In this document: piece after piece, positions 1 through 64,000 of the stretch | How the letters are laid out: every line of letters starts with the position of its first letter | Position numbering within the stretch: position 1 is the stretch's first letter | The notes under the pieces: model-generated | The model's input: the letters and a program-made list of their open reading frames with translations, nothing else | Told to the model about the DNA's origin: nothing | Database searches by the model: none | Made by a program: the position numbers and the translations under genes | NCBI GenBank assembly: GCA_030649165.1 | Contig: JAUSGG010000025.1 | Coordinates: 3,967-67,966, forward strand | Length of the DNA: 64,000 bases | Reading direction: 5' to 3' | DNA from: Armatimonadota bacterium | GTDB taxonomy: Bacteria; Armatimonadota; UBA5829; JAUSEB01

Positions 1-1650
1 ATCAAGGGCGCCGGAAGGCAGCTTCTGCCTGAGCCACAAGGCGGCGACGAGCGCGCTGCCTATCAGCACGCCCATAAGCTCATTGCCGATTCCGTAAAAC
101 CTCAGCCCCGTTAGCTGGAAGGCGCCGATAAGCGAGTACGCCGCCAGCCTGCCGCCGGCGAATGAATCAACGACCAAGACGCCGACAGTGACAAGAGCTA
201 TGACGGCCGGCAGGGCCGAAATCGGACAATCGCCATTACAGTCGCCCACGAGCGCCGCCATCAGCGAGATCGCCGCGAGCGACGCCGCGGCCGCCACGGC
301 AACGAATATCCCATAGGTAATGACGTTACTTCCATTGTACAGGCTCCCGATAAGCAACGCCAATGGAAAGACGAGCACAAACGCGATGAGCGCGCGCAGG
401 GCGGCCCTCAGCCACGCGGGCGTTCTCACGCGAAAGGCGAGTATCAGCGAAGATGAGGTGACCGCCAGGGCGATGATTGTGGCCATGACTCCCAGGACCG
501 GCCATTCCGCGCGCGCCTGCAGGCGCACGATGTTGTCCAGCCGCCGCATTTGCGCCATCCGGTCCGCGGGCTTTACCGTTTGGAAAGGCTTGCCGAGCGA
601 TCGAGCGGGAAAGGGGGCGCGGAGAATCGACGCAACCGTAGGGGCCACGTCTACCACGCTCACCAATCCGGGCGTGCGGGTAGTCGCGGAGGAAATCAGG
701 AATGGGTTTTCCGGAACGTTTCCCTGAAGGTTCGACGGCGCGCCGTGATAGACGAGGACGGGCGACAGCCGATCGAGGGCGCCGTCTTCTTCGCGTGACA
801 GGGGCGATACAAGTAGGATGAAGCTCCCGGAGGCGTCAGCCATGTCGAGAAGCCCGCCGATCAACTGGTCGAGGCGACCGATAGAGTCCCGCAGATACCG
901 CGAGCGCGCCTGGGGCGAAAGCCTGGGCGCATATTCCTCAAGACGGCTGGTGTCGCCGAAGTCTATCACTATCAAAGACGACCGGGCCGCGGCGCTGCCC
1001 GCGAGACGCAACAGGAGGGGGACGTCGGTCACTTTACCTGTTGGACTGAGCGGCCGGCTTTTCAATATCCACGAACTGACAACTCCCTCAGGCACGATCC
1101 CCTGAGCGTCCATAGCGAAGGTGACGACCGGCCTTCTCTTTTTGTCGGGCAAATCCGAGTTGCCGAACACGGCCACGCGATTGCCGTTCAGCTTCAACGC
1201 CTCGCCGAGCGCGCCGGGGAATCCCGGCAGTCGTTTGGCCTCGTTGAGGGAAGCCAGGCTGCCGGCAGCGACGTTCACGACCGATCCGACCGGCGCGACG
1301 CGGCCTGTCCGCCGCTGATAGACGATCGAGGCCGGCGCGTCTTCAGTCATCTCCGACCAATCGTAACCCTCGTAAACGTCGGGCGACCCCATCAAACCGG
1401 AGCCCGCGCCCATCGCGACATAGGCGCCCTCAGGTGTGCGCCTGCCGGCCGAGGCCGGGTTTATCAGGCCGATCGCGGACCGCCGAACGAGGCGGGAGAT
1501 GTTCGCGGGAGCGTTCTTGGTGAGGTCGGACAAGGTGAGGCGGTCGGCGACGACCAGGAAGACCTGTTCTTTCGCAAATGCCGGAATGGAGAGAAGCAGG
1601 ATGAGCGCGATTGCCGCACAGATCGGGCGCAAACGGCGGGTATGGTCCAC
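1..1650 (-). CDS. hypothetical membrane protein, 5' end in window and 3' end beyond left edge; N-terminal signal/TM anchor, ~380-aa soluble domain, then polytopic TM region
   Basis: Own minus-strand translation: uninterrupted ORF from GTG at 1650 (or TTG at 1665) down to position 1. It reads VDHTRRLRPICAAIALILLLSIPAFAKEQVFLVVADRLTLSDL...SLIVIDFGDTSRLEEY..., then hydrophobic WPVLGVMATIIALAVTSSSLILAF... Absent from the ORF track because no stop lies in the window. The plus-strand ORFs at 320-1861 are its antisense shadows. Confidence 0.5.
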   Translation of the reverse strand, partial: MDHTRRLRPICAAIALILLLSIPAFAKEQVFLVVADRLTLSDLTKNAPANISRLVRRSAIGLINPASAGRRTPEGAYVAMGAGSGLMGSPDVYEGYDWSEMTEDAPASIVYQRRTGRVAPVGSVVNVAAGSLASLNEAKRLPGFPGALGEALKLNGNRVAVFGNSDLPDKKRRPVVTFAMDAQGIVPEGVVSSWILKSRPLSPTGKVTDVPLLLRLAGSAAARSSLIVIDFGDTSRLEEYAPRLSPQARSRYLRDSIGRLDQLIGGLLDMADASGSFILLVSPLSREEDGALDRLSPVLVYHGAPSNLQGNVPENPFLISSATTRTPGLVSVVDVAPTVASILRAPFPARSLGKPFQTVKPADRMAQMRRLDNIVRLQARAEWPVLGVMATIIALAVTSSSLILAFRVRTPAWLRAALRALIAFVLVFPLALLIGSLYNGSNVITYGIFVAVAAAASLAAISLMAALVGDCNGDCPISALPAVIALVTVGVLVVDSFAGGRLAAYSLIGAFQLTGLRFYGIGNELMGVLIGSALVAALWLRQKLPSGALD

Positions 1651-1667
1651 CAGGGCCGCGGACAAGG

Positions 1668-4319
<2,652 letters not shown>

Positions 4320-4320
4320 A

Positions 4321-5397
4321 CTAGCTGATCCCGCAGGTACCAGAAATCACATAGTCTCTGAACCCAGGGAACTCCTTGTCTATATCGATCCACACTGCTT
4401 GTCGGACGTCCTCATGGCTCCGACAGCCCTCTGGGACATTGCAGGGCGGAAACCTCTCCGCAGAAGGATAGCCCCAGTCACTCTCGGAAAAGAAGGCTTT
4501 GAACTTCTCATTGTGGTACTCCGCTAGCCAGCGGTACTTGTCTACTATTCGGGGTCGGTCCAGATTCTTGCGGATCTGCTGGAGAATCTGGTCCCTGTGG
4601 TCCCTCATGTAATCGCCCTGCCATTTCGACTCGGAGAAGGCCTTTGCAAATTCTAGATAGTCGACGAACAATAGACCGTCAGGAGCTTTCTCTAACAACG
4701 AAGCGGCCTCCACGCGACATCGGTAGTCCGGCTCGATGAATCCTTTGACCTTCTCTGCAACAGCAGGGTCAACCACAATACGCGGGTAGATAGCTTTTTC
4801 CCTCTCGAACTCGAAGGCCTCTACAAGCCCGTGGCTGAATATCATCAAGTCGTTTTCGAAGTGTTTGCCAGTCACGATGCCACCACGTACGAAGAATCCG
4901 CTGTGCGCCATCGCCCACTGCATGAAGGCCAGTTCGTAAAGCATATCATTCAGATGGTCCAATGCACACGAAACGACCACGCAGTCAGAGAACATTCTCA
5001 CAGAAATCGGGCCAGGAAAGTACCTGGGCACGACCTCGGATATTTGTCTGAGTGTTCCGCTGAGATTCGCAATGATATGGCGTGCTCGTGCTAGATCGGA
5101 CTCCGCGTCCTCAATGATTTTCTTGAAGCCGAGTATATCTATGAACGCGACCAAGTGTTCATCGTATGATATCTCCGAGTTTTGCCAAGGGTTCTCAAGA
5201 GCGCGTGTTGCACCCAGCGCGATCGCTGCCTTCACGTGCTCGTCGCTCACACTCGGAAACTCTTTCTGAATCTCACTAGCGGTAGAACCTTCCGCAAGAC
5301 TGGCCAGGACGGTACGTAGAGTCACCCGCGTACCTTTCAGCACGGGCTCGCCTCCGCACACTTTGGCGTCACGCACGATGTAGTCTCTGTAATCCAT
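4321..5397 (-). CDS. DUF433 domain fused to nucleotide-cyclase/GGDEF-like palm domain plus ~130-aa C-terminal region of unknown function
   Basis: The N-terminal 70 aa (MDYRDYIVRDAKVCGGEPVLKGTRVTLRTVL...) are ~85% identical to the stand-alone DUF433 protein at 6454-6699. The following region has palm-domain motifs VAFIDILGFKKIIED (compare DxDhFKxIND / FxDIxGFT), MFSDCVVVS (compare GGDEFvv / iGDa) and FVRGGIVTG (compare RiGihtG). It ends 1 nt before alaS. Confidence 0.6.
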   Translation of the reverse strand: MDYRDYIVRDAKVCGGEPVLKGTRVTLRTVLASLAEGSTASEIQKEFPSVSDEHVKAAIALGATRALENPWQNSEISYDEHLVAFIDILGFKKIIEDAESDLARARHIIANLSGTLRQISEVVPRYFPGPISVRMFSDCVVVSCALDHLNDMLYELAFMQWAMAHSGFFVRGGIVTGKHFENDLMIFSHGLVEAFEFEREKAIYPRIVVDPAVAEKVKGFIEPDYRCRVEAASLLEKAPDGLLFVDYLEFAKAFSESKWQGDYMRDHRDQILQQIRKNLDRPRIVDKYRWLAEYHNEKFKAFFSESDWGYPSAERFPPCNVPEGCRSHEDVRQAVWIDIDKEFPGFRDYVISGTCGIS

Positions 5398-5410
5398 GTG
5401 CCAACTCGAC

Positions 5411-5614
5411 CTAGACCTTGCCGGGGTCTCTCAGTTGTGTGAGCACACTGTCAAAATCCTCCGGCGTTTCCTGTCCGCGCTCGATCTTCGCCAATAGGTC
5501 GTCCAATTCTTCTGTCAGTTTAAGATAAGCCCTATAGCCAATGACCACCGACTTCTTCCGCCCTTTGTCGTCAACTATGTACTGGATACTTCCTGTTCTT
5601 GGCATCAATCTCAC
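5411..5614 (-). CDS. small conserved protein (67 aa), first gene of cassette A; possible antitoxin/adaptor
   Basis: 84% identical to the 67-aa ORF at 6708-6911. It sits 13 nt upstream of the DUF433-fusion gene. Confidence 0.55.
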   Translation of the reverse strand: MRLMPRTGSIQYIVDDKGRKKSVVIGYRAYLKLTEELDDLLAKIERGQETPEDFDSVLTQLRDPGKV

Positions 5615-5638
5615 CTCTCCCGAGCGCCTGTTCTCCCC

Positions 5639-5950
5639 TCACGCCACATACACCCGCTCCAGGTTCTCCAGAATATGCCTTCGACGGATGTAATTTTCGC
5701 TTTGTTCGACTGACTCCCGCTCGACTAGATCGACTTTTCTTCCGAGAAGACCGCTCAGTTCGTCCTCGACGCGCACGAGGTCGAACAGACTGTATCGCGC
5801 ATCCGTAGCGAACGTGACGAGAACATCTACGTCGCTATCCGGCCTGAAATCCTCGCGCAGCACGGAGCCGAACAGCGCAAACTCGGTTATCTTCCAATGC
5901 TTGCAGAAGTCAGCGATCTTCTCATGGTCAACCGGAATGTGTAACGTCAT
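5639..5950 (-). CDS. nucleotidyltransferase (MNT / Pol-beta superfamily), apparently orphan (no HEPN partner)
   Basis: [20 protein letters not shown] motif (GS...DxD NTase). The start is moved to the internal Met MTLHIPVDH, since the upstream 29 codons lie in intergenic repeat. Confidence 0.75.
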
Positions 5951-6085
5951 CACTGTCTCCGTAAGGCGACTTCTAAAACTCACGATTCCTAAGAGAAGGC
6001 TGGTTTCGGCATTTGAAATGCCGAAACACCGGCGCAACTGACCAGTTGTTCTCCGTGCGCTCGTATACGACTACGTAGTCTTTCA

Positions 6086-6457
6086 TCATTCTGCTGCCTG
6101 ACGCGGTTTCCGCACACGCACTTTATGGTCGGTCACTATGATAAAACAACCAGCCCAACTCTCGACGTCCTCCGTGCCGAAGACAGTTTGAAGACGTTCG
6201 CGTAAAGTGATACGGCTCGGTTCGCGCAATCGCACGACCACTATTCCCGAATGAACACCGAATACGAACCGACGCAAGTCCGAGAAATCCATGTCTTGAG
6301 TAACAAACAGCCGACCGGCTTGCTGGGCTGCTGCCCATACTTTCTCATCGTCCGCCCCCTGACAGCCCTCAATGGGAACAGTATCCACATCGTGTCCGAA
6401 GGCGGCAATAACGTCACGAAGGGACGCCGGCAGGTTTTCGTCCAGCTTGATCCTCAT
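6086..6457 (-). CDS. DUF5615 (PIN-like) toxin
   Basis: MRIKLDENLPASLRDVIAAFGHDVDTV...FVTQDMDF is typical of DUF5615. 4-nt ATGA overlap with the upstream DUF433 gene. Confidence 0.8.
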   Translation of the reverse strand: MRIKLDENLPASLRDVIAAFGHDVDTVPIEGCQGADDEKVWAAAQQAGRLFVTQDMDFSDLRRFVFGVHSGIVVVRLREPSRITLRERLQTVFGTEDVESWAGCFIIVTDHKVRVRKPRQAAE

Positions 6458-6699
6458 ACAGCCCCGGGCACTCCCGGCGCCGGAAGATCCTCCTGAGCTG
6501 AAGTCGCCGCAAACGCGATCGCCGCCCGGATGTGATCCTCGTTGAGGGTCGGAAAATCCTGCAGTATCTCGGCTACGGTTGATCCTTCAGCCAGACTCGC
6601 AAGCACAGTGCGCAAGGTTACCCGTGTGCCTTTCAGCACAGGCTGTCCGCCGCATACTTTGGCATCACGCACAATATAGTCTCTGTAGTCCATACGCAA
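6454..6699 (-). CDS. DUF433 antitoxin-like protein
   Basis: MDYRDYIVRDAKVCGGQPVLKGTRVTLRTVLASLAEGST... is a DUF433 signature. Translationally coupled to the DUF5615 gene. Confidence 0.8.
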   Translation of the reverse strand: MRMDYRDYIVRDAKVCGGQPVLKGTRVTLRTVLASLAEGSTVAEILQDFPTLNEDHIRAAIAFAATSAQEDLPAPGVPGAV

Positions 6700-6707
6700 A
6701 CTCGAAT

Positions 6708-6911
6708 CTACACTTTGCCGGGATTTCTCAGTTGTGCGAGGACAGTATCGAAGTCCTCCGGTGTTTCCTGTCCGCGCTCGATCTTCACTAGAAGATCGTC
6801 CAAGTCTTCCATGAGCCTGAGGTACGCCTTATAACTCATCACCACCGATTTCTTCCGGCCTTTGTCGTCGACTATGTATTCGATACTGCCTGTTCTCGGC
6901 ATTAGTCTCAC
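6708..6911 (-). CDS. small conserved protein (67 aa), paralog of 5411-5614; first gene of cassette B
   Basis: MRLMPRTGSIEYIVDDKGRKKSVVMSYKAYLRLMEDLDDL... 8 nt upstream of the DUF433 gene. Confidence 0.55.
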   Translation of the reverse strand: MRLMPRTGSIEYIVDDKGRKKSVVMSYKAYLRLMEDLDDLLVKIERGQETPEDFDTVLAQLRNPGKV

Positions 6912-7045
6912 TTCTGACGACGGTCCAACTCAGAACTCAGCGCTCCTAAGGACAGCCGGTTTCGGGCCGGCGCTGGCTGCCTGCTTCGGCAGCGACGCTG
7001 CCGCTCTGCTACCGAAGGATCGGAAACACAGCTTTTCGATAGAGA

Positions 7046-7074
7046 GGCTTCGGCTTCAAAGAACAAGCCGAAGC
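7046..7074. repeat. hairpin repeat GGCTTCGGCTTCAAAGAACAAGCCGAAGC (10-bp stem); other copies at about 32390-32416, 37581-37610 and 41681-41710
   Basis: Perfect inverted repeat GCTTCGGCTT / AAGCCGAAGC seen at four intergenic sites. Confidence 0.7.
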
Positions 7075-7137
7075 ATCGACACTCAGCGCTCAGAACTCCC
7101 TACTTGCCGGGCCAACTGCCCGGGCTCGCTATCGCTT

Positions 7138-8082
7138 TCAGCAGCTTGAGCCTTCCTGGCTCCTGATGAACATCTCCGTGGTCGCCTGGTCCTTTACGCC
7201 GGTTGTCGCGCCCAATTCAGTTACGCAAAACGCGCCGACCGCGTTTGCGAACTTGCCGGTGCGCTCCAGGTCCCATCCGTTGACCAGGCCCGTGAGGAAT
7301 CCCGCCACGAAGCAGTCTCCCGCGCCAAGAGCGTCAATGGCTCGCACGTCAAACGGCTTTACAGACATTTCCGCCTCGCGGGTCCGTATGTAGCTTCCTT
7401 CCTCGCCCATCTTCAGGGCGACGGTCCCCACGCCCGCGTCGAGGAGCGCTTTGGCTATGTCGGCGGGCGACTTTTTCCCGGTCAGCATTTCGGCCTCAGC
7501 GATGCTCGGCAGGAAGTAGTCTATGTGCGGCAGGCAGGGGGCAAGGACCTTCATCCACTTGCCGGTGGCGTCCCAGCAGGTGTCGAGGCACGTGGTCACG
7601 CCAAGCGACTTCGCTTTTTTCAAGATGTTAGCGGTCGGTTGGCCGTCGATGTTGGGCATGAGGAAGCTGCCGGCCACGTGCAATATGCGGCTCTTGGCGA
7701 CAAGGTCCATGTCCACGTCGTCTTCGACCAAATCCCTGTTCGCGCCGAAGTAATGGAGAAAGCTGCGCTCGCCGTCGCTGTGCACCATCACCATCGTGGC
7801 TGAAGTGTTCGAGCGGTCGCTGCGGACGACTCCGCTGGGGTCGATGCCGTGGCTTTTCAGGCGGGAGATCATGAAGTCGCCGAAACCGTCGTTGCCGACC
7901 TTGCCGATGACGGCGACGTCCACACCGATTTTGGCAAGAGCGATGCCGGTGTTGGCGGCGCAGCCTCCTGTGTGAAGCTCCATTCGATCGACAAGCTCCA
8001 GCTCGCCGCGCCCCGGCCACTTATCGACCGGCTTGCCGACAACGTCGGCCACAAGAATCCCCAGACATACTACGTCGGACAT
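7138..8082 (-). CDS. PfkB-family carbohydrate kinase (ribokinase / 2-keto-3-deoxygluconate kinase-like)
   Basis: 314 aa. N-terminal GILVADVV...GG, and C-terminal DALGAGDCFVAGFL PfkB signature. Confidence 0.9.
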   Translation of the reverse strand: MSDVVCLGILVADVVGKPVDKWPGRGELELVDRMELHTGGCAANTGIALAKIGVDVAVIGKVGNDGFGDFMISRLKSHGIDPSGVVRSDRSNTSATMVMVHSDGERSFLHYFGANRDLVEDDVDMDLVAKSRILHVAGSFLMPNIDGQPTANILKKAKSLGVTTCLDTCWDATGKWMKVLAPCLPHIDYFLPSIAEAEMLTGKKSPADIAKALLDAGVGTVALKMGEEGSYIRTREAEMSVKPFDVRAIDALGAGDCFVAGFLTGLVNGWDLERTGKFANAVGAFCVTELGATTGVKDQATTEMFIRSQEGSSC

Positions 8083-8100
8083 GATGCTGATCCCACCGAG

Positions 8101-8880
8101 TTACCTGTAGTCCCCAATGTGCCAGCCGTGATCTTCGACCACTTCCGGCTCGATCTCCACGAGACCGTACTTTCTGAGCAGTTCTCGCAGCGCCGTGGTC
8201 GAGATGACCGCGACGACTCCCATAAGCAAAAGAGCCATCCCGGGCCCAATGCACAGGATGGTCAGGCAGATTATAACAAAGAAGATGATCGTTGTAAAGA
8301 ACAGGTTGTCCGCCACGAACAGGAACGAACGGTAGATGAGCCTGAACGTGGGAGGTCGCTGTTCCACTAGGAGAGGCCATTGGTACGTGGCCATCATCGC
8401 CCAGAAGACCAGCGCGTAGAGAGCGATGGCCCCGAAGATCAGGAGCGCGAAGTTCTTGCTCGGAACGAACATACCGTAGAAGAAAACCACATCGGTCAGG
8501 GCTACGGCGCTCAAGATCATCTGCGCGGCGGCGAGCTTCCACGCAGGGAGGAGCAGCCTTCGGGCGCCTGCGAGAATATCAGAAAGCGCAGGAGAATCCC
8601 TTTTGGCGATGTTGGCGGCAAGTTGGAAGACGCCTGCCGTGACGGGACCGGTCACGAGGATCGACCAGAGGAGAACGCCCGCAATCCAGACTCCGGCGAG
8701 CGCGCGGGACTTAACGAGCGCGAGGCCCAGGAAGAAGGGAAGCGCCGCCGTCACGAACCAGATAAAACTGGCGGCGGCGACCAGCCCCAGGTTGTCGTAA
8801 ACGTCGCCGGCCGCGCGTTTCAAGGTCTTCCACAGCCGGGGAGCATATTCTGTCGGGGCCGAATCGGCGTTACGCTCCAC
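8101..8880 (-). CDS. polytopic membrane protein, YesL/DUF624-like
   Basis: 259 aa with ~6 hydrophobic helices. Located between the sugar kinase and ADH genes, as YesL-family proteins often are. Confidence 0.45.
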   Translation of the reverse strand: MERNADSAPTEYAPRLWKTLKRAAGDVYDNLGLVAAASFIWFVTAALPFFLGLALVKSRALAGVWIAGVLLWSILVTGPVTAGVFQLAANIAKRDSPALSDILAGARRLLLPAWKLAAAQMILSAVALTDVVFFYGMFVPSKNFALLIFGAIALYALVFWAMMATYQWPLLVEQRPPTFRLIYRSFLFVADNLFFTTIIFFVIICLTILCIGPGMALLLMGVVAVISTTALRELLRKYGLVEIEPEVVEDHGWHIGDYR

Positions 8881-8887
8881 TGTTGTG

Positions 8888-9904
8888 TCAGCCCCCCGGC
8901 TCGATGAGTATTTTGGCCGCTTCGGGCGTGCCGGCCAGGGAAAGCGCCTGGCCGAACTCGTCGAGCCGCAGCCTGTGGCTGATCAGTTTGTCGACCTTGA
9001 CCCTTCCGCCGGCAAGCAGGCTTACGGCGCGCGCGTGGGTGAACGGGTTGATGAACGATCCTCGAATCGTCAGCTCGCGCAGGAATATATCGTACGGCTT
9101 CACGGCGGCCTCCAGCCCGGGGCTCGTGACGCCGAACAGGAGAATCGTGCCGCCGCGCCTGGCGAGCTCGACGGCCTGCTCGGCGGTCCGAACCGAACCG
9201 ACGCACTCGATCACGACGCCCGCGCCTATGCCGGTCGCTTTCAGGACCTCTTCCTTAACGTCCTGGTTGAGCGGATCGATGGCGGCGTCCGCGCCCAGTT
9301 CGAGCGCCAGCCGCCGTCGGGGTTCGTGAGGCTCGCTTACGAGAAGACGCCCGGCGCCGGCAAGCCGCGCCAATTGCATTACGATCAAACCGATCGGACC
9401 GGCCCCGATGATCACGACATCATCGCCGATGGAAATTCCGGCAAGGTCGATGCCGTGCACGCCGCAGGCCAACGGCTCCACCAGGGCGGCCTGCTCCAGT
9501 GGAAGACCGGAGGGCAGCTTGTATGCCTGTTTGGCCGGAACGAGAGAGAACTCCGCAAAGCCTCCGTCCATGTTCACTCCGAGCGCGGTGAGGTCTTCAC
9601 ACAGGTGGATTTGCCCGCGCCGGCAGTAACGGCAAACGCCGCAGGTGATGTTGGGATCGACCGCCGCGTGGTCGCCGACCGCTATGTGCTTTACGTTCTC
9701 TCCGAGCTCCACCACCTCACCGGCGTACTCGTGACCGGGTATTACGGGGAACCGGACGAAATGCTCGCCGTGGAAGATGTGAAGATCGGTGCCGCACACT
9801 CCGCAGGCGTGGACCTTCAGCAGCAGATCGTCCGGCCCTATCCGTGGGATTGGACGGTCTTCGAGAATCCACTCGCCTGGTTGTGGGAAGACGATAGCCT
9901 TCAT
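8888..9904 (-). CDS. Zn-dependent alcohol dehydrogenase (sorbitol / L-threonine dehydrogenase family)
   Basis: 338 aa. GHEYAGEV zinc ligands, CGVCRYCRRGQIHLC structural-Zn motif, GAGPIGL Rossmann fold. Confidence 0.9.
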   Translation of the reverse strand: MKAIVFPQPGEWILEDRPIPRIGPDDLLLKVHACGVCGTDLHIFHGEHFVRFPVIPGHEYAGEVVELGENVKHIAVGDHAAVDPNITCGVCRYCRRGQIHLCEDLTALGVNMDGGFAEFSLVPAKQAYKLPSGLPLEQAALVEPLACGVHGIDLAGISIGDDVVIIGAGPIGLIVMQLARLAGAGRLLVSEPHEPRRRLALELGADAAIDPLNQDVKEEVLKATGIGAGVVIECVGSVRTAEQAVELARRGGTILLFGVTSPGLEAAVKPYDIFLRELTIRGSFINPFTHARAVSLLAGGRVKVDKLISHRLRLDEFGQALSLAGTPEAAKILIEPGG

Positions 9905-9959
9905 GGCGATCCTGGGTTTTGGGTGCGTGTCGAGTCCAGGGGAAGGTTATACGGTGGGG

Positions 9960-10215
9960 GCGGTTTGACCTTCTCGGTGTTCAGGGTGACTGAGTTGAAG
10001 GTTGAAAGTTGAATGAGACCCCACCCCTAGAAGGAGAGGGAGTTCCCCCTCCTCTTAGTTTTTAGCGCATTCGTGATCTTACTGTCCATGATCTGAGTTG
10101 AAGGTTGAAAGCTGAATGTTGAATGAGACCGCACCCCAGCCCTCCCCTAAAAGGAGAGGGAGCTCCCCCTCCTCTTAGGAGGGGGTTAAGGTTAGTATGC
10201 TTCGGGATCGCTTTG
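9960..10215. repeat. cluster of GC-rich nested-hairpin (REP-like) repeats (CCCTCCCC..GGAGAGGGAG..CCCCCTCC type), two tandem copies
   Basis: Nearly identical ~100-bp units at 9985-10075 and 10095-10200, each containing CCTC/GAGG palindromes. Confidence 0.7.
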
Positions 10216-10382
10216 GGAGTGTTCAAGAACCGTCATTCCGAGGAGGAACGACGAGGAATCCGCTTTTTCCGAATGCAAGATCGTGCTCAAAAGCAGATTT
10301 CTCGCTTCGCTCCTAAGGAAGCGCCCCGTTTCGGGATTTCCGGGTTGGGACCGGAAGTTGTCCGCTATAGCATGCGTATGCC

Positions 10383-10500
10383 GCCCAACCCTTTGATCGC
10401 GCGCGATATGCCATCGCGTGCGAAACAGAATGTCGGGATTTCAAATCCTCAAGTTCTATTTCGGGCGTCATTGCAAATAACGCCCGATCAAGAGCATAGC
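10383..10500. repeat. ~110-bp dispersed repeat; second copy at 47762-47880
   Basis: CGCGCGATATGCCATCGCGTG.GAAACAGAATGTCGGGATTTCAAATCC..GTTCT.TTTCGGGCGTCATTGCAAATAACGCCCGATCAAG is shared at >90% identity between the two loci. Confidence 0.75.
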
Positions 10501-10528
10501 GAACTCTGGGCGATCACGAGCATCGCCC

Positions 10529-13081
10529 CTACCGTTTCTTCTTGATTGGGGCGGCGAGTGGGGGCTTTTCGGTCCCGTTCGGGGTGAAGGTCTGTTTCGT
10601 GAGAAGAAGCGTGTCGATGGCCGCGTAGTACGGCGCGTCGGACTTGGAAACCTGCAAGGCTAACGTGTGCTGTCCGGGAGTCAGGCTGACGAGTCCTGCC
10701 CTGAACCAGGCTATGGAATCAGCGTACGGCGCTGACTCGGCGCTCGGGTCGATAGCCTGCCACGCGCCGCCGTCCACCGAGTATTCCAGCCCCGACGCCC
10801 CTGACCGGCCCGGAGGGGCCGCCGCCAGCCAGAAGGTGTAGCTTCCTTCGGACGGGGCGTTGAACGTAAAGGTAACGCCGTACGGCTTGACCGGAGGATC
10901 TTCAGACGTGGAGACCCGCAAATACCGCGCTCCGCTGCAACCGCCCAGAGCCGTGGCGCCGTCCAGATTATGGTCTCTTGCCGACTCAGCCTCTATCCAA
11001 ACATACTGGCTGATCGATGGAGCCAGGGCGCGCAGTTTGGCGGACGCCGACTCGTACGCCAGGAGTGGGTGGAAATCCATCAAAAGCTGCCTGGCTTGTT
11101 CGACGGACGCGGCGTAGCCGGAAACGTTGACTCCGGCCCGCGCGGCCGCTGTCACGGCGGCTTCGAGAATGTCTATCTGAGACTCGGCGATCTCGGTCGG
11201 GAATAACTGGTCCGGCGGCAGGCCGTAGACTAGAACCGGGGTCTCGGACAACTGCAGGGTCAGAACGTCCTTTTTCGGAGAGATTTGCGCGGCGGCCTTG
11301 CTCGCCTCAGAGACGCCGAACGTCTGTCCCCTCAGCTTGATCGTCACCCTGGCAGGCCCCTTGGCGGACCACAGAACGACGCCGTCCGCCGTGATCGGGC
11401 GCAGCTTGTTCGGAGCGGACAGCGCCAATGGCGTCTCGACGGGAGATCGGGCGTCGCCGGCCAGGGTGTAGCCAAAGATGTTCTCGCCTATCTGAATCGG
11501 CTGACCATACCGAGAGGTGGGAAGCCACCACGTATTCTGATCGACCTTCCTGACCCCGGCCCCAGTCAGGACGGAGTGCGGGTAGAAAAGGACATCAGGC
11601 GCGTAGTCCTCAACGGTCGAATCCAGTTGCTTACCGAAGTCGGCAACGGCGCTGAGAACCGGTTGGGGAGAGGCGGAACCCGGAGCGTCTCGCGGCAACT
11701 GGGCAAAGAAGCCTTTCGCGCCAATATCTTTCAGCCGGGCGAGCGCGCGGGGGATATCCGACACGTCGGCGCCGGGCGCGACGACGCCGATGAACCACAC
11801 GATCTTGCCGGAATCGAATGTCAGCGCGTACGCCTGTCCCGCGTTCGCGGTGTCGCCGTCCGAATCGCCGGACACGACCGCGCTCAACCCGTCAAATCCG
11901 CCGTCGTCGCGGTTGTTGGCGTAGATCGAATGATAGGAGTCGGCGGCGAAGACCACCGGAGCGTCGGCGCATCGTTTCAGGGCGTCGGCTATCGCGTTCA
12001 AAGCCTGTTGAATGGAGGCGTTGCGGAAGTCCAGGATGTCTTTCCACATCGCCGAAGCCGATATGTTGACTTCGAGATACGTATCAGTGGAGCGATCGAA
12101 CGCAAGACCGAGTCCTCTGCCCTCCCACCAGAGGGGTATCAGGCGCGCGGCCTGTTCATAGGATGCGTCATCGCTCCGGCCTATTCCCCAAGCGGAGTAC
12201 AGGGCCTCCGGGGCTCGATATTTCAGGCTCAACCAGCCCTCGAACTCAACATGAAAACTCTGAGAGGTGGGGATCGCATTGACCATGTCGCCCGCGGGAA
12301 CGACGCCTGCCGCCAGCGGCGAATAGAAGAACCTGAAACCCTCGCCGAATTCGATCTCGCGGAAGAAGTCGATCAGCCTGTCCCGGTATTCGTCGGCGCC
12401 CTGCCAGAGATCCGGCATCATCCCGCGTCCCGTCGCGATTTCCTTCGTTGGAAACAGCAGGAGGGCCCGGGTCTGCTCCGCGTCAAAGCTGAGTTTGAGA
12501 GTGGCCTTGTCGTTCGCGGCGCGTAGATAACCGGAGTCGATGGCCGTTCCGGTGACCGGATCGGCTATGACAAAGAACCCGCTTTGCGCGTGTGGAAGGT
12601 CGATGGTAAGCTGACCGGACTCCGTCAGTCTTGGGATTCTATACTTTCTGGGGCAGACGACGATTCCGGTCGCGCGGACCGCGGGGCCGTCGTCAAGCTC
12701 GATCCCATAGGAGAACCCCTGCTGTTCGAGATGATCTATCAGCTTTTGCCAGCTCGAAGTAGGAAAACTCGTGGCGGGGCCGGGACCGCGAACAAGCAGG
12801 TCGGCTATACCGGCGGTCTTCAGTGAGACCAGAGCGCCGGCGTCTTTCTGCCAGTCCGACTCGGTCTGACTCGAAAGGAACGCGGAGGTGAACACGACGC
12901 CGGCGGGAATGTATGCCTGTTCGTCCCACATCAGCGCGCGGGATTCGTTCACGCGCCAGGGGTGACGGCCTGCGTCACGGTCGACGAAGACGCCCTTGGC
13001 GCCAGGTTGCCCCGCCGCCAGCGCAGCTCCGCGGGACGCGGCAAGGGCCAGGATAATTGTCAAAGCGAGCCAGTTTTTCAT
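10529..13081 (-). CDS. secreted hypothetical protein, probable glycoside-hydrolase-like with C-terminal carbohydrate-binding-like domain
   Basis: 850 aa. N-terminal signal peptide MKNWLALTIILALAAS. Long uninterrupted ORF. Function call is weak. Confidence 0.5.
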   Translation of the reverse strand: MKNWLALTIILALAASRGAALAAGQPGAKGVFVDRDAGRHPWRVNESRALMWDEQAYIPAGVVFTSAFLSSQTESDWQKDAGALVSLKTAGIADLLVRGPGPATSFPTSSWQKLIDHLEQQGFSYGIELDDGPAVRATGIVVCPRKYRIPRLTESGQLTIDLPHAQSGFFVIADPVTGTAIDSGYLRAANDKATLKLSFDAEQTRALLLFPTKEIATGRGMMPDLWQGADEYRDRLIDFFREIEFGEGFRFFYSPLAAGVVPAGDMVNAIPTSQSFHVEFEGWLSLKYRAPEALYSAWGIGRSDDASYEQAARLIPLWWEGRGLGLAFDRSTDTYLEVNISASAMWKDILDFRNASIQQALNAIADALKRCADAPVVFAADSYHSIYANNRDDGGFDGLSAVVSGDSDGDTANAGQAYALTFDSGKIVWFIGVVAPGADVSDIPRALARLKDIGAKGFFAQLPRDAPGSASPQPVLSAVADFGKQLDSTVEDYAPDVLFYPHSVLTGAGVRKVDQNTWWLPTSRYGQPIQIGENIFGYTLAGDARSPVETPLALSAPNKLRPITADGVVLWSAKGPARVTIKLRGQTFGVSEASKAAAQISPKKDVLTLQLSETPVLVYGLPPDQLFPTEIAESQIDILEAAVTAAARAGVNVSGYAASVEQARQLLMDFHPLLAYESASAKLRALAPSISQYVWIEAESARDHNLDGATALGGCSGARYLRVSTSEDPPVKPYGVTFTFNAPSEGSYTFWLAAAPPGRSGASGLEYSVDGGAWQAIDPSAESAPYADSIAWFRAGLVSLTPGQHTLALQVSKSDAPYYAAIDTLLLTKQTFTPNGTEKPPLAAPIKKKR

Positions 13082-13261
13082 GATGGTTCCAAGGGTTTCA
13101 GGGTTTTAGGGTCTTAGGGGACGACGCGCTCTGCGGGAACTGACTTCGACGATGTTCGATGACTCAGCCGTACCAGGCCGTTCCCGCGGGATAAACCTTA
13201 AGACCCTTACAGCCCTTCTCTTCAATACAAACGACGACTTGCGGCTGGTTATAGTTCCCGG

Positions 13262-14935
13262 CTACATTCGTTCGGGCGCGTTTACGCCGAGCATCGTAAG
13301 GACATTGCGGAGCACGGTCCGGCTTGCTTCCACGAGGACGAGGCGGGCGTTGGTCACCGCAGGCTCCTCGCCCAGCACGCGGCAATCTCTGTAGAACGCG
13401 TGGAACAGCGCGGCCAAATCTCTGGCATAGGCGGTCAACCTGTGCGGCTGGTGGGATTCGGCCGCAATGCGAATCTCCTCCGGGTATTCGGCCATCTTCT
13501 TGACAAGCGCGATTTCGCTTTCGTGTCCAAGCGCTGAAAGGTCGGTCGCCTCGGCGGACGGCACGGCCAGTCCCTCGTCGGCCGCGGACCTGATAATACT
13601 GCAAATCCTCGCGTGCGCGTACTGCACGTAGAAGACGGGATTCTCGGAGGACTGCTGTGTGGCGAGCTCCAGGTCGAAATCGAGAGAGCTGTCGGCGGTG
13701 CGCATCAGGAGGAAGAACCGTGAGGCGTCTTTGCCCACCTCTTCCACGAGCTCGCCGAGAGGTATGAGCTCGCCGGCGCGTTTGGACATCATCACCAACT
13801 CGCCGCCCGAGAACAGCCGGACGGTTTGGTATATGATCACGTCGAGCTTGTCGGGGTCGTAGCCCAGGGCCGCGACCGCGGCCTTCGTGCGGGCTATATA
13901 ACCGTGGTGCTGCGGACCCCACACGTTGATCAGCCGTTGAAACCCGCGGTCGAACTTGTCGGCGTGATAAGCCGTGTCGCTGGCGATATAGGTAGGTTGG
14001 CCGTTGCGCCTGATCAACGCGCGGTCTTTGTCGTCGCCGAACGCGGTGGACTTCAGCCAGAGGGCGCCCTTATCCTCGTATGCGTAGCCCCTGGCTTTCA
14101 AGGTGTCAATGGCGTTCCGGACTTTGCTCGACTCGTGCAGACTGCGCTCGGAATACCAGTTGTCGAAGACCACGCCAAACGCCTTCAGGTCCGCATTCTG
14201 AACGGCCAGCATCTCGCGTTCGCCGAGATCGGTGAAAACCCGCACCCGCTCTGTTTTCGACAGAGAAAGGTACTTGTCGCCGTCGCGCTCCACTATCTGC
14301 TTCGCGATTTGCGTGACGTACTCGCCCTTGTAGCCGTCTTCGGGGAAAGGCGCGTCCTGGCCGAGCGCCTGCAGGTATCTGGCCTCCAGCGACTTGCCGA
14401 AGTGCTGCATTTGAAGGCTGTTCACCGCGTCGTTTACGTAGTACTCCCGGCACACGTCGTAACCGACGGCCTCCAGCAGATTGGAGAGCACGTCGCCGAT
14501 GGCGCCGCCTCGCGCGCTGCCTACGGTGATTGGGCCGTTAGGGTTGGCGCTGACGAACTCGACCAGTACACTCTCGCCGGTGTGAAGCGGGGCGTGGCCG
14601 TACTTCTCGCCTTCGGACTCGATTCGGCGCAGAACGTCGCCAAGCCAGTCGGGTTTCAGGAAGAAATTGATGAATCCCGCGCCGGCGACCTCAGCCTTCT
14701 CTATCAGTCCGCCGTCCGCCGGCAGTCGCTCGATCAGCTTAGCGGCGACTTCGCGCGGAGACATCTTGACCTGCCCGGCGAGGACCATAGCGATGTTGGT
14801 CGAGTAATCGCCGAAGGCCTTGTTCCGGGGCGTTTCCAGCTCCACGTGGGGAGCGTCGCTGAGGGGCAAATCCCCGGCCTCGGCCGCTCCGCGAAGCGCC
14901 GCTTCGATAAGCTCAACTATTCTGTCTTTGATCAT
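13262..14935 (-). CDS. argS: arginine--tRNA ligase (ArgRS)
   Basis: 557 aa. PRNKAFGDYSTNIAM N-terminal domain, HIGH-like and KMSK-like regions, DALR anticodon-binding C-terminus. Confidence 0.96.
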   Translation of the reverse strand: MIKDRIVELIEAALRGAAEAGDLPLSDAPHVELETPRNKAFGDYSTNIAMVLAGQVKMSPREVAAKLIERLPADGGLIEKAEVAGAGFINFFLKPDWLGDVLRRIESEGEKYGHAPLHTGESVLVEFVSANPNGPITVGSARGGAIGDVLSNLLEAVGYDVCREYYVNDAVNSLQMQHFGKSLEARYLQALGQDAPFPEDGYKGEYVTQIAKQIVERDGDKYLSLSKTERVRVFTDLGEREMLAVQNADLKAFGVVFDNWYSERSLHESSKVRNAIDTLKARGYAYEDKGALWLKSTAFGDDKDRALIRRNGQPTYIASDTAYHADKFDRGFQRLINVWGPQHHGYIARTKAAVAALGYDPDKLDVIIYQTVRLFSGGELVMMSKRAGELIPLGELVEEVGKDASRFFLLMRTADSSLDFDLELATQQSSENPVFYVQYAHARICSIIRSAADEGLAVPSAEATDLSALGHESEIALVKKMAEYPEEIRIAAESHQPHRLTAYARDLAALFHAFYRDCRVLGEEPAVTNARLVLVEASRTVLRNVLTMLGVNAPERM

Positions 14936-14984
14936 ATTCCCGTCCTAACGTAGCTCTCAGCAATCAGCTATCAGCTTTGGTTCT

Positions 14985-15030
14985 GTTAAGAGTAAACCAC
15001 AGATAAACACAGATGAACGCGGATAAGGGA
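14985..15030. repeat. GATGAACGC/GATAAACAC decamer-array repeat (palindromic MITE-like family, half element)
   Basis: CCACAGATAAACACAGATGAACGCGGATAAGG. The same family as the hdr-flx intergenic elements. Confidence 0.7.
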
Positions 15031-15070
15031 TAGGCTGCTTCCGGTCCGCACGGGTGTGTTAAACGAGCGC

Positions 15071-15114
15071 TTCAACCCTCACCCCAACCCTCTCCCTTCC
15101 AGGGAGAGGGAGTT
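15071..15114. repeat. REP-like hairpin repeat TCACCCCAACCCTCTCCCTTCCAGGGAGAGGGAG
   Basis: 9-bp perfect stem CCCTCTCCC/GGGAGAGGG. Also at 20262-20301, 25587-25636, 45905-45940, 47701-47743 and 62810-62872. Confidence 0.8.
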
Positions 15115-15216
15115 TCCGAACGCGCCGGGTTTTTCTCTCATCATTGGGAGCGACCCCACCCCAACCCTTCCCTGAATGGGGAGGGGGCTACGCTCGACTC
15201 CTCCGACTCTCGACTC

Positions 15217-15426
15217 CTATCCCCCAATCGCCCGGTTCAGCTCTTCGACGATGACGTCCGGGTCCAGGTTGTGCATCAGCGCGCCTTCCTCCACGGTCTC
15301 CATAGCCGCGCCCATGCAGACGAAACACCCCAGACCGTGGCCGCTGAACACGTCAGCCGTTTGCGGATGGTTGCGGAGCAGGTCGGCAATCCGCGTATCT
15401 TTATTGACAGGCAGGTTCATCTCCAT
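15217..15426 (-). CDS. DUF1858 domain protein (small redox/disulfide-like)
   Basis: MEMNLPVNKDTRIADLLRNHPQTADVFSGHGLGCFVCMGAAMETVEEGA. Start moved to the internal Met 5 nt after the upstream stop. Confidence 0.55.
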   Translation of the reverse strand: MEMNLPVNKDTRIADLLRNHPQTADVFSGHGLGCFVCMGAAMETVEEGALMHNLDPDVIVEELNRAIGG

Positions 15427-15431
15427 CAGTG

Positions 15432-16598
15432 TTACACTCCCAAAAGCAGCGGGGTAAAGTGGAATATCCTGGACAGCAAATTCGACACGGCGAATACGAA
15501 GGCAAGGCCGCCCATACTCTGCAATATGCCGGTGTTCCATACTCTGGCAAGTCCGTAAGCCTGGTAGTTGGGCTGTTCCTGAAATCTGGCGATCAACTCT
15601 TTTCCCGCTCTGAGGCCGTTTTCGAGCTGCCGGCTGCTCGGCGGTTTTGTCGTCGCCACTCGCTGGATGTATCCTCCGACAGCCCGCCAGCCAAGGATGA
15701 CAACCATAAAGGCAATCAGCACCGCGACGTCGCTTGAAAAGCTTCCCGTGATCACAAGGAATACGCTGGCGCCGGCCAGGAGGTTAGTTCCGCAGCGGGC
15801 GTGGACCCTCGGCATCTCGCTGACGATCTCCGGGGTGAGCTCCTCGCCCACCTCTATCGCGTGAACCGTCATGTGCTCGGCGGCGTGATAGCCGGAGAGC
15901 GGCGAGAGGCGTATCGCGGTCATAATGAGGACAATAATGAGAACCGGGGGCAGCCATTGCGCCGCATAGAACCAGTTCGCAACAGGGGCCCGTCCCTCCA
16001 ACAGAGCGCGGGCCGGAATGTGAGTGAATGACTCGATCCCAACGGCCAGGCACCACACGACGACAATCGCCGCAAGCATACACAGCCCCAGCATAACGCC
16101 GCTGAGGAACAGGCCCAGGTTTCCCGCTCCGGCCCGGACGCTTCCGTTCGTCAGGTACACCCCAAGCGGCGTCGCCATGCCCGCGACGTTAGAGGGCCGG
16201 AGCGATCCTGCCAGGAATCCAAGAACATCGGAGCGCGTGACTACGCCGTAGAAACCGCCGAAATCATCGACGATCGGCAGCGCGTCCTCGTCGGACGAGG
16301 AAAAGACGTCAGCCACCTGGCCGATGGTCATATCCCTGTGCGCGAACGCGACCTGCGAATGGATGGCGCCGGCGATCGGAACTTCCGAAGCCGAAGCCGC
16401 CTGGCCTTCGCGAACGGCTTCCGCAATAGCGCGCAGCACGGAAGCCTCGGACACCACGCCAATGACGCGGCCGTTATCTACTACGGGCAAGGCGCTGACG
16501 CCGCCCGCCCGCAAAAGGCCGGCAGCCCGCGCCGCGCTGTCAGCGGGCGAAAGCGCCTTAACCGGCCTCGCCAGATTGATAATTGGTTTGTTCAGCAT
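15432..16598 (-). CDS. CBS-pair domain fused to DUF1385-like polytopic membrane domain
   Basis: Two CBS motifs (ALPVVDNGRVIGVVS, DALPIVDDFGGFYGVVT), then TM helices and YHAAEHMTVHAIE. Start at MLNKPIINL; the upstream 20 codons lie in repeat DNA. Confidence 0.7.
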   Translation of the reverse strand: MLNKPIINLARPVKALSPADSAARAAGLLRAGGVSALPVVDNGRVIGVVSEASVLRAIAEAVREGQAASASEVPIAGAIHSQVAFAHRDMTIGQVADVFSSSDEDALPIVDDFGGFYGVVTRSDVLGFLAGSLRPSNVAGMATPLGVYLTNGSVRAGAGNLGLFLSGVMLGLCMLAAIVVVWCLAVGIESFTHIPARALLEGRAPVANWFYAAQWLPPVLIIVLIMTAIRLSPLSGYHAAEHMTVHAIEVGEELTPEIVSEMPRVHARCGTNLLAGASVFLVITGSFSSDVAVLIAFMVVILGWRAVGGYIQRVATTKPPSSRQLENGLRAGKELIARFQEQPNYQAYGLARVWNTGILQSMGGLAFVFAVSNLLSRIFHFTPLLLGV

Positions 16599-16691
16599 TT
16601 CAGTTGTCGGTTGATGGTCAGATCGGTCGGATCGGACCGATCCGACCGATCTCCCCACTCACTCTACTCTTTCTTGTCGGAACTGCCCCCC

Positions 16692-16730
16692 TTGACTCGT
16701 CCGACTGCTTTATGATACTATACCACTTGC
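16692..16730 (+). promoter_or_regulatory. possible sigma70-type promoter upstream of rpmB
   Basis: TTGACT at 16692-16697, followed by TATGATACTAT. Spacing is ambiguous (13-19 nt). Confidence 0.25.
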
Positions 16731-16833
16731 TGTTTTTAAGCTACCTATGCTTCGGGATACGTCATCCCGAAGCCGCGAATTCTATCCCTCTCCAGGCGCT
16801 TTGCCTGGAGCAAACTAATGGAGAGACCCCGAT

Positions 16834-17049
16834 ATGGCAAACCGATGTGTGATCTGCGGCAAGGGGCCCCAGTTCGGACAGAACATCAGACACGTTCACT
16901 CCGGGTCCTGGGCTCTTCGCGCCCCAAGGACGAAGCGCAGGTGGCTGCCCAACCTGCAGAACATCAGAATTGTGCGGAACAACACGCCGAAGCGCGCGAA
17001 GGTCTGCGCCAAGTGTATGAAGGCCGGCAAAATCGTCAGGGCCACGTAG
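16834..17049 (+). CDS. rpmB: 50S ribosomal protein L28
   Basis: MANRCVICGKGPQFGQNIRHVHSGSWALRAPRTKRRWLPNLQN matches the L28 pattern (C..TGK.P..GN..SH....T.R.F.PNL). Confidence 0.85.
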   Translation: MANRCVICGKGPQFGQNIRHVHSGSWALRAPRTKRRWLPNLQNIRIVRNNTPKRAKVCAKCMKAGKIVRAT

Positions 17050-17278
17050 CCCGGAAAAAGCCCCATCAACAACAAAAGGGAGAACTCCCGATAAACCGGG
17101 ACGTTTTCCCTTTTTGTTTGCCGGTTGCCGCAGCGAACTGTGTCAGCCAAGAGGATTATACATCAAGCCGGTTCGGTTTTCAAGCATTTGAGTCGGGGAA
17201 TGAGTCGGAGGAGTCGGAAGAGTCGAAGGATTCCGCGGGATCCTCAAGCGCCGAAAGAACGCCAAGGAGGCCTTATCA

Positions 17279-17848
17279 ATGAGTGCGAAGCGTTTCGCTG
17301 ACGGACAGGCGCGTGAACTCCTAAGGAACTACATTGCTACTCGAAATAGGGCAGACGCGGAACCTCTGATCTCCAGCGCCATGCCACTTATCCGGTTGCT
17401 GGCGGGACGTTTTCACCGGCTGGTACCGAAGATCGCGCTGGACGACTTCATCGAGGAAGGCAAGATCGGCGCAATCACAGCCGCGGATCTGGCGGGGCCG
17501 GATTTCTACGATGTGGGCGCGTCCACGGACCCGCGGATGTATGCCGCGCCCTTTATCGCGGGGCATTTAGTGTCGTTCCTGCGCGATTTGGGGATCATCA
17601 CCAGACCTTCCGAAACTGAGGATCGAGTGCGACACGTTGTTGACGCGGCGCTAGCCGATCTCGCGAAGGAGTTGGGCCGATTTCCTACAGATGAGGAGCT
17701 AGCGGCCAGTATGAGTGTAAGTGTCGAGCGATTGCGACGCCTGCTGTTGATCTGCTGCGCACACTGGAACAGTTCGTCATACTGGCGGGGACACGCGGAG
17801 CAGGAATCGCAGCGATTGCGCGACGCGCGGACGGTCGATCCCGAGTGA
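17279..17848 (+). CDS. sigma-70 family sigma factor-like protein, apparently lacking region 4
   Basis: Region-2-like DDFIEEGKIGAITAADLAGPDF and region-3-like PTDEELAASMSVSVERL. No HTH region 4 before the stop. Confidence 0.4.
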   Translation: MSAKRFADGQARELLRNYIATRNRADAEPLISSAMPLIRLLAGRFHRLVPKIALDDFIEEGKIGAITAADLAGPDFYDVGASTDPRMYAAPFIAGHLVSFLRDLGIITRPSETEDRVRHVVDAALADLAKELGRFPTDEELAASMSVSVERLRRLLLICCAHWNSSSYWRGHAEQESQRLRDARTVDPE

Positions 17849-17891
17849 TCGGAACCGGAGATTGCGGCTGAATGCCAGACGCTTCGCTCCT

Positions 17892-18839
17892 CTATCGCAG
17901 TGGACCCAGGAGCGCGTGGGGAAACCATTCGAGGAAGCGCTCGGCGTCCACGCAGGCGCCGGCGCGATGACGTCCGGACGGATCGGGCGTGAAAGTCGTG
18001 TATCGATTGCAGTCGATATGCATGAGGCCGGACTCGTACCTCACGAATCCCCGACCACATGCTTCAGCGGCCGCAAGCGCATCGTGAGGACACGTGCCCG
18101 TTATGGGCTTGTTAAAGCTCTCGGATCTGTGCTCCAACCAGACCTTGAGCATGCTCCCCACCAGCACGGCTTCGGGGGGGCCATCCGAGTCAGTCAGAGC
18201 CCGCACCGAGGAACCATCCCACCACACTTGCGTGGTGACGTCGTTGGTCACCGCGGATATCCGCGCCTCCGATTCGAAAACCTCTCTCGCCGCCCGCAAG
18301 TCCGCCCACACATTGTGCGAAGGCTCGGACCGATATTTCGTGCCTTGCTGAAGGTTTTCCGGCGCTCTCGCCGGAAAGGTCACTCCGCATCCCATGAAGT
18401 ATATTGCCTTTGCCTTTTCGGCCACTTGCGGGTTTTCGCGGATGGCCATCGCGACGTTGGTCAGCGGTCCGAGGGCGACCAGAGTGACCTCTCCGGGATT
18501 ACGGACCACCGTGTCCGCGATGAACTCGTTTGCGCGCGTCCCTATGCCCAGGTCGGTCAGATCGGCGCGACTCTCGTCGTCATCGAGGATACCCTTGCCC
18601 TCCGTGCCCGTGTGCCACACCTGGGGCCACCGACTGAGCGGCTGCGCGCTTCCGGCAAACACGGGAACGTTGAGGCCGCGCGCGTTTATGATCTTCTTGG
18701 CGATCTTTGCGCGCACGTCAACGCAGCCGTAAGTGGTCGTGACGCCAAGGATGTCAACCTCGGCCATGTGGAGCAGCAGCAACAGAGCAAGAGCGTCGTC
18801 GATGTCAGAACCGATATCGGTATCTATGAGGAGCTTCAT
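17892..18839 (-). CDS. inosine-uridine preferring nucleoside hydrolase
   Basis: MKLLIDTDIGSDIDDALAL is the IU-NH aspartate cluster. The start is trimmed from the 420-aa track ORF to this Met. Confidence 0.85.
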   Translation of the reverse strand: MKLLIDTDIGSDIDDALALLLLLHMAEVDILGVTTTYGCVDVRAKIAKKIINARGLNVPVFAGSAQPLSRWPQVWHTGTEGKGILDDDESRADLTDLGIGTRANEFIADTVVRNPGEVTLVALGPLTNVAMAIRENPQVAEKAKAIYFMGCGVTFPARAPENLQQGTKYRSEPSHNVWADLRAAREVFESEARISAVTNDVTTQVWWDGSSVRALTDSDGPPEAVLVGSMLKVWLEHRSESFNKPITGTCPHDALAAAEACGRGFVRYESGLMHIDCNRYTTFTPDPSGRHRAGACVDAERFLEWFPHALLGPLR

Positions 18840-19111
18840 GTCCGGGTAAACCAGCAATCTCTCGGTCGTGAGGAACCGCTGGTTTCGGGATTTCCGGGTT
18901 GGGAGCGAGGTTGGGCTGTAACCGCACGAGTGTGAAGCCCAACCCTCAAATCCCGAAACACCGGGGTGGTTCCTTTCCGATATAACCCCGCACGCGGGTC
19001 GGTCGCTCGGAACGACCACCTGCCCGCAGGGGAAACCGCAGGGGAAACTCTTGCCAACCTCTCCCGCAACGGGTATTATACCACAAACAAACCGCGAAGG
19101 GGGGTGTCCAC

Positions 19112-20170
19112 ATGGCCAACTCGCCAGGCGAAGGCGCCGATGTGCGTCTGACAACTCTGTCTCACGGAGCCGGGTGAGCGTGCAAGCTCAGTCCTGAGCA
19201 ACTCTCGCAGGTCCTGCGAGACATGCCGCCGGTTCTGGATCAGAATGTGCTGGTCGGACTGACCACGGCCGACGACGCCGCCGTGTACAAGGTCAGCGAT
19301 GAGTTGGCGATCGTGCTCACGGTGGATTATTTCACGCCGCTGGTGGACGACCCCTACGATTTCGGGCGCATAGCCGCGGCCAACGCTCTCAGTGACGCCT
19401 ACGCGATGGGAGCAAATCCCGTAATTGCTCTGAACATCGTGGGGTTTCCGGTCAAAACAATGTCGCTGGAGTTGCTGAAAGACATCCTTCGCGGCGGGAG
19501 CGACGTCGCCGCCCAGGCCGGCGTGAGCGTTGTGGGCGGGCACTCGATCGACGATCCCGAGCCCAAGTACGGCATGGTCGTGCTTGGATTCGTCCACCCG
19601 GCGCAGGTATTATCGAACGCTACAGCCAGGCCCGGCGACGCGCTGTTCCTGACGAAGCCTTTGGGCACGGGGACAATCGCGACCGCTATCAAGAACGATA
19701 TCGCGCCGAGGGAGGTTGTCGATCGCGCCGTCAGTCTAATGACCACGCTCAACAAGTCCGCGGCGGAAGCCGCGAAACGAGTCGGAGTGAGCTCGTGCAC
19801 CGATGTGACGGGATTCGGGTTCCTCGGTCATCTGCATGAAATGACGTGGGCGAGCGGAGTAGGCGCGGTTATCCAACTGCCGGCGGTCCCGGCCATCGAA
19901 GGTGTTCGGGAGCTCCTGGCGCGGGACATGGCCCCCGGCGGCGCCTATAGAAACCGCGAGTTTCTGGAGAATTGCGGCGTACTGGAGTGGGGCGAGGGTA
20001 TAAGTGAGGAAGATAAGCTTCTGCTGTGTGATCCACAGACCTCCGGAGGGCTGCTGATAAGCGTTCCTGAAGCCCGCGCGGACGAGCTGCATCGGGAGCT
20101 GACGGGCGCGGCGAGGGTCGGGCGCATAGTGGAAGACGCGGATAGAAAGATTCGCGTCCGGGGCGGTTGA
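19112..20170 (+). CDS. selD: selenide, water dikinase (selenophosphate synthetase), selenocysteine-containing
   Basis: The track ORF 19223-20170 is SelD minus its N-terminus. Reading upstream in frame gives MANSPGEGADVRLTTLSHGAG-U-ACKLSPEQLSQVL, with TGA at 19175-19177 aligned to the catalytic Cys/Sec of SelD (E. coli HGAGCGCKISPKVL). A hairpin CUCGCAGGUCCUGCGAG lies 28 nt downstream. Confidence 0.85.
19186..19222 (+). promoter_or_regulatory. SECIS-like element within selD
   Basis: GCTCAGTCCTGAGC followed by CTCGCAGGTCCTGCGAG. The GCAGGUC..UGC apical region resembles the E. coli fdhF SECIS. Confidence 0.5.
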
Positions 20171-20344
20171 TGGTTGGTGGTTGGTCGTCGGTGGTTTGCC
20201 GGATTCGGAAATCGCCACCCGTCTGCAACCCAACGGGAGTTAGCGGTTGGCCATCACTTCAACCCTCACCCCAGCCCTCTCCCTGCCAGGGAGAGGGAGT
20301 TACCGGCGACTCCGCGGAACTATTAACAATGGCTGGAAAATATC

Positions 20345-20373
20345 TTGACAGACAGACGTAGGAGCGCTATAGT
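20345..20373 (+). promoter_or_regulatory. consensus sigma70 promoter (TTGACA-N17-TATAGT)
   Basis: TTGACA at 20345-20350, a 17-nt spacer, and TATAGT at 20368-20373. Confidence 0.55.
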
Positions 20374-20379
20374 TATTTT

Positions 20380-20496
20380 AGATGACGCTCTGAACCAGCT
20401 ATGCGAGCGTCCATAACGGCTATTGCCGGACCAGCGCTCCCTCATTTGACCGGCAGTACCTGCCCCCAGCCTGAAGACGGTGGGGGCTCTTTTTTG
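20380..20496 (+). ncRNA. candidate small RNA (~117 nt) between promoter and intrinsic terminator; family unknown
   Basis: No ORF. Internal stems GACGCUC/GAGCGUC and GCCGG/CCGGC. Terminator stem GCCCCCA / UGGGGGC at 20462-20487, followed by UCUUUUUUG. Confidence 0.3.
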
Positions 20497-20548
20497 CTTT
20501 ACCTGGATGACGCCAACAGGGGACCAACAACTAACAACCAAAAACTAA

Positions 20549-20590
20549 AAAAGCCTCCGGAGTAAACTCCGGAGGCTTAGCGTCAACTAA
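20549..20590 (-). terminator. intrinsic terminator of the SLH-porin gene
   Basis: Perfect hairpin GCCTCCGGAG-TAAA-CTCCGGAGGC, followed on the minus strand by a T-run. Confidence 0.6.
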
Positions 20591-20599
20591 GTCAGAGAC

Positions 20600-22465
20600 T
20601 TAGAACTTGACCATGAACTGAGCCACGGCAACATCGCCCTTGTAGTCGGAGCTGTCGTAGCTGTGGCCATCTGAACCGGTATCGAAATCAACGATCTGAT
20701 AACCGATCTTAGCCATCATATTGGGGTTGAACTGGTGGCCGAGGCCGATGGTGATGTACTTCTCATCGGTATCGGTCAGTCCGCTGGGCTCCCACTTAAC
20801 CCACTCCAGACCGAGGTCTATGGAGGTGGAGGAGCTCATGCCCCACTTGAGGCCGGCCGTGTAGTACTTGACGTCGTCGTCCTCTTCGTCGATCTCGCTG
20901 GGCAAGCCAACGACATCGTCCTTACCGGACAGGAACTCGGCGGCAGCAACCAGGCTGATGTTCGCGCCGAGACCGTACTTCAGGTCAACATAAGGACCCT
21001 CGATGTTGGTCGGGTTGGTCCACCGGCCCAGCTTATCCCAGGAACCGGGAGCTGTGAAGTTGTGACCGATGCTCTTCCAGCCAGCCTTCAGGCCGAGAGA
21101 ACCGAGGCCGATACCAAGGTTCGCGTCTAGGGCTGTATTATCGTCATCCAGCACGGTGGTATCGGTCAGGGTGGTCTCTGCCCACTCGCCGCCGATCGTG
21201 ATATTGCCGAGCTGGAAGTTCAAGTCGGCGCCAACTAACTGCGCCTGCTCGACGACGCCGTCCTCGGAACCGCGCAGATAGGTGCCGCTCAGGGTGCCCT
21301 TGAGCGGGGTGCCAATCGTTATGCGGCCACCAGCGATCTGGTTGATGGAGCCCAGTCCACCAAATGCCGCGCCACCATTGTCGTTGAATACGCCTGTGTC
21401 ATAAAGACCGGCGTCGGACTGCGAGGTCAGACCATTGACAAGGAACGCGTTCATGTCGGTCTTGGCGGCAACAAGCTGAAGGCCCACGCCTCCAAACTTC
21501 CACGCGCCCTTGATACCGTCAAGCGGATAATCGCCCGTGTCGGTCTTCTGGTTCACCGTATAGCTGTCCACGTCGATCTTCTTGACAGTGTAGGGTGACC
21601 ACATCATCGGGAATCGACCAACCGTCAGCGCTCCGGGACCGAGATTCCAGTCCAGGTACGCATAGTACGGGAACACGATCTGGCCTTCCGCGTCCGTGGG
21701 ATCGGGCAGATCCGACTGTGTGGTAGCGCGCTCGCCACCGTCGTAGTCGTCAACCCCGTTCAAGTAGTTCAGATAATCGCCGGCGCTGAGTAGAGCGTGC
21801 GCCGTTGCCTTATCCGAAATCCGGGCGTCGATTGTGATGTCGATCTCCTTGACCATGGTGATGTCCTGGAGCAGATCGTCATCGCCGTGCAGATCGCGCT
21901 CGTCGCGATCAACCGCGGAGCCGTCTCTCTCTCTCTCGAAAACGCCAGAGACATTGACGGTGCCGCCGATCTTAACTCGGCGAACTTCCTCTTCCAACGC
22001 GGTCAACCTCTTATTGAGGTCGGCCACGTCTCTCTTCAGGGCGTCGATATCCACGCCCATCGCGGTCAGCTCGTCCTTGAACTCGTCCACCATCTTCTGG
22101 ATGGCGGCGAGGTCTGCCTTTGTCACCTCGGGCTTCGCGGCCTCGAGTGTTGCGACTCTTGCCTTAACAGCGTCAACTTCCGCCTGGCTAACGCCGGCCG
22201 GGGGAGTGGGAGGTACGGGCTTGATGGCCTGGTCAACGATCACGGGGATCGCGCGAGCCAAAGCCTGGGCAAACTCGAATCGAGTCATAGCCCTCTTGCC
22301 GCCGAACGTCCCATCCGGGTAGCCGACGATGATTCCGTCCTTCACCAACTGGTCCACCGCCTGGTACGCCCAGTGATCGGTGGGGACATCGGTGAACGGA
22401 CCCTGTGCGAATACCGGGCTGGCAAGAAGCGCCAGCATCACGATAGCACATAGTGTCTTCTTCAT
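20600..22465 (-). CDS. SLH-domain outer-membrane porin (OmpM/Slp-like): SLH, coiled coil and C-terminal beta-barrel
   Basis: Signal peptide. SLH motif FTDVPTDHWAYQAVDQLVKDGIIVGYPDGTF. Heptad coiled coil at 100-170. Alternating-residue beta-strands to the C-terminal F. Confidence 0.85.
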   Translation of the reverse strand: MKKTLCAIVMLALLASPVFAQGPFTDVPTDHWAYQAVDQLVKDGIIVGYPDGTFGGKRAMTRFEFAQALARAIPVIVDQAIKPVPPTPPAGVSQAEVDAVKARVATLEAAKPEVTKADLAAIQKMVDEFKDELTAMGVDIDALKRDVADLNKRLTALEEEVRRVKIGGTVNVSGVFERERDGSAVDRDERDLHGDDDLLQDITMVKEIDITIDARISDKATAHALLSAGDYLNYLNGVDDYDGGERATTQSDLPDPTDAEGQIVFPYYAYLDWNLGPGALTVGRFPMMWSPYTVKKIDVDSYTVNQKTDTGDYPLDGIKGAWKFGGVGLQLVAAKTDMNAFLVNGLTSQSDAGLYDTGVFNDNGGAAFGGLGSINQIAGGRITIGTPLKGTLSGTYLRGSEDGVVEQAQLVGADLNFQLGNITIGGEWAETTLTDTTVLDDDNTALDANLGIGLGSLGLKAGWKSIGHNFTAPGSWDKLGRWTNPTNIEGPYVDLKYGLGANISLVAAAEFLSGKDDVVGLPSEIDEEDDDVKYYTAGLKWGMSSSTSIDLGLEWVKWEPSGLTDTDEKYITIGLGHQFNPNMMAKIGYQIVDFDTGSDGHSYDSSDYKGDVAVAQFMVKF

Positions 22466-22892
22466 TTATTGTCCTCCTTGAATGTTTGGAACACTCGGCA
22501 AGGAGAACTACCGCTTCCGTCGCCTCGGCGGACGTCGAGTTACCACGTTGCCTCTTACGTCCACTTCTCGCGGCGGAGTGTGCGTTTCTCTCCTTGCCTA
22601 TACTATCACCGCGCGGCCATAACAGGTCATTCAAGGTAGTTTCACCTCCTTTCGAACCTGCGCCGCCTGAGTGTGACAGCCTACTCGCTAGGCAGCCTAG
22701 CATAATTACCAGGTACTTGTCAATAGCTGCCGATCATATTGAGCAAAAAAACTCTGCCCGCTATATTGTCGGTTACAGGCGCGCTCGCCCGTAGAGCGGG
22801 CAACCAAGCAACATGACGCCACAGGCTGCCTGTTAGTTACGCTTCCGTATTGTCGTTCCCTCGGCAGCTTGCCGCGAAACCCCGGAATGGTT

Positions 22893-22960
22893 GGAGGTTC
22901 GTGGTTGCCCGATTCGGAAATCCGGTGTGAAGTTGTGGGGTGGCGATTCGGAAATCGCCA
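22893..22960. repeat. GATTCGGAAATCGCCACCC repeat (two tandem copies); also at 20197-20222 and 39608-39635
   Basis: CCCGATTCGGAAATCCGG...GGCGATTCGGAAATCGCCACCC. Confidence 0.6.
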
Positions 22961-23069
22961 CCCATCGGGCGGACTTGTCGGACTCCGACTCCTTCGACTG
23001 CTCGAAGTTCGTGTTGCCGACGGCGACGCTTGCGGGTATACTTGAGACAGTCGGACACGACCGTCCGAT

Positions 23070-24221
23070 TTGGAGGCTCCGTTGTCCCGAACCTCGGTTT
23101 ACGTCGAACAGATATCCCCGCGGTCAACTCCCGAACAAGTGTCCGAAGGAATAGCCCGCCTGCTCCATCCGTTCGATCTGGCGCGAATGGCGGATGGCAA
23201 GACGGTCCTGATCAAACCAAATCTTTCCGGCGAGTCGGGCCCGGCCAATACTGATCCACGCGTGATCTACGGCGTCGTAAGGGCATTCGAGCAGGCCGGG
23301 GCGAGCGCGCTGGTTGGTGACGGATCGATTATCGGCGTAGATACCATGTCCGTGATGAGAGAGATCGGCTTGATCGACGCGCTCAAGGGCACACGCGCGG
23401 AGATTGTAGACCTCAAGACCGGCAGATATGTGGAGACTCGGGTGCGCCGCGGCAGGTGCGCGAAGCAGGTCGCGCTTGCCGAAGCCGCGTCCGCGGCCGA
23501 TCTGATCGTCAGCGTCGCCAAGATGAAAACTCACGACGCGACCGCGGTAAGCCTCTGTATGAAGAACCTGAGCGGCCTTATGCACGAATACGATATGCTG
23601 CATTTCCATCACGTCAACGTCAGCGAGTGCATCGTGGACCTGGTGGCGACGGTCAAGCCGGCGCTGAACATAGTCGATGGCTTGATGGCAATGGACACGT
23701 TCGGCGCGGGCCCCGTCGAGATGGGCTGCGTGATAGCGGGAACGGATCCCGTCGCGGTGGACGCAACAGCCTCGCGCGCGATGGGTGTGGACCCGGCGGG
23801 CATATACGCGGGCACGCTCGCCGAATCCCACATAAAACGAGCTCACGAACGCGGCCTGGGCGAGATGAAGGATATCGAGGTAGTCGGCGATTTGCCGAGC
23901 GCGCAATTCGCCCCGCCGCCGGCGAGTCTGAACGAGATATCGATTCCCGACGGGATAGAGATCATCGACGGCGACCCCTGCCCGGCGTGTATAGCTATGC
24001 TGGCCACCGTGCTGCAGAAGTCGCAGATCAGCAATAACAAGCTCGGCAATACGGTGATACTTGTCGGTCCGAACGCGCCGCCCCCGGAGAAGACGAAGGG
24101 CAGGACCATCATTATAGGCAACTGCCTTCACAGGCTGCAATCGACCACGCAGGGGAGCGTTTTCGTGATAGGCTGCCCGCCCAACGCTACTTACGACGTG
24201 CTGCCGGTTCTGGAGGCGTGA
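23070..24221 (+). CDS. DUF362 domain protein
   Basis: 383 aa. DGKTVLIKPNLSGE...DGSIIGVD is typical of DUF362. Confidence 0.55.
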   Translation: MEAPLSRTSVYVEQISPRSTPEQVSEGIARLLHPFDLARMADGKTVLIKPNLSGESGPANTDPRVIYGVVRAFEQAGASALVGDGSIIGVDTMSVMREIGLIDALKGTRAEIVDLKTGRYVETRVRRGRCAKQVALAEAASAADLIVSVAKMKTHDATAVSLCMKNLSGLMHEYDMLHFHHVNVSECIVDLVATVKPALNIVDGLMAMDTFGAGPVEMGCVIAGTDPVAVDATASRAMGVDPAGIYAGTLAESHIKRAHERGLGEMKDIEVVGDLPSAQFAPPPASLNEISIPDGIEIIDGDPCPACIAMLATVLQKSQISNNKLGNTVILVGPNAPPPEKTKGRTIIIGNCLHRLQSTTQGSVFVIGCPPNATYDVLPVLEA

Positions 24222-24451
24222 GAAAGAGTCGAAGGAGTCGAAAGAGTCGGAGGAGTCGGACGGCAAAGGGGCGGGGCTGACGTGACCAAGATCGCGCGGG
24301 AACCGTATACGCAGTGAGTCGAAGTGGATGGTGACAGGGGGCGTCCGCCGCGGGAACTGACTTCGACGATATCCGATGGGTTGGTTGTAGGAGACCGTTC
24401 CCGCAAGATAGAACCTTAGAACCCTTAGAACCCTGGAACCCTGGAGAAAGA

Positions 24452-25543
24452 ATGGACCTGCTTTACGAGTCATTTATGGGAATGGGACCGAAGCGGATTG
24501 CGCATTACGAGCACTGGTCGTGTCCCGATGCTGAGACGCAAATTACCGGGGTCGATTATTACGATCACCCTAAGCTGTGTCGGGAGAGGATGCGCGAACT
24601 GTACCCCGTGCTCAACCTGGCTGTCCCCGCGGACGACACGCCCGTCCCACGACCCCAACTGGGGAGTGATGACGACAACTCCAGCGTGACGCGGGACGGC
24701 AGGCAGGCGGTGCGCTGGGGGACCGGCGAGACGTGGCACTGGGACTGGGGTCGCAACTTCAAGACGGTCGAGGAAGCGTTTGCCTTCTCGCCCCTGAAGC
24801 ACGCTGATTTCACTAATGTCCCCGTCGTCGAATCACGCGACTACTCCGACGAAGAAAAACTCTACGAGTCCTACCGTTCCCTTTTCCCCGCCGAGCACGG
24901 CGACACGCCCCCTGATGGCCAGTTTACCGCCGCCGGCTTCTATAACACGATGTTCATGTGGCCGCTGCTCACTTTCGGGTGGGAGTTCTTCCTTGAGATG
25001 TGCCTGGAACCGCGTTTCGAGCGAATAATGGACGAGTTCGCCGAGATAAACCGCCGCGTCTTCCGCTCATTTGCTCGCCTGCCGGTCAAGTTCGTGATCT
25101 GCCACGACGACATTGTCACCGCGCGCGGCCCGGTCTGCTCGCCCGATTGGATGAACAAGTTCATCTTCCCCCGATATGAGGAGTTCTGGGGAATAGTCAA
25201 GGCGGCAGGGAAAGAGGTCGTTTTCGTCGCCGACGGCTGCCTGGACGCCTGCGCGGATGACATCTTCGCGTGCGGGGCCAGGGGCATCATCACCGAGCCC
25301 TTTACCGATTTCAAGGCGATCGCCCGCAAACACGAAAACTGCTGCCTTGCCGGCGAAGGGGACAACCGCGTCCTCAGCCGCAATGACCCCGATGAGATCC
25401 GCGCGATGGTAGAAAGCATGGTCGAGACCGCCCACATCAGCGGCGGATATATGATGTCCGTCGGCAACCACATTCCCTGGAACGTTACGCCGGAAGGCGT
25501 CAAGCGGTATCTGGATTTGTGCGATAAGCTAGCGCACCGGTAG
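24452..25543 (+). CDS. uroporphyrinogen decarboxylase (URO-D)-family protein (MtaA/CmuA-like methyltransferase fold)
   Basis: 363 aa. TIM-barrel-like periodicity. Family call from general similarity; moderate. Confidence 0.5.
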   Translation: MDLLYESFMGMGPKRIAHYEHWSCPDAETQITGVDYYDHPKLCRERMRELYPVLNLAVPADDTPVPRPQLGSDDDNSSVTRDGRQAVRWGTGETWHWDWGRNFKTVEEAFAFSPLKHADFTNVPVVESRDYSDEEKLYESYRSLFPAEHGDTPPDGQFTAAGFYNTMFMWPLLTFGWEFFLEMCLEPRFERIMDEFAEINRRVFRSFARLPVKFVICHDDIVTARGPVCSPDWMNKFIFPRYEEFWGIVKAAGKEVVFVADGCLDACADDIFACGARGIITEPFTDFKAIARKHENCCLAGEGDNRVLSRNDPDEIRAMVESMVETAHISGGYMMSVGNHIPWNVTPEGVKRYLDLCDKLAHR

Positions 25544-25782
25544 GTTGGTTTTCGGTTGGCGGTTGACGCCAGGGGTTTGCAGGGGCCATCACTTCAACCC
25601 TCACCCCAACCCTCTCCCTTCCAGGGAGAGGGAGTTCTAGCCGTCGACTCCCCCGACTCCTTCGACTCCCCTGCTCGTTTAGCGCCCATTTGCCGGGGGT
25701 AGTACAGAAACGGCAGGCAAAGCTCGGGCCTCTGCGGTAAGAGGCGGTTTTGTCGCCCAACCAACCGAATGGAGGGGGAGAG

Positions 25783-26967
25783 ATGACCAACCCATTTAGT
25801 CCACGGTTAAAGGCGCCGGTCCTGGTCCTGGCGCTGCTTGTAATGGCTTTTGCGGCGACCGCGGCCGTCGCGGACTGCGGCCTGGCTCGCGAATCGGGCA
25901 GCGCCGCGAGCGCAATGCCTGCGTCCAGCATGTCTACGATGTATTCCTCGGAGAGTTCCGGCAAGGTGGGAGTGAAGGCCGGAGCGACGTTGGGATTTGC
26001 CTCGGTATCCAGCCTTAACGAGAACGCATGGCTGGTGAAAGGTGGTCCCACGAGCGACACGCTGGCCGGCATTCACGGGGTGATCGGGTTTAGCGCGCGC
26101 GACCTCAGCGACGTTAGATCGGCCACACCGAGCGACTCAATCGAGTACGGGCTTGCCCGTATTCACGATCCATCTGACGATTCCGCCTACGAAGTTCGTT
26201 TCACCGGCATCGACAAGAGCGCCGACGCGAAGTTTGGCGGAGTAGGATTGCTCAAGCCGATTTTCGGCGGGACGGGCATCGGGGAAGCCGGCCTTCCCGA
26301 AACGGTAGCCTACGTAGCGGCCTGGGGAATGGCTGATATCTTCAAGAACGGTCAGAGAATAGCGTCGAACGTTCCGGCGCACGTGGTGGTGACCCCGGGT
26401 ATCAGAGACACGATAAGCGGCAAGCTGCTGGCCGCGAGCGATCTGGACCTGAGCGCGCGCGAGATAATGCTCCACGTGCCGGGGCCGGTCAGCGGTCTGC
26501 CTGACGGCATGCTGATGGCGCTGTGGCCAAGCGCGGCCCTCGATCTGAACGGCATCGGCGGGCGTCCGCTGTCCCGGCAGGCTGTGGCAATGGCGCCGGT
26601 CAGCGGTTTTCCAGTGACCGGCAGGGTCCTTGGCGAAGCAGCGATGGTGACTCCGCGGCACGTGCAGTTCTCGCTGACGCGGAACGGGTTCATTTCCTAC
26701 GTGCCGGCGGCGTTCTCCACGGGCTACACCAGAGTAACGGTCGTCAACAACAGCAACGTCTCCCGAGGAGCGATAATCAGCGCGAGGGACGTGATCGGGT
26801 CTCAGTTGATAAGATACACGCCGATTCTGCGTCCCGGTAAGTCCTTCTCGTTCTACACATACATTGGCCCCGGCAACTTCAAAGTAATGGAGTGTCACGG
26901 CGGGGTCATGCGGGGGTTGCGTCACTGGAGGTCCAGCTATCAGACCAGCTTCACCGTAGCCAGGTAG
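25783..26967 (+). CDS. secreted hypothetical protein
   Basis: Start at ATG 25783, preceded by GGAGGGGGAGAG. Signal peptide LVLALLVMAFAATAAVA. No recognisable domain. Confidence 0.55.
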   Translation: MTNPFSPRLKAPVLVLALLVMAFAATAAVADCGLARESGSAASAMPASSMSTMYSSESSGKVGVKAGATLGFASVSSLNENAWLVKGGPTSDTLAGIHGVIGFSARDLSDVRSATPSDSIEYGLARIHDPSDDSAYEVRFTGIDKSADAKFGGVGLLKPIFGGTGIGEAGLPETVAYVAAWGMADIFKNGQRIASNVPAHVVVTPGIRDTISGKLLAASDLDLSAREIMLHVPGPVSGLPDGMLMALWPSAALDLNGIGGRPLSRQAVAMAPVSGFPVTGRVLGEAAMVTPRHVQFSLTRNGFISYVPAAFSTGYTRVTVVNNSNVSRGAIISARDVIGSQLIRYTPILRPGKSFSFYTYIGPGNFKVMECHGGVMRGLRHWRSSYQTSFTVAR

Positions 26968-27241
26968 CGGGGTCGAAGGTTGTCTGTTAGGTTTATTGGA
27001 GCGGGCCGGAGCTTCCGACCCGCTCATTCTTATCTGCTGGGAGTTCTGAGTTCTGAGTTTAGAGTTCGATCCTTCGGTAGCAGAGCGGTAGCGACGCTGC
27101 CGAAGGACGCGCAAGCACGACGTCACCGGCGCCCGGTCCTATCCCGCGGGAACGGCCTCTCTTAGCTGACGTTTCAGCGTTGCGACCTGTAGTTCCCGCG
27201 GCGCCTCCGGCGTTTCGTTAGGAGCGCTGGGTTCTGAGTCT

Positions 27242-28387
27242 TCAGTTTCGGGTTCTGACTGGCCTCCCCGCCGCGGGTTGCTGCTTGAGACGGGACACTG
27301 AATCGAACGCCTTCTGGGCCAGAGGGCACGAGTCCTTATCCCCGAGTTCGCACGCTCTCTTAAGGGCGCCGGCCGCCTCGGAAAGCCTGTTCTGGCGCAA
27401 GTAGGCATGGCCCAAAGACCGCCACAACTGTCGATCCTTCGGCTCCAACTCGACTGAAGCGAGAAGCTCGACCACACTGGCGACGTCGTTTCCGATCAGG
27501 GCATAATCGGCCGCCAGAAGGTAGTGCGCCCCGGCCCCTGAGACGAGGCCGCTTCGGACGTCAGGCGCGGCTCTCTGAACCCTGGCGCGGGCCTGCTCGA
27601 TGACGCCTTTGTCGGCAGTCGATATAAGCTCGACAGAGGGCAAATCCTTCGCTATCATCTGTGCGGCCGGCCTGGTCTTCGCCAGCTTCTGTTTCACAGC
27701 GAGCAGTTGGGTCGCGGCGTCGGACCGGGCGGCGGTCCACGCGCGGCGGGTGCGGTCATCGGACATCCGCCGCTCTATCTCCGGCGCGTACGCTGAAAAC
27801 TGCGCGAGGGACCTTTCGTAGGTCCGTTCGGCCTCCGGGAACCTGCCGAGTTGACGGAGAAGGTCGGCCGCCCACTTGTGCGTGATGGCGGCCCCTGCCT
27901 TATCGGCGGACTGGGCGACCCGGGCCGCGGCCAGGTAGCTATCGATAGCTTTCTGCTTCTTTTCGGTCCGGCGGAACTCATCGCCGAGAGCGGAGCGGTA
28001 GACCCAGTTATTGGGGGCCACGCGAATGGCGGCGAACATGAAATCGAAGAAGCCGCGCGTATTCTTCCGCGCGCGCAACTCCTGGGCGGCGAGGAAGTAG
28101 ACCTCATCCGGCGTGGGTTCGCGTTTGAGAGTCCTGCGCAGCTCGGCTTGGGCGGCGGCGACCAGGCCGGTCTCCATATCGGTTGGCTGCCGGTTAAGCC
28201 CCTGGCCGAGCTTCCGCGCCAGATTATCCATGTTCTCCTGGCGGATTATGGGGCCTTTGGGCTGTATGGACATCAGCCCGCCCAGCTCGGGAAGCGCCTG
28301 CGCGCCGGCTCGACCGCTCGCCACAAGCGGCAAGATGATGATTGCGGATAAGGTGAACAGAATGATCAGTCGATCTTTCAGGGACAC
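27242..28387 (-). CDS. secreted tetratricopeptide-repeat protein
   Basis: Signal peptide. Repeated A..Y...G....A TPR-like periodicity. Confidence 0.7.
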   Translation of the reverse strand: MSLKDRLIILFTLSAIIILPLVASGRAGAQALPELGGLMSIQPKGPIIRQENMDNLARKLGQGLNRQPTDMETGLVAAAQAELRRTLKREPTPDEVYFLAAQELRARKNTRGFFDFMFAAIRVAPNNWVYRSALGDEFRRTEKKQKAIDSYLAAARVAQSADKAGAAITHKWAADLLRQLGRFPEAERTYERSLAQFSAYAPEIERRMSDDRTRRAWTAARSDAATQLLAVKQKLAKTRPAAQMIAKDLPSVELISTADKGVIEQARARVQRAAPDVRSGLVSGAGAHYLLAADYALIGNDVASVVELLASVELEPKDRQLWRSLGHAYLRQNRLSEAAGALKRACELGDKDSCPLAQKAFDSVSRLKQQPAAGRPVRTRN

Positions 28388-28741
28388 GGCGGATTCTCCT
28401 CTCTGTTGAAGGATTCAGACTCGGCAGAAGTATACAACAAAATGGAGAGGTTTGAAACCGGGCGGAGCTACTCGTACGTCGGGACCGCCGCCACGGCTTT
28501 GCCCTGGCTATCGTAGACCACGTGGATGCAATTGTCCCGGAAGATGAAGTAGTAACGATATGCGCTGTAGCCTGGCCTGCTCCAGGCCGCGCTTCCGCGG
28601 TGGCTGGAGGGAAAGTCAGCAGCCGGAACTTTGACCTCGCGGAAGTGACGGAAGATGCTCTTGATCTCGGGGCGTCGGGCCTGTAGGCCAAGGCAATTTC
28701 TCAGCCAAGAATGCCGCCCTCTTGCCGGTCTGGAGGCAACA

Positions 28742-29740
28742 CTAGGAGACCGAAGGCCGGCACCGTATCTCCTGCGTTCCATTCAGGCCGAACAGCGATA
28801 GGAGCATCTCCGCTACGAAGCACGGGAGGACGAGCAGGATCGGAAAGAGCAGGCTTAGCGGAAGATCGTAGAGTAAGGTCCTGACGTCCGATCGAACGAC
28901 CCTTTGCCGGCGCAGAAGCTGATAGAGGAAGTTCCGCCTGCATCGCAAGACGTTAAGTATGCTCTGCAGCAGGCCGTAGGGATCGTATTCCGCCGAGAAG
29001 CTTCGTGAGGCGACGATTTCGAAGCCACAGCGCTCCGCGATGCTCGCCAAGGTTTCACGTGAGAAGTGCACGGTGTGGCGAGGAACATCCAAGTGGAACC
29101 ATCTGGATCCCGACAGCCTCGATTGGACGCTGGCGATGTTGGGCGCTCCGATTATCAGCAAACCATCTTCTTTGATGACCCGACGGACCTCGCGAAGAGT
29201 CTCCAGAGGATTGCTGAGGTGTTCCAGCGCGTGGTAGATCGTAACCACATCGAAGGTGTTGTCCGGAAAGCCGCACTCGAGGACTGAACTCCTCCTGACG
29301 TCTATCCCGCATCCCATCAAACTAGACACCAGCGTCTCCGACAGTTCCGTGCCGCAGCATTGCCAGCCGAGCGACTTCAATAGGCGCAGGAATAAGCCTC
29401 TCCCGCAGCCGACATCGAGAACAGAGCCCGTTTTTCTGGCGCCAATTACCTTCTTCGCCCGGCCCCGGCGGAAGGCGAGGATCATTCTCTCGACCGGCGA
29501 ACCGAACCGCTCGCCGGACTCCGATCCATAGTAATCCTCTTGAGGATAGTACCTCCCAAACTCGCTTTCCTGGTCCGGAACGGAGCCGGTGTACGCCATA
29601 CCGCACTCGCCGCACTGGAGCACATCGAAGACTTCCTGGGAGATGTAATCCACGGATCTGAACAGCAGCTTTGCTGTGGAACCGCTGTCAGACTCACAAA
29701 GCGGACAACGCTCAACGGCTTGCACGGTCTCGTCCTCCAA
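28742..29740 (-). CDS. class I SAM-dependent methyltransferase with N-terminal CxxC..CxxC zinc ribbon
   Basis: CPLCES...CGECG, then VLDVGCGRGLF (motif I). Confidence 0.8.
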   Translation of the reverse strand: MEDETVQAVERCPLCESDSGSTAKLLFRSVDYISQEVFDVLQCGECGMAYTGSVPDQESEFGRYYPQEDYYGSESGERFGSPVERMILAFRRGRAKKVIGARKTGSVLDVGCGRGLFLRLLKSLGWQCCGTELSETLVSSLMGCGIDVRRSSVLECGFPDNTFDVVTIYHALEHLSNPLETLREVRRVIKEDGLLIIGAPNIASVQSRLSGSRWFHLDVPRHTVHFSRETLASIAERCGFEIVASRSFSAEYDPYGLLQSILNVLRCRRNFLYQLLRRQRVVRSDVRTLLYDLPLSLLFPILLVLPCFVAEMLLSLFGLNGTQEIRCRPSVS

Positions 29741-29886
29741 GGGTTTGCCGGCGCATACAATGGCACAGTGTCATGCTTCGCGCTCGCAGTGAGGCAATCC
29801 TGCGGGCCGGTCCCCTTCCCGCGGGTTTTCGAGCCGGTTGTTGCGGCGTGGGGAGGGCGGGGATCGGGGAAGTGAGGGTTAAAGTT

Positions 29887-30331
29887 TCAGCGCGCGTCCA
29901 GATGTTCGGAGGCCCAGGCAACTACGGCCTCGGCAAGGCGCACGGCTTCTCGGTAATCCTCTTCCGTAAGTGGCTCCTCCTCACCGGGGTAGCGTGTTGA
30001 GACGGCGTAGTCCGTGAGTAGTGTGGCGTCCAGGATCACTTCGGGGCAAGGAATGTCAGACGGCAGCAGGTTCAACAAGCTTCTTCAAGTCGTGAGTGTA
30101 GGGGAACTCGATTTGGCGGCGCACCATCACAGCCTTGATGCTCTTTTCAGCCGCCTGCTGCGCATGGTAGCAAAGCAACTCATACAAGCCGTCCGGCGGA
30201 GGCAAGCGTTTCGCCTCGACCAGATCGGCCTTCGCGAACCTCATCCACTTTCGCCATGGGCCTTCGCTTGTGTCGTCAGGCCGCATATAGTTCCCTACCA
30301 TCACGGATGATGTCCCTATAGACAAGGCCAA
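29887..30331 (-). pseudogene. HEPN toxin gene disrupted by a +1 frameshift near 30072-30078 (paralog of 35350-35757)
   Basis: Track ORFs 30056-30331 and 29887-30078 together reproduce the HEPN protein at 35350-35757 (...YTHDLKKL | LNLLPSDIP...TRYPGEEEPLTEEDYREAVRLAEAVV). A single extra base switches frame. Confidence 0.6.
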
Positions 30332-30593
30332 TTGTGTCCTTGTGCTTCTCCAAGTCTGAGGGCGTGGCCACCACGAAATCGACGGGTTTTTCTATGCCTG
30401 GAAGGTTGCGATATAGGTTCTGGGCCGTATGACGTCTGTGCGTGCCGTCCGGCATGACCACCATTACATTGAGGTCGCTATACCGGCCTGCTTCTCCACG
30501 CGCGGCTGAGCCGAACAGGACTATGCGCAAAGGGTGGACGAGATCCACTATCTGCCGCACAAGTTCGTCTAGTTCTGATGTAACTTGGCTCAT
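30276..30593 (-). CDS. MNT nucleotidyltransferase antitoxin-like (partner of HEPN)
   Basis: MSQVTSELDELVRQIVDLVHPLRIVLFGSAARGEAGRYSDLNVMVV. ~70% identical to the MNT at 35747-36076. Confidence 0.8.
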   Translation of the reverse strand: MSQVTSELDELVRQIVDLVHPLRIVLFGSAARGEAGRYSDLNVMVVMPDGTHRRHTAQNLYRNLPGIEKPVDFVVATPSDLEKHKDTIGLVYRDIIRDGRELYAA

Positions 30594-30658
30594 GTCTCCC
30601 GCTCTCCTATCTCCGAGCGTATTATACCACACGAACGGGCGGCTGTTCGTGCGGGTTT

Positions 30659-31693
30659 TCACGCCGGGTCTTGCGCGGGCGGGAGAACAGATTTGGGTTC
30701 CGAGAAGAAGGCTTCCTCTAACGTGATTGCACGTGGGGCACGTGCCAAGCGGCTGTCGCGCGTCAATGTGTACTCGCACGAGCCACCAATAGTGCCGTCG
30801 TCCCGCCGCCACATGAAGTCTGGCTTCAGCGAATAGAGGTGGCGCGTGGCCACATCGGCTGTGTTCGTGTTGAGTTCCGAAACCTTGGAACAGTTCGCGT
30901 AAAGAACCTTGGGCAAGAGCTTGTCGCTAATGAACAGTGCCAGATCGGTGTTCAAAGGCATCATGATCTGAGGCCGACACTGAAGCCGACTGCCGGATGG
31001 CCTTCGTGGTATCTCGACTGTGGGGAATATGGCTACTGGATTGTCCGAGCAGATGAAGTATCCCGCTCCATCCCGTTTGACGACTAAAGACCAGTTGAGC
31101 ACGGATAGATCGCGAGCAAATGGTTCGAAATGATCCAAAAAGTCGAGGATCAGCCTGTTTTGCGGAACATCTATGCGGTAATTATCCCTGTCAACGAAAC
31201 GCTTCATCTGCTCATAGGTCACGGTGGTTGACTCAACGAAGCCATTCCTGCGCGCCTGTTCGAGGGTGTTCTCCCATTCCTCACGTGTAGCCACCTTTGA
31301 CCTAAGGTATCTCTTCGAATCCAGTTCATTGTAGGTGGTCAACTTCTGGCGGAAGTGAAGTGTCCTCCCAGCCTGGCCTGCGACGAAGTAGATCAGGTTG
31401 ACGAAATCGTCTCCCTCCGGCAGGGTGTGATTCTGAGCCATTCTCCTAATAATGGGTGCCGCGTTGCTTTCGATCTGCCCCAGCAGGTCTTCTACGATAT
31501 TCTGGTCGATGCCCGGCGCATTTATTCGGTTGAAATCTTTGCGAACTGCTTCATTGACTGGCGTACCGATCCTGGAACATCCATCATCTTGGAGGTCGAA
31601 CACCCAGAATTTGCCATACTTATCCCCCGTGTCGGTGAACCCACCTAAGTAGAATTGCGATACGAAATGATTGCGGCGCGCTTGTTTAGCCAT
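30659..31693 (-). CDS. DUF4238 domain protein
   Basis: 344 aa. N-terminal RNHFVSQFYLGGF matches the DUF4238 H(H/Y)(V/I)PQFYL+GF signature. Local GC ~50% against a ~65% background. Confidence 0.65.
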   Translation of the reverse strand: MAKQARRNHFVSQFYLGGFTDTGDKYGKFWVFDLQDDGCSRIGTPVNEAVRKDFNRINAPGIDQNIVEDLLGQIESNAAPIIRRMAQNHTLPEGDDFVNLIYFVAGQAGRTLHFRQKLTTYNELDSKRYLRSKVATREEWENTLEQARRNGFVESTTVTYEQMKRFVDRDNYRIDVPQNRLILDFLDHFEPFARDLSVLNWSLVVKRDGAGYFICSDNPVAIFPTVEIPRRPSGSRLQCRPQIMMPLNTDLALFISDKLLPKVLYANCSKVSELNTNTADVATRHLYSLKPDFMWRRDDGTIGGSCEYTLTRDSRLARAPRAITLEEAFFSEPKSVLPPAQDPA

Positions 31694-31708
31694 AATCTCC
31701 GTCGCTGT

Positions 31709-32362
31709 TCAGGCCGAAGATCCCATATCTTTCACGTACCTCTCAATGAGCTCGCCCAAGTGCGGTGCCCTTTTCGCGACTTGGAGACATACGTCTCTCA
31801 AGTTGTCTTTGATGATCTGGTGGTTCTCAGGCGACACACCCGGATCCAACGTCTTCTGCCAATAAAAGCGGGACTCTGCGATCTGCTCATTTAGAAAACC
31901 CACTTGCACTTTAATCTCCGCCAACAGACTCTGAGTAGCATGCCCCAGCATCGCGAGATGTCCCAATTGCGAATCCAGGTACGGCGTGTTGAGGCTCCTC
32001 AAGGAAAGCGCGCGCCGTTCGGCGTCCTCATCGCGTTGCATTAGAACGGTGAGTTCCGCGTCGGGGTACGCGAGCAATGCGCCGATGGCTTTGCTTTGCT
32101 CTTTGTCTGCGTTCGGGCCGTCGTATGCATCAAAGACCGACTTAACCCACTCTAGAAGCGGCCTGTTCGGAGCACCAAAGCGTTTAGCGATATGATATGT
32201 GGTTGCCGCAAGCTTGGCCTGGAGTGCCCGAAGTTCTGCACCTATGGCAGGCTTCACTTCAGCAATCTCTCGACGCCTTCGTATCCCGTCGACAATGATG
32301 GGAGAGAGTACGCCCAGCAGCCATCCCAAGAAGAGGAACAGAACGCTCGGAACCTCGCTCAT
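31709..32362 (-). CDS. hypothetical protein with single N-terminal TM helix
   Basis: Start at MSEVPSVLFLFLGWLLGVLSPIIV, preceded by AGGTGAAGGTGCT. The track's 290-aa version extends into the intergenic hairpin repeat. 15 nt upstream of the DUF4238 gene. Confidence 0.55.
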   Translation of the reverse strand: MSEVPSVLFLFLGWLLGVLSPIIVDGIRRRREIAEVKPAIGAELRALQAKLAATTYHIAKRFGAPNRPLLEWVKSVFDAYDGPNADKEQSKAIGALLAYPDAELTVLMQRDEDAERRALSLRSLNTPYLDSQLGHLAMLGHATQSLLAEIKVQVGFLNEQIAESRFYWQKTLDPGVSPENHQIIKDNLRDVCLQVAKRAPHLGELIERYVKDMGSSA

Positions 32363-32552
32363 AGCACCTTCACCTCGCGCATTCACGAACTTCGGCTTCG
32401 AAGAACAAGCCGAAGCAGCGCGTGCCGACATTATAGCAGAAAGCTGGCCGTGCGGGATCTTCAACCCAGCACGCCTCTTCGCGGGGTTTCGGGGACGGCG
32501 GGTGCGCCAGGATGGGGACGGGGTTACCGTCTGCAGCTCATCACAGGCAAGT

Positions 32553-33659
32553 CTAGAACCGCTCGTCCGGCAGCACGCCATAGTTCCCGACCGCTCTCAC
32601 GATATCTGTCATCAGTTCAGCCGGAAATGAATGTCTCGGGTAAGTTGATGCCACGAACATGCTTTGCCCGCGGGGACTCTCTTGCACAGTGTAGTAATGA
32701 TAGGAATAGTTGGTTACGAACACGGCATTGAAACAGTCGGGCTGATGGGGCGTCGGTTCGCCGAATCGCTTCATCATGGCAGCCATGTCCACCCACCAAG
32801 ATACGTCGAAATCGCCAGGATCGCCAGGCGGAGCATTCAGATCGATGAAGACGGCTGCCGGAAGATCAGGTGGCAACTGCTCCAATGCCTGCTCAAGAAG
32901 GTCACCCGCCTCCTTTGTCGTGGCTTTCACTGCTGACGCAGTAACGGGCTGGTGCAGAACGCCACTCCGATGACGGCTCTTCGCCTCCACGGCGATCCGA
33001 GGTCCCGTTGGCCCATGAGTCGCCACGAACTCGGGGCGCCTGCCCTGCTGGTTCTTTCGTGGATAGTCCAATCTCCACTGGAGGCGGCAGAACATGGCTG
33101 CTACGGCCATCTCATACCTGGCTCCTTGAAAGCCGTCCCACTGCCTCAGACGGTTCAACGTACGCCGGGACAAACACTTAGTGTTTAGCAGTTGGTAGAC
33201 GTCGTAGCCAAGGGCCATCATTGATTGGGCCTCCCCACTGGGGGCAATACGCCAACCTCCAGGACACTCGTTTTCTTCCGTCGCCGACTGTTTGATCCAC
33301 TCGGAAGTGGCACGCCACCATTTGATAATCTGATGCTGGTCCTGCGGTGGTTTCTTCAACTCCGAGTTGCGCCAAGGTTTGCCGAGCGTTCGGAGGAGAA
33401 GCCAGAACAAGAATTCGTGAAAGGTTTCCGACAGCGGACGCGGATATATCTTGAGACCAACCGCACGGTAACGATGCCTGCTGTCAGCACAATCAATCTT
33501 AGGGCGACCTTGAGGATTCCTCTGGCCAGGTGCGTGGAGGGGAAGCACTGGCCATCTTTCCAGCGCTGCGTCGATTTCAGCTATCTTCTCGTGACAGCAC
33601 TCGTCGTAAAGTCGTCCACTGCCGCATGGGCATGGCCTACCTCGATGTGTCTCGGACAT
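32553..33659 (-). CDS. SEC-C motif protein with uncharacterised C-terminal domain (possible PD-(D/E)xK-like)
   Basis: N-terminal RPCPCGSGRLYDECC is a SEC-C metal-binding motif. The region RLDYP...PEF...RIAVEAKSRH could be a D...ExK nuclease motif (speculative). Confidence 0.6.
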   Translation of the reverse strand: MSETHRGRPCPCGSGRLYDECCHEKIAEIDAALERWPVLPLHAPGQRNPQGRPKIDCADSRHRYRAVGLKIYPRPLSETFHEFLFWLLLRTLGKPWRNSELKKPPQDQHQIIKWWRATSEWIKQSATEENECPGGWRIAPSGEAQSMMALGYDVYQLLNTKCLSRRTLNRLRQWDGFQGARYEMAVAAMFCRLQWRLDYPRKNQQGRRPEFVATHGPTGPRIAVEAKSRHRSGVLHQPVTASAVKATTKEAGDLLEQALEQLPPDLPAAVFIDLNAPPGDPGDFDVSWWVDMAAMMKRFGEPTPHQPDCFNAVFVTNYSYHYYTVQESPRGQSMFVASTYPRHSFPAELMTDIVRAVGNYGVLPDERF

Positions 33660-33857
33660 AGTCGATCACCAACGGCCAGGGCACCAAGAACCCCGTGCCA
33701 ACAACTCGTTGGCGATAGTATACCACACGCGCCAATGAGAACCGGCCCCATTTCGTGCTTTCCCAGCTTTCGTGTTATTCGTGATAATCCGCTATCCGCG
33801 TCTATCCGTGTCCATCTGTGGCTTTCCCTGAACCCCACTTCTTGCGATAAAGAAGTC

Positions 33858-33965
33858 CTAAAACTCCGGCGGCAATCCCCGTATCTGCGCGTAGGAAAAC
33901 ACCGGCCCGTCCACGCACACGAACAGATGCCCGATGTTCCACCGCCCGCACTTAACGATTCCGCT
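33858..33965 (-). pseudogene. duplicated 3'-terminal fragment of the flxA/asrB-like gene
   Basis: Encodes MSGIVKCGRWNIGHLFVCVDGPVFSYAQIRGLPPEF*. The last 30 aa are identical to the C-terminus of 37638-38501. DNA is ~88% identical to 37640-37745. Confidence 0.7.
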
Positions 33966-35170
33966 CATAGCTCCGAAAACGGAAGCGTTGTAACGCCCGG
34001 CGCCAGCGGCAGTCTGATGGAACCGGGGTGAATAACGTATCCGGGCCCGGCCCGGTCGCCGAAGTCGTCACGGAACGTCTTTATCGCAGACGCCATAGCG
34101 GGCCTTGGCGTCGCGGAGAGCTTCACCTCGATCGGCACGAGCCCGTCGGGGGTCTCCACGACGAAATCGACCTCCAGCCCGGCTGAAGTGCGCCAGAAGT
34201 AGATGCGAGGTTGTTCCCCCCTGTGGACGGCGGCCTTTGTCAGCTCTGACAAGACCGCGGTCTCCAGAATCGCGCCGCCCATCGGGCCGGAAGCAGCGTG
34301 GTCGGGGTCTTTCAACCCGGTCAGATAGCACAGGATGCCCACGTCCGTAAAGTAGACTTTCGGCGTTTTGACCAGGCGTTTCCCTACGTTGGCGAAGTAC
34401 GGGCGCAGGATCACGATCTGGAACGTTGCTTCCAGGACCGACAGCCAGTTCTTCACTGTGTTGACCGCCACGCCCAGGTCTCGGGACAGGTCGTGGAGGT
34501 TGAGGAGTTGGCCACTTCGCGCCGCCAATGCCCCGAGGAACGCCTGGAACTGGGTCAGATCGCCGACTTGTCTGAGTCCGCGAACGTCCCGCTCCAGATA
34601 CGTCTGTACATACGCCGAATGCCACAGACCGGCGTCGAGGTCCGGGTTGGCGACAAGCTCAGGGTATCCGCCTCGCAGGAAGCTCTCCCACAAAGCGGCG
34701 GCGCCGGCCTTCACGCCAACGGCGGACTCAGCGAACAGGGGCCTTTGAGGATCTCCGGCCGCCTCGCGGCGAGAGAGCGGAAGGAGCCGGAGGACCGCGG
34801 TTCTGCCCGCCAGGGTCTGCGTAACCGTATGGATCATCAGCAGGTTCTGAGAGCCGGTCAGGATATACTGGCCCGGCTGGTCGCGGTGATCGTCGATCCG
34901 CTCCTTGACGTAGGACAGCAGGTCCGGGGCGTTCTGAACCTCGTCAAAGATAGCGGGCGGCGGATAGGCCGCCAGGAAACCGCGCGGGTCCCCGGCCGCA
35001 AACGAGCGCGCGTCCATGGTCTCCAGGGACACGTACTTGTGCGTCTCGCCGAACAGGCGCTTGAGCAGCGTGGTCTTACCCGACTGGCGCGGCCCCGTGA
35101 GAGTTATCGCCGGGAACTGGCTCGCCGCCCGCCGGATGACGGGCTCCAAAGTGCGCTCTATATAAGCCAT
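33965..35170 (-). CDS. AAA+ ATPase (AAA_14 + DUF4143 family)
   Basis: Walker A TGPRQSGKTTLLKRL. Typical AAA_14/DUF4143 architecture. Its stop overlaps the ATG of the flxA remnant. Confidence 0.85.
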   Translation of the reverse strand: MAYIERTLEPVIRRAASQFPAITLTGPRQSGKTTLLKRLFGETHKYVSLETMDARSFAAGDPRGFLAAYPPPAIFDEVQNAPDLLSYVKERIDDHRDQPGQYILTGSQNLLMIHTVTQTLAGRTAVLRLLPLSRREAAGDPQRPLFAESAVGVKAGAAALWESFLRGGYPELVANPDLDAGLWHSAYVQTYLERDVRGLRQVGDLTQFQAFLGALAARSGQLLNLHDLSRDLGVAVNTVKNWLSVLEATFQIVILRPYFANVGKRLVKTPKVYFTDVGILCYLTGLKDPDHAASGPMGGAILETAVLSELTKAAVHRGEQPRIYFWRTSAGLEVDFVVETPDGLVPIEVKLSATPRPAMASAIKTFRDDFGDRAGPGYVIHPGSIRLPLAPGVTTLPFSEL

Positions 35171-35349
35171 CGGACGCTCCGTGATTGCATATGTGCATTA
35201 GCATTATCGGACATTGTGCATTTATAATGCATGATTGCAGGTGAAATGTCAAGCGCCCAAGGCGGCATCGCCTTGCACATTTGCGTTTGCAGTGCAGATA
35301 TTATGCATTTGAAATGCATGATTGCAATCGGTATGTTGAGTGGAGGAGC
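35171..35349. promoter_or_regulatory. AT-rich region with three near-palindromic TGCA-N4-TGCA operator-like sites
   Basis: TGATTGCATATGTGCA (35182-35197), AATGCATGATTGCA (35226-35239) and AATGCATGATTGCA (35313-35326). GC ~40%. Confidence 0.4.
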
Positions 35350-35757
35350 TTAGGCGCTGTCGTCGAAGCCAAGATAGCGGGCTGCCCAGCGAACAACCGC
35401 CTCAGCCAAACGAACGGCTTCTCGGTAATCCTCTTCCGTGAGTGGTTCTTCCTCGCCGGGGTAGCGGGTTGTGACGGCGTAGGCGCTTAGGCGAGCCGAA
35501 TCGTCAACTTCGGGGGAACGCGGGATGTCCGCGGGTAGCAGGTCGAGGAGTTTCTGTAGGTTGTGTGTATAGGGGAAATCGACGCCGGCCGCCACGAGTA
35601 TCGCTTTGAGGCTCTTCTCGACCGCCTGTTGGGCGTGGTAGCAAAGTGTCTCATACATGCCGTATTCGGGCAGAGGGCCGCGCGCCATAGCAAGATCGGC
35701 CCTGGCGTATTGCATCCATTGTTGAGGTGAGCCGAAAGCTGGACGTTCAGGCGGCAT
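35350..35757 (-). CDS. HEPN domain toxin-like protein
   Basis: YHAQQAVEKSLKA ... TRYPGEE is typical of HEPN. Confidence 0.8.
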   Translation of the reverse strand: MPPERPAFGSPQQWMQYARADLAMARGPLPEYGMYETLCYHAQQAVEKSLKAILVAAGVDFPYTHNLQKLLDLLPADIPRSPEVDDSARLSAYAVTTRYPGEEEPLTEEDYREAVRLAEAVVRWAARYLGFDDSA

Positions 35758-36076
35758 AGATCTCCTTGCCTTCGCGAAGGACTGCCCGGTATATGAGGCC
35801 TATCGTGTCCTTGTGTTTTTCGAGGTCCGTCGGGGTAGCGACTACGATATCGACGGCGACCGAGATGCCGGATAGGCGCTGGTAGAGGTCCATCGCCGTA
35901 TGGCGGCGGTGCGTGCCGTCCGGCATTACGACCATAACGTCGATGTCGCTGTCCGGCCCGGCCTGGCCGCGAGCAGCGGAGCCGAACAGGATGATGCGCA
36001 ACGGATGCGCGGCTTCGACGATGCGCTGAACCAATTCATCAATCTCTGCTTTGTTGGGTCGTTCCGGATAGGTCAT
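35747..36076 (-). CDS. MNT nucleotidyltransferase antitoxin-like
   Basis: LFGSAARGQAGPDSDIDVMVV. 11-nt overlap with the HEPN gene. Confidence 0.85.
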   Translation of the reverse strand: MTYPERPNKAEIDELVQRIVEAAHPLRIILFGSAARGQAGPDSDIDVMVVMPDGTHRRHTAMDLYQRLSGISVAVDIVVATPTDLEKHKDTIGLIYRAVLREGKEIYAA

Positions 36077-36384
36077 GATGTAACCCGGCGATATTATACC
36101 ACACGGGCGGGGAGGTGTTTCGCGGGGTTGGCGGATGAATATCCGCGGGAGTCAACCGGGATACATATCCCGGTGGATCGGTTTCCAGCCACATAATGCG
36201 AATGGAGACAGTGCAGTAAAGACGAGTTCTGGACTGTGGCAGTAAGGAGTTGTGCCGGCGATTGACAAAAACTGTCTCTTCTCTTATAGTTGAGGCAACC
36301 TGGAGCAGCCTTTGTCAATCGTGCAATGGTTGGCAGCATAGCCGTGGGTCCACGTACATTGCCTCCGAGGAGGAACAGGATCTG

Positions 36385-37365
36385 ATGAATTGGGTGGAAA
36401 GGGCATTGAACACAGAGAAGTTGTGGCCGGCTCGTGTAGCATCATTCATAGCAAGCATTGTCACCTCCATCGCTAGCGTGGCGGGGGTCGTTCTCGCTGT
36501 GAAGTCCACTGCGGACGCAAAGTTTTGGTACGTTGCCATTTCCTCCAGCGTGTACATACTGTGCTTGCTGGTTATAATGGGTTTCTTCATGATGGCGGCT
36601 ATGCGTGACGGACGACGGCTAGCCGAGAGAGACCTCACAATACAAATGTTGACTGAGCAGAAAGATGGTGCCGCTGCGGAACTGCAGGAGGCAGAGCAGC
36701 GTATATCAGTGTGTCGGCGATCGTTCGTCAGTATGCATGAGGTGGCCCATCTGTTTAGAGACGCAATGGCTCCCGCATTCATACACGACGGCTCCGCGAC
36801 AATAGACGACATGTACTTCGAGAGGATTCTGGACGCGCTAAAATCCGTCCTCGACCAATGGACTGGATTCGACACAGCACTCTCCATAAAGCTCTTTGTG
36901 GATGAACATAAGACTCTCAGAACGCTCTGTCGCGATGGGTTCTCAAAGCCCATCAGGGGTATGGATGATGACGAAAACACCTTCAAGGCCGACAAGAACA
37001 CGGCCTTCAACGTCATAATGAATGGAGAGCGATATTTTGCCTGCGGGGATGTGACCGTGGAGCCACACTATCTGAACGAGACGCCGAATTATGGCAAGCT
37101 CTATAGATCGACAATAGTCGTGCCGATAAAATTCTATGGGGGAGGGAAGAAGCTGCACTACGGCTTCCTGACGGCCGACTGGAAAGAGGCCGACGCCTTT
37201 GATCCGCAAACGGACCATTTACTTCTGGGTACCGTAAGTGATATGATAGTTCCACTTTTGGCCGAGTACAACAGAAGTTTAGGAATGGCCCAAAGTAGCC
37301 CAAAACCCATTAGCGCCAAAGTCGAGAATGAGGAAGAGGAGATCCTAGATGCCCGTAAAGTATGA
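36385..37365 (+). CDS. two-TM membrane protein with GAF-like cytoplasmic domain
   Basis: Start at ATG 36385 behind GAGGAGGAAC. Helices FIASIVTSIASVAGVVLAV and VAISSSVYILCLLVIMGFFMMAA. C-terminal STIVVPIKFYGGGKKLHYGFLTAD resembles the GAF ...vvPi...g.l.gvL motif. GC ~48%. Confidence 0.6.
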   Translation: MNWVERALNTEKLWPARVASFIASIVTSIASVAGVVLAVKSTADAKFWYVAISSSVYILCLLVIMGFFMMAAMRDGRRLAERDLTIQMLTEQKDGAAAELQEAEQRISVCRRSFVSMHEVAHLFRDAMAPAFIHDGSATIDDMYFERILDALKSVLDQWTGFDTALSIKLFVDEHKTLRTLCRDGFSKPIRGMDDDENTFKADKNTAFNVIMNGERYFACGDVTVEPHYLNETPNYGKLYRSTIVVPIKFYGGGKKLHYGFLTADWKEADAFDPQTDHLLLGTVSDMIVPLLAEYNRSLGMAQSSPKPISAKVENEEEEILDARKV

Positions 37366-37546
37366 GCCGCAGGTTGTGCAGTACGCAGGTGACACATACT
37401 ACGTGGTAACGCCATTGCCTCCCGGTAACGGCAAAGCGAAGTCTGGGAACGCCGGAAATGCGTCATCCGTCCGCAATTCAAAGGGCGAAAACACGCAGCG
37501 GCGTGGCAAAGGCAGCCCAGGTTCCGATTCCAAAGTGAAAACATAG
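37349..37546 (+). CDS. small basic low-complexity protein (65 aa), 17-nt overlap with upstream gene
   Basis: MPVKYEPQVVQYAGDTYYVVTPLPPGNGKAKSGNAGN... The overlap suggests translational coupling. Confidence 0.4.
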   Translation: MPVKYEPQVVQYAGDTYYVVTPLPPGNGKAKSGNAGNASSVRNSKGENTQRRGKGSPGSDSKVKT

Positions 37547-37580
37547 GCTATCTCGACCTAAGGGAAAGTGCTCCTACACG

Positions 37581-37610
37581 GTCTTCGGCTTCGCCTAACA
37601 AGCCGAAGAC
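37581..37610. terminator. hairpin (GTCTTCGGCTTCG..CAAGCCGAAGAC) between convergent genes
   Basis: Member of the GCTTCGGCTT hairpin family. Lies between the 37546 (+) end and the 37638 (-) end. Confidence 0.4.
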
Positions 37611-37637
37611 CTTCATCTACACTTCCACTATGTTCCT

Positions 37638-38501
37638 TTAGAACTCCGGCGGCAATCCCCTAATCTGCGCATACGAGAACACCGGCCCGTCCACGCACAC
37701 GAACAAGTGCCCAATGTTGCAGCGGCCGCATTTACCGACGCCGCATTTCATCTTCATCTCGAGCGTGGTGTAGATCTGCTCGTCGGTGAAGCCCAGAGTC
37801 GCAAGGTTCTGGAGGACGAACTTGATCATGATCGGCGGGCCGCAGGTGATGGCGATGGTGTTGTCCGGTTTCGGGGCCAAGTCGTTGAGGTAGGCGGGGA
37901 CGAAGCCGACGTTGTGCTGCCAGCCTTCCTCTTCCTTGTCGATGGTCAGGAAGAGGTTGGTGTTTTTGGAGTTGCGCCACGCGTCGAACTCGGTCTTGTA
38001 GCAAAGCAGGTCGGATGAGCGCGCGCCGTAGATCACGTCCACGCGGCCGTAGTCGTCCCGGTTGTCCAGGCAGAAGTTGAGCAGCGAGCGCAGCGGAGCC
38101 ATTCCGATGCCTCCCCCGATGAACAGCAAATCCTTGCCCTTCCATTCCTGATACGGGAACCAGTTGCCGAACGGGCCGCGGATGCCGACGACAGCCCCCT
38201 CGCTCATCTCGTGCAGCGCGTCGGTCAGCGAGCCGACCTTGCGCACGGAGAACTCGATGGAGCCGGGGCGTGTGGGCGTTGAGGCGAGACAGAACGTGGC
38301 CTCGCCGACGCCGAAGACGGAGACCTCCTGGAACTGGCCCGGCTTGTAGGTGAACTTCTCGCGCATTTCCTCGTCCTGGAAAACGGCGCGGAAGGTCTTG
38401 GTGTCCCAGGTCTCTTCGACGATCTCCTCGATGGTCGCCAAAAGCGGCTTGTACGGGTTCTGCTTCATCTGCTCGATGGTTGCTGGTTGGGCGCTACTCA
38501 T
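37638..38501 (-). CDS. FAD/NAD(P)-binding [2Fe-2S] oxidoreductase, FlxA / sulfhydrogenase gamma (HydG) / AsrB-like
   Basis: FNR-like fold with a C-terminal CGVGKCGRCNIG cluster motif. Confidence 0.85.
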   Translation of the reverse strand: MSSAQPATIEQMKQNPYKPLLATIEEIVEETWDTKTFRAVFQDEEMREKFTYKPGQFQEVSVFGVGEATFCLASTPTRPGSIEFSVRKVGSLTDALHEMSEGAVVGIRGPFGNWFPYQEWKGKDLLFIGGGIGMAPLRSLLNFCLDNRDDYGRVDVIYGARSSDLLCYKTEFDAWRNSKNTNLFLTIDKEEEGWQHNVGFVPAYLNDLAPKPDNTIAITCGPPIMIKFVLQNLATLGFTDEQIYTTLEMKMKCGVGKCGRCNIGHLFVCVDGPVFSYAQIRGLPPEF

Positions 38502-47594: not shown

Positions 47595-47945
47595 CTTGTT
47601 TCCGCTTAGTCTGGTTCAAGGGAGAACGCAGATGAACGCGGATGTACGCTGATGAACACAGATAGGGTTAGCAGTTTGCAGTCGTCAGTCTTCGAGCAGT
47701 TCAACCCTCACCCCAGCCCTCTCCCTGCCAGGGAGAGGGAGTGGCACGGTTTTCGTATGCTCCGGGACTTGATCGCGCGCGATATGCCATCGCGTGTGAA
47801 ACAGAATGTCGGGATTTCAAATCCCTGAGTTCTGTTTCGGGCGTCATTGCAAATAACGCCCGATCAAGGCCGTTCCGCAGGATAGAATCCATCGGCGTTC
47901 ATCAGTGTTTATCAGCGTTCATCTGCGTTCTTCCCTGAACCTACC
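47595..47945. repeat. composite repeat: two GATGAACGC-family arms (47595-47665, 47880-47945) flanking a REP-like hairpin and the 110-bp repeat
   Basis: Nested arrangement. Arm GGTTCAAGGGAGAACGCAGATGAACGCGGATG... and inverse arm ...CATCTGCGTTCTTCCCTGAACC enclose 47701-47743 (REP) and 47762-47880. Confidence 0.7.
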
Positions 47946-50685
47946 TGATCAGGTTCACCATCAGCCGCTCCGCGACGGGGTCGAACATCTTCCCCTCTGC
48001 CAGGCGCTCGGCGATGCGGATTTGGCAGGCGAGGACCACGCCTTTGCCCAACCGCAGCCGCAGCAGGGCGCGCGCGTTCAGGCCCTGCTGGTCGGACGAG
48101 CCTATCGCCAGCGTCTCGCCTTCACTCTTTTTCGAGAAGAAGTGGGTCAGGCCCTCAGCGCCGGAGCCGTTCCAGTTTTCCATATAGGCATCGGCTATAC
48201 CACGCCAAAGGGGATCGTTTTGTTGCCCCTTCTCCTTAAACAGGTAGGAAACGTCCCGCTTCTTGGTTATTTCTACGCCAAACAGTCCTTCCGGCCAGCT
48301 TGTCTGGTCCAAGATTATGAGCTTCCCGCCGGAGTTGGCCCATTCCTTTATCTTGTCCATTCTTTGGGTCACAGCCTCGGAGCCAAGCGCGTCTTTGCCG
48401 ATGATGAGAACGTCGCAATCCGGACCGTCCGCGGACCTCACTTCCACGCCGGCCGACTTCGCCCAGTCTGTAAGAGCGGTTCCCTGCTCTATGATCGCGA
48501 CCTTCGCTCCCTTTACCGGCTGGATTGAGACGCTTCTGTCGAGCACGTGAATCGGACGCTTGCTGATGACGGTCTCGCGGCCTTTGACCTCCAGCGTCGC
48601 GTACAGCCAATAGCTGCCCTCCTGCTCCGGGAGAGGAAGCGTTACGTCGTGCGGCGTCGCGGAATACGGCGGTATGTTCACCTCAAGGGTGTTCTTCGCA
48701 ATCGGCGCGGCGGGCGGGGCGGCGAAGATGTAGGGAGGGTCCTCGTTCACGAGGTAGACGCTGACTTTGCCCTTCTTCGCCTTCTCCAAATCGTTCATCG
48801 TCCAGACCGGCAGCTTTAGCTCCGAGCCGGCGGCGAAATGACGATCGACCAGGTCTATGCTCACGGCGACCGGGGCCAGGGAGTTCTTCAGCGCGTAGTA
48901 CGTGTCCCACTTCTTCTCGGCAATAGTCTCACCTTTGGACATGAACATCCCGTACCAGAACGGAAGCAGGCCGTCGAACCGCAGCCTGCGCTTGACTTCC
49001 GTCTGTTCCATTGTGAATAGCGCATGTGTGAACTCCGCCCGTTCGAGGGTTACGTTGTAACCCATCCACTTCTGGGCGCGCCCATTGTCCGGCTTGCCGA
49101 ATCCCTTGACCGCAGTTTCGAGGTACTCTGTGTCGCAGAGGGGCTTGTCCGGGTTGTGGTCCTTCAGGTAAGTTGCCGCGTGAATGTGGTCTCCGATCGT
49201 CCCGGTCCAGAATCCCTCATAGTTGTGCTGGTCGGCGATATCCGCGCTGACCGCTCCCGCGCGCATCACCGGCCTGGTGGGATCGAGCTTCTTAAAGAAT
49301 GGGACGAGGACCTTGTTCTCGTGCTCGCTGTAGTCCCCGTAAGGCTCGTTGCAGGCGGCCCAAATGATGATCGAGGGGTGGTTCCAGAGACTCTCGGCGA
49401 TCAGCTCCATTTCCGAATAGAGCTTATCCGCGAAACCCGGTCGTTTGTAGTAGTTCGGACCTCCCTCCGGGGGCCAGTTGGGAAACTCGGAGATCAGCAT
49501 TGTCCCGCACTCGTCGGCTATGTCGTAGTACGCCTTGTACCAGGGTCCCATGTGGGTGCGGAAGACGTTGGCGTTCATGCCGCGCGCATCGGCGCCGAGG
49601 TACTTTCGTATCCACTTGCGGTCGGTGAGTATTTCGGCGGCAGTCCCCCAACTCGGGAAGCCGGTTATCGCCAAATCCGTGGCGCCCCGAAGGAATATCT
49701 TCGTACCATTCAGGTAGAAATCGCCGCCCTTGCAGACGAACTCCCGCATCCCGAAGGTCTCGTCGATGTGGTCGCATACGGCGCCGCCTTCTGCTTTTGC
49801 GGTGACGTTCAGCGAGTAGAGGAACGGGTCATCCGGCGACCAAAGGCGCGGTTTGCCGATCTTGACCGTGTCGCTGACTGTTGCGGTTTCACCCCGCTCG
49901 ATGACGACAAACGCCGAATAGTCGTCGGAAGCCTTCCGTTTAGACTTCCTCTCACTGGCCGCGAACTCCACCGAGACCTTCTGAGGCGCTTTTCCCTGGT
50001 TAGTCAGCCGGATCGTGACCTGCGCGCTGCCGTTGTGGATATTGGGGTCGATTTTGATCCCTGAGATCGTTACCTCCCGGAAGAACCGCAGCTCGACGTC
50101 GCCCATAATGCCGGACGCGCCCTGCGCCCAGCCTTTGTTGCCGAACGGGATTTTCGGAACGCCGTCGTCGTACTTGGGTATCGTATGACCGCCGCCCTGT
50201 CTGATGTAGATAAGGTTGTCTTCGCCGGGGCGGATGGCGGAGGTCGCGTCGAACTCGACCGGTCGATACGCTCCCACGTGCTCGCCGAGTCGGACGCCGT
50301 TAAGCCAGACCTCTGCCGACCATCTCACATCGACAATGTGCAGCAGGCAGTTCATGCCCCGGAGTCCTTCATCAACACGGAAGCGTTTGCGGTACCAGCA
50401 GTGATTCTGCTCGTGCAGCTTCTTGTTCCCCTCCTTGCCGGGCTCTTTGGTCCACTCCGGGCCGAGGCCCTTCGCGTTTCCCCACAGCGCGGGGACCAGG
50501 ATCGTCCCCCATTGGTAGCGGTCGCCGTCCTGAATCTGCTCGTCGTCGTGAGCGGGAAGAAACTGCCACTGGCCGCTCAGGGGCAGAGTCACGCGGGGGC
50601 GAACGACGCCGGCGGAGCTTTGACCCGCTGCCAGCGCCACGAGCGCGCATAGCGAGATAGCAAGGCTAAGGATGTCCATTCTCAT
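47941..50685 (-). CDS. secreted glycoside hydrolase family 2 (beta-galactosidase / beta-mannosidase-like)
   Basis: 914 aa. Signal peptide. GH2 sugar-binding domain (WQF...VWLNG..LGEHVGAY.P.EFD), then TIM barrel (NANVFRTH...WAACNEP). Confidence 0.85.
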   Translation of the reverse strand: MRMDILSLAISLCALVALAAGQSSAGVVRPRVTLPLSGQWQFLPAHDDEQIQDGDRYQWGTILVPALWGNAKGLGPEWTKEPGKEGNKKLHEQNHCWYRKRFRVDEGLRGMNCLLHIVDVRWSAEVWLNGVRLGEHVGAYRPVEFDATSAIRPGEDNLIYIRQGGGHTIPKYDDGVPKIPFGNKGWAQGASGIMGDVELRFFREVTISGIKIDPNIHNGSAQVTIRLTNQGKAPQKVSVEFAASERKSKRKASDDYSAFVVIERGETATVSDTVKIGKPRLWSPDDPFLYSLNVTAKAEGGAVCDHIDETFGMREFVCKGGDFYLNGTKIFLRGATDLAITGFPSWGTAAEILTDRKWIRKYLGADARGMNANVFRTHMGPWYKAYYDIADECGTMLISEFPNWPPEGGPNYYKRPGFADKLYSEMELIAESLWNHPSIIIWAACNEPYGDYSEHENKVLVPFFKKLDPTRPVMRAGAVSADIADQHNYEGFWTGTIGDHIHAATYLKDHNPDKPLCDTEYLETAVKGFGKPDNGRAQKWMGYNVTLERAEFTHALFTMEQTEVKRRLRFDGLLPFWYGMFMSKGETIAEKKWDTYYALKNSLAPVAVSIDLVDRHFAAGSELKLPVWTMNDLEKAKKGKVSVYLVNEDPPYIFAAPPAAPIAKNTLEVNIPPYSATPHDVTLPLPEQEGSYWLYATLEVKGRETVISKRPIHVLDRSVSIQPVKGAKVAIIEQGTALTDWAKSAGVEVRSADGPDCDVLIIGKDALGSEAVTQRMDKIKEWANSGGKLIILDQTSWPEGLFGVEITKKRDVSYLFKEKGQQNDPLWRGIADAYMENWNGSGAEGLTHFFSKKSEGETLAIGSSDQQGLNARALLRLRLGKGVVLACQIRIAERLAEGKMFDPVAERLMVNLIR

Positions 50686-51039
50686 TCTCCGACCTCCAGG
50701 TTTGCGAGTTTCACTCTGCGAAGGATCTAACCCGTTAAGGCGAGCCTACAAGCTATGGGGGCATTACTCCAGGAGCATCGTTTGTAGTCATTAGCCACAG
50801 AAGGACCTCCCCCTAACCCCCTCCCACGGGGAGGGGGGATTTGCTCCCTCTCCTTTCAGGGGAGGGTTGGGGTGGGGTTCAAACAGGGTGAGCCTTCCAC
50901 AAACGATGCTCTTGGGCATTATTCCCGACTGCACGTGGCTCTATGAACATAACTGGTTAGATTCTTCGTTCCTCAGAATGACGTTCTTCGTAGTGTGACT
51001 CATTGATAATGCGTGCCAGGCTGTCTCGCGGAATCGTTG

Positions 51040-53013
51040 TCAGGGCTTTACCTTTCTGTAGAGTATCAGCTCCGAGCTTCGCTTTGCCGGCAGAATGAGG
51101 GCGAGTTTGCGCTGAAGGTCTTCGCCCATGATTTTGGCGGTCTTACCGGAGCCGTAGGAAAGCTCGTAGGTCGCCTTCGGGTCCAGGCCGCGCAGCGATA
51201 CCTCTACGGTCCGGTTGGGGCTTTCGGCGCGCCGGAACGCCAGGATCATCCCCTCGTCGAGATCCGGTCTGTGGTACTGCGAAGCTATCCAGTCTTTCGG
51301 ATCGCGCGAGTAAGGCAGAAGCGGGTACCACGCCCCTGTCAGCAGATGACGGACCTGCTTATAGCGATCGACCAGTTCCTTGCCCCGCTTCGCGTCGAAA
51401 TCCGGCGCGTCGGCTATCCAACCAAGGCAGAGCGAGGAGGCCAGAGTCGAATGAAAGGAGTATTCATCCAGATTGTTCAGATGCGCCACGAAAGTGTTGT
51501 TCGGCAGATACTGGCTGAGGCCCCAAAGCGCAGCCTGATCGACGTCGTCATGGAACCAGTAATCGGTCTTTTGCGCGATGTGCAGCCGCTTGACGGTCTC
51601 CAGGTCCAGGCGATTGCCCCCGCTCGCGCACTCCTCACGGAAGCTGTCCGGCCAGGTCTTCGCCAGGCGGTCCCAGAAGGCGTAGAGACCCTCGATGTAC
51701 TTCATCTCCGTGATCCCCTGCCGGTCCGGCGGGTCATTGTACTGCCAGAAAGGGAGCGGGTCCATATTGAAATCCTGCCGGTAGACTCGAAAGCCGGGCA
51801 AATCCATAAACCCCTTGACGATGTTGAAGAGATACTCTTGGACCTGCGGCATCCCGAAGTTAAGAAGGTAGGTGTCCTGTGGCCCCGGTTTCGCGGCGAG
51901 GCACCAGTCCGGATGCTGTTTGTGCGTTGCCGTGCCGGCGATGACGCGCTCCGGCTCGAACCAGAGTCCGTAAATCCCTCCCCGCTCCTTCGCGGCCGCG
52001 GCCACGGGGCCCATTCCTTCCGGGTAAGCGTCTTTGCGCACGTCGAAGTTTCCCGCGCCGTTCGGCCATCCCCCGGTGAACCACCCGGCATCCGTCATGA
52101 TAACGTTGACCCCGAGTTTGGCATAGGCGTTGATGAGCGATATCTGGTTCTCCGCGTTGCACTCGTTAAGCCAGCCGCCTCCCCGAGTGAAGCACGTGTT
52201 GCAGAAGGCAGTGGGCAGCGGAGTCTTGTCGTCGAGTTTGGCCGCGTAGTGTTTGTATATCAACTGGCGAAACCGGGCGTTGCTTTCACCGCTGTCACCC
52301 TGCCAGTCCATAAAGAGGATCCTCGGCGACCGTACCTTCTCGCCCGGATGGAGAATGAAATGCGTCTTTCCCATCCCGGCGGTCACGTGCAGATATTGGG
52401 CATCAGAGCAGTCCAGGTTCGCTTTCCAGAACCCGGACCAGCCGATTGCGACGATGACGGCCCCCTTGCCGGTGTCGATCCTGAAAAATGGGAAGTCCTT
52501 TGCTGACGACCTGCCGTGTCCGGAGTCGAGCAACCGAGGGTTCTTGCGGTCAACGGCCTCGATTCGCGGCTCGAACTGCATGGGATCGGGCGTGCCCCCA
52601 TGTGTCCGGTGCAGGCGGTACGGCTCATGGCCGTTCATTGGACAGTTCAGCTTTATATCCAGGGCCTGCACGTTCTCGATCATCTTGGTGTCTGTCTTGC
52701 CCGTGTTTTCGAACCAAAGGACCCAATCCTGTGCGGGAAAATCCGAGAACTCGCTCAGTTCGCACGTGAGTCGGAGGCCGCTCTCGGGGTCGCGCCATAC
52801 GGTCGTGGTGATCTTGCGCCCGTTGGCCTTCCGCGACTTGCGCTCGGTCTTCCAGGAACTCAGCAGGGAGTCAATCGGCTTGCCGCCGTACACGAACGAG
52901 AACGGACCATTGCAGGGGTCAAAGCTCGGCATCTTCTGTTTCCGGCTCGTTGCGCTCACACTTGCCTCCGTAAGAACGAGTAACGTGATCAGCCAAACGA
53001 CTGCGTGTTTCAT
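51040..53013 (-). CDS. glycoside hydrolase family 36 alpha-galactosidase
   Basis: Start at MKHAVVWLITLLVL (signal). VIMTDAGWF and CASGGNRLD are GH36 catalytic motifs. Confidence 0.85.
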   Translation of the reverse strand: MKHAVVWLITLLVLTEASVSATSRKQKMPSFDPCNGPFSFVYGGKPIDSLLSSWKTERKSRKANGRKITTTVWRDPESGLRLTCELSEFSDFPAQDWVLWFENTGKTDTKMIENVQALDIKLNCPMNGHEPYRLHRTHGGTPDPMQFEPRIEAVDRKNPRLLDSGHGRSSAKDFPFFRIDTGKGAVIVAIGWSGFWKANLDCSDAQYLHVTAGMGKTHFILHPGEKVRSPRILFMDWQGDSGESNARFRQLIYKHYAAKLDDKTPLPTAFCNTCFTRGGGWLNECNAENQISLINAYAKLGVNVIMTDAGWFTGGWPNGAGNFDVRKDAYPEGMGPVAAAAKERGGIYGLWFEPERVIAGTATHKQHPDWCLAAKPGPQDTYLLNFGMPQVQEYLFNIVKGFMDLPGFRVYRQDFNMDPLPFWQYNDPPDRQGITEMKYIEGLYAFWDRLAKTWPDSFREECASGGNRLDLETVKRLHIAQKTDYWFHDDVDQAALWGLSQYLPNNTFVAHLNNLDEYSFHSTLASSLCLGWIADAPDFDAKRGKELVDRYKQVRHLLTGAWYPLLPYSRDPKDWIASQYHRPDLDEGMILAFRRAESPNRTVEVSLRGLDPKATYELSYGSGKTAKIMGEDLQRKLALILPAKRSSELILYRKVKP

Positions 53014-53173
53014 CCAGCGCGCTTCCCTTAAAAGAATATAGGCCGCGTCCGACATTTGACCTGCGTCAATGTAAGTCTCGATCCGAAGCGGTAGAAACTA
53101 ATGGAGAGACTCGGAGCCCGGCGGCCAGCCCTCCCGGGCACTTCGAGAATACACGCTGAGAGGTGAATTTGCA

Positions 53174-53425
53174 ATGGCAAAGACAGTGCGATTGGACGTT
53201 CGAGAGCTTCCGCCTTACGAGAGGCATCCCTTGATATTCGAGACCTGGGAGTCGCTGGAGGTGGGCGACACGCTGGAATTGGTCAACGACCACGATCCGC
53301 GGCCTCTGCATTACCAGTTTATGATGGAGCACGAAGGCGAGTTCGAGTGGCATTCGGAGGAGAAGGGGTTCAGAGAGTGGGTTGCTGAGATAAGGAAGCT
53401 TGGCGCTCCGAAGGCGGCGGTCTGA
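53174..53425 (+). CDS. DUF2249 domain protein
   Basis: LDVRELPPYERHPLIFETWESLEVGDTLELVNDHDPRPL matches the DUF2249 consensus. Confidence 0.7.
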   Translation: MAKTVRLDVRELPPYERHPLIFETWESLEVGDTLELVNDHDPRPLHYQFMMEHEGEFEWHSEEKGFREWVAEIRKLGAPKAAV

Positions 53426-53441
53426 TCTTCACGTCGTTGGC

Positions 53442-53954
53442 TCAAAGATCGAATGGCGCGTAGCGGATGAGGCCGAAGACGCGGTCGAAGTCAGTGTCCG
53501 CGGATGCGAGGGCGATCAAACCTCGCTCCTCCATCGCCGCGACAACCATGCTATCGTTTGTCAGCAGACCGTACGCAGCGCGAATCGCGTTCGCCGCTCG
53601 CATCCGCGCTTCATCGGCAGGAACGATAATCAGGTTGAGCTGCAAAATGCGCTCGACTTGATTCCAATACGTGCTCAGGCCACGTATGCCCTCCGGGTGT
53701 CTGGCGAGCGAAGCTGCGCTCTCTCGTGTGACAATCCCCGTTGACAGCGCTTCGGCCAGCATCAGGCGATGCGTTACCTCGTTCAGCACTTCAAACGTCG
53801 TCACGCCGTAGAGTTCCTCGCGCGCACACCGGCGAAGCATTCGCATACATTGGGCTGACTTGACGCAGGCCGCATAAATGAACACGTTGGCGTCGAGGAA
53901 GACTTCCTGACCTGTAGACAGCTCATCGAGAGGGAGACATGCCGCATCAGGCAT
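53442..53954 (-). CDS. PIN-domain toxin (VapC-like)
   Basis: VFLDANVFIY (first acidic residue), then LLTNDSMVVA and ASADTDF. Confidence 0.75.
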   Translation of the reverse strand: MPDAACLPLDELSTGQEVFLDANVFIYAACVKSAQCMRMLRRCAREELYGVTTFEVLNEVTHRLMLAEALSTGIVTRESAASLARHPEGIRGLSTYWNQVERILQLNLIIVPADEARMRAANAIRAAYGLLTNDSMVVAAMEERGLIALASADTDFDRVFGLIRYAPFDL

Positions 53955-54141
53955 CTTCGATATCCTTATCCTCGGCAATCCACCGCACGGTTTCCGCGTC
54001 GAGTGGATAGTTCTCTGTCGCTTCCTCCAGCGCTTTCAATGCGTTCGCGATTCGCTCGTCTCGGCCCTCCAGCCTGAAGTGGGCACGCTTCAGACGCTCA
54101 AACCTACGTCGAGCCAGTTTCCTGTGATCCTCAACCGCCAT
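53947..54141 (-). CDS. putative antitoxin (VapB-like), overlaps the PIN gene by 8 nt
   Basis: 64 aa, charged and helical, immediately upstream of the PIN gene. Confidence 0.55.
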   Translation of the reverse strand: MAVEDHRKLARRRFERLKRAHFRLEGRDERIANALKALEEATENYPLDAETVRWIAEDKDIEDA

Positions 54142-54363
54142 ATTCCTATGCTCCCAAAAACGAGCGGCATCCCGTCAGCGGCACGCCTTCTCCACTGTCC
54201 CTAGCATACAACGAGCACAGCGCATTAGCAAGCCGGAAAGCAACCGCCAGCTAATATGTAATGCTCATAGTGGCCGCACAACCCATCTCACCCTATGACA
54301 ACATCAGGACGGGCGGCAGCGCTGGGTTGTGCCGGCCTTTTCCGACCCGTTACAGGCTGGGGG

Positions 54364-55683
54364 TCAGTCCGGCTCCTTCGCGGGCGCATCCGGCGGCGCG
54401 GTTTCCTCCATTACCATCGCCGCTCTGGTGGCGACGATCGAGCGGACTATGAGATAGCCGAGCAGAACGGCGGCGACCAGGAGCGTGACCCAAAGCGCCC
54501 AGGGGTTCTTCTCCAGCCAATACTTGGTCCCGAACGGTTGGATGTATGCCGCGTTGCCGACCCCCGGACCCAGCTTCAACCGCGGCGCTTTTTCGGTCGA
54601 CAAGTATTGGAACACCGTCTGAATATCGTAGGTAGGAGACTCGGCCTCCGGGTTTCCGTAATAGAGGCGGTAGTTCTCGCCCGGTTTGTAAGGGAAGAAT
54701 ACCCTGCGCCGGTAGCAGTACACGCGGACTTTTGAAATCCGAATCGGGGGATCATCGAAGTTGCGAATCCGCAGTCTGATGTACCGATAACCCTGGATAC
54801 CGACATCGACGTTCGACTTTCCACCTCTCACCTTGTCGGTCGCGAACTTGTAGATCTCCCCCCAGTGAAGAGAGCTCCAGACACGCAGGTTTTCGCTCCC
54901 GGCGATCTCGACCTGACGGTGGTAGTTGACATTGGGTGATTCGATCTCGACACGGTCGACCGGCGGACCTACTCCGCCGATATCCAGGACTACGTCCGTG
55001 CTCTTGTCCCGCGCGTTCTGATAAACATCACCGAGGCCGGCGTAAGCCAGATATCGTACGGCGGGCTTTCGGTTCAGCAAGAACACTTCGGCTGAAATCG
55101 ACTCGATGGGTTTTTCGCGCAAGTTCCAAATCCTGACGCGTATGTATCTCTGGGAACTCCGAGGGTAGTCTACAACGACGCTTTCGGCGAAGTAGTCCCG
55201 GCTGAAGTTGAAGATGTACCCGTCGTCTCTGAGGACCGCCCATTTGACCCCGTCGCCGCTTGCGTAAATCGACACCTTGCGCGTGAAGTTGCTGCTGGTG
55301 GTGCGTATTTTCACGCGGCTGCTGAGGATTCCAGGTTTGCCGAGGTCAATAACAAAGGAGCTGTACTTCTTAGGCACGGTCATGCTGTCTTGTATGCGCG
55401 AGGTGCGCTGAACCTCCGAGGTCTCGTCCGAATCTATCAAGAGGTTGAAAGGAATCTCCCTCGCGCCGTTCGCCACAACTCGAAGATCGGCGTCGTTGGG
55501 ATCGGCGCGCAAGTATACGCCACGATCCAGTGTCACCTGCGCGTACTTTGCCTTGACACCCGCCGGAGCTTCGATGGGCGAGTAACGTTCCCAGCGTTTG
55601 GGATTGAAATCCGAACGCGCCGCGCCGCCGAACACTCCCGTGAGTGCGACCATTGCGACCAGTGCGCAAACGCTATTCCGCAT
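54364..55683 (-). CDS. DUF3999 domain secreted protein
   Basis: Start at MRNSVCALVAMVALTG behind GGAGAGGAGG. Beta-rich repeats and a C-terminal TM. 11-nt overlap with the upstream DUF2339 gene. Confidence 0.65.
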   Translation of the reverse strand: MRNSVCALVAMVALTGVFGGAARSDFNPKRWERYSPIEAPAGVKAKYAQVTLDRGVYLRADPNDADLRVVANGAREIPFNLLIDSDETSEVQRTSRIQDSMTVPKKYSSFVIDLGKPGILSSRVKIRTTSSNFTRKVSIYASGDGVKWAVLRDDGYIFNFSRDYFAESVVVDYPRSSQRYIRVRIWNLREKPIESISAEVFLLNRKPAVRYLAYAGLGDVYQNARDKSTDVVLDIGGVGPPVDRVEIESPNVNYHRQVEIAGSENLRVWSSLHWGEIYKFATDKVRGGKSNVDVGIQGYRYIRLRIRNFDDPPIRISKVRVYCYRRRVFFPYKPGENYRLYYGNPEAESPTYDIQTVFQYLSTEKAPRLKLGPGVGNAAYIQPFGTKYWLEKNPWALWVTLLVAAVLLGYLIVRSIVATRAAMVMEETAPPDAPAKEPD

Positions 55684-57445
55684 TTTGTTCCTCCTCTCCG
55701 GATAGAATCCGGCGTATCCGCTGCCCCTGGACCTGGTAGACGTAAGAAGCCAACAAGAGCAGCGCTCCCAGGCCAACGAACGCAATGATCCGGTACAGCC
55801 TCTCCAACAGCCAGACGTCGTTTAGAAAAGCCTTTACTATTACTATTCCGAACAAGACCAGGGCCATTATTCTCGCGGGGCGATATCTCAACGCGATGCC
55901 CGCGATCAGCATTATGGCGGCGTAGACCGCCGGGACGGCGGAAACGGCGAGGGAGCCGGCCCCCGTGCCCGCGAGACCCAACTGCTGAAGCCAGATAAGG
56001 ACCTCCCGGCATAACGCAAATAGCAGGAGTCCGTTCGCTCCCAGAACCAATACAGCATTGATAGCCTCGTCAGACCGCGTGAGAATACGGCGATACCGAG
56101 TGGACAGCCACGCGACTCCGGCCATCATCGCGACAACGAACAGGAAGGTCCCGAACACAACGTTCACAAAAGGAGTCGCCGTCAGACCCTCCGGGTAGTC
56201 TATCAAGTCGATCAAGAGCAGGCGGAATATCGCCAATCCGAACAAGCCGACCGCCACGTACCGCATTTTCCGGCTGTTGACATAATAGCCGACGGCCGCT
56301 ACAACCGCGGCTTCCGCCGCCCAACCGATAACGACCCAGTGTTGCTTCAACTGGATCGGAACCGCGACAATGAGGAAGCCCGCCGCGATTGCGAGAAACA
56401 ACAGTCGCAATTTGCTATCCTGATACCGCAGAACCTGTACCCGCTGGGAGAACCACAGGTACACCGCGCACATCGCCAGCGCGAACAGTCCGAGGTAGAC
56501 GTAGTATTGCGGTTTCAGGAGTGAATAGCTCGCCCAGAAATAGAAGACGGGCGTAAGAATAACGAGCGTCAAGTCCGCGAGGTTCATCGGCCGCCGCGCC
56601 ACCACGTTCTGCACGAAAGACTGGGCCGCGAATATCGCGTAGAAGATCGTCAGAAATAGCATGATCGCGCCCGTGGTCATTGGCGAGCCGGTCCAGTACC
56701 AGCCGGCGAACAACAGCAGGGTCCCGACTCCGCTCAACAGATTGAGCGTCCGCCAGTTCTTGTAATAGGTCACGCCGAGCACGCCGAGATCCAGGACAGC
56801 TACGTAACTGAGGAGTTCGGCCCCTGATCCTCCACCGTCATTCCCCTGCCCCTGGGTCAGAACCGGCGTCAAAAAGCCGCCGATGATGCCCAGGATGGCG
56901 ATGCTCAAGGCGTTGTAACGAACCGAGATCGCGCCGGCGGCTATTGTGACAAGGGCCATGAACCCGAACGCGGGACCCTGGGGAATGAGACGGTAGAAGC
57001 TGAATGCCGTATATACGCTCAGATATAGTATGGAGACGCCGGCGCCGGCGAGTCCCTGAGCGTAACCTCCAAGTCCGCGCTTCTGCAGCCGTTCGCCGCC
57101 GAATATGAGACCGAGGCCGACGACGACACCGAGGATAATCCTGCCGGTCTCGTCGATCCATCGATTATCGATCGCGTATTTCAGGAAGAAACCCGCGCCG
57201 AGCACAAGAGCCACGGCGCCGATCCGATTCAGCCAATTGCCGCCGATCTCGGCTTCGAGGTCCCTCGATGGGACGGGAGCCGCGGGTGGAGGAGAGGGAG
57301 GGGGCGGGCCGGGCGGCCTTACAGCCGGGGCCGGCCTTGGCGGGGGTTGCCCCGGCTGTGTCCTGTGGAGCTGTTCCAGCTCGGCCACGCGCCGGGCAAG
57401 CCGCTGCACTTCTTCGTGCAGTTGAGACAGGCGATCTTCTTCCAC
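55673..57445 (-). CDS. DUF2339 polytopic membrane protein with N-terminal coiled coil and Pro-rich linker
   Basis: MEEDRLSQLHEEVQRLARRVAELEQL, then PPPRPAPAVRPPGPPPPSPPPAAP, then >15 TM helices. Confidence 0.75.
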   Translation of the reverse strand: MEEDRLSQLHEEVQRLARRVAELEQLHRTQPGQPPPRPAPAVRPPGPPPPSPPPAAPVPSRDLEAEIGGNWLNRIGAVALVLGAGFFLKYAIDNRWIDETGRIILGVVVGLGLIFGGERLQKRGLGGYAQGLAGAGVSILYLSVYTAFSFYRLIPQGPAFGFMALVTIAAGAISVRYNALSIAILGIIGGFLTPVLTQGQGNDGGGSGAELLSYVAVLDLGVLGVTYYKNWRTLNLLSGVGTLLLFAGWYWTGSPMTTGAIMLFLTIFYAIFAAQSFVQNVVARRPMNLADLTLVILTPVFYFWASYSLLKPQYYVYLGLFALAMCAVYLWFSQRVQVLRYQDSKLRLLFLAIAAGFLIVAVPIQLKQHWVVIGWAAEAAVVAAVGYYVNSRKMRYVAVGLFGLAIFRLLLIDLIDYPEGLTATPFVNVVFGTFLFVVAMMAGVAWLSTRYRRILTRSDEAINAVLVLGANGLLLFALCREVLIWLQQLGLAGTGAGSLAVSAVPAVYAAIMLIAGIALRYRPARIMALVLFGIVIVKAFLNDVWLLERLYRIIAFVGLGALLLLASYVYQVQGQRIRRILSGEEEQNAE

Positions 57446-57608
57446 GTGATCACTCCTTCCGGGTCGGCGAATGATTCAAATGGCCCGTCGTCTGCCAAAG
57501 AGTTAGACACTGAGCGCTGTGTTTCCTTGCTATGTGATTGTACGCTACCAGAGCTCCGGCGGTGGTATGTCGGAGCTCTGCAATATACCCGGATATGAGT
57601 CGGTCTAT

Positions 57609-58334
57609 CTACCGGCGACGGCGGAGAAACACCATTGCTCCGCTTAAAGCGCCCGCGAGGGCCAGAATTCCGCCTGGCTCCGGCACCGGCGACACGTCTA
57701 GCTCAACGTTATCGGCTTGCGCCTGGAACGAGTCGCCCTGCCCTCCGAAGAACACGCCGGTTATCCTGGAGCCTGGACGATCACCGAAGAAGGAGGTCAA
57801 GTCCCACGTGACGGTCCGCGTTTCGTTCAGAGGAATCTGGTCGGGACTTGGATCGGTTCCGATGCGGAACCGTTTCACCTCGAACAGGCTGTTCCCGCCG
57901 TAGCTGTACTTGACGCCCATTAACCCAGGGTACCAGTCGGGCCAGCCGGAATTCACCCAGTTCTGCATCATCAGCGTTATATCGGCCTTGAACACGACGT
58001 CTCGGCCCGCGGTGTCTTGTCCGCTCGTTCCACCGATTTGCTGTTGCGCGCCCACCGCCAGCGCGGCCGGATAGATGAGGTCGTGGTCCCATCTGTACCA
58101 GGTCAACGCGGGATTGGTCGTGTTCCGCCCCTTGACGATATCGACCGTAGTGTACGTGGGCGCGCCGGGATAGGCGTTCGTGAAGTCGCCGCAATCGCCG
58201 GCCCAGGTTTCCCAGGTTCCGGCGAGCTCCTCGTTAAACTGACCGTTCGCCACGAGGTTGACAGTGGCAGCCGGCCCGACGGCGTAGTACGCGAGTAACA
58301 ACGCCGCCGCAAGCGGAAGCTTGGCTCGTCTCAC
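57609..58334 (-). CDS. PEP-CTERM sorting-domain secreted protein
   Basis: C-terminal VPEPGGILALAGALSGAMVFLRRRR. Confidence 0.7.
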   Translation of the reverse strand: MRRAKLPLAAALLLAYYAVGPAATVNLVANGQFNEELAGTWETWAGDCGDFTNAYPGAPTYTTVDIVKGRNTTNPALTWYRWDHDLIYPAALAVGAQQQIGGTSGQDTAGRDVVFKADITLMMQNWVNSGWPDWYPGLMGVKYSYGGNSLFEVKRFRIGTDPSPDQIPLNETRTVTWDLTSFFGDRPGSRITGVFFGGQGDSFQAQADNVELDVSPVPEPGGILALAGALSGAMVFLRRRR

Positions 58335-58461
58335 TTTATCACCTGATTCTGTTTGGATTGACTTCTACTGGAAGAGAGAGATTGCAAGTTTCGTGCCAAA
58401 GGGAGGAGTCGGAGGAGTCGGACGGGTCCGACAACCGGCAACTGACAACCATGCATGAAAA

Positions 58462-58493
58462 AAGCCGGACCTGCGAAGTCCGGCTTTTCTCGG
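58462..58493 (-). terminator. intrinsic terminator
   Basis: GCCGGAC-TTCGCAG-GTCCGGC followed by a T-run on the minus strand. Confidence 0.5.
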
Positions 58494-58520
58494 TTATGCG
58501 GCCCGGCTTATTGCCGGCGC

Positions 58521-59750
58521 CTATCTCTCCTGTCTTTCTCCCTTCCGAAGTCTTCTCCGAGCCGCTCCAAGAGCGGTGAGTATGCCGATGGCGACGCCTG
58601 ACAATGTCGATGGCTCAGGCACGGGGCCCGGACGGACAAAGGCCACTCCTTCGGGATAACCGAAGCCCGTCAGCCGGTTCACGTAGCTGAACTGGTCACC
58701 AGATATGTTTATCCAGGACAGCGAATTCTGTTCAGCGCTCGTCACCAGCAGTTGAGTCCCGTCGGGCGAGACGGAAAGACGATGAAAGGCGCTGCTTCCC
58801 GTGAGCTCCACAATGTCGGTGTGCGTCAATCCGGTAGCTTTACTTAAAGTGTATCGATGAATCTTGTTCGTGCCCTTTTCGGCAATAAACAGGTGGTCGG
58901 CCACGGCGGCCAGGGAGTCCGGTTCGACCGAGCCAATGTCATAAGAGGTCAGGTCTGCTATGCCGGTTTCGGGATCTATGGCGGCGAGTCTGTAGGCCCC
59001 GACGCCGGATCTGAAGTCCGTGAAGACATATCGGCCCAGGTCGGTTTCTGACAGCGCAAGGTCCGTGGGGCCGCCCTCAACTGAGACGTTCATTCTCCCT
59101 CCGTCGCCGAACACCGTAACGCCCGAGACGCCGGTGACGTTCCGGTAGTTGATCCCTTCGTTGGCAACGAATACCTTGTCGGAGCCGCCCTTCATAGATC
59201 GAACGACGAGAACCCCTTCGGGATTACGGGAGGCGGTGTGGTTAGGAGGAACGGACTCGCTGTCGTCCCAGGTAAGCGCTTCACTTCCATAGTACATCCA
59301 GGCGTTATTGTTCTTCCGGAGTTCCCACATGGTTCCTGTTCTACGGCCCGTAACATACAGCCAATCGTCCCCGCTCCCGACGGCCCCCCATTTGGCCGAC
59401 CCAACTCCGTTTGGAAGGTTGATGTGCTGCTGGACCTCCATAAGTACGGCCGAGGTTCCGGTGTCAACAGCTTTGAGGATCGACACGTAACCGCTGTCGT
59501 TGACTACGTAGACATTCTGGCCGAACGTCGTTACGCCGCGCGGCCTTCCGCCGACGGAGTACGGATTGCCCACTGTTGTCCAACCGCCGCCTGCATACTT
59601 GAGAAGTGAGACGGTTCCGTTACTGTAATTGGCGACAACCGAGTATTGCTGGGCGAAGCCTGGGATGTGGAAACCAAATAATAGAATAACAGCCGCGGCA
59701 GCGACCGCTGAGCAAAGCTTTGCCCGCCTGGCGGTAAGCATTATGCGCAC
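58521..59750 (-). CDS. PEP-CTERM beta-propeller protein
   Basis: Signal peptide. Beta-propeller-like repeats. C-terminal VPEPSTLSGVAIGILTALGAARRR. Confidence 0.7.
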   Translation of the reverse strand: MRIMLTARRAKLCSAVAAAAVILLFGFHIPGFAQQYSVVANYSNGTVSLLKYAGGGWTTVGNPYSVGGRPRGVTTFGQNVYVVNDSGYVSILKAVDTGTSAVLMEVQQHINLPNGVGSAKWGAVGSGDDWLYVTGRRTGTMWELRKNNNAWMYYGSEALTWDDSESVPPNHTASRNPEGVLVVRSMKGGSDKVFVANEGINYRNVTGVSGVTVFGDGGRMNVSVEGGPTDLALSETDLGRYVFTDFRSGVGAYRLAAIDPETGIADLTSYDIGSVEPDSLAAVADHLFIAEKGTNKIHRYTLSKATGLTHTDIVELTGSSAFHRLSVSPDGTQLLVTSAEQNSLSWINISGDQFSYVNRLTGFGYPEGVAFVRPGPVPEPSTLSGVAIGILTALGAARRRLRKGERQER

Positions 59751-59894
59751 CTCGTGAAGATAACGCCTTCTCGTCCCTCAAGGAAGGTTGTGCACAAATC
59801 GTGCCATTGGGGAAGAGTCGAAGGAGTCCGACGGGTGGCGCCGCGGGAACTGACTGGGCGAATTGCGGATCGTTTTGCTTGGGGAGACCATTCC

Positions 59895-59965
59895 CGCGGG
59901 ATAGGGAGGCGGGGCTCAGGGAAGAACGCGGATAAACACGGATGAGCGCTTGAACGCGGATGGGG
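59895..59965. repeat. GATGAACGC-family arm
   Basis: GGCTCAGGGAAGAACGCGGATAAACACGGATGAGCGCTTGAACGCGGATGG. Confidence 0.65.
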
Positions 59966-60042
59966 AGAGGGAGTCGGACCGATCTGACGGATCGGCCAAC
60001 CGTCAACCGTCAACCGCTAACCAGCAACCAACAACCAACAAC

Positions 60043-62280
60043 TTACCACCGCAGCGAGATCAGGTGGTCCCCCGTGGTGAGACTCTCGATGGTGACCTCG
60101 TAGGCCGCGCCCAGATCCGTAACTGAGAAGTCCACGTTGCGCCCGTCTACCATCGCTTCGTTGGGCGTGACTTTGGTGATAAAGGATATTCGTGACCGGG
60201 TGAAGGCCGAGATGTCGGCGCGGCCGGCCCCGTCAACGACGGAAACGACGTAAACCGCATCGACGATGTCGTAGAGTTTCGAGCGTTTGCCGACCCGTCT
60301 GAACAGCCGGAACGAGAGCGGCTCCAGATCAAGTGTGGAACTGGAGTCCCGCGGCAGCAGTTTGCCGTTGACGACGTCCCACATGACGCAGATGCCGTGC
60401 GGCAGCGTCGCCCGTGTGGGCGCGTCCGACGCATTGGCGACTACGACATACCCGGCCCGCGTTTCGCTCCAGAGCAATCCTTCGCCGACACCCTGAATCG
60501 CCGGCGGCGAGGTCCCCAGTCGGTGAAGCGCGTATTTGACTATTTGCGCGGCGATCCCCGCGGTGGATTCGGAAAGCCCCAATCCGCAGAAGATACCGAG
60601 TCCGTCAGCGCCGTTGCTCTTGATGACAACCGGCGTTCCCGTGCGCTCATCCGCGTAAATAACGGCGCTTCTGGAACCGAATATGCGCTCAACGTTAGCG
60701 ATCCTGTCCACCGAAACCTCGACTTGCCGGCCGAGGAAGGCGGTCCTCGTGGCGCGCGATACGTGAGTGAGCTTGGCCTGACCGTTGGGCAATTCCACCC
60801 GCGGCTCGGCGTGCTGGCGCACCCCTATCGTCCGGAGGATTTGGGGGAACGCGTCGGCCAGCGGCTGCTCGCCGGGAGTCTCTTCGTCGGCGGAGAACCC
60901 GAGTCCGCCGCCGAATACCAGCACTGCCCGCCCGGGCGCGGCCTGCCACCACTGCCGGAGTATCCGCGCCTGCGCAATCGAAATCGGGAAGCGCTCGTCA
61001 AGAATGACGACCCGCGTCTCCGGCGCGCTTTCCAGTCCCTTGGCCAGCGAATCGGCGTACAGCGTGCGCATCGGCAGCTTTTCGTTGAACATGAGCTGCT
61101 TCGCAATCGCCCAATACGACCGCCATGCCGTTTCGTACGTATAAGGCGCGGCGTGCCGGCCTCCTCGATAGGAAAACAGGAAGGCGACCGGCGAAACGGG
61201 GTTGCCCAGGCGGTTGACGAACCGGTTCACCGGCGTCATGAACTCCATGTGAGCGCTGTCGGCGCCGTACCGCTGGCCGTACCAGTGCCTGGTCATGCCG
61301 TTTGGCGCGGCGGCCAGTGACGCCAGGAGGGCCTTTTGGAAGAACTCCAGTGGAATCAGAGGAAGCTCGGACGTTGCCGCCGATACCCGGAATTCCCAAC
61401 TATCGGGATTGTTCGTGTGCTCGTCTACGGGATTCGTGACGGCCATTACCGGCTTGCCGGTCGCATGGGCGAGGACCTCGGGATAGTAAAGAAGAGGCGA
61501 TCTCTCCATATCGTCACCCGTGCGCATTGTGCCCACGTAGACGTTGTCCGGCTGCATTCGGACAACCAGGAAATCGACATCGTCCAGACCCGCGATCCGC
61601 CCGATGTCGCAGGACGTGTTCAGAGTTCCCTCGGGGGTGTTCTCAATGGTGGGGATGAAGAACCAGGGCATGATACCTGTCTTCGTGGCTCCGACTGACT
61701 TGGCATGAGCGGCCAAATCTTCATAGAAACGGACAAGCACGTCGGCCTTCAGCTTTTGGACTTTCAGATACCCCTCGGTCTCATCCCGTTCCAGGGGATA
61801 GTCAACGTTCGGATATTCCTCTTTGAACAGCGCGTAAAACCGGTCCTTGTGGCCGGGGATATCCACCCTGTACATAGGCTCTTCGAACACGACCCAGTCA
61901 TAGCCGTAGTCCTCGACGAAGACACGGGTTAGTTCCTTGAGAAAGGCTTTCCACTTTTCCGATGCGAACGACGCGAAGAAGCTGCCGTCTACAAACATGT
62001 CGGGGGCGTTGTCCAGGTGGTACTGGGCCTCGTCGATGTCGACGGCCTCGGGGTGAGCCACGGTCGTCTGTATTTGCACGCACGCGGGCAGACCGCGTTT
62101 GTGCGCATCCTGGGCGAAAGAGGTGTAGGCTTGTCTGCACTCGTCGAACACCTCTTTCGGTGGTTGCGCATAATAGGCGGCGTAGGCGACATCGAAGCCC
62201 CAACGGTCCAGGTCTTCGAAGTACTGGGCCCGATATTGCTCGTCCTTCAGTCGATTACAGCCAACAGGCAGTGCATTCAT
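60043..62280 (-). CDS. hypothetical glycoside-hydrolase-like protein (intracellular)
   Basis: Start at MNALPVGCN (62280) behind GGAGGGGA. Long ORF with TIM-barrel-like N-terminal half. Weak call. Confidence 0.5.
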   Translation of the reverse strand: MNALPVGCNRLKDEQYRAQYFEDLDRWGFDVAYAAYYAQPPKEVFDECRQAYTSFAQDAHKRGLPACVQIQTTVAHPEAVDIDEAQYHLDNAPDMFVDGSFFASFASEKWKAFLKELTRVFVEDYGYDWVVFEEPMYRVDIPGHKDRFYALFKEEYPNVDYPLERDETEGYLKVQKLKADVLVRFYEDLAAHAKSVGATKTGIMPWFFIPTIENTPEGTLNTSCDIGRIAGLDDVDFLVVRMQPDNVYVGTMRTGDDMERSPLLYYPEVLAHATGKPVMAVTNPVDEHTNNPDSWEFRVSAATSELPLIPLEFFQKALLASLAAAPNGMTRHWYGQRYGADSAHMEFMTPVNRFVNRLGNPVSPVAFLFSYRGGRHAAPYTYETAWRSYWAIAKQLMFNEKLPMRTLYADSLAKGLESAPETRVVILDERFPISIAQARILRQWWQAAPGRAVLVFGGGLGFSADEETPGEQPLADAFPQILRTIGVRQHAEPRVELPNGQAKLTHVSRATRTAFLGRQVEVSVDRIANVERIFGSRSAVIYADERTGTPVVIKSNGADGLGIFCGLGLSESTAGIAAQIVKYALHRLGTSPPAIQGVGEGLLWSETRAGYVVVANASDAPTRATLPHGICVMWDVVNGKLLPRDSSSTLDLEPLSFRLFRRVGKRSKLYDIVDAVYVVSVVDGAGRADISAFTRSRISFITKVTPNEAMVDGRNVDFSVTDLGAAYEVTIESLTTGDHLISLRW

Positions 62281-62442
62281 GTATTCCCCTCCCATAGTTT
62301 GCGCGAAAACAGTAACCTTCCCAAAGCGCACCGGCGGGCTCTTCCCGTTTCCGTACGTGGAACGTAGCGCAACCTTGCGCTGGGGAGGGGAGGGCAAAAG
62401 GCCAAATGAGGCATCCCTGCATCCTACTTCTAAACTACATTG

Positions 62443-62533
62443 TGGCGGAGGGAGTGGGATTCGAACCCACGGCCCCGATGAATCGGGACGACGGTTTTCA
62501 AGACCGCTCGATTAAACCGCTCTCGCATCCCTC
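62443..62533 (-). tRNA. tRNA-Ser (anticodon UGA), type II with long variable arm
   Basis: Minus strand: GGAGGGATGCGAGAGCGGTTTAATCGAGCGGTCTTGAAAACCGTCGTCCCGATTCATCGGGGCCGTGGGTTCGAATCCCACTCCCTCCGCCA. Acceptor GGAGGGA/TCCCTCC, anticodon loop CTTGAAA, T-loop GGTTCGAATCC, discriminator G plus CCA. Confidence 0.85.
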
Positions 62534-62809
62534 CGCGTCGATACATTATACAAGCGAGCCCACTTAATGTCAATTAGTGTCAGCGGAGCGGTTCTCGGTT
62601 GTCGATTGACGGTTGTCAGTTGGTCTCTACTCGTTCCTCCCCCGTTTTTTCGTTGACATCCTCCCGGTCGAGCCTGTATAACATGTTTGGTCAGCGCGTG
62701 AGGTTAAAGCCTCACGCTATCATAATAAAAGCAAGCTAAAGCAAGCTTCGGGCGCCGAATCCGCGCAACAGCGCGATAATTGTAACAGTTCAGGAACCGA
62801 GAGAAGATT

Positions 62810-62872
62810 CACCCTCACCCCGTTCGCTTCGCTCAGGGCAGACTCTAACCCTCTCCCGTCAAGGGAGAGGGG
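62810..62872. repeat. REP-like hairpin repeat variant
   Basis: CACCCTCACCCC...CTAACCCTCTCCCGTCAAGGGAGAGGGGATT. Confidence 0.7.
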
Positions 62873-62981
62873 ATTGCGCTCGTGCTCTCTCGAAAGTGAG
62901 CGTCGAAAGAAACCGTACTCGCCATTTCTGAACCGTTTCCGATAATTCCCGTTTTTCGACGAATCAGGAGAACAGATTATC

Positions 62982-64000
62982 ATGATTGATAACAGGCCAG
63001 TGGATGTGGCCGCCGCGGGTCACATCTGCCTGGATATTATACCCAAATTTCCCGATGGAGCCGGCAAGACGATCGAGGAGATCATGCGCCCCGGCAAGCT
63101 GGTCAACGTCGAAGCGGCCGCCATATCGACGGGCGGACCGGTCTCCAACACGGGCATCGGTCTTTCGATACTCGGTATGGACGTGGAGTTCATCACGCAG
63201 GTTGGGGACGACTACTTCGGGGAAGCGATCATCTCCCGGTTGCAGAAGATCGGCCACAGCGAGGGCGTGAGGATCGCCAAGGGACAGCACAGCTCCTATA
63301 CAATCGCCATCGCCCCTCCCGGAATCGACCGAATCTTCCTGCACAACCCCGGCACCAACAACACCTTTACCAGCGATTCTTTCGACATCGAACCGGTTCG
63401 CAAGGCCAGGATATTCCATCTCGGCTACCCGCCGCTGATGCGCGGGCTGTACGCCAACGGCGGCGAGGAGCTGACCAAGACGTTCAAGAAGGCCAAAGAG
63501 GCCGGCGCGACCACATCGCTCGATATGTCGCTGCCCGACCCGGCTTCAGAGTCCGGGCGCGTGCAATGGGATTCGATTTTGCAAAATACGCTGCCTTACG
63601 TGGACATATTCCTTCCGAGCATCGAGGAGGGCATGTTCTTCACCCAGCCCGATCGCTACCTCGATATGCGGCAGAAGAACGGCGGCAAGGAGATTCTCGA
63701 CCTCCTGAACGGCGACGATTACACTGAGCTTGCGGAGAAGTTCCTGGAGTATGGCTCTCGGATGGTCGCCTTGAAGAGCGCCCACCGCGGCTGGTATCTC
63801 AGGACCGGCTCGAAGGAGAAGCTGGCGGGAATCGGCCCCGCGCAGCCCGGCGACATAGACAGTTGGGCAAATCGCGAGCTTTGGTGCCCGGCGTTCCACG
63901 TGGAGAAGATCGCCAGCGCAACCGGCTCCGGCGACTCGTCCATCGCCGGTTTCCTGTCCGCCTACCTGCGCGGCGAGCGAATCGAGAGATGTCTGCAATT
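62982..64000 (+). CDS. PfkB-family carbohydrate kinase, 5' end in window and 3' end beyond right edge
   Basis: Own translation from ATG 62982 (RBS CAGGAGAAC): MIDNRPVDVAAAGHICLDIIPKF...ATGSGDSSIAGFLSAY (PfkB GAGD-type signature). No stop before the window ends. Absent from the ORF track. Confidence 0.8.
   Translation, partial: MIDNRPVDVAAAGHICLDIIPKFPDGAGKTIEEIMRPGKLVNVEAAAISTGGPVSNTGIGLSILGMDVEFITQVGDDYFGEAIISRLQKIGHSEGVRIAKGQHSSYTIAIAPPGIDRIFLHNPGTNNTFTSDSFDIEPVRKARIFHLGYPPLMRGLYANGGEELTKTFKKAKEAGATTSLDMSLPDPASESGRVQWDSILQNTLPYVDIFLPSIEEGMFFTQPDRYLDMRQKNGGKEILDLLNGDDYTELAEKFLEYGSRMVALKSAHRGWYLRTGSKEKLAGIGPAQPGDIDSWANRELWCPAFHVEKIASATGSGDSSIAGFLSAYLRGERIERCLQ

Follow-up and report, generated by a model that had tools for sequence, protein, structure and literature searches.

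Proteins of the DUF433 family (COG2442) are known as antitoxins of VapBC-type modules. COG2442-PIN systems were predicted, and in the survey of Makarova et al. (2009) PIN was the only partner of DUF433 (PMC2701414). The antitoxin function has been validated: the protein binds its own promoter and is degraded by ClpXP, and in VapBC10 of Synechocystis it is a separate, degradable polypeptide (PMC3834315). A different toxin is found in the PanA-PanT pair of the Burkholderia prophage phi52237 (YP_863932.1/YP_293707.1). PanT, described as a "putative nucleotide cyclase", is a validated type II toxin which is toxic alone in E. coli, forms complexes with its antitoxin PanA, a separate DUF4065/Panacea protein, and is neutralised by it (Kurata et al., 2022, PMC8832971). 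Its inhibition follows the order transcription > translation > replication (PMC8832971), and it provokes RelA-dependent ppGpp. Toxin and antitoxin-type domains within a single chain are found in CapRelSJ46 (PMC9712102) and in fused MNT-HEPN proteins (PMC13000451); in such proteins the single chain implies regulation in cis, beyond antitoxin turnover alone.

The locus considered here lies in a 64,000-nucleotide stretch of an Armatimonadota genome (contig JAUSGG010000025.1), hereafter the window. One gene of a low-GC island was proposed by an earlier, sequence-only reading to encode a protein of two parts, a DUF433 domain followed by a palm domain of the nucleotide cyclase type. The intact reading frame, which ends with a TAG codon (4323-4321), and a Pfam match to DUF433 at residues 7-60 bear out the two-part organisation. 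The features of the locus are collected below. The operon 5614-4321 is interpreted as a toxin-antitoxin or defence-type module in which a PanT-type palm toxin is fused behind a DUF433 antitoxin/DNA-binding domain, a reading to which we give a probability of roughly 0.55.

Table 1. Features of the fusion locus and of the paralogous cassette (window coordinates).
Feature	Position	Strand	Remarks
alaS (alanyl-tRNA synthetase)	1668..4319	-	syntenic anchor
DUF433 + cyclase-like toxin domain fusion, 358 aa	4321..5397	-	single uninterrupted ORF
DUF433/COG2442 antitoxin-type domain, residues 1-67	5197..5397	-	Pfam PF04255, E 4.3e-16
Class III cyclase-like palm domain (predicted), residues ~75-250	4648..5175	-	D87, D138, R171, G172, R206
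Family-specific helical extension, then subfamily-specific tail, residues 251-358	4324..4647	-	
Small upstream gene, weakly RelB/Phd-like, 67 aa from GTG	5411..5614	-	co-oriented with the fusion gene
Orphan MNT-type nucleotidyltransferase	5639..6037	-	Pfam NTP_transf_2, E 8e-16; likely start M30, ~103 aa
Paralogous cassette	6086..6911	-	67-aa gene, DUF433 antitoxin and DUF5615 PIN-like toxin
DUF5615 PIN-like toxin, paralogous cassette	6086-6457	-	Pfam DUF5615, E 1.6e-21
DUF433 antitoxin, paralogous cassette	6454-6699	-	Pfam DUF433, E 1.2e-20
67-aa gene, paralogous cassette	6708-6911	-	84% identical to the product of 5411-5614

The DUF433 part of the fusion protein has a fold of a beta-hairpin and three helices, and matched PDB entry 2GA1 (E 0.017) and phrog_11928 (E 1.7e-9). 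It had been regarded as a near-copy (~85% over residues 1-70) of the neighbouring 81-aa DUF433 protein. This could not be maintained: the identity amounts to 77% over 56 residues (43/56; 73% at the DNA level), and in the DNA alignment of the two cassettes the likeness fades near residue 62 of the fusion. Since the N-terminus is matched just as closely (62-77%) by DUF433 proteins of unrelated metagenomes, it is not a recent copy of its neighbour. Substitution rates between the two paralogues (dS 1.25-2.1, saturated; dN/dS 0.06) indicate that the duplication is old and that the DUF433 part is under purifying selection.

The fusion was found in one organism only. No second DUF433-cyclase-like fusion was encountered: not among the 120 homologues listed for the C-terminal part, not among the 150 best-scoring matches when 1.84 billion cluster representatives were searched exhaustively with phmmer, and not among the 120 most similar DUF433 proteins, which are all 70-113 aa long. 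This rarity is what would be expected from an assembly artefact, or from a recently decayed, pseudogene-like chimera without function. Against it, an independent Logan assembly of 1860 bp (SRR13727527) is 100% identical to positions 4038-5897 of the window, the fused reading frame included, and thus agrees that both domains belong to one polypeptide. The junction offers neither another stop codon nor another start codon, the intact frame retains every residue that is invariant in the toxin family, and the saturated dS and low dN/dS of the DUF433 part speak for long-standing constraint. An artefact or decayed chimera is therefore given only a very slim chance.

The C-terminal part of the protein carries the motifs VAFIDILGF (D87), MFSDCVVVS (D138) and FVRGGIVTG (R171, G172); the codons of D87, D138, R171 and R206 are located at 5137-5139, 4984-4986, 4885-4887 and 4780-4782, respectively. 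An alignment of 117 homologues shows no variation at D87, D138, G172 and R206, and has R171 in 115 of the sequences, which agrees with the earlier expectation of conserved acidic positions. All family residues are present in the window protein, namely E198, Y204, P205, D240, K287 and W290 in addition to the five mentioned above; K287 and W290 lie in the helical extension, and the tail contains an FPxF motif. The AlphaFold model (pLDDT 85.9, pTM 0.78, with low confidence at residues 309-327 and 353-358) displays the beta-alpha-alpha-beta-beta-alpha-beta palm fold of class III cyclases. In the model, D87 falls in strand 79-88 and D138 at strands 132-136/139-145, as fits metal-binding sites, and in HMMER alignments both residues align with the matching Asp of Rv1625c.

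The palm had been compared with nucleotide cyclases, GGDEF proteins and mCpol alike, and of these the predicted class III cyclase-like fold was retained. Neither a GG[DE]EF signature nor a best structural match to a GGDEF diguanylate cyclase was obtained, and the same applies to a best match to the mCpol/Cas10 palm and to an association with CARF or 2TM proteins. With class III cyclases, including PycC of Pycsar, the protein shares its predicted fold, both metal-binding Asp and the Arg of beta4. In contrast to them, the fusion protein has an additional helical C-terminal extension and no effector partner, and it stays below the PF00211 threshold: no match was obtained at E <= 1, while 3 of 42 homologues gave one (best E 0.022) and the family profile against PDB cyclases reached E 0.17-0.95, which is sub-significant though consistent. 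It also lacks the transition-state Asn and Arg of helix alpha4 (..VN.A.R.E..), neither of which is conserved in the family: residue 192 is I or V in 98 of the 117 homologues and residue 196 is E, K, N, Q or others. The register used here (G188..A194..E198) was set by inspection of the motif and by what we take to be the Pfam consensus of this helix.

Residues 68-358 gave no match in Pfam, NCBIfam or PADLOC, and the libraries of these three resources that were searched contain no model of the family. Profile comparison of the cyclase-like part (query A3) with PanT (gp8 of phi52237) resulted in an hhalign probability of 99.8% (E 8e-29, 233 columns), and the two are homologous over the palm as well as over the C-terminal helices. 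BLASTP against PanT gave E 1e-11, the identity is 26%, and the fusion protein matches phrog_23933 (E 2e-31) and phrog_21097 (E 1.3e-6), both of which it shares with PanT. On these sequence comparisons the cyclase-like part is assigned to the PanT family. The motifs FIDILGF, FSD, RGG and PR are common to both systems, as is a location in accessory or mobile DNA near other toxin-antitoxin genes; panT of phi52237 lies between integrase and portal genes, beside another toxin-antitoxin pair. They differ in the antitoxin, which is fused in frame at the toxin N-terminus here and is the separate Panacea protein in PanA-PanT, and in the small RelB/Phd-like gene added upstream in the window. No DUF4065/Panacea gene occurs at the window locus, and a phmmer search with PanA over the fetched family loci recovered phi52237 only. 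The architecture had been considered as unrecognised. No further example of the fusion as such appeared in the searches described above, but because its cyclase-like domain is homologous to a validated toxin, PanT, the novelty is less than was assumed.

The PanT-type family is large and patchy, with thousands of cluster representatives across bacteria, archaea, plasmids and phages. Most members stand alone, without a recognisable antitoxin gene, so constitutive toxicity may not be a trait of the family. A uniformly housekeeping distribution of the homologues, which would have spoken against the earlier proposal, was not observed; the surveyed contexts are of the defence or mobile type. Members were found in defence islands, inside type I restriction-modification operons, in P2-like prophage hotspots and on 85 plasmids, and other neighbours are CBASS, AbiH, a dCTP-deaminase-like gene, GmrSD and integrases. 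The family also includes a subfamily linked to a ParA-like ATPase, and 600-aa fusions in Bacteroidota.

The earlier proposal of a domain generating a signalling nucleotide leads to a cyclase as in Pycsar or CBASS, whose second messenger would act on a separate effector protein. The earlier observation that no obvious effector (TIR, TM, nuclease) is adjacent was reproduced, as ORF, Pfam and PADLOC analysis detected no effector gene beside the fusion at the window locus. In the sampled, non-redundant loci of the family, the 150 nearest neighbours include no recurrent nucleotide-sensor effector, and no PADLOC Pycsar model was matched. One candidate, a Cap15-like 2TM protein next upstream of a family member (locus L047; PADLOC 2TM effector, E 1e-30), was rejected as a cognate nucleotide-sensing effector: the preceding gene encodes a CD-NTase (E 1.9e-74), and the pair is a neighbouring CBASS in a type I restriction-modification operon. 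PanT, moreover, is toxic without any partner (PMC8832971). Together with the missing transition-state Asn and Arg, these results make a signalling role quite improbable.

Class III cyclase-like ATP-binding domains exist in some transcription regulators. By analogy, the fusion protein could be a one-component regulator of the downstream alaS or of its own operon, with DUF433 as the DNA-binding part and the cyclase-like domain as a nucleotide-binding sensor that is not toxic. This possibility is considered unlikely, although slightly less so than a signalling cyclase. The metal-binding Asp pair is strictly invariant in a mostly stand-alone family without DNA-binding domain, which argues for catalysis, the characterised homologue PanT is a toxin, and family members occur in defence or mobile settings, not in regulatory ones.

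The fusion had been proposed to occupy the slot of a PIN toxin. The paralogous cassette indeed carries a DUF433 antitoxin and a DUF5615 PIN-like toxin, and a downstream PIN toxin was found in this cassette only (6086-6699); at the fusion the order is DUF433, cyclase-like domain and alaS, with the alaS start codon 1 nt past the stop codon of the fusion gene. Of two related Armatimonadota MAGs, L099 displays DUF433-PIN-alaS, a canonical DUF433 and DUF5615 pair in the corresponding position before alaS, and L105 DUF433-alaS. The synteny in these MAGs supports the idea of a toxin swap. A 264-aa gene upstream of DUF433 in L099 was considered as an unfused family member and turned out to be unrelated (hhalign probability 0.3%). 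In the best reading the DUF433 of the fusion is a COG2442, VapB10-type antitoxin/DNA-binding domain, and the fusion takes the place that DUF5615 PIN has in the sister cassette and in the related genome. The antitoxin domain is thus the one of the canonical COG2442-PIN pairs, whereas the toxin is cyclase-like instead of PIN and both parts form one polypeptide.

The small gene upstream is separated from the fusion gene by 13 bp and is annotated by NCBI as 64 aa with an ATG start at 5605. The short distance, a dN/dS of 0.06 against its paralogue, which reflects strong purifying selection in both cassettes, and weak RelB/Phd-like matches of both copies are in line with a system of three parts, in which the small protein is the true antitoxin and DUF433 is only a DNA-binding or autoregulatory handle, here joined to the toxin. 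The Pfam matches of the small protein (RelB-like, E 0.0013; PhdYeFM, E 0.082) nevertheless miss the family thresholds, no homologue beyond its paralogue was found in 5.8 billion proteins, nor any match in the PDB, and related genomes keep DUF433-PIN without it. As the highly similar small proteins accompany two unrelated toxins, PIN and cyclase-like, they more likely partner the shared DUF433 or DNA than either toxin. The three-part system is for these reasons regarded as rather unlikely, yet it is the least unlikely of the functional alternatives to a DUF433-controlled toxin discussed so far.

On its upstream side the small gene adjoins an orphan MNT gene which was absent from the earlier reading. 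Its product matched NCBIfam MntA-like (E 2.5e-11) under the cut-off and PADLOC PDC-S09, and no HEPN partner lies beside it; a complete MNT+HEPN pair is present elsewhere in the window, at 35350-36076. The MNT was examined as a possible partner, in the window and in L001/L002, and dismissed: phmmer detects no relationship between the two MNTs, and NTP_transf_2 is not within the 25 most frequent families of the 150 neighbours, so that the adjacency is read as coincidence.

In the preferred reading, that of a PanT-type toxin under DUF433 control, the active palm domain would catalyse a two-metal nucleotidyl-transfer reaction and, as with its phage homologue, arrest growth via shutdown of transcription and translation; toxicity of the fusion protein is extrapolated from PanT at the low identity given above. 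The attached DUF433 would keep the enzyme inactive in cis and/or tether it to the operator of the operon, possibly helped by the small RelB/Phd-like protein. Phage infection, degradation of the antitoxin part by proteases or another trigger could then free the activity, by analogy with CapRel. Compared to CapRelSJ46 and the fused MNT-HEPN proteins, the domains are unrelated, and the antitoxin part is N-terminal and the toxin part C-terminal.

A broader proposal is offered as tentative. PanT-type proteins might be defence effectors that act alone and form a large class so far unrecognised, whose palm, derived from class III cyclases but without the cyclisation-specific Asn and Arg, makes a toxic nucleotide or nucleotidylates a macromolecule. 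DUF433 would then be, like Panacea, a swappable control module, and the window protein a single-chain sensor-effector gated by DUF433.

Altogether, a toxin-antitoxin module in fused form is the best reading of the locus, in preference to a new signalling system. With the fusion protein the DUF433/COG2442 antitoxin would gain a partner outside the PIN nucleases, and the PanT-type toxin family, of which one member, PanT of phi52237, is characterised, a natural in-frame antitoxin-toxin fusion. As the metal-binding Asp pair is invariant and the transition-state Asn and Arg of cyclases are lost, the family appears to be a good target for a new toxic nucleotidyl-transfer reaction, and the fusion offers a handle on how a PanT-type enzyme is held in check.

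The genes from alaS to the pfkB-type kinase gene are arranged in tandem, all on the minus strand. In the 358-aa protein, Pfam detected DUF433 at residues 7-60 (E 4.3e-16) and no further domain outside these residues; NCBIfam and PADLOC gave zero matches. The low-GC segment rich in toxin-antitoxin (TA) genes at about 4500-7000 (52-55% GC, against 61-65% in both flanks) fits an acquired island of horizontally gained DNA. The start codon of alaS lies 1 nt past the stop of the fusion ORF, a spacing which suggests that an essential gene may be co-transcribed with a TA-type operon.

Features of the window around alaS and additional genes mentioned in the text
Feature	Position	Strand	Remark
alaS	1668-4319	-	
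358-aa ORF (fusion)	4321-5397	-	
Small 67-aa ORF of cassette A	5411-5614	-	64 aa per NCBI, ATG at 5605
MNT-type nucleotidyltransferase	5639-6037	-	directly upstream of the fusion module; without HEPN partner
DUF5615 PIN-like gene	6086-6457	-	
81-aa DUF433 gene	6454-6699	-	
Second 67-aa ORF (cassette B)	6708-6911	-	
pfkB-type kinase gene		-	beyond the second 67-aa ORF
MNT (109 aa) + HEPN (135 aa)	35350-36076	-	complete, overlapping pair
tRNA-Ser(TGA)	62443-62534	-	sole RNA gene (ARAGORN, Rfam)

An orphan MNT gene was likewise seen 3' of the family member in two fetched loci (L001, L002), with no detectable kinship to the MNT of the window.

The fusion was confirmed by an independent Logan assembly, in which a 1,860-bp contig with the same unbroken ORF matches window 4038-5897 at 100% identity. 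At the junction, neither an alternative DUF433 stop codon nor a start for a separate downstream gene was found. The fusion proposed by the sequence-only reading is thus borne out and, so far as sequence can show, real. A search with residues 68-358 gave 227 relatives, and DUF433 is absent from all 119 that are listed besides the window protein itself. None of the best 150 of 2,325 phmmer matches spans query residues 1-60 plus the cyclase-like part, and the 120 closest DUF433 proteins all measure 70-113 aa, so that no other such fusion occurs in these three sets. An artefact could likewise appear only once, and its probability is close to negligible given the Logan contig.

The N-terminus of the fusion shares 77% identity (43/56) with the neighbouring DUF433 protein, a value below the ~85% over 70 residues estimated before. 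As DUF433 proteins of unrelated metagenomes reach 62-77%, this value gives no sign of recent copying. DNA similarity between cassette A (small gene and fusion) and cassette B (small gene, DUF433 and PIN) begins at the small gene's ribosome-binding site, reaches about codon 62 of DUF433 and ends there. The proteins encoded by the two small genes share 84% identity. With dS values of 1.25 and 2.1, synonymous sites have reached saturation in the small-gene and DUF433 pairs, each of which has a dN/dS of 0.06. The duplication is therefore old, and purifying selection acts on the small gene as well as on the fusion's DUF433 portion. Among 5.8 billion proteins the small gene has no homologue besides its paralogue, and it is this gene that links the two cassettes.

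The 119 listed relatives of the C-terminal part are mostly 215-340 aa long (range 180-453) and devoid of Pfam domains. Across 117 aligned sequences, D87, D138, G172 and R206 are invariant, while V83, A84, F85, I88, L89, G90, F91, F136, S137, R171, E198, A202, Y204, P205, I207, D240, K287 and W290 are conserved in at least 90%. The best 50 Foldseek matches of the predicted structure are all class III cyclases; the predicted fold of the C-terminal part is a cyclase-like palm. A palm-region profile searched against the PDB hit cyclase chains in 9 of 12 matches, at sub-significant E-values of 0.17-0.95. In its alignments to Rv1625c, VAFIDILGF pairs with VLFADIVGFT and FSD with SGD, two sites whose aspartates are the metal-binding pair of class III cyclases. 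In the model, D87 ends strand 79-88 and D138 lies in the turn that connects strand 132-136 to strand 139-145, as would be expected for this fold. The family's helix alpha4 has the pattern G188-x-[AG]-L-[IV]-x-A-Y-x-L-E-S, which by motif inspection is in register with the Pfam cyclase consensus G-d-t-V-N-l-A-s-R-l-E-s. In this register, position 192 (Asn in cyclases) holds I or V in 98 of the 117 sequences, and position 196 (Arg in cyclases) is variable; the residues stabilising the transition state of cyclisation are therefore missing. The invariant R206 (motif Y-P-R) follows the helix. The family thus keeps the catalytic dyad of a predicted two-metal nucleotidyl-transfer site, and standard cyclase chemistry is probably not kept.

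Using an Enterobacter family member, tblastn located the family in six P2-like Burkholderia phage records and 85 plasmids. The homologue in prophage phi52237, gp8 (YP_293707.1), is preceded at 2 bp spacing by the DUF4065 protein gp9; integrase and portal genes flank the two on either side, and another toxin-antitoxin pair is next to them. Homology of the window family to gp8 is secure from profile comparison (hhalign probability 99.8%, E 8.3e-29, 233 columns including the C-terminal helices), pairwise BLASTP (E 1e-11) and shared matches to phrog_23933 and phrog_21097. Kurata et al. (2022; PMC8832971) characterised gp9-gp8 as PanA-PanT(Bur. phage). They report that PanT is a toxin in E. coli, that PanA neutralises it and co-purifies with it, and that HHpred assigned it to adenylate/guanylate cyclases (97% probability). 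Transcription is inhibited most, followed by translation and lastly replication, and RelA-dependent ppGpp accumulates without ATP depletion (PMC8832971). The toxin/effector role guessed for the fusion therefore has experimental backing from a homologue, and its cyclase-like toxin is in itself not new.

DUF433/COG2442 was predicted as an antitoxin of PIN toxins, the sole partner found (Makarova et al., 2009; PMC2701414). VapBC10 of Synechocystis was validated, with VapB10 binding its promoter and being degraded by ClpXP2 (PMC3834315). That the small protein, which is under purifying selection, would be the real antitoxin is rather unlikely. Directly upstream of alaS, one related Armatimonadota MAG (L099, 5001-8302; AlaRS 64% identical) carries DUF433 and DUF5615 PIN genes and another (L105, 4001-6939) DUF433 alone. 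In the window (1668-5397) DUF433 is fused there to the cyclase-like domain, and the canonical small-gene/DUF433/PIN cassette lies further upstream. The toxin slot is thus filled by PIN, nothing or the fused domain in three genomes with an AlaRS identity of just ~64%, the pattern expected if the toxin moiety was exchanged behind a conserved antitoxin, as had been proposed. The fusion could instead be a regulator that binds DNA, lacks toxicity and senses nucleotides, perhaps tied to alaS; with a toxic homologue in PanT, this is improbable.

Directly supported here are the two-domain architecture, the predicted fold, the conserved catalytic dyad, kinship with a validated toxin, selection on both parts and the replacement of PIN in the syntenic slot. 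In the preferred reading, the palm domain would perform metal-dependent nucleotidyl transfer leading to growth arrest, by shutdown of transcription and translation if PanT is a guide. DUF433 would restrain the palm in cis and/or take it to the operator, together with the small RelB/Phd-like protein. Damage to the antitoxin or a signal of infection may bring about release, as with the fused system CapRel (PMC9712102). To this reading of a DUF433-restrained, trigger-released PanT-type toxin as a whole we give a probability of about 0.55. The sequence-only reading had found a real object and interpreted it essentially correctly. What is novel is the combination and fusion, in one lineage, of two known module types; the kind of system is not new.

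The cyclase-like family was found by a pattern scan (one genome per species) in 314 bacterial and archaeal species, and exhaustive phmmer over 1.84 billion cluster representatives gave the 2,325 matches at E <= 1e-10, DUF433-only proteins included. In about 80 non-redundant fetched loci, surveyed with our own crude ORF calls, family genes are mostly solitary. The 150 nearest neighbours matched 117 different Pfam families; they therefore show neither a conserved operon nor any nucleotide-sensing effector that recurs. A Pycsar-like signalling cyclase is highly improbable in view of these neighbourhoods and of positions 192 and 196. A single partner recurs, a ParA-like AAA_31/CbiA ATPase (~355 aa) encoded directly upstream in eight BLAST-clustered loci (L007, L039, L044, L049, L052, L070, L074, L077); there the family members are short (218-240 aa) and the genes abut or overlap (L007, 4931-6660). 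L069 and L073 have an upstream gene of similar size outside this cluster. Hosts of the two-gene module include Klebsiella, Pseudomonas, Paenibacillus and Methanothrix. In some Klebsiella strains it is broken by IS elements (L004).

In seven loci (L028, L038, L040, L041, L050, L061, L081), from Bacteroidota and one Cloacimonadales MAG, the domain follows a conserved ~300-aa N-terminal region without Pfam or PADLOC match in proteins of ~600 aa. In L038 and L040 two more large genes (554 and 478 aa) flank this gene. Further neighbours are AbiH, a dCTP-deaminase-like gene, PIN_12, HNH, GmrSD, ORF6N and integrases, and on plasmids HipBA and recombinases. Type I R-M loci (L047, L064 and others) host a family gene between hsdM and hsdS/R. 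In L047 (1304-9573) the R-M operon, with hsdM, hsdS and hsdR, holds, between hsdM and hsdS, the family gene and a complete two-gene CBASS (CD-NTase and 2TM Cap15-like effector), a compact nested defence island. Large, linked to defence islands and without a model in Pfam, NCBIfam or PADLOC, the wider family is a more interesting object than the fusion.

Follow-up and report, generated by a model that had tools for sequence, protein, structure and literature searches.

Small genes that twice precede a DUF433 module in one genome raise the question of whether the arrangement they head is a toxin-antitoxin (TA) system of its own or a product of recombination between known modules. The locus lies in a 64,000-nucleotide stretch of DNA from an Armatimonadota bacterium (hereafter the window), for which an earlier note had proposed that the pairing of a 67-aa protein with DUF433 in two tandem cassettes marks a conserved three-component system. 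Such a system would make the small protein, RelB-like as described below, an obligatory third partner of DUF433 modules with a PIN-like or cyclase-like toxin, for instance as a regulator in its own right, as an additional antitoxin or as a factor gating DUF433. Three-gene TA systems with a separate regulator, omega-epsilon-zeta and paaR-paaA-parE among them, offer a precedent.

The open reading frames, coordinates and Pfam assignments given in that note hold, and all genes of the island lie on the minus strand (Table 1). A pfkB-family sugar kinase gene and alaS flank the island, the alaS start codon lying 2 nt past the stop of the fusion gene. Kinase orthologues in relatives L012, L030 and L070-L073 share 61–88% protein identity where measured, and DNA alignment shows L012 to be syntenic with the window across both flanks; the two genes are the conserved borders of a recombination hot spot. 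As had been remarked, local GC is lower, at 0.53–0.55 for positions 4001–7000 compared with about 0.60 elsewhere. Neither Rfam nor tRNA scans of the region gave a match, a scan for sigma-70 promoters and terminators gave nothing above chance, and the PADLOC models include none for the small protein, for DUF433 or DUF5615, or for the cyclase-like domain and its homologues.

Table 1. Features of the island and of its two flanks, in window coordinates.
Feature	Coordinates	Strand	Description
pfkB-family sugar kinase, upstream flank	7138..8082	-	Orthologue synteny; PF00294 called on orthologue
relB-like copy B	6708..6902	-	64 aa from ATG 6902 (as in NCBI annotation); ORF from GTG, 6911-6708, 67 aa
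DUF433 (COG2442) copy B	6454..6693	-	79 aa from likely ATG 6693; ORF 6699-6454; PF04255
DUF5615 PIN-like toxin gene (predicted)	6086..6457	-	123 aa; PF18480
hicB-like stump	5973..6086	-	First 16 codons (6086-6039) conserved, then unrelated sequence and stop
Perfect 12+12 palindrome GTTTCGGCATTT-C-AAATGCCGAAAC	6003..6027	.	Past the hicB breakpoint, upstream of the MNT gene
MNT-type minimal nucleotidyltransferase	5639..5950	-	103 aa from likely ATG 5950; ORF 6037-5639; PF01909
relB-like copy A	5411..5605	-	64 aa from ATG 5605; ORF from GTG 5614
DUF433::cyclase-like fusion	4321..5397	-	358 aa; PF04255 and PanT(phi52237)-family domain
alaS (alanyl-tRNA synthetase), downstream flank	1668..4319	-	Synteny with L012, L035, L072

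A word-indexed search with the 64-aa form of the small protein returned only itself and its paralogue, while an exhaustive profile search gathered 141 relatives, among which 35 of the 37 tested match the RelB-like family PF18506 (best E 5e-9) and 25 match PF02604, bearing out the suggestion of a Phd/YefM-like antitoxin. The window proteins themselves score below the cut-offs of both families (19–20 bits against 27 for PF18506, 13–18 bits against 29.8 for PF02604), with weak matches at E 7e-4 to RelB-like and E 3e-3 to PhdYeFM. An AF2 monomer model (pLDDT 85) folds into a beta-hairpin and two helices, for which Foldseek found no PDB match with E <1. Judged from sequence, the 64/67-aa protein is a predicted RelB/Phd-type antitoxin that stands without a RelE/ParE partner, no such gene being found beside either copy or anywhere within the 64-kb window. 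Its relatives place it with the RelB/Phd-YefM antitoxins (PF18506 and PF02604, with PF05016): their genes, also at the same site in sister genomes, are followed by overlapping RelE/ParE genes, whereas the window copies precede DUF433.

The neighbours of these relatives bear directly on the three-component proposal. In a genome scan with a 6-sequence alignment as query, a RelE/ParE gene lies directly downstream in 34 of the 45 relB-like loci with enough downstream sequence (3 of the 34 frameshifted) and none does in 11, leaving relB partnerless in about a quarter; all nine downstream ORFs tested are ParE_toxin (PF05016). DUF433 follows the relB-like gene in 0 of the 45, which speaks against an obligatory partnership, as does the conservation, shared with RelE-paired relatives, of the C-terminal and presumably RelE-binding part of the small protein.

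The paralogy of the two cassettes is real and far above chance. Their DNA is 80% identical between 5411–5623 and 6708–6920 and 72% identical between 5194–5409 and 6490–6705; the relB-like products agree at 56 of 67 residues (84%, as first reported; 83% over the 64-aa form) and the DUF433 domains at 76% over a 66-residue core (74% by MAFFT pairwise alignment), so that two paralogous cassettes with differing terminal modules, as originally described, are indeed present. Homology to copy B extends for about 18 nt 5' of the ATG of relB-like copy A, and a relB-DUF433 segment of about 430 nt is present twice. Within cassette B, the junctions read from the sequence are those already given, with 8 nt from the 67-aa stop to a DUF433 TTG start (14 nt to the ATG) and a 4-nt overlap (ATGA) between DUF433 and DUF5615. 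The constant relB-to-DUF433 order and the conserved junction of 13–14 nt would favour a three-component system; however, this junction is homologous in both cassettes, and the two copies therefore derive from one joining event followed by duplication (n = 1) and are not independent evidence of pairing. Independent acquisition of the two DUF433 copies was considered and rejected, since the nearest relative of copy A is copy B (76% compared with at most 73%) and the junctions are homologous; DUF433 copy B has closer foreign relatives (85%) than copy A.

Strong purifying selection acts on both copies of the relB-like gene and of DUF433. Between the relB-like copies dN is 0.081 and dS 1.21 (omega 0.067), and between the DUF433 copies omega is 0.069; with a near-saturated between-copy dS of 1.2–2.1, the duplication is old. 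A dN/dS of about 0.07 at dS >1 indicates that these are working genes, not debris, and the strong selection on both relB-like genes leaves room for some function alongside DUF433. Selection of this kind on all frames counts in favour of a three-component system, and its action on both relB-like copies beside DUF433 would also fit a real functional partnership.

Cassette B otherwise has the make-up of a known pair. DUF433 copy B (PF04255, E 1e-20, 73.5 bits against a cut-off of 23.6) has thousands of close homologues with identities up to 84%, and DUF5615 matches PF18480 (E 2e-21, 76.7 bits against a cut-off of 23.8) as well as PIN_10 (E 7e-5). In the relatives examined, a DUF5615 gene always comes next after DUF433; this pair is found in L065-L072, and with the L070 and L072 orthologues DUF5615 shares 64–66% identity. 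Makarova, Wolf and Koonin (2009; PMC2701414) predicted COG2442 as the antitoxin of PIN toxins and found no conserved COG2442 neighbour other than PIN, which again argues against a third partner. Cassette B agrees with their predicted type II pair of COG2442/DUF433 and PIN-like DUF5615 (COG4634) in domains, antitoxin-then-toxin order, 4-nt overlap and orthologous pairs, differing by the intact relB-like gene in front, and DUF433 copy B is a predicted DNA-binding antitoxin of the adjoining PIN-like toxin. The earlier note had named in advance, as telling against its triad, a DUF433-DUF5615 pair that does without the 67-aa protein; the pair occurs without relB in 8/8 related places (two proteins, two genomic sites), three of them at the same chromosomal site. 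With the triplet present in 0/45 relB-like loci and 0/8 DUF433 places, and with one junction shared by the window copies, the claim of a conserved three-component system is not supported, and DUF433-DUF5615 appears not to need the 67-aa protein.

Comparison of the same site in related Armatimonadota shows how such an arrangement can arise. Between the pfkB-type kinase and alaS, these genomes carry relB-relE, DUF433-DUF5615, MNT-HEPN, a lone 103-aa MNT gene and hicB in differing orders. The closest relB-like relatives (L012, L073, L038 and L035) are relB-relE modules at this site, L038 reading DUF433 stump, relB, relE, hicB. L070 and L071 have kinase, MNT stump, DUF433, DUF5615 and hicB, continued in L071 by MNT2 and HEPN, and L072 has kinase, MNT (103 aa), DUF433, DUF5615, hicB and alaS. 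In the window, as the breakpoints read from the sequence show, a complete DUF433-DUF5615 pair stands in place of the RelE/ParE gene and fills precisely the interval between the relB stop and the hicB start, and a second block, of MNT, relB-like and DUF433::cyclase-like genes, interrupts hicB after its 16th codon.

A breakpoint is evident from the 16-codon hicB stump, whose ATG shares bases with the stop codon of DUF5615 (TGATG). In tblastn with the HicB of L012 the stump is 81% identical over 16 aa (E 5e-6), beyond codon 16 the aligned DNA sequences diverge, and a full 71-aa hicB occupies the matching position in L012, L038, L070, L071 and L072. For the palindrome GTTTCGGCATTT-C-AAATGCCGAAAC, with 0 matches expected by chance, a role as operator or terminator and an origin as a recombination scar are all conceivable.

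The nucleotidyltransferase between the cassettes is, as noted before, an MNT protein without a HEPN partner: no HEPN gene adjoins it, and the next ATG, which opens the relB-like gene, comes just 33 nt after its stop. It matches PF01909 (NTP_transf_2, E 8e-16), PADLOC PDC-S09 (E 9e-23) and, below the NCBIfam cut-off, MntA (E 2.5e-11), and its GS...DxD motif, read from the sequence, is intact. Its orthologue in L072 (82% identity; dN 0.10, dS saturated) likewise lacks an adjacent HEPN and lies directly before DUF433, and a 21-aa MNT remnant is found in L070/L071. The window protein resembles the minimal nucleotidyltransferase of MNT-HEPN (type VII) TA systems, GS/DxD motif included, and it and the orthologue differ from these systems in lacking HEPN; a complete MNT-HEPN pair is present elsewhere in the window, at 35350–36076. 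A link between MNT and the cyclase-like family, suggested by an MNT gene 3' of a homologue in L002, was rejected: at 26% over 46 aa the two MNT proteins have little in common, and we take the proximity for coincidence.

A second, independent case of a relB-like gene before a foreign module is L030, with the order kinase, relB, MNT2, HEPN, hicB, where relB overlaps (ATGA) the start of a complete TA pair of a different type. Retention of relB with such a translational-coupling overlap is a point for the three-component proposal, and gives a hint that relB might have a role beyond mere persistence. Weighed against the neighbour counts, the recurrence of the pair without relB and the single origin of the window copies, we consider a true three-component system unlikely.

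The fusion in cassette A consists of DUF433 (aa 1–66, nt 5200–5397; PF04255, E 4e-16), a linker, a full-length cyclase-fold domain at about aa 76–304 (nt 4486–5172) and a C-terminal tail. A separate Logan read assembly (L001), made independently, contains the same ORF, which is thus not a frameshift artefact of one assembly. The palm-type domain that had been proposed takes, in an AF2 model (pLDDT 85), a class III cyclase fold: Foldseek matched class III adenylyl and guanylyl cyclases in the PDB with probability 1.0 (E 7e-5 to 1e-3), Pycsar cUMP synthase among them, and a BFVD search gave distant cyclase-domain matches alone. No Pfam, NCBIfam or PDB sequence match was obtained, even at E up to 1–10 (for PDB, with single sequence and profile), and the modelled domain resembles class III nucleotidyl cyclases (Pfam Guanylate_cyc) in fold alone. 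The cyclase-like family has 227 members, and among the 120 listed the window fusion alone carries DUF433. All family-invariant residues (D87, D138, G172, P205, R206, K287 and W290) are present in the fusion; D87 and D138, invariant in 62 sequences of the family, are putative metal-binding Asp residues, assigned by analogy, not by superposition. The positions of the class III transition-state Asn and Arg appear, from the family sequences, not to be conserved.

The fused domain is homologous to a proven toxin. The fusion matches phrog_23933 (E 2e-31), and hhalign of the family profile with YP_293707.1, the PanT protein of Burkholderia prophage phi52237, gave a probability of 99.8% (E 2.3e-29, 229 columns), and BLASTP gave 26% identity (E 1e-11). 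This link came through an IMG/VR scan alone; tblastn of the cyclase-like homologue P0003 against the phage collection found no match. YP_293707.1 is an experimentally validated growth-arresting toxin that forms a complex with, and is neutralised by, PanA (PMC8832971), and this characterised family member blocks transcription first and translation next. We confirmed the panA-panT gene pair in NC_007145 (phi52237), and in L101 a Panacea gene precedes the cyclase-like homologue by 3 nt, as one also lies upstream in L102. With PanA-PanT (Kurata et al. 2022, PNAS, PMC8832971), a 'putative nucleotide cyclase' toxin and a Panacea/DUF4065 antitoxin, the fusion shares homology over its C-terminal 280 aa and a predicted cyclase fold; it differs in that the partner is DUF433, not Panacea (the island has no Panacea (DUF4065) gene), in that both parts lie in one chain rather than in separate proteins, in the low identity of 26%, and in that its toxicity is a prediction. 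Homologues lie on prophages, ICEs and defence-type islands, and most stand-alone ones have no obvious antitoxin neighbour, so not every member may be toxic, or control may be internal.

Given the cyclase fold and the PanT homology, cassette A is best read, at the level of sequence, as a toxin swap (PIN-like to cyclase-like) in which antitoxin and toxin domains would be fused, a combination of DUF433 with a non-PIN toxin that the 2009 survey did not find (PMC2701414). From position only, we infer that DUF433 would neutralise the cyclase-like domain fused to it. CapRel(SJ46) is reportedly a fused toxin-antitoxin defence protein, composed of toxSAS and a pseudo-ZFD. By analogy only, the fusion resembles it in holding a toxin and an antitoxin-type domain in a single chain, which suggests that autoinhibition in cis may also operate here; the domains differ (DUF433 and cyclase-like) and stand in reversed order, and a phage trigger of the fusion is purely hypothetical.

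Alternatively, the fusion could be a signalling or regulatory enzyme in which DUF433 would tether or regulate a second-messenger nucleotide cyclase, causing no growth arrest. The fold matches to bona fide cyclases and to the Pycsar synthase, the two conserved Asp residues and the many solitary homologues with no antitoxin beside them fit such an enzyme, which we nevertheless regard as improbable: sequence-level matches to Pfam or PDB cyclases are absent, the transition-state positions seem not to be kept, the only member of the family to be characterised is a toxin that arrests growth and is neutralised by PanA, and the gene sits in a TA island at the toxin position of its sister cassette with no effector gene adjoining. 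A TA graveyard, in which the relB-like genes and the lone MNT, and perhaps the fusion as well, would be decaying, non-functional recombination remnants, is very improbable, for although the hicB stump is a real remnant, relatives hold MNT and DUF433 stumps and frameshifted relE genes, and relB is often partnerless, the low omega of relB and DUF433 at near-saturated dS argues strongly against it, as do the low dN of MNT at saturated dS, the intact ORFs, the full set of invariant residues in the cyclase-like domain and the intact MNT motif.

The region is therefore probably a mosaic TA island at a lineage-specific recombination hot spot in Armatimonadota, and not a conserved three-part system. 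The two copies of the segment indicate that relB and DUF433 were joined once and duplicated long ago, and all four frames have been kept under purifying selection. According to this mosaic model, cassette B would act as an ordinary type II pair, with DUF433 as the DNA-binding partner that neutralises the PIN-like DUF5615 nuclease. In cassette A, the paralogous DUF433 domain, covalently joined to a PanT(phi52237)-family toxin with a predicted class III cyclase fold and two invariant putative metal-binding Asp residues, may be a cis antitoxin or autoinhibitor, or a DNA-binding autoregulator, so that the protein would be a toxin-antitoxin in one chain and might be a switch triggered by phage. The relB-like genes would be retained as working antitoxin or regulator genes and not as an obligatory third component, serving as promoter-proximal first cistron or cross-neutralising RelE toxins encoded elsewhere. 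It is also conceivable, though doubtful, that the RelB-like protein is a portable front-end recruited more than once (to DUF433-PIN, to DUF433::cyclase-toxin and, in L030, to MNT-HEPN) as an anti-antitoxin or as a sensor or regulator, with the fusion an autoinhibited single-chain TA fired by a phage cue; if true, this would be a tripartite modular defence architecture not yet described.

The genes of the island are known TA genes, with one new item, DUF433 fused to a relative of a proven "nucleotide-cyclase-like" prophage toxin. Previously unassigned 64-aa genes are given a family, as predicted RelB-type antitoxins that lost RelE, and a single chromosomal site shows the swapping of whole TA modules, the breakpoints coinciding with gene boundaries or lying no more than about 15 nt from them. 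The predicted partner range of the DUF433 antitoxin domain is extended beyond PIN toxins, and a widespread Pfam-less family of about 250 aa (phrog_23933), found on prophages, ICEs and defence-type islands, is linked to PanT of phi52237, its sole experimentally validated member. Together in one genome, the fusion and the sister cassette that bears the PIN-like toxin lend themselves to paired study of neutralisation by DUF433 and of the action of the cyclase-like toxin.

The window derives from an Armatimonadota metagenome-assembled genome (locus tags Q7T82_...), and its proteins are 100% identical to their NCBI records. From the pfkB-type kinase gene to alaS, all genes lie on the minus strand and include two tandem cassettes, B and A, with a minimal nucleotidyltransferase (MNT) gene between them. 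An earlier note had described these cassettes and proposed a three-component system containing the small protein; what it observed is confirmed, and what it concluded is supported in part. The gene junctions are as it described, the two small proteins are 84% identical, the DNA is duplicated in repeats of 213 nt (80% identity) and 216 nt (72%), and GC content does dip locally. Candidate operons are relB-B/DUF433/DUF5615 and MNT/relB-A/fusion.

Features of the island and of other accessory regions in the window
Feature	Position	Strand	Remark
pfkB-type kinase gene	8082-7138	-	one border of island
Hairpin element, two copies	6984-7018; 27071-27105	-; +	
AGTTCTGAG motifs	6929-6937; 7089-7097; 27042-27057		accompany hairpin element
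relB-like B	6902-6708	-	64 aa from ATG; 67 aa from GTG at 6911
DUF433 gene (copy B)	6693-6454	-	Pfam-confirmed
DUF5615 gene	6457-6086	-	Pfam-confirmed
hicB-like stump, short	start 6086	-	16 conserved codons
Palindrome	6003-6027		GTTTCGGCATTT-C-AAATGCCGAAAC
MNT gene	5950-5639	-	NTP_transf_2 confirmed by Pfam
relB-like A	5605-5411	-	paralogue of relB-like B
DUF433 fusion gene	5397-4321	-	358 aa; second DUF433 confirmed by Pfam
alaS	4319-1668	-	other border of island
Lowest-GC kilobase	31001-32000		GC 0.514
MNT-HEPN pair	35350-36076	-	complete; 109 aa and 135 aa
ORF beside MNT-HEPN pair	36250-37365	+	371 aa; N-terminal part hydrophobic

A second, independent read assembly contains the same fusion ORF of cassette A. 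Its residues from about 76 to 304 fall within a family for which 227 proteins were retrieved, with typical lengths of about 215–300 aa and for whose shared region the matches listed contain no Pfam domain; among 120 listed members, only the window fusion carries DUF433. Seven residues are invariant across 62 family sequences, two of them aspartates in the FIDILGF and FSD motifs; the fusion has all seven. An AF2 model (pLDDT 85) matches class III adenylyl/guanylyl cyclases and a Pycsar cUMP synthase at fold level only, with no sequence-level cyclase match for the fused domain, which does match phrog_23933. On two contigs from Burkholderia prophages, the cyclase-like homologue has a Panacea antitoxin gene 3 nt upstream of it. 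The Burkholderia homologue shares 96% identity with gp8 (YP_293707.1) of prophage phi52237, itself found beside gp9, a DUF4065 protein. The family profile aligned to YP_293707.1 with a probability of 99.8% (E 2.3e-29), and BLASTP of the window fusion against it gave E 1e-11. The gp8-gp9 pair is a true type II toxin–antitoxin (TA) system, whose toxin, a ‘putative nucleotide cyclase’ without a CDD hit, acts chiefly against transcription, then against translation, and is found in a complex with PanA (Kurata et al. 2022, PMC8832971). Homology to this validated toxin argues that the swapped terminal module, which the earlier note had recognised correctly, is probably a toxin swap, with a PIN-like nuclease in copy B and a PanT-type cyclase-like toxin joined to the antitoxin-type domain DUF433 in copy A.

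Cyclase-like homologues adjoin integrases or AlpA on an ICE, type I R-M genes, SNIPE/GIY-YIG nucleases and IS elements, and they occur in 38 IMG/VR contigs, in one case beside Abi_2. At the IMG/VR locus L087 (3274-6027), the homologue sits between DUF2971 and Abi_2 (AbiD-like) genes with a HicB-like gene nearby, in what looks like a small defence cluster within a prophage. One subfamily, found at L005–L008 on Klebsiella chromosomes and at L079, L080 and L082 on three IMG/VR prophage contigs, is always preceded by a ParA/AAA_31 ATPase gene (347–356 aa), overlapping or 3 nt away, and the two form a conserved two-gene module. PADLOC returned no assignment for this module, with weak PDC-M28B matches to the ATPase only.

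A word-indexed search with the small protein returned the two paralogues only, and an exhaustive profile search was needed to retrieve 141 relatives, mostly of 60–90 aa. Pfam matched 35 of 37 scanned relatives to the RelB-like family (PF18506) and 25 of the 37 to Phd/YefM, bearing out the fold family that had been guessed for it, with the window's own copies scoring below threshold. The AF2 monomer, a beta-hairpin and two helices (pLDDT 85), found no useful match in the PDB. Of 47 related loci taken from genomic and metagenomic sequences, 45 extend far enough downstream; in 34 of the 45 the small gene is overlapped or immediately followed by a RelE/ParE gene (frameshifted in three), in 11 that gene is missing, and in none (0/45) does DUF433 follow. 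This identifies the family as the antitoxin partner in a RelBE/ParDE-type module. Its members have repeatedly lost the toxin first while keeping the antitoxin, as seen from RelE genes split across frames downstream of relB (L015, L021 and L037) and from a planctomycete-like clade (L017, L018, L043, L045 and L047) in which a nearly identical relB is kept and relE is wholly absent.

The closest relatives of the small gene are found at the corresponding chromosomal position in other, related Armatimonadota, where flank identity is 61–88% for the kinase, where measured, and 63–71% for alaS. The island consists of known TA families shuffled at this hot spot.

Gene order at the shared site in related loci
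Locus	Gene order
L012, L038	kinase, relB, relE, hicB, alaS
L035	relB, relE, alaS
L073	kinase, relB, relE
L030	kinase, relB, MNT2, HEPN, hicB
L070/L071	kinase, MNT stump (21 aa), DUF433, DUF5615, hicB; in L071 then MNT2, HEPN
L072	kinase, MNT (103 aa, 82% identical to the window's), DUF433, DUF5615, hicB, alaS

Stumps in sister genomes record further module replacements: in L038 (150-209) relB is preceded by 20 DUF433 codons, and in L070 (2469-2531) and L071 (1528-1590) DUF433 is preceded by what is left of the 103-aa MNT gene, its final 21 codons. At a different site in another Armatimonadota genome, DUF433-DUF5615 occurs alone. Since relatives carry this pair without the small gene, it presumably works without it, and the usual partner of the small gene is RelE. 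With DUF433 following the small gene in none of the 45 related loci, the conserved three-component pairing proposed earlier is not supported.

In the window, the RelE slot, from the relB stop to the hicB start, holds DUF433-DUF5615, and the DUF5615 stop overlaps the hicB ATG (TGATG). The hicB remnant breaks off after its 16 conserved codons, and its homology stops exactly at a perfect 25-nt palindrome (12+12), which may serve as an operator or terminator or be a scar left by recombination; beyond it lies the next block of MNT, relB-A and fusion. The window also contains two copies of a dispersed intergenic hairpin element, CCTTCGGTAGCAGAGCGG(C/T)AGCG(T/A)CGCTGCCGAAG, and repeats of GAGTTCTGAG stand ahead of both. 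The 235 nt that separate the kinase gene from relB-B include one of the copies, and the corresponding spacer in relatives measures only 11–21 nt; the element looks like a REP/MITE-like repeat, and no Rfam family matched the copy within the scan of 4000-7400. The window's MNT-HEPN pair, in a second low-GC patch, resembles the MNT2-HEPN module at the hot spot of L030 and L071, and the lowest-GC kilobase may be another accessory island.

The 13–14 nt from the relB stop to the DUF433 ATG are homologous between copies A and B, the DNA repeat spans both genes without interruption, and the nearest relative of DUF433 copy A is copy B, indicating a single origin of the pairing, followed either by duplication or by a diverged allele being placed in tandem. 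Between the copies, relB shows dN 0.081, dS 1.21 and omega 0.067, and in the DUF433 domain omega is 0.069 at a dS of about 2. The MNT gene, which lacks a partner, is likewise constrained when compared with that of L072 (dN 0.10, dS saturated). These values point to functioning relB, DUF433 and MNT genes, although constraint does not imply that they work together. The main rival reading, a real tripartite system including the RelB-like protein, would fit this purifying selection, and relB of L030 is likewise followed, with an ATGA overlap, by a complete foreign pair; however, every co-occurrence test contradicts such a system, making it improbable. That the partnerless genes are decaying, non-functional remnants is very hard to credit, given the strong, long-term constraint on the old relB and DUF433 copies and on the MNT gene.

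The DUF433/PIN-like pair has been predicted to be a TA system (Makarova et al. 2009, PMC2701414). The data show gene content, homologies, synteny, breakpoints and selection, and the most likely mode of action is inferred from them. Within the shuffled island, cassette B would be a standard pair of this kind, and cassette A would be a fused toxin–antitoxin whose DUF433 part holds the cyclase-like toxin in check or regulates it. The RelB-like genes may persist as first cistron or regulator, or to protect against RelE toxins from other parts of the genome. What is new here is the DUF433::PanT-like fusion, together with RelB having been kept over a long time in the absence of RelE.

Follow-up and report, generated by a model that had tools for sequence, protein, structure and literature searches.

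The selD locus

The DNA analyzed here is a 64-kb stretch (the window), which carries on its forward strand a reading frame opened by an ATG at 19112-19114 and closed by a TGA at 20168-20170. A single internal TGA interrupts the frame, at 19175-19177, and is followed by two predicted RNA hairpins. The features of the frame are the following:

19112..20170, + strand: selD full-length coding sequence, 352 codons including one Sec codon, stop codon TGA at 20168-20170
19175..19177, + strand: in-frame UGA, predicted Sec codon for residue 22, from the alignment with 3u0o and the TGA in relatives
19186..19199, + strand: hairpin H1, GCUCA-GUCC-UGAGC, 5 bp, -4.9 kcal/mol, loop 13 nt after the UGA
19203..19221, + strand: hairpin H2, UCUCGCAG-GUC-CUGCGAGA, predicted SelB-binding element, 8-bp stem, GUC loop, -11.0 kcal/mol

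Read through the TGA from 19112, the frame gives MANSPGEGADVRLTTLSHGAG-[TGA]-ACKLSPEQLSQVL... (in a longer form, MANSPGEGADVRLTTLSHGAG-[TGA]-ACKLSPEQLSQVLRDMPPVLD...). For profile scoring the TGA was replaced by Cys. The product scored 401.6 bits against TIGR00476 (selD), for which the cutoff is 125 bits, and 379.2 bits against NF002098, for which it is 299 bits. The latter alignment covers residues 10-346 and reaches position 341 of the 347-position profile, and the former is aligned from residue 12. Both alignments thus begin at residues 10-12 of the product, that is, upstream of the TGA. The first-pass annotation had proposed that a translation with the TGA read as U should align to SelD, as the TIGR00476 score bears out. 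The structure of Escherichia coli SelD, 3u0o, matches the product with E = 2.4e-83 over residues 10-323. In this alignment, SHGAG-U-ACK of the product pairs with SHGAG-C-GCK, which sets U22 on Cys17 and Lys25 on Lys20, and the earlier placement of the TGA at 19175-19177 on the catalytic position of SelD is thereby confirmed. Cys17 and Lys20 of E. coli SelD are each essential, as known from older biochemistry. These residues, the catalytic Cys or Sec and the Lys, sit in an N-terminal glycine-rich loop of SelD (PMC7595633, PMC13188914). Judged by its sequence, the gene at 19112-20170 is a full-length selenide, water dikinase (SelD, selenophosphate synthetase), and its enzyme activity is predicted. 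SelD supplies the selenium donor from which selenoproteins are made. Its end had first been put at 20222, which overshoots the stop codon by 52 nt.

Conservation of the TGA among relatives

Loci were fetched from species-representative genomes (at least 80) and from metagenomes (at least 80), and the set compared comprises the 121 loci, window included, in which the G-x-x-x-K motif could be located automatically. Among the matches listed, the codon at the Sec/Cys site was TGA in 81 of these loci, TGC in 29, TGT in 11, and nothing else in any. The first-pass annotation had raised the possibility that the aligned site is neither Cys nor Sec in homologs, and the 81 TGA and 40 TGC or TGT codons among the 121 loci speak against it. 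The TGA forms are spread over Actinomycetota, Gemmatimonadota, Chloroflexota, Nitrospirota, Deltaproteobacteria, Bacillota, Marinimicrobia, and others.

The scanned genome and metagenome loci are, among the matches listed, at most 57% identical to the window SelD. In a word-indexed search of a collection of 5.8 billion proteins, the closest SelD relatives were 69-74% identical and none exceeded 74%; the taxon-named matches in that collection, at 56-58% identity, include Armatimonadota, Solirubrobacterales, and Thermoleophilaceae. Since the window SelD is at most 74% identical to any protein in the collection, its lineage is sparsely sampled. For the five closest relatives whose DNA was fetched, which come from independent ENA, JGI, and Logan assemblies, the homologous codon is TGA in all five, and all five have the hairpin. 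In these relatives the TGA lies within LSHGAG-U-ACKLSPE[QL]L[S/A]QVLR and is preceded by a plausible N-terminus, for example, MANTPDKGARGVRLTTLSHGAG. One of the loci, L161, shares the gene order of the window (ADH, an ~850-aa protein, argS, CBS/DUF1385, selD, an SLH protein, and URO-D) and therefore belongs to the same lineage.

A hairpin specific to Sec forms

Two hairpins had been noted downstream of the TGA, and folding confirmed that both exist, H1 at 19186-19199 and H2 at 19203-19221. H2 begins 25 nt after the UGA, and its loop lies 33 nt after it. Taken as a single sequence, the 66-nt region folds only modestly better than dinucleotide shuffles (z = -1.5 to -1.7), so the significance of the hairpin comes from comparison between loci. 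In the bSECISearch model of the bacterial SECIS, as set out in the legend to Fig. 2 of PMC13188914, the apical loop has 3-9 nt and the upper stem 4-16 bp, a G stands in the first two loop positions and is usually followed by G or U, the UGA-to-loop distance is 16-37 nt, and the free energy is -7.5 kcal/mol or lower. Measured against the model as stated in that legend, H2 passes four of four criteria (3-nt GUC loop, 8 bp, 33 nt, -11.0 kcal/mol), with a spacing close to the upper bound of the published range. H1 passes two of the four and fails on spacing (13 nt) and energy (-4.9 kcal/mol). Of the earlier claim of a SECIS-like hairpin after the TGA, the part that stands is the second hairpin, and the first falls away on those two counts.

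The region after the Sec/Cys codon is free of indels, which gave gap-free codon alignments of 39 Sec forms and 28 Cys forms. RNAalifold returned no consensus structure for the 39 Sec forms, probably because the register of H1 differs between lineages; counting the pairs directly, with the H2 register fixed, was informative instead. Across the H2 helix (columns 29-36/40-47), 83.2% of cells are paired in the 39 Sec forms, versus 31-46% in slid registers (3' arm moved by 1-3 nt). The covariation score of the helix in these sequences is 0.349, compared with 0.174 ± 0.020 for shuffles, none of which reached 0.349 in 500 trials, and double-sided changes are seen in five of the eight pairs. In the 28 Cys forms, pairing of the same columns (47.3%) is no better than in slid registers (33-51%). 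When all loci are pooled, 54 of 77 unique Sec forms have a contiguous stem of 6 bp or more in the H2 register, versus 0 of 40 Cys forms (Fisher p = 4e-15). These 54 hairpins always have a GUN loop, with GUC in 37, GUU in 14, GUG in 2, and GUA in 1.

Several of the compensatory changes in H2 alter the protein, namely GCG...CGC (Ala...Arg), GCU...AGU (Ala...Ser), GCC...GGC (Ala...Gly), and GCA...UGC (Ala...Cys). The window has a stem variant of its own, UCG...CGA (Ser...Arg), which is likewise compensated, and columns 31/45 of H2 are U-A in the window versus G-C in L163, a locus of the same lineage. H2 overlaps QVL, a conserved peptide motif, and the coding constraint on this motif accounts for part of the sequence conservation of H2 but not for the Sec-specific pairing. 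No Rfam model matched the hairpin, either across the whole window at the gathering threshold or within 19050-19350 at E values up to 10; to our knowledge, there is no Rfam model for a SECIS in the selD coding region, so this null result says little. On the codon and hairpin comparisons together, we regard it as very likely that selD at 19112-20170 is decoded with Sec and that H2 serves as its SECIS.

A different assignment of the SelB-binding element within the same selenoprotein gene has to be weighed here, namely that the element is H1, or a composite of H1 and H2, and not H2 alone. The H1 region, too, distinguishes the two classes, with a median hairpin stability of -9.8 kcal/mol in Sec forms versus -5.4 kcal/mol in Cys forms (p = 2e-7). 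Each of the 23 Sec forms without H2 has a hairpin with its apex at ~13-22 nt from the UGA, near the fdhF spacing, and the H1 loop of the window, GUCC, begins with GU as the H2 loop does. However, with its 5 bp, -4.9 kcal/mol, and loop at 13 nt, the window H1 falls short of the published model on two of four counts, its register varies from one lineage to another, and the closest relatives have it in a weak or differently paired form (-4.6 to -7.8 kcal/mol). The fixed register, the invariant GU, and the compensatory changes all belong to H2. We consider this assignment unlikely, and H1 may be an accessory or spacer helix.

Both helices are Sec-specific, and the single-hairpin consensus model, as that legend presents it, has no helix like H1. 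A tentative proposal, which we think improbable, is that a large, multi-phylum clade of Sec-SelD uses a two-helix SECIS, in which H1, variable in register, would act as a structured spacer that places H2, with its invariant GU loop, where SelB must sit. If so, the long UGA-to-loop distance would be only apparent.

Comparison with known Sec systems

The closest likeness is to the Sec-containing SelD proteins of Haemophilus influenzae, Aquifex aeolicus, and many Deltaproteobacteria, Clostridia, and Actinobacteria. They belong to the same family, TIGR00476, and have the UGA at the same catalytic codon of the N-terminal glycine-rich loop. The motif G-U-x-x-K and a SECIS directly downstream, inside the coding sequence, are common to them and to the window selD, where the SECIS is predicted. 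Between these proteins and the window copy we see no difference in kind. With the Cys form of E. coli (3u0o), the window protein has in common the SHGAG-C/U-xCK motif and the catalytic Lys, but the UGA of the window corresponds to Cys17 (TGC) in E. coli SelD. None of the 40 Cys forms examined has the downstream hairpin; the E. coli selD RNA lies outside that set.

The apex of the hairpin had been likened to the SECIS of E. coli fdhF, and this holds: GCAGGUCCUGC in the window and GCAGGUCUGC in fdhF are near-identical at the apex, with G-U in both apical loops, while the spacing from the UGA differs. The fdhF sequence is UGA-CACGGCCCAUCGGUUGCAGGUCUGCACC, and its loop lies 18 nt from the UGA, versus 33 nt for H2. 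The window loop is a 3-nt GUC closed by a G-C pair, whereas that of fdhF is a 4-nt GGUC. The 8-bp stem of the window is perfect and has no bulge, whereas the stem of the minimal fdhF SECIS contains a bulged U. H2 thus departs from fdhF-type geometry (hairpin start ~11 nt and loop ~18 nt after the UGA, bulged U) and is a predicted bacterial SECIS of another geometry.

Sec-containing SelD is well established. SelD and FdhA are the most widespread bacterial selenoproteins, and 38 Sec-SelD sequences had been counted by 2006 (PMC1794560). SelD is the second largest prokaryotic selenoprotein family (PMC13188914), and selenoprotein prediction pipelines handle Sec-SelD as routine (PMC12013277). What is new here is another copy, from a sparsely sampled lineage, together with a correction of its annotation.

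Start site and the meaning of the TGA

Three further features bear on where translation begins:

19051..19079, + strand: promoter-like TTGCCA-17 nt-TATTAT, 10 of 12 consensus matches, 33 nt upstream of the selD ATG, a pattern match only
19097..19104, + strand: Shine-Dalgarno sequence AAGGGGGG, 7 nt upstream of the ATG at 19112
19223..19225, + strand: internal ATG, Met38, the start in the mechanical ORF list, with no Shine-Dalgarno sequence upstream and 2 nt past H2

Between the promoter-like box and 19112 there is no in-frame ATG, GTG, or TTG. The duplex with the anti-Shine-Dalgarno sequence has an energy of -11.7 kcal/mol before the ATG at 19112 versus -3.3 kcal/mol before the ATG at 19223. 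The first-pass annotation had held that the ORF track starts selD at 19223 and loses the N-terminus; this proved correct, and the true start is the ATG at 19112. A product that begins at Met38 would, by the 3u0o alignment, be without the catalytic Sec/Lys loop. It had also been predicted that standard gene callers would mis-annotate the locus, and the five nearest database relatives are indeed all stored in N-terminally truncated form, with a TGA just upstream. Most of the top database matches have 318-322 residues and begin with 'MPP[VI]LD.NVLVGL', the same truncated start as in the ORF at 19223, and two further matches begin with 'MSPELLAQVLR'.

Decoding of the UGA as Sec can be set against three other explanations, each of which we hold to be highly improbable. 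Under one of them, the TGA closes a short peptide encoded upstream, and the protein that functions has 315 residues and starts at the ATG at 19223. That protein is what the mechanical ORF list gives and how the nearest database relatives are stored. However, it would be without the glycine-rich loop that bears the catalytic Sec or Cys and the Lys (PMC7595633). Its start has no Shine-Dalgarno sequence and the weaker of the two duplex energies, and lies only 2 nt past an 8-bp hairpin. Ahead of the TGA lie 21 codons that fit the SelD profile from residue 12 onward and that relatives conserve.

Another explanation attributes the TGA to faulty sequencing or assembly, or to a recent nonsense mutation in a Cys codon, in which case the gene would be a Cys-form selD or a pseudogene. 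A single base separates TGA from TGC and TGT, and Cys does occupy this codon in 40 of the 121 relatives. However, the same TGA stands in five independent assemblies of the closest relatives, which removes sequencing error and private mutation as explanations. The window also has the hairpin that 54 of 77 Sec forms carry and all 40 Cys forms lack, in a compensated stem variant of its own, and the rest of the selD frame is intact and scores as a full-length SelD. There is very little chance, in our judgment, that this account is the right one.

Some uncultivated bacteria use genetic codes that read TGA as sense. That the UGA here is read as Trp, Gly, or Cys, through a genome-wide reassigned code or near-cognate suppression, is nonetheless hardly credible, given that TGA ends 12 of the 28 family-supported genes in the window, including selD itself at the point where its profile alignment ends, which excludes a genome-wide TGA-sense code, and that global reassignment explains neither a recoded TGA exactly at the Cys/Sec site nor a hairpin specific to Sec forms.

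With the UGA taken as a Sec codon, expression of selD may be pictured as follows. Initiation would take place at the ATG at 19112, and SelB would deliver Sec at the UGA at 19175-19177 in competition with release factor 2, with H2 as the element it is predicted to bind. No such element accompanies the second UGA, at 20168, which would lead to termination. SelB binding, actual insertion of Sec, and the existence of selA, selB, and selC in other parts of the genome would follow by analogy with the known bacterial Sec pathway.

Search for Sec machinery and other selenoproteins in the window

A tRNA and Rfam search of the 64-kb window found no tRNA-Sec, although a tRNA-Ser(UGA) is present at 62443-62534. 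Neither selA nor selB is among the ~45 window ORFs screened against Pfam or NCBIfam, a result that has no bearing on the rest of the genome. One ORF of about the size of SelB, with 621 aa at 20600-22465, was considered and turned out to encode an SLH-domain surface protein, not selB.

Further selenoproteins had been suggested among genes of the hdr and flx type. A cluster of such genes, hdrCBA-flxDCBA, spans 37638-46036 on the minus strand:

45197-46036, - strand: hdrC
44300-45193, - strand: hdrB
41753-43744, - strand: hdrA, an uninterrupted 663-aa ORF with no TGA
40492-41001, - strand: flxD/mvhD, with its own ATG at 41001 and a Cys-form 'CNWCSY' motif
39691-40458, - strand: flxC
38494-39531, - strand: flxB
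37638-38501, - strand: flxA

Selenoproteins are known in the families of HdrA and of FrhD, the delta subunit of F420-reducing hydrogenase (PMC1794560, Table 1), and the FlpD domain of flxD is related to FrhD. Here, however, hdrA and flxD are Cys forms. The hdr and flx genes in the window are all of the Cys type, with no recoded TGA among them, and the suggestion was dropped for this cluster. A TGA at 41022-41020 (- strand) that would join a 152-aa ORF to the FlpD/MvhD ORF was evaluated as a second selenoprotein site and rejected, being the ordinary stop codon of a small hydrophobic membrane protein. A scan of the whole window for ORF pairs bridged by a TGA was too noisy at 59% GC to be useful.

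Implications

The immediate consequence concerns annotation. The correct selD model runs from 19112 to 20170 with a translation exception at codon 22, and not from 19223 to 20170. Gene callers strip the catalytic loop from selD genes of this kind, as was seen for the five nearest relatives that were checked and as is probably the case for several more of the top matches. Truncated models of selD can mislead functional annotation, as well as homology-based surveys of selenium use.

The hairpin comparison leaves the knowledge of Sec insertion unchanged. Its value lies elsewhere, in that the contrast between Sec and Cys forms (54 of 77 versus 0 of 40) is a clean example of an RNA structure selected within a coding region.

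For the organism, the finding suggests that the source is probably a Sec-decoding bacterium from a sparsely sampled lineage. A weaker reading is that in this lineage the Sec machinery is retained chiefly or solely to make SelD, a self-referential arrangement that has already been discussed (PMC1794560). The presence of a Sec-type selD justifies a directed search of the genome for selA, selB, selC, and other selenoproteins.

Gene content around selD

The interval from CBS/DUF1385 to selD, the selenophosphate synthetase gene, was compared between the window (16818-19154) and L161 (6938-7653), the syntenic locus of a close relative. In L161 an L28 gene stands alone in this interval, whereas the window carries an insertion. 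A plus-strand ORF overlapping the inserted nucleoside hydrolase (17862-18935) has no family match and is probably spurious. Downstream, selD is followed by a 430-nt gap (20171-20599) in which no obvious gene follows a promoter-like site. The equivalent position in L161 (8721-10169) is filled by a Cytochrom_NNT (multihaem cytochrome) gene, which is absent from the window.

Features flanking selD
16818-19154 (within), insertion: ORF, 154 aa
17279-17848, insertion: sigma factor, SigB/F/G-FliA type
17892-19154 (within), minus, divergent, insertion: inosine-uridine nucleoside hydrolase
20345-20373, plus: promoter-like site TTGACA-17-TATAGT, near-consensus (11/12 matches)
20578-20551, minus: strong terminator-like hairpin (12-bp stem and T-run) after the SLH-protein gene

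The hdr/flx cluster and other window genes

A complete hdrCBA-flxDCBA-type cluster lies on the minus strand at 37638-46036. The first-pass annotation had suggested hdr/flx-type genes as a possible place for further selenoproteins; no recoded TGA was found in the genes of this cluster, all of which are Cys forms. The small hydrophobic ORF between hdrA and flxD has no family match. One of two URO-D-family genes directly adjoins hdrC, and the first of the two (24452-25543) has a counterpart at the syntenic position in L161. Also kept at its syntenic L161 position is the 850-aa ORF (844 aa there, with no Pfam match). The sole tRNA within the 64-kb window is a tRNA-Ser; its anticodon is UGA, whereas that of tRNA-Sec is UCA, which rules it out as the tRNA-Sec.

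Cluster genes (minus, within 37638-46036) and other features
HdrC, Fer4
HdrB, CCG
HdrA, 663 aa
41020-41478, minus: small hydrophobic membrane ORF, 152 aa
FlxD/MvhD, FlpD
FlxC
FlxB, Fer4_22
FlxA, FAD/NAD-binding
24452-25543: URO-D family (uroporphyrinogen decarboxylase/methyltransferase-like), weak Pfam score (48 bits)
46526-47584: URO-D family (same description), weak Pfam score (44 bits)
10529-13081, minus: ORF, 850 aa, no Pfam or NCBIfam match
23124-24473, minus: ORF, 449 aa, no Pfam or NCBIfam match
58521-59750, minus: ORF, 409 aa, no Pfam match
60043-62397, minus: ORF, 784 aa, no Pfam match
62443-62534, minus: tRNA-Ser(UGA) of 92 nt with a long variable arm

RNA structures at the Sec codon

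The segment GCUCA (19186-19190) has two possible partners, UGAGC at 19195-19199 and UGAGC at 19175-19179, the latter taking in the Sec codon itself. Since both helices share GCUCA, they are mutually exclusive, and the minimum free energy fold of the region chooses the helix that sequesters the UGA. The UGAGC/GCUC pairing is likewise present in many Sec-form relatives.

H2, the candidate SECIS hairpin of the window (19203-19221), is missing in a subgroup of Sec-SelD loci (L023, L025, L034, L037, L048, L057, L063, L069, L073, L116, and L156), which, where the source is named, includes Dehalococcoidales, Desulfo- lineages, and Bacillota. In place of H2 these loci carry a hairpin of the type GGUCC-N3-5-GGACC, whose apex lies approximately 18 nt after the UGA. 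The comparison suggests that at least two SECIS architectures exist inside the SelD protein family.

Follow-up and report, generated by a model that had tools for sequence, protein, structure and literature searches.

PD-(D/E)xK defence effectors include HamA of Hachiman, NucC, McrC, CdiA-CT toxins and type II REases. [quoted passage not shown] In E. coli, a DUF4238 protein encoded at a P2-prophage hotspot gives strong T7 resistance as a single gene (Rousset et al., 2022; PMC9122126), which supports the defence association that a first-pass annotation had ascribed to a DUF4238 gene in an Armatimonadota genome. That annotation had grouped the gene with those of a SEC-C zinc-motif protein and a TM protein as one candidate defence module. 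Here we analysed the whole 64-kb stretch of DNA that carries these genes (the window), and the three co-directional genes were all recovered as minus-strand ORFs where the annotation had placed them:

32553..33659, minus strand, SEC-C zinc-motif protein gene (368 aa)
31709..32362, minus strand, TM protein gene (217 aa, single-pass membrane protein)
30659..31693, minus strand, DUF4238 protein gene (344 aa)

Gene models and the surrounding defence island

The start codon giving a SEC-C protein of 368 aa is backed by 32 homologues, and that giving a TM protein of 217 aa by homologue alignments, which do not back the longest TM ORF (to 32581). The public annotation of the SEC-C gene comprises 222 aa only, and an exact look-up of the window's 368-aa protein returned no record because the public gene call stops at that length. 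The tight junctions that had been proposed were confirmed by measurement, with intergenic gaps of 190 nt (SEC-C/TM) and 15 nt (TM/DUF4238), as was the ribosome-binding site of the TM gene, since a Shine-Dalgarno-like GAGG/GGAG sequence precedes its start codon; the DUF4238 start codon is also preceded by such a sequence. Given the 15-nt gap and these Shine-Dalgarno sequences, the TM and DUF4238 genes are probably co-transcribed in the Armatimonadota genome. The base composition had been put at ~50% GC against a background of ~65%, and both values were wrong: 30659-33659 has 55.3% GC against a window mean of 59.3%, which places it within the lowest 4.4% of the window's three-kb windows (sd 1.8%). 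The codon composition of the three genes is nevertheless clearly foreign, GC3 being a clearer signal than GC, with 62-64% in the three genes vs 78-88% in the housekeeping genes nearby. None of the three ORFs is disrupted, and each retains every family-invariant residue.

Promoter-like elements were located upstream of SEC-C, within the SEC-C/TM gap and upstream of MNT1, a nucleotidyltransferase gene that flanks the three genes:

33717..33728, minus strand, extended -10 promoter-like 12-mer GTGTGGTATACT, 58 nt upstream of the SEC-C start
32430..32438, minus strand, extended -10-like element TGCTATAAT, within the 190-nt SEC-C/TM gap
30621-30632, GTGTGGTATAAT element, upstream of the MNT1 gene

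The 12-mer GTGTGGTATAMT has three exact copies in the 64 kb (0 expected), placed upstream of MNT1, SEC-C and MNT2, and a 22-nt stretch upstream of SEC-C resembles the region upstream of MNT2; the 12-mer at 33717..33728 is a putative promoter. A search for the TGCTATAAT-type pattern gave five matches in the window vs 0.3 expected, and the element at 32430..32438, for which no good -35 element was found, is a candidate internal promoter from which TM and DUF4238 would be transcribed. A sigma-70 consensus scan did not pick out the extended -10 elements, which lack a -35, and it is by motif recurrence that they are recognised.

The genes on either side of the three, as well as a repeated segment, are as follows:

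29887..30331, minus strand, HEPN1, split by a 1-nt indel into ORFs 30056-30331 and 29887-30078
30276..30593, minus strand, MNT1, nucleotidyltransferase antitoxin-type gene (Pfam NTP_transf_2, PADLOC PDC-S09)
33859..33964, minus strand, displaced copy of the 3' end of an oxidoreductase gene (the oxidoreductase gene lies at 37638-38501)
33965..35170, minus strand, AAA_14-DUF4143 ATPase (Pfam; PADLOC PDLC04790, candidate PDC-S01, E 1e-112)
35350..36076, minus strand, intact MNT2-HEPN2 pair (MNT2 35747-36076, HEPN2 35350-35757; Pfam)

The bracketing of the three genes by MNT/HEPN pairs, as the annotation had it, was thereby found with Pfam, the proximal HEPN being frameshifted: the Pfam match in HEPN1 covers only profile positions 2-61 of 117, and alignment to HEPN2 reveals the frameshift. 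HEPN1 is a pseudogene or an assembly error. MNT1 is paralogous to MNT2, with about 70% DNA identity. The AAA_14-DUF4143 ATPase noted next to the three genes is present; its GC of 64% and GC3 of 79% are unlike those of the three genes, and it is a separate module. The displaced segment at 33859..33964 forms a 106-nt direct repeat with 37639-37744 (85% identity, spacing 3780 nt), and the two copies bracket the ATPase, the MNT2-HEPN2 pair and a 371-aa ORF. With two MNT/HEPN modules, the PADLOC candidate PDC-S01 ATPase and the DUF4238 gene, the neighbourhood does have the character of a defence island as supposed, and it is probably a composite one, spanning roughly 29.9-37.6 kb (about 7.7 kb), with a methyltransferase gene (28742-29740) on one side and the oxidoreductase gene (37638-38501) on the other; no integrase was found in it.

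The three protein families

The DUF4238 assignment of 30659-31693 held up against Pfam PF14022 (E 3.6e-33), with a score of 115.6 bits vs a cut-off of 27 and coverage of profile positions 1-279 of 281. The protein also matches PADLOC PDLC03000 'DUF4238-Pers' (E 2e-29, 101 bits, profile positions 4-231 of 309), as well as phrog_29785. In an alignment of 10 sequences comprising plasmid, phage and metagenome members, it retains 13 of 13 invariant residues, including H9, Q13, Y15, E68, E75, R110, R115, E161, W201 and D217-x-P219, and the N-terminal motif HxxxQxYLxxF is present. The window DUF4238 protein has no close relative: a word-index homologue search returned a single one, the best identity being 24%. 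Further relatives were obtained by tblastn against plasmids and phages, and identity to the phage and plasmid members spans 24-30%. The homologues on plasmids and on phage pro483 occur solo or beside unrelated genes, integrases and IS elements, and no conserved partner gene was seen there. Judged by its sequence, the window DUF4238 gene belongs, as a divergent member, to the family of single-gene anti-phage systems, and its product would be a self-contained sensor and effector enzyme with a putative anti-phage activity.

In the SEC-C protein, the N-terminal zinc motif was confirmed by Pfam (SEC-C, residues 9-23, E 5e-5); the rest of its 368 aa matched no domain of Pfam, NCBIfam or PADLOC, PADLOC giving SEC-C-motif noise only (E2 models, E>=0.004). 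The zinc motif is followed by a conserved middle domain and a C-terminal PD-(D/E)xK nuclease-like core. E210, E225 and K227 are invariant in the 33 sequences of the family alignment; the predicted structure of residues about 175-340 is an alpha-beta-beta-beta-alpha-beta core, in which E210 lies on strand 2, E225-x-K227 on strand 3 and E183 on helix 1. The possible D..ExK nuclease-like C-terminus that had been suggested fits an invariant E...ExK motif together with the fold matches. The protein is a putative nuclease that, like Rugutis and other single-gene systems of the abortive-infection type, would respond to a trigger, in its case by cleaving nucleic acid. The family comprises >238 solo genes, and its member was solo in every context examined. 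These genes adjoin integrases, recombinases and restriction-modification genes: the 107 immediate neighbours of SEC-C homologues include DNA methylases (5), LexA-like repressors (4), serine recombinases (3) and an integrase, and R-M systems of types I and III as well as a relaxase occur at individual loci. A trimmed alignment with the N-terminus removed gave 80 loci when scanned against metagenome contigs, while the full-alignment scan of genome contigs was dominated by the ubiquitous SEC-C motif and included at least two motif-only loci.

The TM protein consists of an N-terminal TM helix, an RRRRE stretch and a helical bundle, and the positive-inside rule would place the soluble portion in the cytoplasm. 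In the TM helix, G13-W14 is invariant and G17 near-invariant, and the resulting GxxxG motif (G13/G17) suggests that the protein may oligomerise in the membrane. The word-index search had returned two TM relatives only, and an exhaustive profile search gave 1,206 cluster representatives, whose sources range from bacteria to a Hodarchaeota MAG. PADLOC reported nothing for the TM protein, and no family matches were found in IMG/VR and PLSDB; when profiles of the TM, SEC-C and DUF4238 families were each run against PDB sequences, nothing significant was obtained. The effector-like character attributed to the TM protein was not supported, the predicted fold being a generic helical bundle and not an effector-like one. 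The TM family is a large, unnamed and unannotated family of membrane-anchored helical bundles without a fixed partner. Its genes were located before a DUF2971 (Aristaios-type) gene (L013), after a TIR-caspase cluster (L100), between the dapD and dapE genes, and downstream of an ORF6N gene; defence genes are adjacent in three of ~8 sampled contexts. The genes upstream of plasmid DUF4238 genes were also considered as TM-family members and were rejected (hhalign probability 0.1 for Cupriavidus). A looser functional link is hinted at by these Cupriavidus N-terminal-TM proteins upstream of DUF4238 and by the TM homologue before DUF2971, likewise a single-gene defence family.

Independent genes or a dedicated system

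Co-occurrence of the three families was assessed with their profile HMMs at 87 loci of the SEC-C family (516 kb of flank), 19 of the TM family and 11 with DUF4238 genes, all translated in six frames. The results showed that neither a TM-family nor a DUF4238 gene occurs at any of the 87 SEC-C loci, that the 19 TM loci contain no SEC-C or DUF4238 gene, and that SEC-C and TM-family genes are absent from all 11 DUF4238 loci. No two of the three families were found together at any of the 117 loci, and a single-sequence search agrees; this sample is small for the TM family (~8 distinct contexts) and for DUF4238 (~9), and many of the metagenomic contigs are short. Conservation of the gene triad across genomes, which would have set it apart from a chance grouping, was looked for and not found, and within this sample the homologues never co-occur, contrary to the earlier view of the three genes as one module. 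For these genes PADLOC matched the single-gene DUF4238 model only and no multi-gene system model. On balance, we consider that the three are probably separately evolving and separately acquired genes in a composite defence island and not one dedicated system, given the lack of co-occurrence, the varied neighbours of the SEC-C, TM and DUF4238 genes, the separate promoter-like elements before SEC-C and within the SEC-C/TM gap, the sufficiency of a lone DUF4238 protein against T7 (PMC9122126), the nuclease-like character of the SEC-C protein and the foreign composition of the three genes. Against independence we count the shared orientation, the similar GC3 and the tight spacing, in particular the 15-nt TM/DUF4238 junction, which looks operonic. 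A single three-component defence system made of SEC-C nuclease, TM protein and DUF4238 protein, as first read, could account for the co-directional arrangement and the common low GC3 inside a defence island, and transcription of all three genes could start from the single promoter-like element upstream of SEC-C; however, no family pair recurs in the 117 loci, the 190-nt gap with its own promoter-like element divides SEC-C from TM, and the SEC-C family is solo wherever it was examined, so that such a system appears highly improbable.

A narrower grouping, in which TM and DUF4238 form a lineage-specific two-gene module with SEC-C independent and the TM protein tethering, gating or neutralising the DUF4238 effector, draws on the 15-nt gap with its Shine-Dalgarno sequence, the candidate extended -10 element upstream of TM and the similar GC3 of both genes. 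In addition, on Cupriavidus plasmid pRK1-3 DUF4238 is immediately preceded by genes for two helical proteins with an N-terminal TM, one of which overlaps it by 4 nt, and a TM-family gene precedes the DUF2971 gene in L013. With the best DUF4238 relative so distant, the DUF4238 loci covered are not true orthologous loci, which leaves room for a partnership restricted to this lineage. However, the E. coli DUF4238 protein works alone (PMC9122126), the two families do not meet at the 19 TM or the 11 DUF4238 loci, the proteins encoded upstream of DUF4238 in Cupriavidus lack homology to the TM family, and TM homologues are also found in non-defence contexts, that between dapD and dapE among them; we therefore regard this module as unlikely. 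A more general proposal, to which we give little credence, is that TM-family proteins serve various single-gene defence effectors as interchangeable partners, whether as tether, gate or immunity factor; the partners would be DUF4238 here, DUF2971 in L013 and the TIR-caspase cluster in L100, and, if true, TM-DUF4238 would be a new form, with two components, of a system hitherto regarded as single-gene. It is also rather improbable that the three genes are inert cargo or have non-defence roles, such as mobile-element maintenance or membrane housekeeping, and owe the defence label to association. The anti-phage role of the three genes here is one that we infer, HEPN1 next to them is decayed, TM homologues can be found among housekeeping genes and the island is without an integrase, but the ORFs are intact with their invariant residues kept, the DUF4238 family has experimental anti-phage evidence (PMC9122126) and the SEC-C family adjoins R-M systems and recombinases. 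Under the favoured reading of independent genes, the flagged three-gene system reduces to a defence island built of independent parts and, as such, is not to be pursued as a new system; the analysis also documents the large TM family, an unannotated group of helical-bundle proteins with a single membrane pass.

Comparison with known systems

The MNT/HEPN modules resemble type II toxin-antitoxin MNT/HEPN modules in their strong domain matches and typical gene order, with MNT2 and HEPN2 overlapping by 11 nt; together with the PDC-S09 and PDC-S01 candidates, they are neighbours that lie outside the three-gene stretch, and HEPN1 departs from the type in being frameshifted. The DUF4238 protein resembles Rst_DUF4238 and DUF4238-Pers in that the Pfam domain is covered end to end, PDLC03000 is matched and all invariant residues are present, and, like the plasmid and pro483 homologues, its gene sits among other defence genes and mobile cargo. 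In contrast to DUF4238-Pers, the PADLOC model reaches residues 5-232 only and the C-terminal 110 residues of the window protein differ; unlike Rst_DUF4238, it is hosted by an Armatimonadota genome and not a P2 prophage, and a TM gene abuts it at 15 nt. DUF4238 defence genes now extend to Armatimonadota, in a very divergent sequence with the invariant residues kept.

The SEC-C model shares with PD-(D/E)xK nucleases the core fold and the placement of its acidic residue (strand 2) and ExK (strand 3). With Rugutis, the window SEC-C protein has in common a ~20-residue SEC-C motif at the extreme N-terminus followed by ~340 residues without a Pfam domain, and both Rugutis and the SEC-C family are single genes on mobile elements; the likeness of the 368-aa protein to the 359-aa Rugutis is one of architecture and size. 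A tblastn search of PLSDB, from which the Rugutis plasmid may be absent, gave no full-length Lactococcus match and no Rugutis candidate, and "SEC-C" plasmid proteins of Enterococcus and Bacillus were set aside as Rugutis candidates since their architectures differ. If Rugutis is homologous, the E...ExK motif on a restriction-endonuclease-like core would give it a directly testable mechanism, namely nuclease activity.

Gene models, composition and setting

The first-pass annotation had read three minus-strand ORFs as a compact defence module. The observation behind it proved largely right: all three were present, and the tight junctions were confirmed, with gaps of 190 nt (SEC-C/TM) and 15 nt (TM/DUF4238).

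32553-33659, minus strand: SEC-C protein gene, ORF of 368 aa
31709-32362, minus strand: TM (transmembrane) protein gene, ORF of 217 aa
30659-31693, minus strand: DUF4238 gene, ORF of 344 aa

The 368-aa SEC-C model is backed by an alignment of 32 full-length homologues with the N-terminal motif. In the deposited annotation of this Armatimonadota MAG (tags Q7T82_02705 and Q7T82_02710) the SEC-C product is only 222 aa. That call lacks both zinc motif and middle domain, which belong to the protein on the evidence of these homologues. The longest ORF of the TM gene extends to 32581; its homologues all start just ahead of the LGWLLG helix, and the 217-aa model is therefore right. Shine-Dalgarno-like GAGG/GGAG could be read ahead of the TM and DUF4238 starts. 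Pfam matched the SEC-C motif at residues 9-23 (E 5e-5) and DUF4238 over the whole profile (E 3.6e-33), and it confirmed MNT and HEPN genes on both sides together with the AAA_14-DUF4143 ATPase; the proposed defence-island context was right. The region is lower in GC than the window (55.3% vs 59.3%) and lies within the lowest 4.4% of 3-kb windows (sd 1.8%), but the contrast first proposed, about 50% against about 65%, was overstated. Third-position GC gave a sharper separation than overall GC (62-64% in the three genes vs 78-88% in neighbouring housekeeping genes), and by this measure the three genes are plausibly foreign.

A second low-GC patch (53-55%) was observed at 4321-6457, just downstream of alaS. 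It encodes a 358-aa DUF433 protein, an MNT-type nucleotidyltransferase and a DUF5615/PIN-like gene, is associated with a 213-nt internal repeat (5411-5623 and 6708-6920), and is another toxin-antitoxin cluster.

Protein families and predicted functions

The DUF4238 protein matched the PADLOC single-gene model "DUF4238-Pers" (E 2e-29, profile positions 4-231 of 309) and one PHROG of unknown function. Its suggested defence association was borne out by this match and by a single DUF4238 protein cloned from a P2-prophage hotspot of E. coli, which confers strong T7 resistance, its molecular function being unknown (Rousset et al.; PMC9122126). The window protein is very divergent, with one relative at 24% identity in a word-index search. 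The matches by tblastn were to 20 plasmid records and to the P2-like phage pro483, with identities of 24-31%, and no related solved structure emerged from a profile search. An alignment of ten members defined 13 invariant residues, comprising H9, Q13, Y15, L16 and F19 of an N-terminal HxxxQxYLxxF motif as well as E68, E75, R110, R115, E161, W201, D217 and P219. All 13 are kept in the window protein, which argues that it is functional and probably enzymatic.

At least 238 proteins, about 360-400 aa long and spread over many phyla, make up the SEC-C family. The family alignment identified C10, C12 and C21 as zinc ligands, and H109, G142, D153, Q178, G179, Y182, E183, E210, F211, E225, K227, S228, A258, F271, D273, N275 and Y360 as further invariants. 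A profile search of the PDB found no sequence-level relative. An AlphaFold model built from the family alignment (pLDDT 86.7) contains an alpha-beta-beta-beta-alpha-beta unit in which E183 lies on a helix, E210 opens one strand and E225-x-K227 lies on the next. With this model, the PspGI restriction enzyme was the only Foldseek match below E 1e-3 (probability 0.96); SfsA and HindIII followed directly and Hjc ranked lower, all three weaker than E 1e-2. We conclude that the protein joins a zinc knuckle to a catalytic core of restriction-endonuclease type, with a predicted nuclease activity. One homologue (P0006, at 3665-5035 of locus L018) is annotated as a 456-aa fusion with HicB-like and HicA domains at its N-terminus; this could reflect a faulty gene call or a genuine joining with a toxin-antitoxin module.

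For the TM protein, a word-index search found two relatives. At E<=1e-3 an exhaustive profile search gave 1,206 cluster representatives, 292 of them at E<=1e-30; almost all are 205-225 aa long, and one each comes from a Hodarchaeota and a Burkholderiales MAG. No family match was found in Pfam, NCBIfam, PADLOC or PHROG, and searches of IMG/VR and PLSDB yielded no member. Invariance in the alignment is confined to three residues, G13 and W14 of the TM helix and E43 shortly after it; G17 is near-invariant and gives LGWLLG a GxxxG motif, followed by a basic stretch (RRRRE in the window protein). Nothing supports the label "effector-like" once given to this protein.

Island anatomy and promoter-like elements

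The following features were located in and around the island.

33859-33964: displaced oxidoreductase 3' end, 106-nt direct repeat, 85% identical to its partner at 37639-37744
36250-37365, plus strand: 371-aa ORF, TM segments at its N-terminus, GC of 51% (the island's lowest)
29887-30331: HEPN1, two ORFs, with a frameshifting 1-nt indel when compared with HEPN2
30621-30632, 33717-33728 and 36093-36104, minus strand: 12-mer GTGTGGTATAMT, upstream of MNT1, SEC-C and MNT2, respectively
33781-33834, 39638-39691, 44276-44329, 46252-46315, 46465-46528 and 47888-47951: short intergenic repeats, family 1, (A/T)TC(A/T)GCGTT-rich and ending in CCCTGAACC
15062-15114, 20249-20301, 25584-25636 and 47691-47743: short intergenic repeats, family 2, palindrome CCCTCTCCCT..AGGGAGAGGG

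The 106-nt repeat copies the 3' end of an FAD/NAD oxidoreductase gene (37638-38501) and is the footprint of integration into that end. The insert that it brackets measures 3.78 kb and contains the DUF4143 ATPase, MNT2-HEPN2 and the 371-aa membrane ORF, the only plus-strand gene of the island, which has no Pfam family and a marginal PADLOC match (PDC-M01B, E 0.005). No integrase was found within the island. Both intergenic repeat families are dispersed through the window and look like REP-type elements of the host genome; one such element (33781-33834), of a genome-wide kind, follows the displaced oxidoreductase end. Since the block of SEC-C, TM, DUF4238 and MNT1-HEPN1 lies beyond both the insert and this element, the region comprises two or more acquisitions, either nested or side by side. 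The two MNT-HEPN modules, 70-85% identical and 5471 nt apart, are old paralogues; the split in HEPN1 reflects either decay of the toxin next to an intact MNT1 or a MAG assembly error.

The 12-mer occurs three times in 64 kb, where no copy is expected, each time a short way ahead of a gene start. A 22-nt stretch is common to the upstream regions of SEC-C and MNT2 (91% identity); this suggests that a promoter or operator is shared or has been captured. Together with TGCTATAAT, which lies within the SEC-C/TM gap, the 12-mer resembles extended -10 promoters; a sigma-70 consensus scan did not call either element. Their positions before SEC-C and in the SEC-C/TM gap suggest that SEC-C may be transcribed apart from TM-DUF4238.

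Gene company and relation to known systems

Co-occurrence was analyzed with profile HMMs on six-frame translations of 87 SEC-C loci (80 metagenomic, obtained with an N-terminally trimmed alignment, 6 from look-ups of three homologues and 1 plasmid), 19 TM loci (about 8 distinct contexts) and 11 DUF4238 loci (9 distinct contexts). No locus held two of the three families, and single-sequence phmmer likewise found no co-occurrence. A three-gene defence system is thus not supported, and a true SEC-C, TM and DUF4238 triad is highly improbable, close as the genes lie here. The 107 immediate neighbours of SEC-C homologues, classified with Pfam and PADLOC, were variable and included five DNA methylases, four LexA-like proteins, three serine recombinases, an integrase, an MvaI/BcnI restriction enzyme and STAND NTPases. 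At individual loci the adjoining genes were a type III R-M system with a relaxase, a phage-type integrase, a serine recombinase, or an integrase with a type I R-M system.

A lineage-specific TM-DUF4238 pair would account for the 15-nt junction, and we regard it as unlikely. DUF4238 stands alone in phage pro483 and, between IS elements, in a Bradyrhizobium plasmid, and other DUF4238 genes have unrelated small genes ahead. On Cupriavidus basilensis plasmid pRK1-3 (locus L112, 1918-3966) two small helical proteins with N-terminal TM segments lie just upstream, one with a 4-nt overlap; they were rejected as TM-family members (hhalign probability 0.1), so the arrangement is analogous, not homologous. 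TM homologues were found directly upstream of a DUF2971 gene (locus L013, 64-1393), a family to which the single-gene system Aristaios belongs (PMC11381338); after a TIR/caspase-like Peptidase_C14 cluster beside a resolvase (locus L100, 2715-5868); between dapD and dapE; ahead of a TPR protein; and after an ORF6N gene. That the three genes have no defence role at all is quite improbable; the dapD-dapE setting would fit it, and the T7-blocking DUF4238 relative would not. The reading we favour, and hold to be reasonably probable as a whole, is that of three independent cargo genes within a defence island: DUF4238 would act against phage on its own, the SEC-C protein would be a solo nuclease of abortive-infection type that depends on a trigger, and the TM protein would be a membrane-anchored helical bundle, probably oligomeric, co-transcribed with DUF4238 here through local arrangement.

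Among known systems, the window DUF4238 protein agrees with the Rst_DUF4238 family in domain, HMM match and invariant residues. The SEC-C protein matches, by published description, the size and architecture of Rugutis, a 359-aa single-gene Abi-like system of a lactococcal plasmid with an N-terminal SEC-C motif, an otherwise unassigned fold and the c2 large terminase as trigger; if the two are homologous, the E...ExK core would offer a concrete mechanistic lead for Rugutis. The stretch represents a new, divergent member of kinds already known, and the defence island around it is a typical one.

Follow-up and report, generated by a model that had tools for sequence, protein, structure and literature searches.

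Two overlapping genes on the plus strand, at positions 36385 to 37546 of the 64,000-nucleotide stretch of Armatimonadota DNA analysed here (the window), are best explained as a self-contained and horizontally mobile two-protein cassette. The larger gene (36385..37365, +) encodes a membrane-anchored GAF protein of 326 amino acids, a putative toxin, and the smaller (37349..37546, +) a Gly/Ser/Lys/Pro-rich partner of 65 amino acids, a putative antitoxin. The pair looks like a distant and unannotated counterpart of SpoIISA/SpoIISB of Bacillus and, by analogy with that system, on balance probably works as a type II toxin-antitoxin (TA)-like module of the same kind. This precise analogue, as well as the validated toxin toxFtsL(D9), which is possibly related, had been left unnamed in the original prediction, where the pair was regarded as a plausible abortive-infection effector, a role that is possible and is weighed below.

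Organization and genomic setting of the locus

The coordinates originally predicted for the two ORFs, which share 17 nt (36385-37365 and 37349-37546, both +), were confirmed. The ATG-initiated large ORF is nested in a stop-to-stop frame covering 36250-37365 (+), in which a longer protein could start from a TTG at 36250. The ATG at 36385 is favoured because a promoter-like site, TTGACA-17-TATAGT (36262..36290, +; 11/12 in a consensus scan), located ~95 nt upstream of this ATG, falls inside the longer TTG-started frame; together with the N-termini of homologues, which in the alignment begin ~15-20 residues ahead of the first transmembrane (TM) helix, it rules out the longer start. The sequence GGAGGA lies ~12 nt ahead of the ATG, and the small ORF is preceded by a ribosome-binding site of its own, GAGGAG (37337..37342, +), within the 3' end of the large ORF and 6 nt before the small-ORF start. 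A weaker promoter-like site with a TG, TTTACT-18-TATGAT (37218..37247, +; 9/12 in the consensus scan), is found inside the large gene, ~100 nt before the small ORF. Its position parallels that of PB, the internal promoter that spoIISB possesses within the toxin gene (PMC6562991); the latter is a known promoter whereas the site described here is a weak consensus match, and the parallel is only suggestive.

Downstream, between the convergent small ORF and flxA, a 12-bp hairpin (GGTCTTCGGCTT-N8-AAGCCGAAGACC; 37580..37611) represents one of three similar copies in the 26-42 kb region (repeat family D4). No intrinsic terminator was called by the terminator scan of the locus, this hairpin being passed over because it has no T-run, and no Rfam family matched in 35900-37750. 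The [G + C] content reaches 51.1% for the large ORF and 51.9% over the whole span of the pair, not the ~48% given earlier. Its description as the lowest of the window holds at the 1.16-kb scale, where the minimum is tied with a region at ~30.9 kb (0.511 vs 0.512), and does not hold at the scale of 300-500 nt, where the minimum is located near 43.7 kb. The pair had also been presented as the sole unit of the plus strand from 27 to 62 kb, which agrees with the ORFs checked: at 44-55 kb, Pfam matches fall on minus-strand ORFs and not on the long plus-strand ORFs that these overlap.

As initially noticed, the pair lies within an insertion bounded by a duplication of the 3' end of flxA. The 3.7-kb inserted segment (33965..37638) is flanked on its left by a displaced and diverged copy of the last ~105 nt of flxA (33859..33964, -) and on its right by the corresponding 3' end in the intact flxA-like gene (37639..37744, -; gene at 37638-38501), the two copies being identical at 90 of 106 positions (85%). 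An independent Logan contig carries the same 33965..37638 segment. Besides the pair, the insertion encodes a DUF4143 AAA ATPase (33965-35170; Pfam) matching the PADLOC model PDC-S01, as well as a HEPN gene (35350-35757) and an MNT gene (35747-36076), both recognised by Pfam/PADLOC. Overall, the island around the pair comprises two HEPN/MNT pairs, a DUF4238 protein and the PDC-S01-type ATPase, which supports the earlier view of a TA/defence-type neighbourhood.

Architecture of the two proteins

The two N-terminal TM helices inferred from the raw sequence are recovered by hydropathy, by the AlphaFold model and by the alignment consensus, as a hairpin of residues ~18-40 and 47-74 (36436..36606, +) with an outside loop of ~6 residues. 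The first helix contains a small-residue motif, G-x-x-A-S-I, which is conserved across the family alignment and is of the kind that could serve helix-helix packing. The second is continuous with a stalk helix of residues 75-133 (36607..36783, +; a single helix from 45 to 133 in the AlphaFold model), the end of which corresponds to invariant alignment columns, H118-x3-H122-x2-R125-D. It is followed by a cytosolic domain, residues ~142-298 (36808..37278, +), delimited from Foldseek, a profile match and the invariant columns.

The GAF-like nature of this domain, previously proposed from a short motif, is confirmed by the predicted structure. With a multiple sequence alignment, the AlphaFold model of the 326-aa protein reached a pLDDT of 89.6 and a pTM of 0.73, whereas the single sequence gave a pLDDT of 44.6 and no usable model. 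Foldseek retrieved 126 matches from the PDB at E<=1e-3; nearly all of the best 50 of these 126 are GAF domains, and stand-alone GAFs give target-normalised TM-scores of 0.62-0.69. The best fold match is 4mmn (E 4.7e-7, target-normalised TM-score 0.69), and others include 3trc, 5w10, 3ci6, 2zmf and 1f5m. At the sequence level, the family profile matched 4mn7 at E 0.003 among PDB sequences. The Pfam models GAF, GAF_2 and GAF_3 leave the window protein unmatched even at E<=1; among 76 relatives, three match GAF_2 (best E 2.4e-4) and two match GAF. The alignment reveals K169, R183, D184, N205, Y229, Y240, L262, D265 and D286 as invariant within the domain, and a total of twelve invariant polar residues in or beside it, including H118, H122 and R125 of the stalk. 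A passive scaffold would not require so many, which suggests a ligand site or else an activity outside the TA model.

The small protein had been described as low-complexity and rich in Lys, Gly and Ser, in agreement with its composition (G9 S7 K7 V7 P6 N5 of 65; net charge +6). The partner alignment delineates one conserved beta-strand motif, VVQYAGDTYYVVTP (residues 9-22; 37373..37414, +), which reads AVHYVGKTYYVITP in the partner of the closest relative; the remainder of the protein is low-complexity. Net charge varies from -2 to +11 among the aligned partners, most of them being basic. In one subgroup the strand is followed by a linker and a C-terminal helix (kIGxxVxK ... D..H..FV.NlF), and the window-type partner has no such helix. 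Many type II antitoxins carry a DNA-binding domain; none is recognisable in this partner.

Distribution of the family and conservation of the gene pair

Neither protein of the pair is recognised by the Pfam, NCBIfam, PHROG or PADLOC models, and the absence of any known family assignment, already pointed out, is thus still true at the sequence level. An exhaustive HMMER search with the large protein uncovered 189 relatives at E<=1e-3, mostly of ~300 aa (chiefly 275-350 aa) and sharing the same architecture. The family is visible to this exhaustive search and barely to word-indexed searches, which returned only the query itself with the large protein, two proteins with a 76-sequence profile and nine with a GAF-only profile. 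Similarly, a scan of genome contigs with the single protein gave no relative, and further loci were obtained with a six-sequence subgroup alignment. The relatives are distributed over more than 10 bacterial phyla, being found in Armatimonadota, Sumerlaeota, CPR, Thermodesulfobacteriota, Proteobacteria, Bacteroidota, Nitrospirota, Spirochaetota, Acidobacteriota and Chloroflexota.

A hydrophilic ORF of 47-90 aa, on the same strand and starting ~-60 to +160 nt from the stop of the large gene, was observed in Armatimonadota, Sumerlaeota, CPR, Thermodesulfobacteriota, Proteobacteria, Bacteroidota, Nitrospirota, Spirochaetota and others. Searched from -80 to +420 nt around the large-gene stop, the beta-strand motif is present in 30 of 46 loci, for a background expectation of 0.046 per locus, and about 8 of the 46 are without an evident partner. 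Moreover, the similarities of the large and small proteins are correlated over 29 loci (Spearman 0.44, a value that none of 2000 permutations reached), showing, as far as protein similarities tell, that the two genes co-diversify. Conservation in most loci and across many phyla bears out the initial suggestion that the small ORF is a real partner and, with the co-diversification, rules out that it is spurious. A 326-codon ORF at 51% GC, a high-confidence predicted fold, 189 relatives and a conserved downstream partner together confirm that the pair exceeds chance.

There is no third conserved gene: among 128 neighbouring ORFs of 23 loci, each Pfam family occurs at most twice, and therefore the pair is the whole unit. 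The surroundings of the loci vary and are often related to mobility or defence. Examples are a resolvase, TrwB and an integrase beside L011, an IS1-like transposase beside L008, a DUF4258/MqsA TA pair beside L009 and, near other relatives, restriction-modification (RM) systems, dGTPase, PD-T4-6 and reverse transcriptases. Several loci are found among housekeeping genes, such as trpF/alaS or AdoHcyase. The sequence clusters of the family are almost all singletons, and tblastn with two family members as queries identified no relative in sequenced plasmids and phages.

Relationship to membrane-attached GAF toxins and alternative readings

SpoIISA has been described as standing apart from other TA toxins in being a membrane-attached GAF domain. 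It combines three TM helices with this domain and is lethal unless SpoIISB, a disordered protein of 56 aa encoded downstream, neutralises it (PMC6562991; PMC3057836). The window protein is predicted to share the N-terminal TM helices, two in number, and the cytosolic GAF fold, and SpoIISA dimerises through an extended N-terminal helix. In SpoIIS-type systems a small gene (~45-56 aa) lies just 3' of the toxin, a place occupied here by the 65-aa ORF with its 17-nt overlap; in both cases a hydrophilic partner of ~50-60 aa follows directly in the same operon, SpoIISB being without tertiary structure of its own. The short beta-strands of SpoIISB pair with the GAF sheet and are followed by a C-terminal helix (strands 19-22 and 26-29, helix 37-52; PMC3057836), an order that is matched by the strand-linker-helix arrangement of one partner subgroup. 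Free methionine-(R)-sulfoxide reductase (fRMsr) is, besides, the nearest structural neighbour of both the SpoIISA GAF and the window GAF. The two systems also present substantial differences. SpoIISA has three TM helices instead of two and lacks the ~60-residue stalk inserted here between the membrane and the GAF domain; it has only four invariant residues, in contrast to the many polar ones of the present GAF domain; and SpoIISABC is essentially limited to Bacilli (PMC6562991), whereas the present family occurs in many Gram-negative and candidate phyla.

Sequence tests against this system failed. The Pfam family SpoIISA_toxin has no match in the window protein or its relatives, hhalign against chain A of 3O6Q gave a probability of 0.3%, and this structure is absent at E<=10 from the profile searches of PDB sequences and from the best 50 of the 126 fold matches. 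Homology of the partner to SpoIISB/SpoIISC fared likewise, with a probability of 0.3% for the hhalign comparison of the partner alignment with chain B of 3O6Q and no match to Pfam SpoIISB_antitox. The pair is therefore termed an analogue of SpoIISA/SpoIISB and not a member of its family.

The pair may also be related to toxFtsL(D9):PanA from Gelidibacter mesophilus (WP_027127282.1 / WP_027127283.1), part of NetFlax (PMC10440598). The toxin, of 281 aa, is annotated 'GAF; FtsL; transmembrane', is predicted to form a membrane dimer and is toxic in E. coli unless neutralised by its partner, its expression resulting in filamentation, FtsZ delocalisation and delayed lysis (PMC10440598). Compared by annotation only, both are two-gene cassettes with TM, coiled-coil helix and GAF in the same order; TM, an FtsL-like coiled-coil helix and a GAF domain within ~280 aa are likewise what the model of the window protein suggests. 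Their antitoxins differ, that of toxFtsL(D9) being a Panacea (DUF4065) protein and the present partner a putatively disordered protein of ~60 aa. DUF4065 is absent from the window and from the Pfam families found in at least two of the 128 neighbouring ORFs.

In the SpoIISA/SpoIISB-like module that we propose, the large protein would be anchored in the inner membrane by its two-helix hairpin, with both termini cytoplasmic, and would form dimers by way of its long stalk helix and its GAF domain. The small protein, presumably made from the same mRNA by translational coupling and intrinsically disordered, could extend the GAF sheet by the one beta-strand that is conserved and drape its tail over the surface of the GAF dimer, and binding in this manner would keep the large protein from acting. 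The toxin would be freed once the labile partner disappears, possibly because the island is lost, because an infecting phage shuts off host expression or because stress leads to proteolysis, and it might then oligomerise further via its TM helices and either damage the envelope or block division.

Alternatively, the large protein could be a non-toxic membrane-tethered sensor that binds a small metabolite in its GAF pocket and, in a reversible manner, captures the small basic partner at the membrane or sets it free, the partner being the output, for example a regulator of nucleic acid or of another protein. We regard this as unlikely, while giving it real weight. The twelve invariant polar residues in or next to the GAF domain do suggest that a particular ligand is bound, and one of them, D265, is aligned with the Asp in '(D/E)IDS', a motif of the GAF-type fRMsr Ta0848; positive net charges, as high as +11, prevail among the partners, and some loci sit among housekeeping genes. 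However, partner charge is not conserved, since it descends to -2, and an independent activity of the partner is unlikely because only one short strand is conserved. The protein has no output domain and no conserved downstream target gene, and the patchy distribution over phyla, the nearly complete lack of clustering and the variable neighbourhoods are typical of selfish or accessory cassettes and not of core signalling.

The abortive-infection reading of the original prediction would have the GAF domain bind a cyclic nucleotide or an alarm signal made elsewhere and the TM hairpin permeabilise the membrane, the small ORF being an accessory or an inhibitor; we consider it improbable, and more so than the sensor. 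Its attraction lies in the fold, which resembles the cAMP/cGMP-binding GAFs 5w10 and 2zmf, in the defence/TA type of the island, and in the proximity of some relatives to RM systems, dGTPase, PD-T4-6 and reverse transcriptases. The arrangement also recalls CBASS 2TM effectors and SLATT proteins, in which an N-terminal TM hairpin precedes a cytosolic domain of a ligand-binding type in a defence or TA island, and the TM region faintly matches the PADLOC CBASS '2TM effector' (E 0.034) and SLATT_5 (E 0.58). These matches are far from significant, involve hydrophobic helices only and were dismissed as noise; in addition, the pair has a GAF domain in place of a SAVED, STING or cNMP-binding sensor, and no associated nucleotide cyclase or SMODS gene. 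No cyclase or other signal-producing gene is encoded in the window island or recurs beside the pair in 23 loci (128 neighbours), and the nearest relatives by sequence and fold are fRMsr-type GAFs and not cNMP-binding ones. The experimentally tested membrane-GAF toxin toxFtsL neither depolarises nor permeabilises membranes (PMC10440598 supplement).

These nearest relatives (Ta0848, 4mn7/4mmn; YebR; YKL069W, 1f5m; Pfam GAF_2) are soluble single-domain enzymes with a catalytic Cys, differing from the present protein with its membrane anchor and dedicated small partner. That the large protein would be a membrane-anchored enzyme derived from them, with an incidental small ORF, is scarcely conceivable: its best sequence and fold match is indeed the type II fRMsr of Thermoplasma acidophilum (4mn7/4mmn), over the 'S-T/E-I-V-V-P-I' and 'G-x-L-x-V/I-D-S' motifs around beta5/beta6 including the Asp equivalent to D265, but fRMsr catalysis requires cysteines, no Cys is among the invariant or nearly invariant columns of the family, the window protein has Thr/Ser at the family consensus C-x-x-C, and the partner is not incidental because it is conserved and co-diversifies with the large gene.

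A broader extension of the SpoIISA/SpoIISB-like reading, which we advance tentatively and hold to be rather doubtful as a whole, is that doubly gated membrane-anchored GAF toxins constitute a large cross-phylum superfamily, so far unmodelled, with SpoIISA and toxFtsL(D9) as divergent branches. One gate would be the disordered antitoxin at the edge of the GAF sheet and the other a ligand in a pocket formed by K169, R183, D184, N205, Y229, Y240, D265 and D286 with the His-His-Arg of the stalk. Sensor and effector would thus be combined in one polypeptide, killing or arresting the cell upon a phage- or stress-derived metabolite.

Should the large protein prove toxic and be neutralised by its partner, the design associating a TM anchor, a GAF domain and a tiny disordered partner would be widespread beyond Bacilli, dozens of diverse sequences would be available for studying the control of a membrane toxin by its GAF domain and the possible binding of a trigger molecule in the strongly conserved pocket, and ~40 examples would be added to the conserved proteins of less than 100 aa. 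If it is non-toxic, the pair would still represent an uncharacterised and conserved two-gene membrane signalling unit. The family is invisible to the present Pfam, NCBIfam and PADLOC models. At least one partner gene, that of L009, had been missed by the gene calls on record.

The overlapping gene pair and its conservation

The observation behind the original prediction is real, and stronger than was then apparent, because the pair proves to be a widespread and conserved unit. The large ORF (36385-37365, plus strand, 326 codons, ATG start) and the small ORF (37349-37546, plus strand, 65 codons) overlap by 17 nt as described. Shine-Dalgarno-like sequences lie about 12 nt 5' of the ATG of the former (GGAGGA) and 6 nt 5' of that of the latter (GAGGAG, within the 3' end of the large ORF). 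ATG 36385 is likely the true start of the large ORF, since a TTGACA-17-TATAGT site (36262-36290, 11 of 12 matches) falls within the alternative TTG-started frame and homologues have their N-terminus 15-20 residues ahead of the first transmembrane (TM) helix. The pair also appears to be, as originally stated, the sole plus-strand unit between 27 and 62 kb, the long plus-strand ORFs at 44-55 kb being shadows of minus-strand genes with Pfam matches. The [G + C] content, first put at about 48%, is 51.9% across the span and 51.1% in the large ORF; at the gene scale no part of the window is lower, but this minimum is shared with the 30.9-kb region.

A 59-aa ORF lies 34 nt downstream of the closest relative of the large protein, P0002 (39% identity), and its N-terminal stretch AVHYVGKTYYVITPMPP corresponds to VVQYAGDTYYVVTPLPP of the small ORF. 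Equivalent ORFs of 54-62 aa stand beside relatives at 24-30% identity; their sources are a metagenome, a Logan contig, a genome of CPR Jorgensenbacteria and a Sumerlaeota MAG in which the ORF had gone uncalled. Loci recovered by scans with a subgroup alignment numbered 19 in species-representative genomes and 36 in metagenomes, and most of them carry a 47-90-aa hydrophilic ORF starting about -60 to +160 nt from the stop of the large gene. Common to all partners is a short strand-like motif h-G-h-x-V-x-K/T (e.g. KIGILVEK, SIGIKVDK, SLGIKIEK, GDTYYVVT), supplemented in one subgroup by a helix, D..H..FV.NlF, at the C-terminus. A regular expression for this motif, composed post hoc after viewing partner sequences, matched in 30 of 46 distinct loci within the 500-nt downstream zone, against 0.046 expected per locus from the six-frame background of the same loci; several more carry variants outside the expression. 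Across 29 loci, the degree of pairwise similarity among the large proteins correlates with that among the small ones (Spearman 0.44, a value reached in 0 of 2000 permutations). The motif and this correlation exclude a spurious small ORF and establish it as the real partner that had been proposed.

A survey of 128 ORFs within about 3.5 kb at 23 loci revealed no recurrent third gene, no Pfam family occurring in more than two of them, so that the pair is the whole conserved unit. The neighbours span housekeeping genes, RM systems, reverse transcriptases, a resolvase, TrwB, an integrase, a dGTPase, PD-T4-6, an IS1-like transposase and a DUF4258/MqsA toxin-antitoxin pair; the relatives' pairs are thus also found near mobile and defence genes.

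Three individual loci add further observations. In Sumerlaeota locus L009, an uncalled 62-aa partner ORF (about 6720-6910, plus strand; MSKISWEKPENCPVINRTVIRVLTEAPTPQ...), homologous to the called 60-aa ORF of locus L006, exemplifies a partner missed by the gene calls on record. At L055, the large gene is followed after about 400 nt by an ORF on the opposite strand (2560-2832, minus strand) that resembles the partner and carries the SLGI motif. In Anaerolineales locus L030, as in the window, the gene immediately after the pair encodes an MNT-type nucleotidyltransferase (3500-3814, minus strand).

Family and predicted fold of the large protein

The large protein has no significant match to Pfam, NCBIfam, PHROG or PADLOC models, in line with its initial description as not assignable to a known family, and a word-indexed search of 5.8 billion proteins retrieved only itself (hypothetical protein, Armatimonadota MAG). 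Exhaustive searching of 1.84 billion cluster representatives with phmmer yielded 189 relatives at E ≤ 1e-3, of which 26 reach E ≤ 1e-10; they are mostly of 275-350 aa and aligned over almost their full length. Hydropathy places TM segments at residues ~18-40 and ~47-74, and two N-terminal hydrophobic helices are present in almost all relatives. The alignments display a small-residue motif G-x-x-A-S-I in TM1 and invariant H118, H122, R125, K169, R183, D184, N205, Y229, Y240, L262, D265 and D286.

The AlphaFold model, built with a 76-sequence alignment (pLDDT 89.6, pTM 0.73), predicts a TM hairpin, a TM2 running on as one helix to residue 133 and an alpha/beta domain at 142-298. GAF domains occupy the top of the Foldseek list against the PDB throughout, including 4mmn, a type II free Met-R-sulfoxide reductase (E 4.7e-7, target-normalised TM-score 0.69), PtsP (3trc and 3ci6), cAMP-bound Lcd1 (5w10), PDE10A (2zmf) and 1f5m. 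The family profile matches 4mn7 by sequence (E 0.003) and a small number of its members reach Pfam GAF_2 or GAF. Both the TM helices and the GAF-like domain of the original prediction are therefore retained.

Two distant relatives of the GAF module, P0143 (443 aa) and P0136 (640 aa), have a different N-terminus beginning VFISSTYxDLxEER, which we take to be DUF4062-like, a domain common in conflict systems; this suggests that the module has been recombined with other effector or sensor parts. In BFVD, the whole model also matches A0A9E7NJ10, which is annotated in Gordonia phage Finkle as a 251-aa 'membrane protein' (E 3e-8 and 14% identity, with 280 aligned columns), so that phage-encoded TM-plus-GAF proteins of the same build exist; tblastn against the phage collection found no sequence relatives.

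Comparison with membrane-anchored GAF toxins

The family of this module is covered by no curated model; its design is already known from SpoIISA/SpoIISB, the Bacillus membrane-GAF toxin and its disordered antitoxin. Two membrane-anchored GAF toxins have been experimentally characterised, one being toxFtsL(D9) of Gelidibacter mesophilus, a 281-aa protein annotated 'GAF; FtsL; transmembrane'. Its effects are filamentation, FtsZ delocalisation and late lysis, with no depolarisation, and its neutralising partner is PanA (PMC10440598). The window module follows the logic of such toxins: its membrane-anchored protein combines a helix with a GAF domain, and its tiny, low-complexity partner is translated from an overlapping ORF. 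A PanA-type partner does not recur near the family (128 ORFs, 23 loci).

Profile-sequence comparison with SpoIISA and SpoIISB, whose query sequences agree residue by residue with PDB 3O6Q chains A and B, gave no signal (hhalign probability 0.3% each). The corresponding Pfam models matched none of the window proteins, 76 relatives and 13 partners, and 3o6q was not listed by profile searches of PDB sequences, even at E ≤ 10. The family protein has two TM segments whereas SpoIISA has three, and a stalk of roughly 60 residues further sets the window protein apart. Membership of the SpoIIS family is rejected on these grounds and the module should not be filed there, its likeness appearing to lie at the level of design.

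A SpoIISA/SpoIISB-like toxin-antitoxin module is the best-supported reading of the pair, and one that we moderately favour. Beyond the observed anatomy, conservation and context, we infer every mechanistic step from the logic common to the characterised membrane-anchored GAF toxins. The large protein would dimerise via its stalk and GAF domain, oligomerise via the TM hairpin and then damage the envelope or divisome; the partner would fold onto the GAF domain by beta-augmentation, blocking this harm, and its depletion would release the toxin.

The toxin-antitoxin reading leaves unexplained the invariant polar pocket and the His-His-Arg motif of the stalk, for which ligand gating is a tentative, rather doubtful explanation. 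Invariant polar residues in such unusual abundance also speak for a non-toxic GAF sensor sequestering a small basic output protein, which the patchy, cassette-like distribution and a partner conserved in only one short strand make unlikely. An abortive-infection effector gated by a second messenger is improbable, no associated cyclase recurring among the 128 neighbouring ORFs of 23 loci and no defence model significantly matching the pair; the overall interpretation first advanced was partly right, its GAF domain, real partner and toxin-antitoxin/defence setting being borne out. A membrane fRMsr enzyme is highly improbable, the family alignment containing no conserved cysteines.

The insertion and the surrounding island

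The final ~105 nt of the flxA-like gene (37638-38501, FAD/NAD/Fe-S domains) are duplicated at 33859-33964 and 37639-37744 (90 of 106 positions identical). As foreseen, these copies bracket an insertion, a 3.7-kb segment with a DUF4143 AAA ATPase (33965-35170, minus strand; PADLOC candidate system PDC-S01, E 1e-112), a HEPN/MNT pair and both ORFs; an independent Logan contig carries the same arrangement. Leftward, the island comprises a second, diverged HEPN/MNT copy, a DUF4238 protein (30659-31693, minus strand; Pfam E 3.6e-33), an unknown ORF and a SEC-C-motif protein. DUF4238 is the name of a single-gene anti-phage system. This protein and the DUF4143 ATPase support the defence-island character of 29.9-37.6 kb and, with the HEPN/MNT pairs, uphold the neighbourhood initially described.

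The second HEPN/MNT pair (29912-30647) is 70-85% identical to the first (35384-36119) at a constant offset of 5471-5472 nt, giving an island with two paralogous toxin-antitoxin modules, and the similarity extends to the promoter-side sequence TATTATACCACACG. A hairpin element CTTCGGCTTCG..AACAAGCCGAAG occurs in three copies (32377-32415, 37570-37608 and 41671-41709) at gene ends, without a T-run, and could be a REP-like or factor-dependent terminator element. The first copy lies within the longest reading of ORF 31709-32581, whose real start is therefore probably further downstream. Repeats of the CTATCTGTGTTTATCTGTGTCCATCTGTGG type, direct and inverted (33792-33831, 39655-39678, 40429-40476, 40507-40530 and 41710-41757), are found between genes of the flx/hdr cluster and immediately beside the displaced 3' copy of flxA. 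Binding sites for a regulator are one possible identity, a small family of repeats another.
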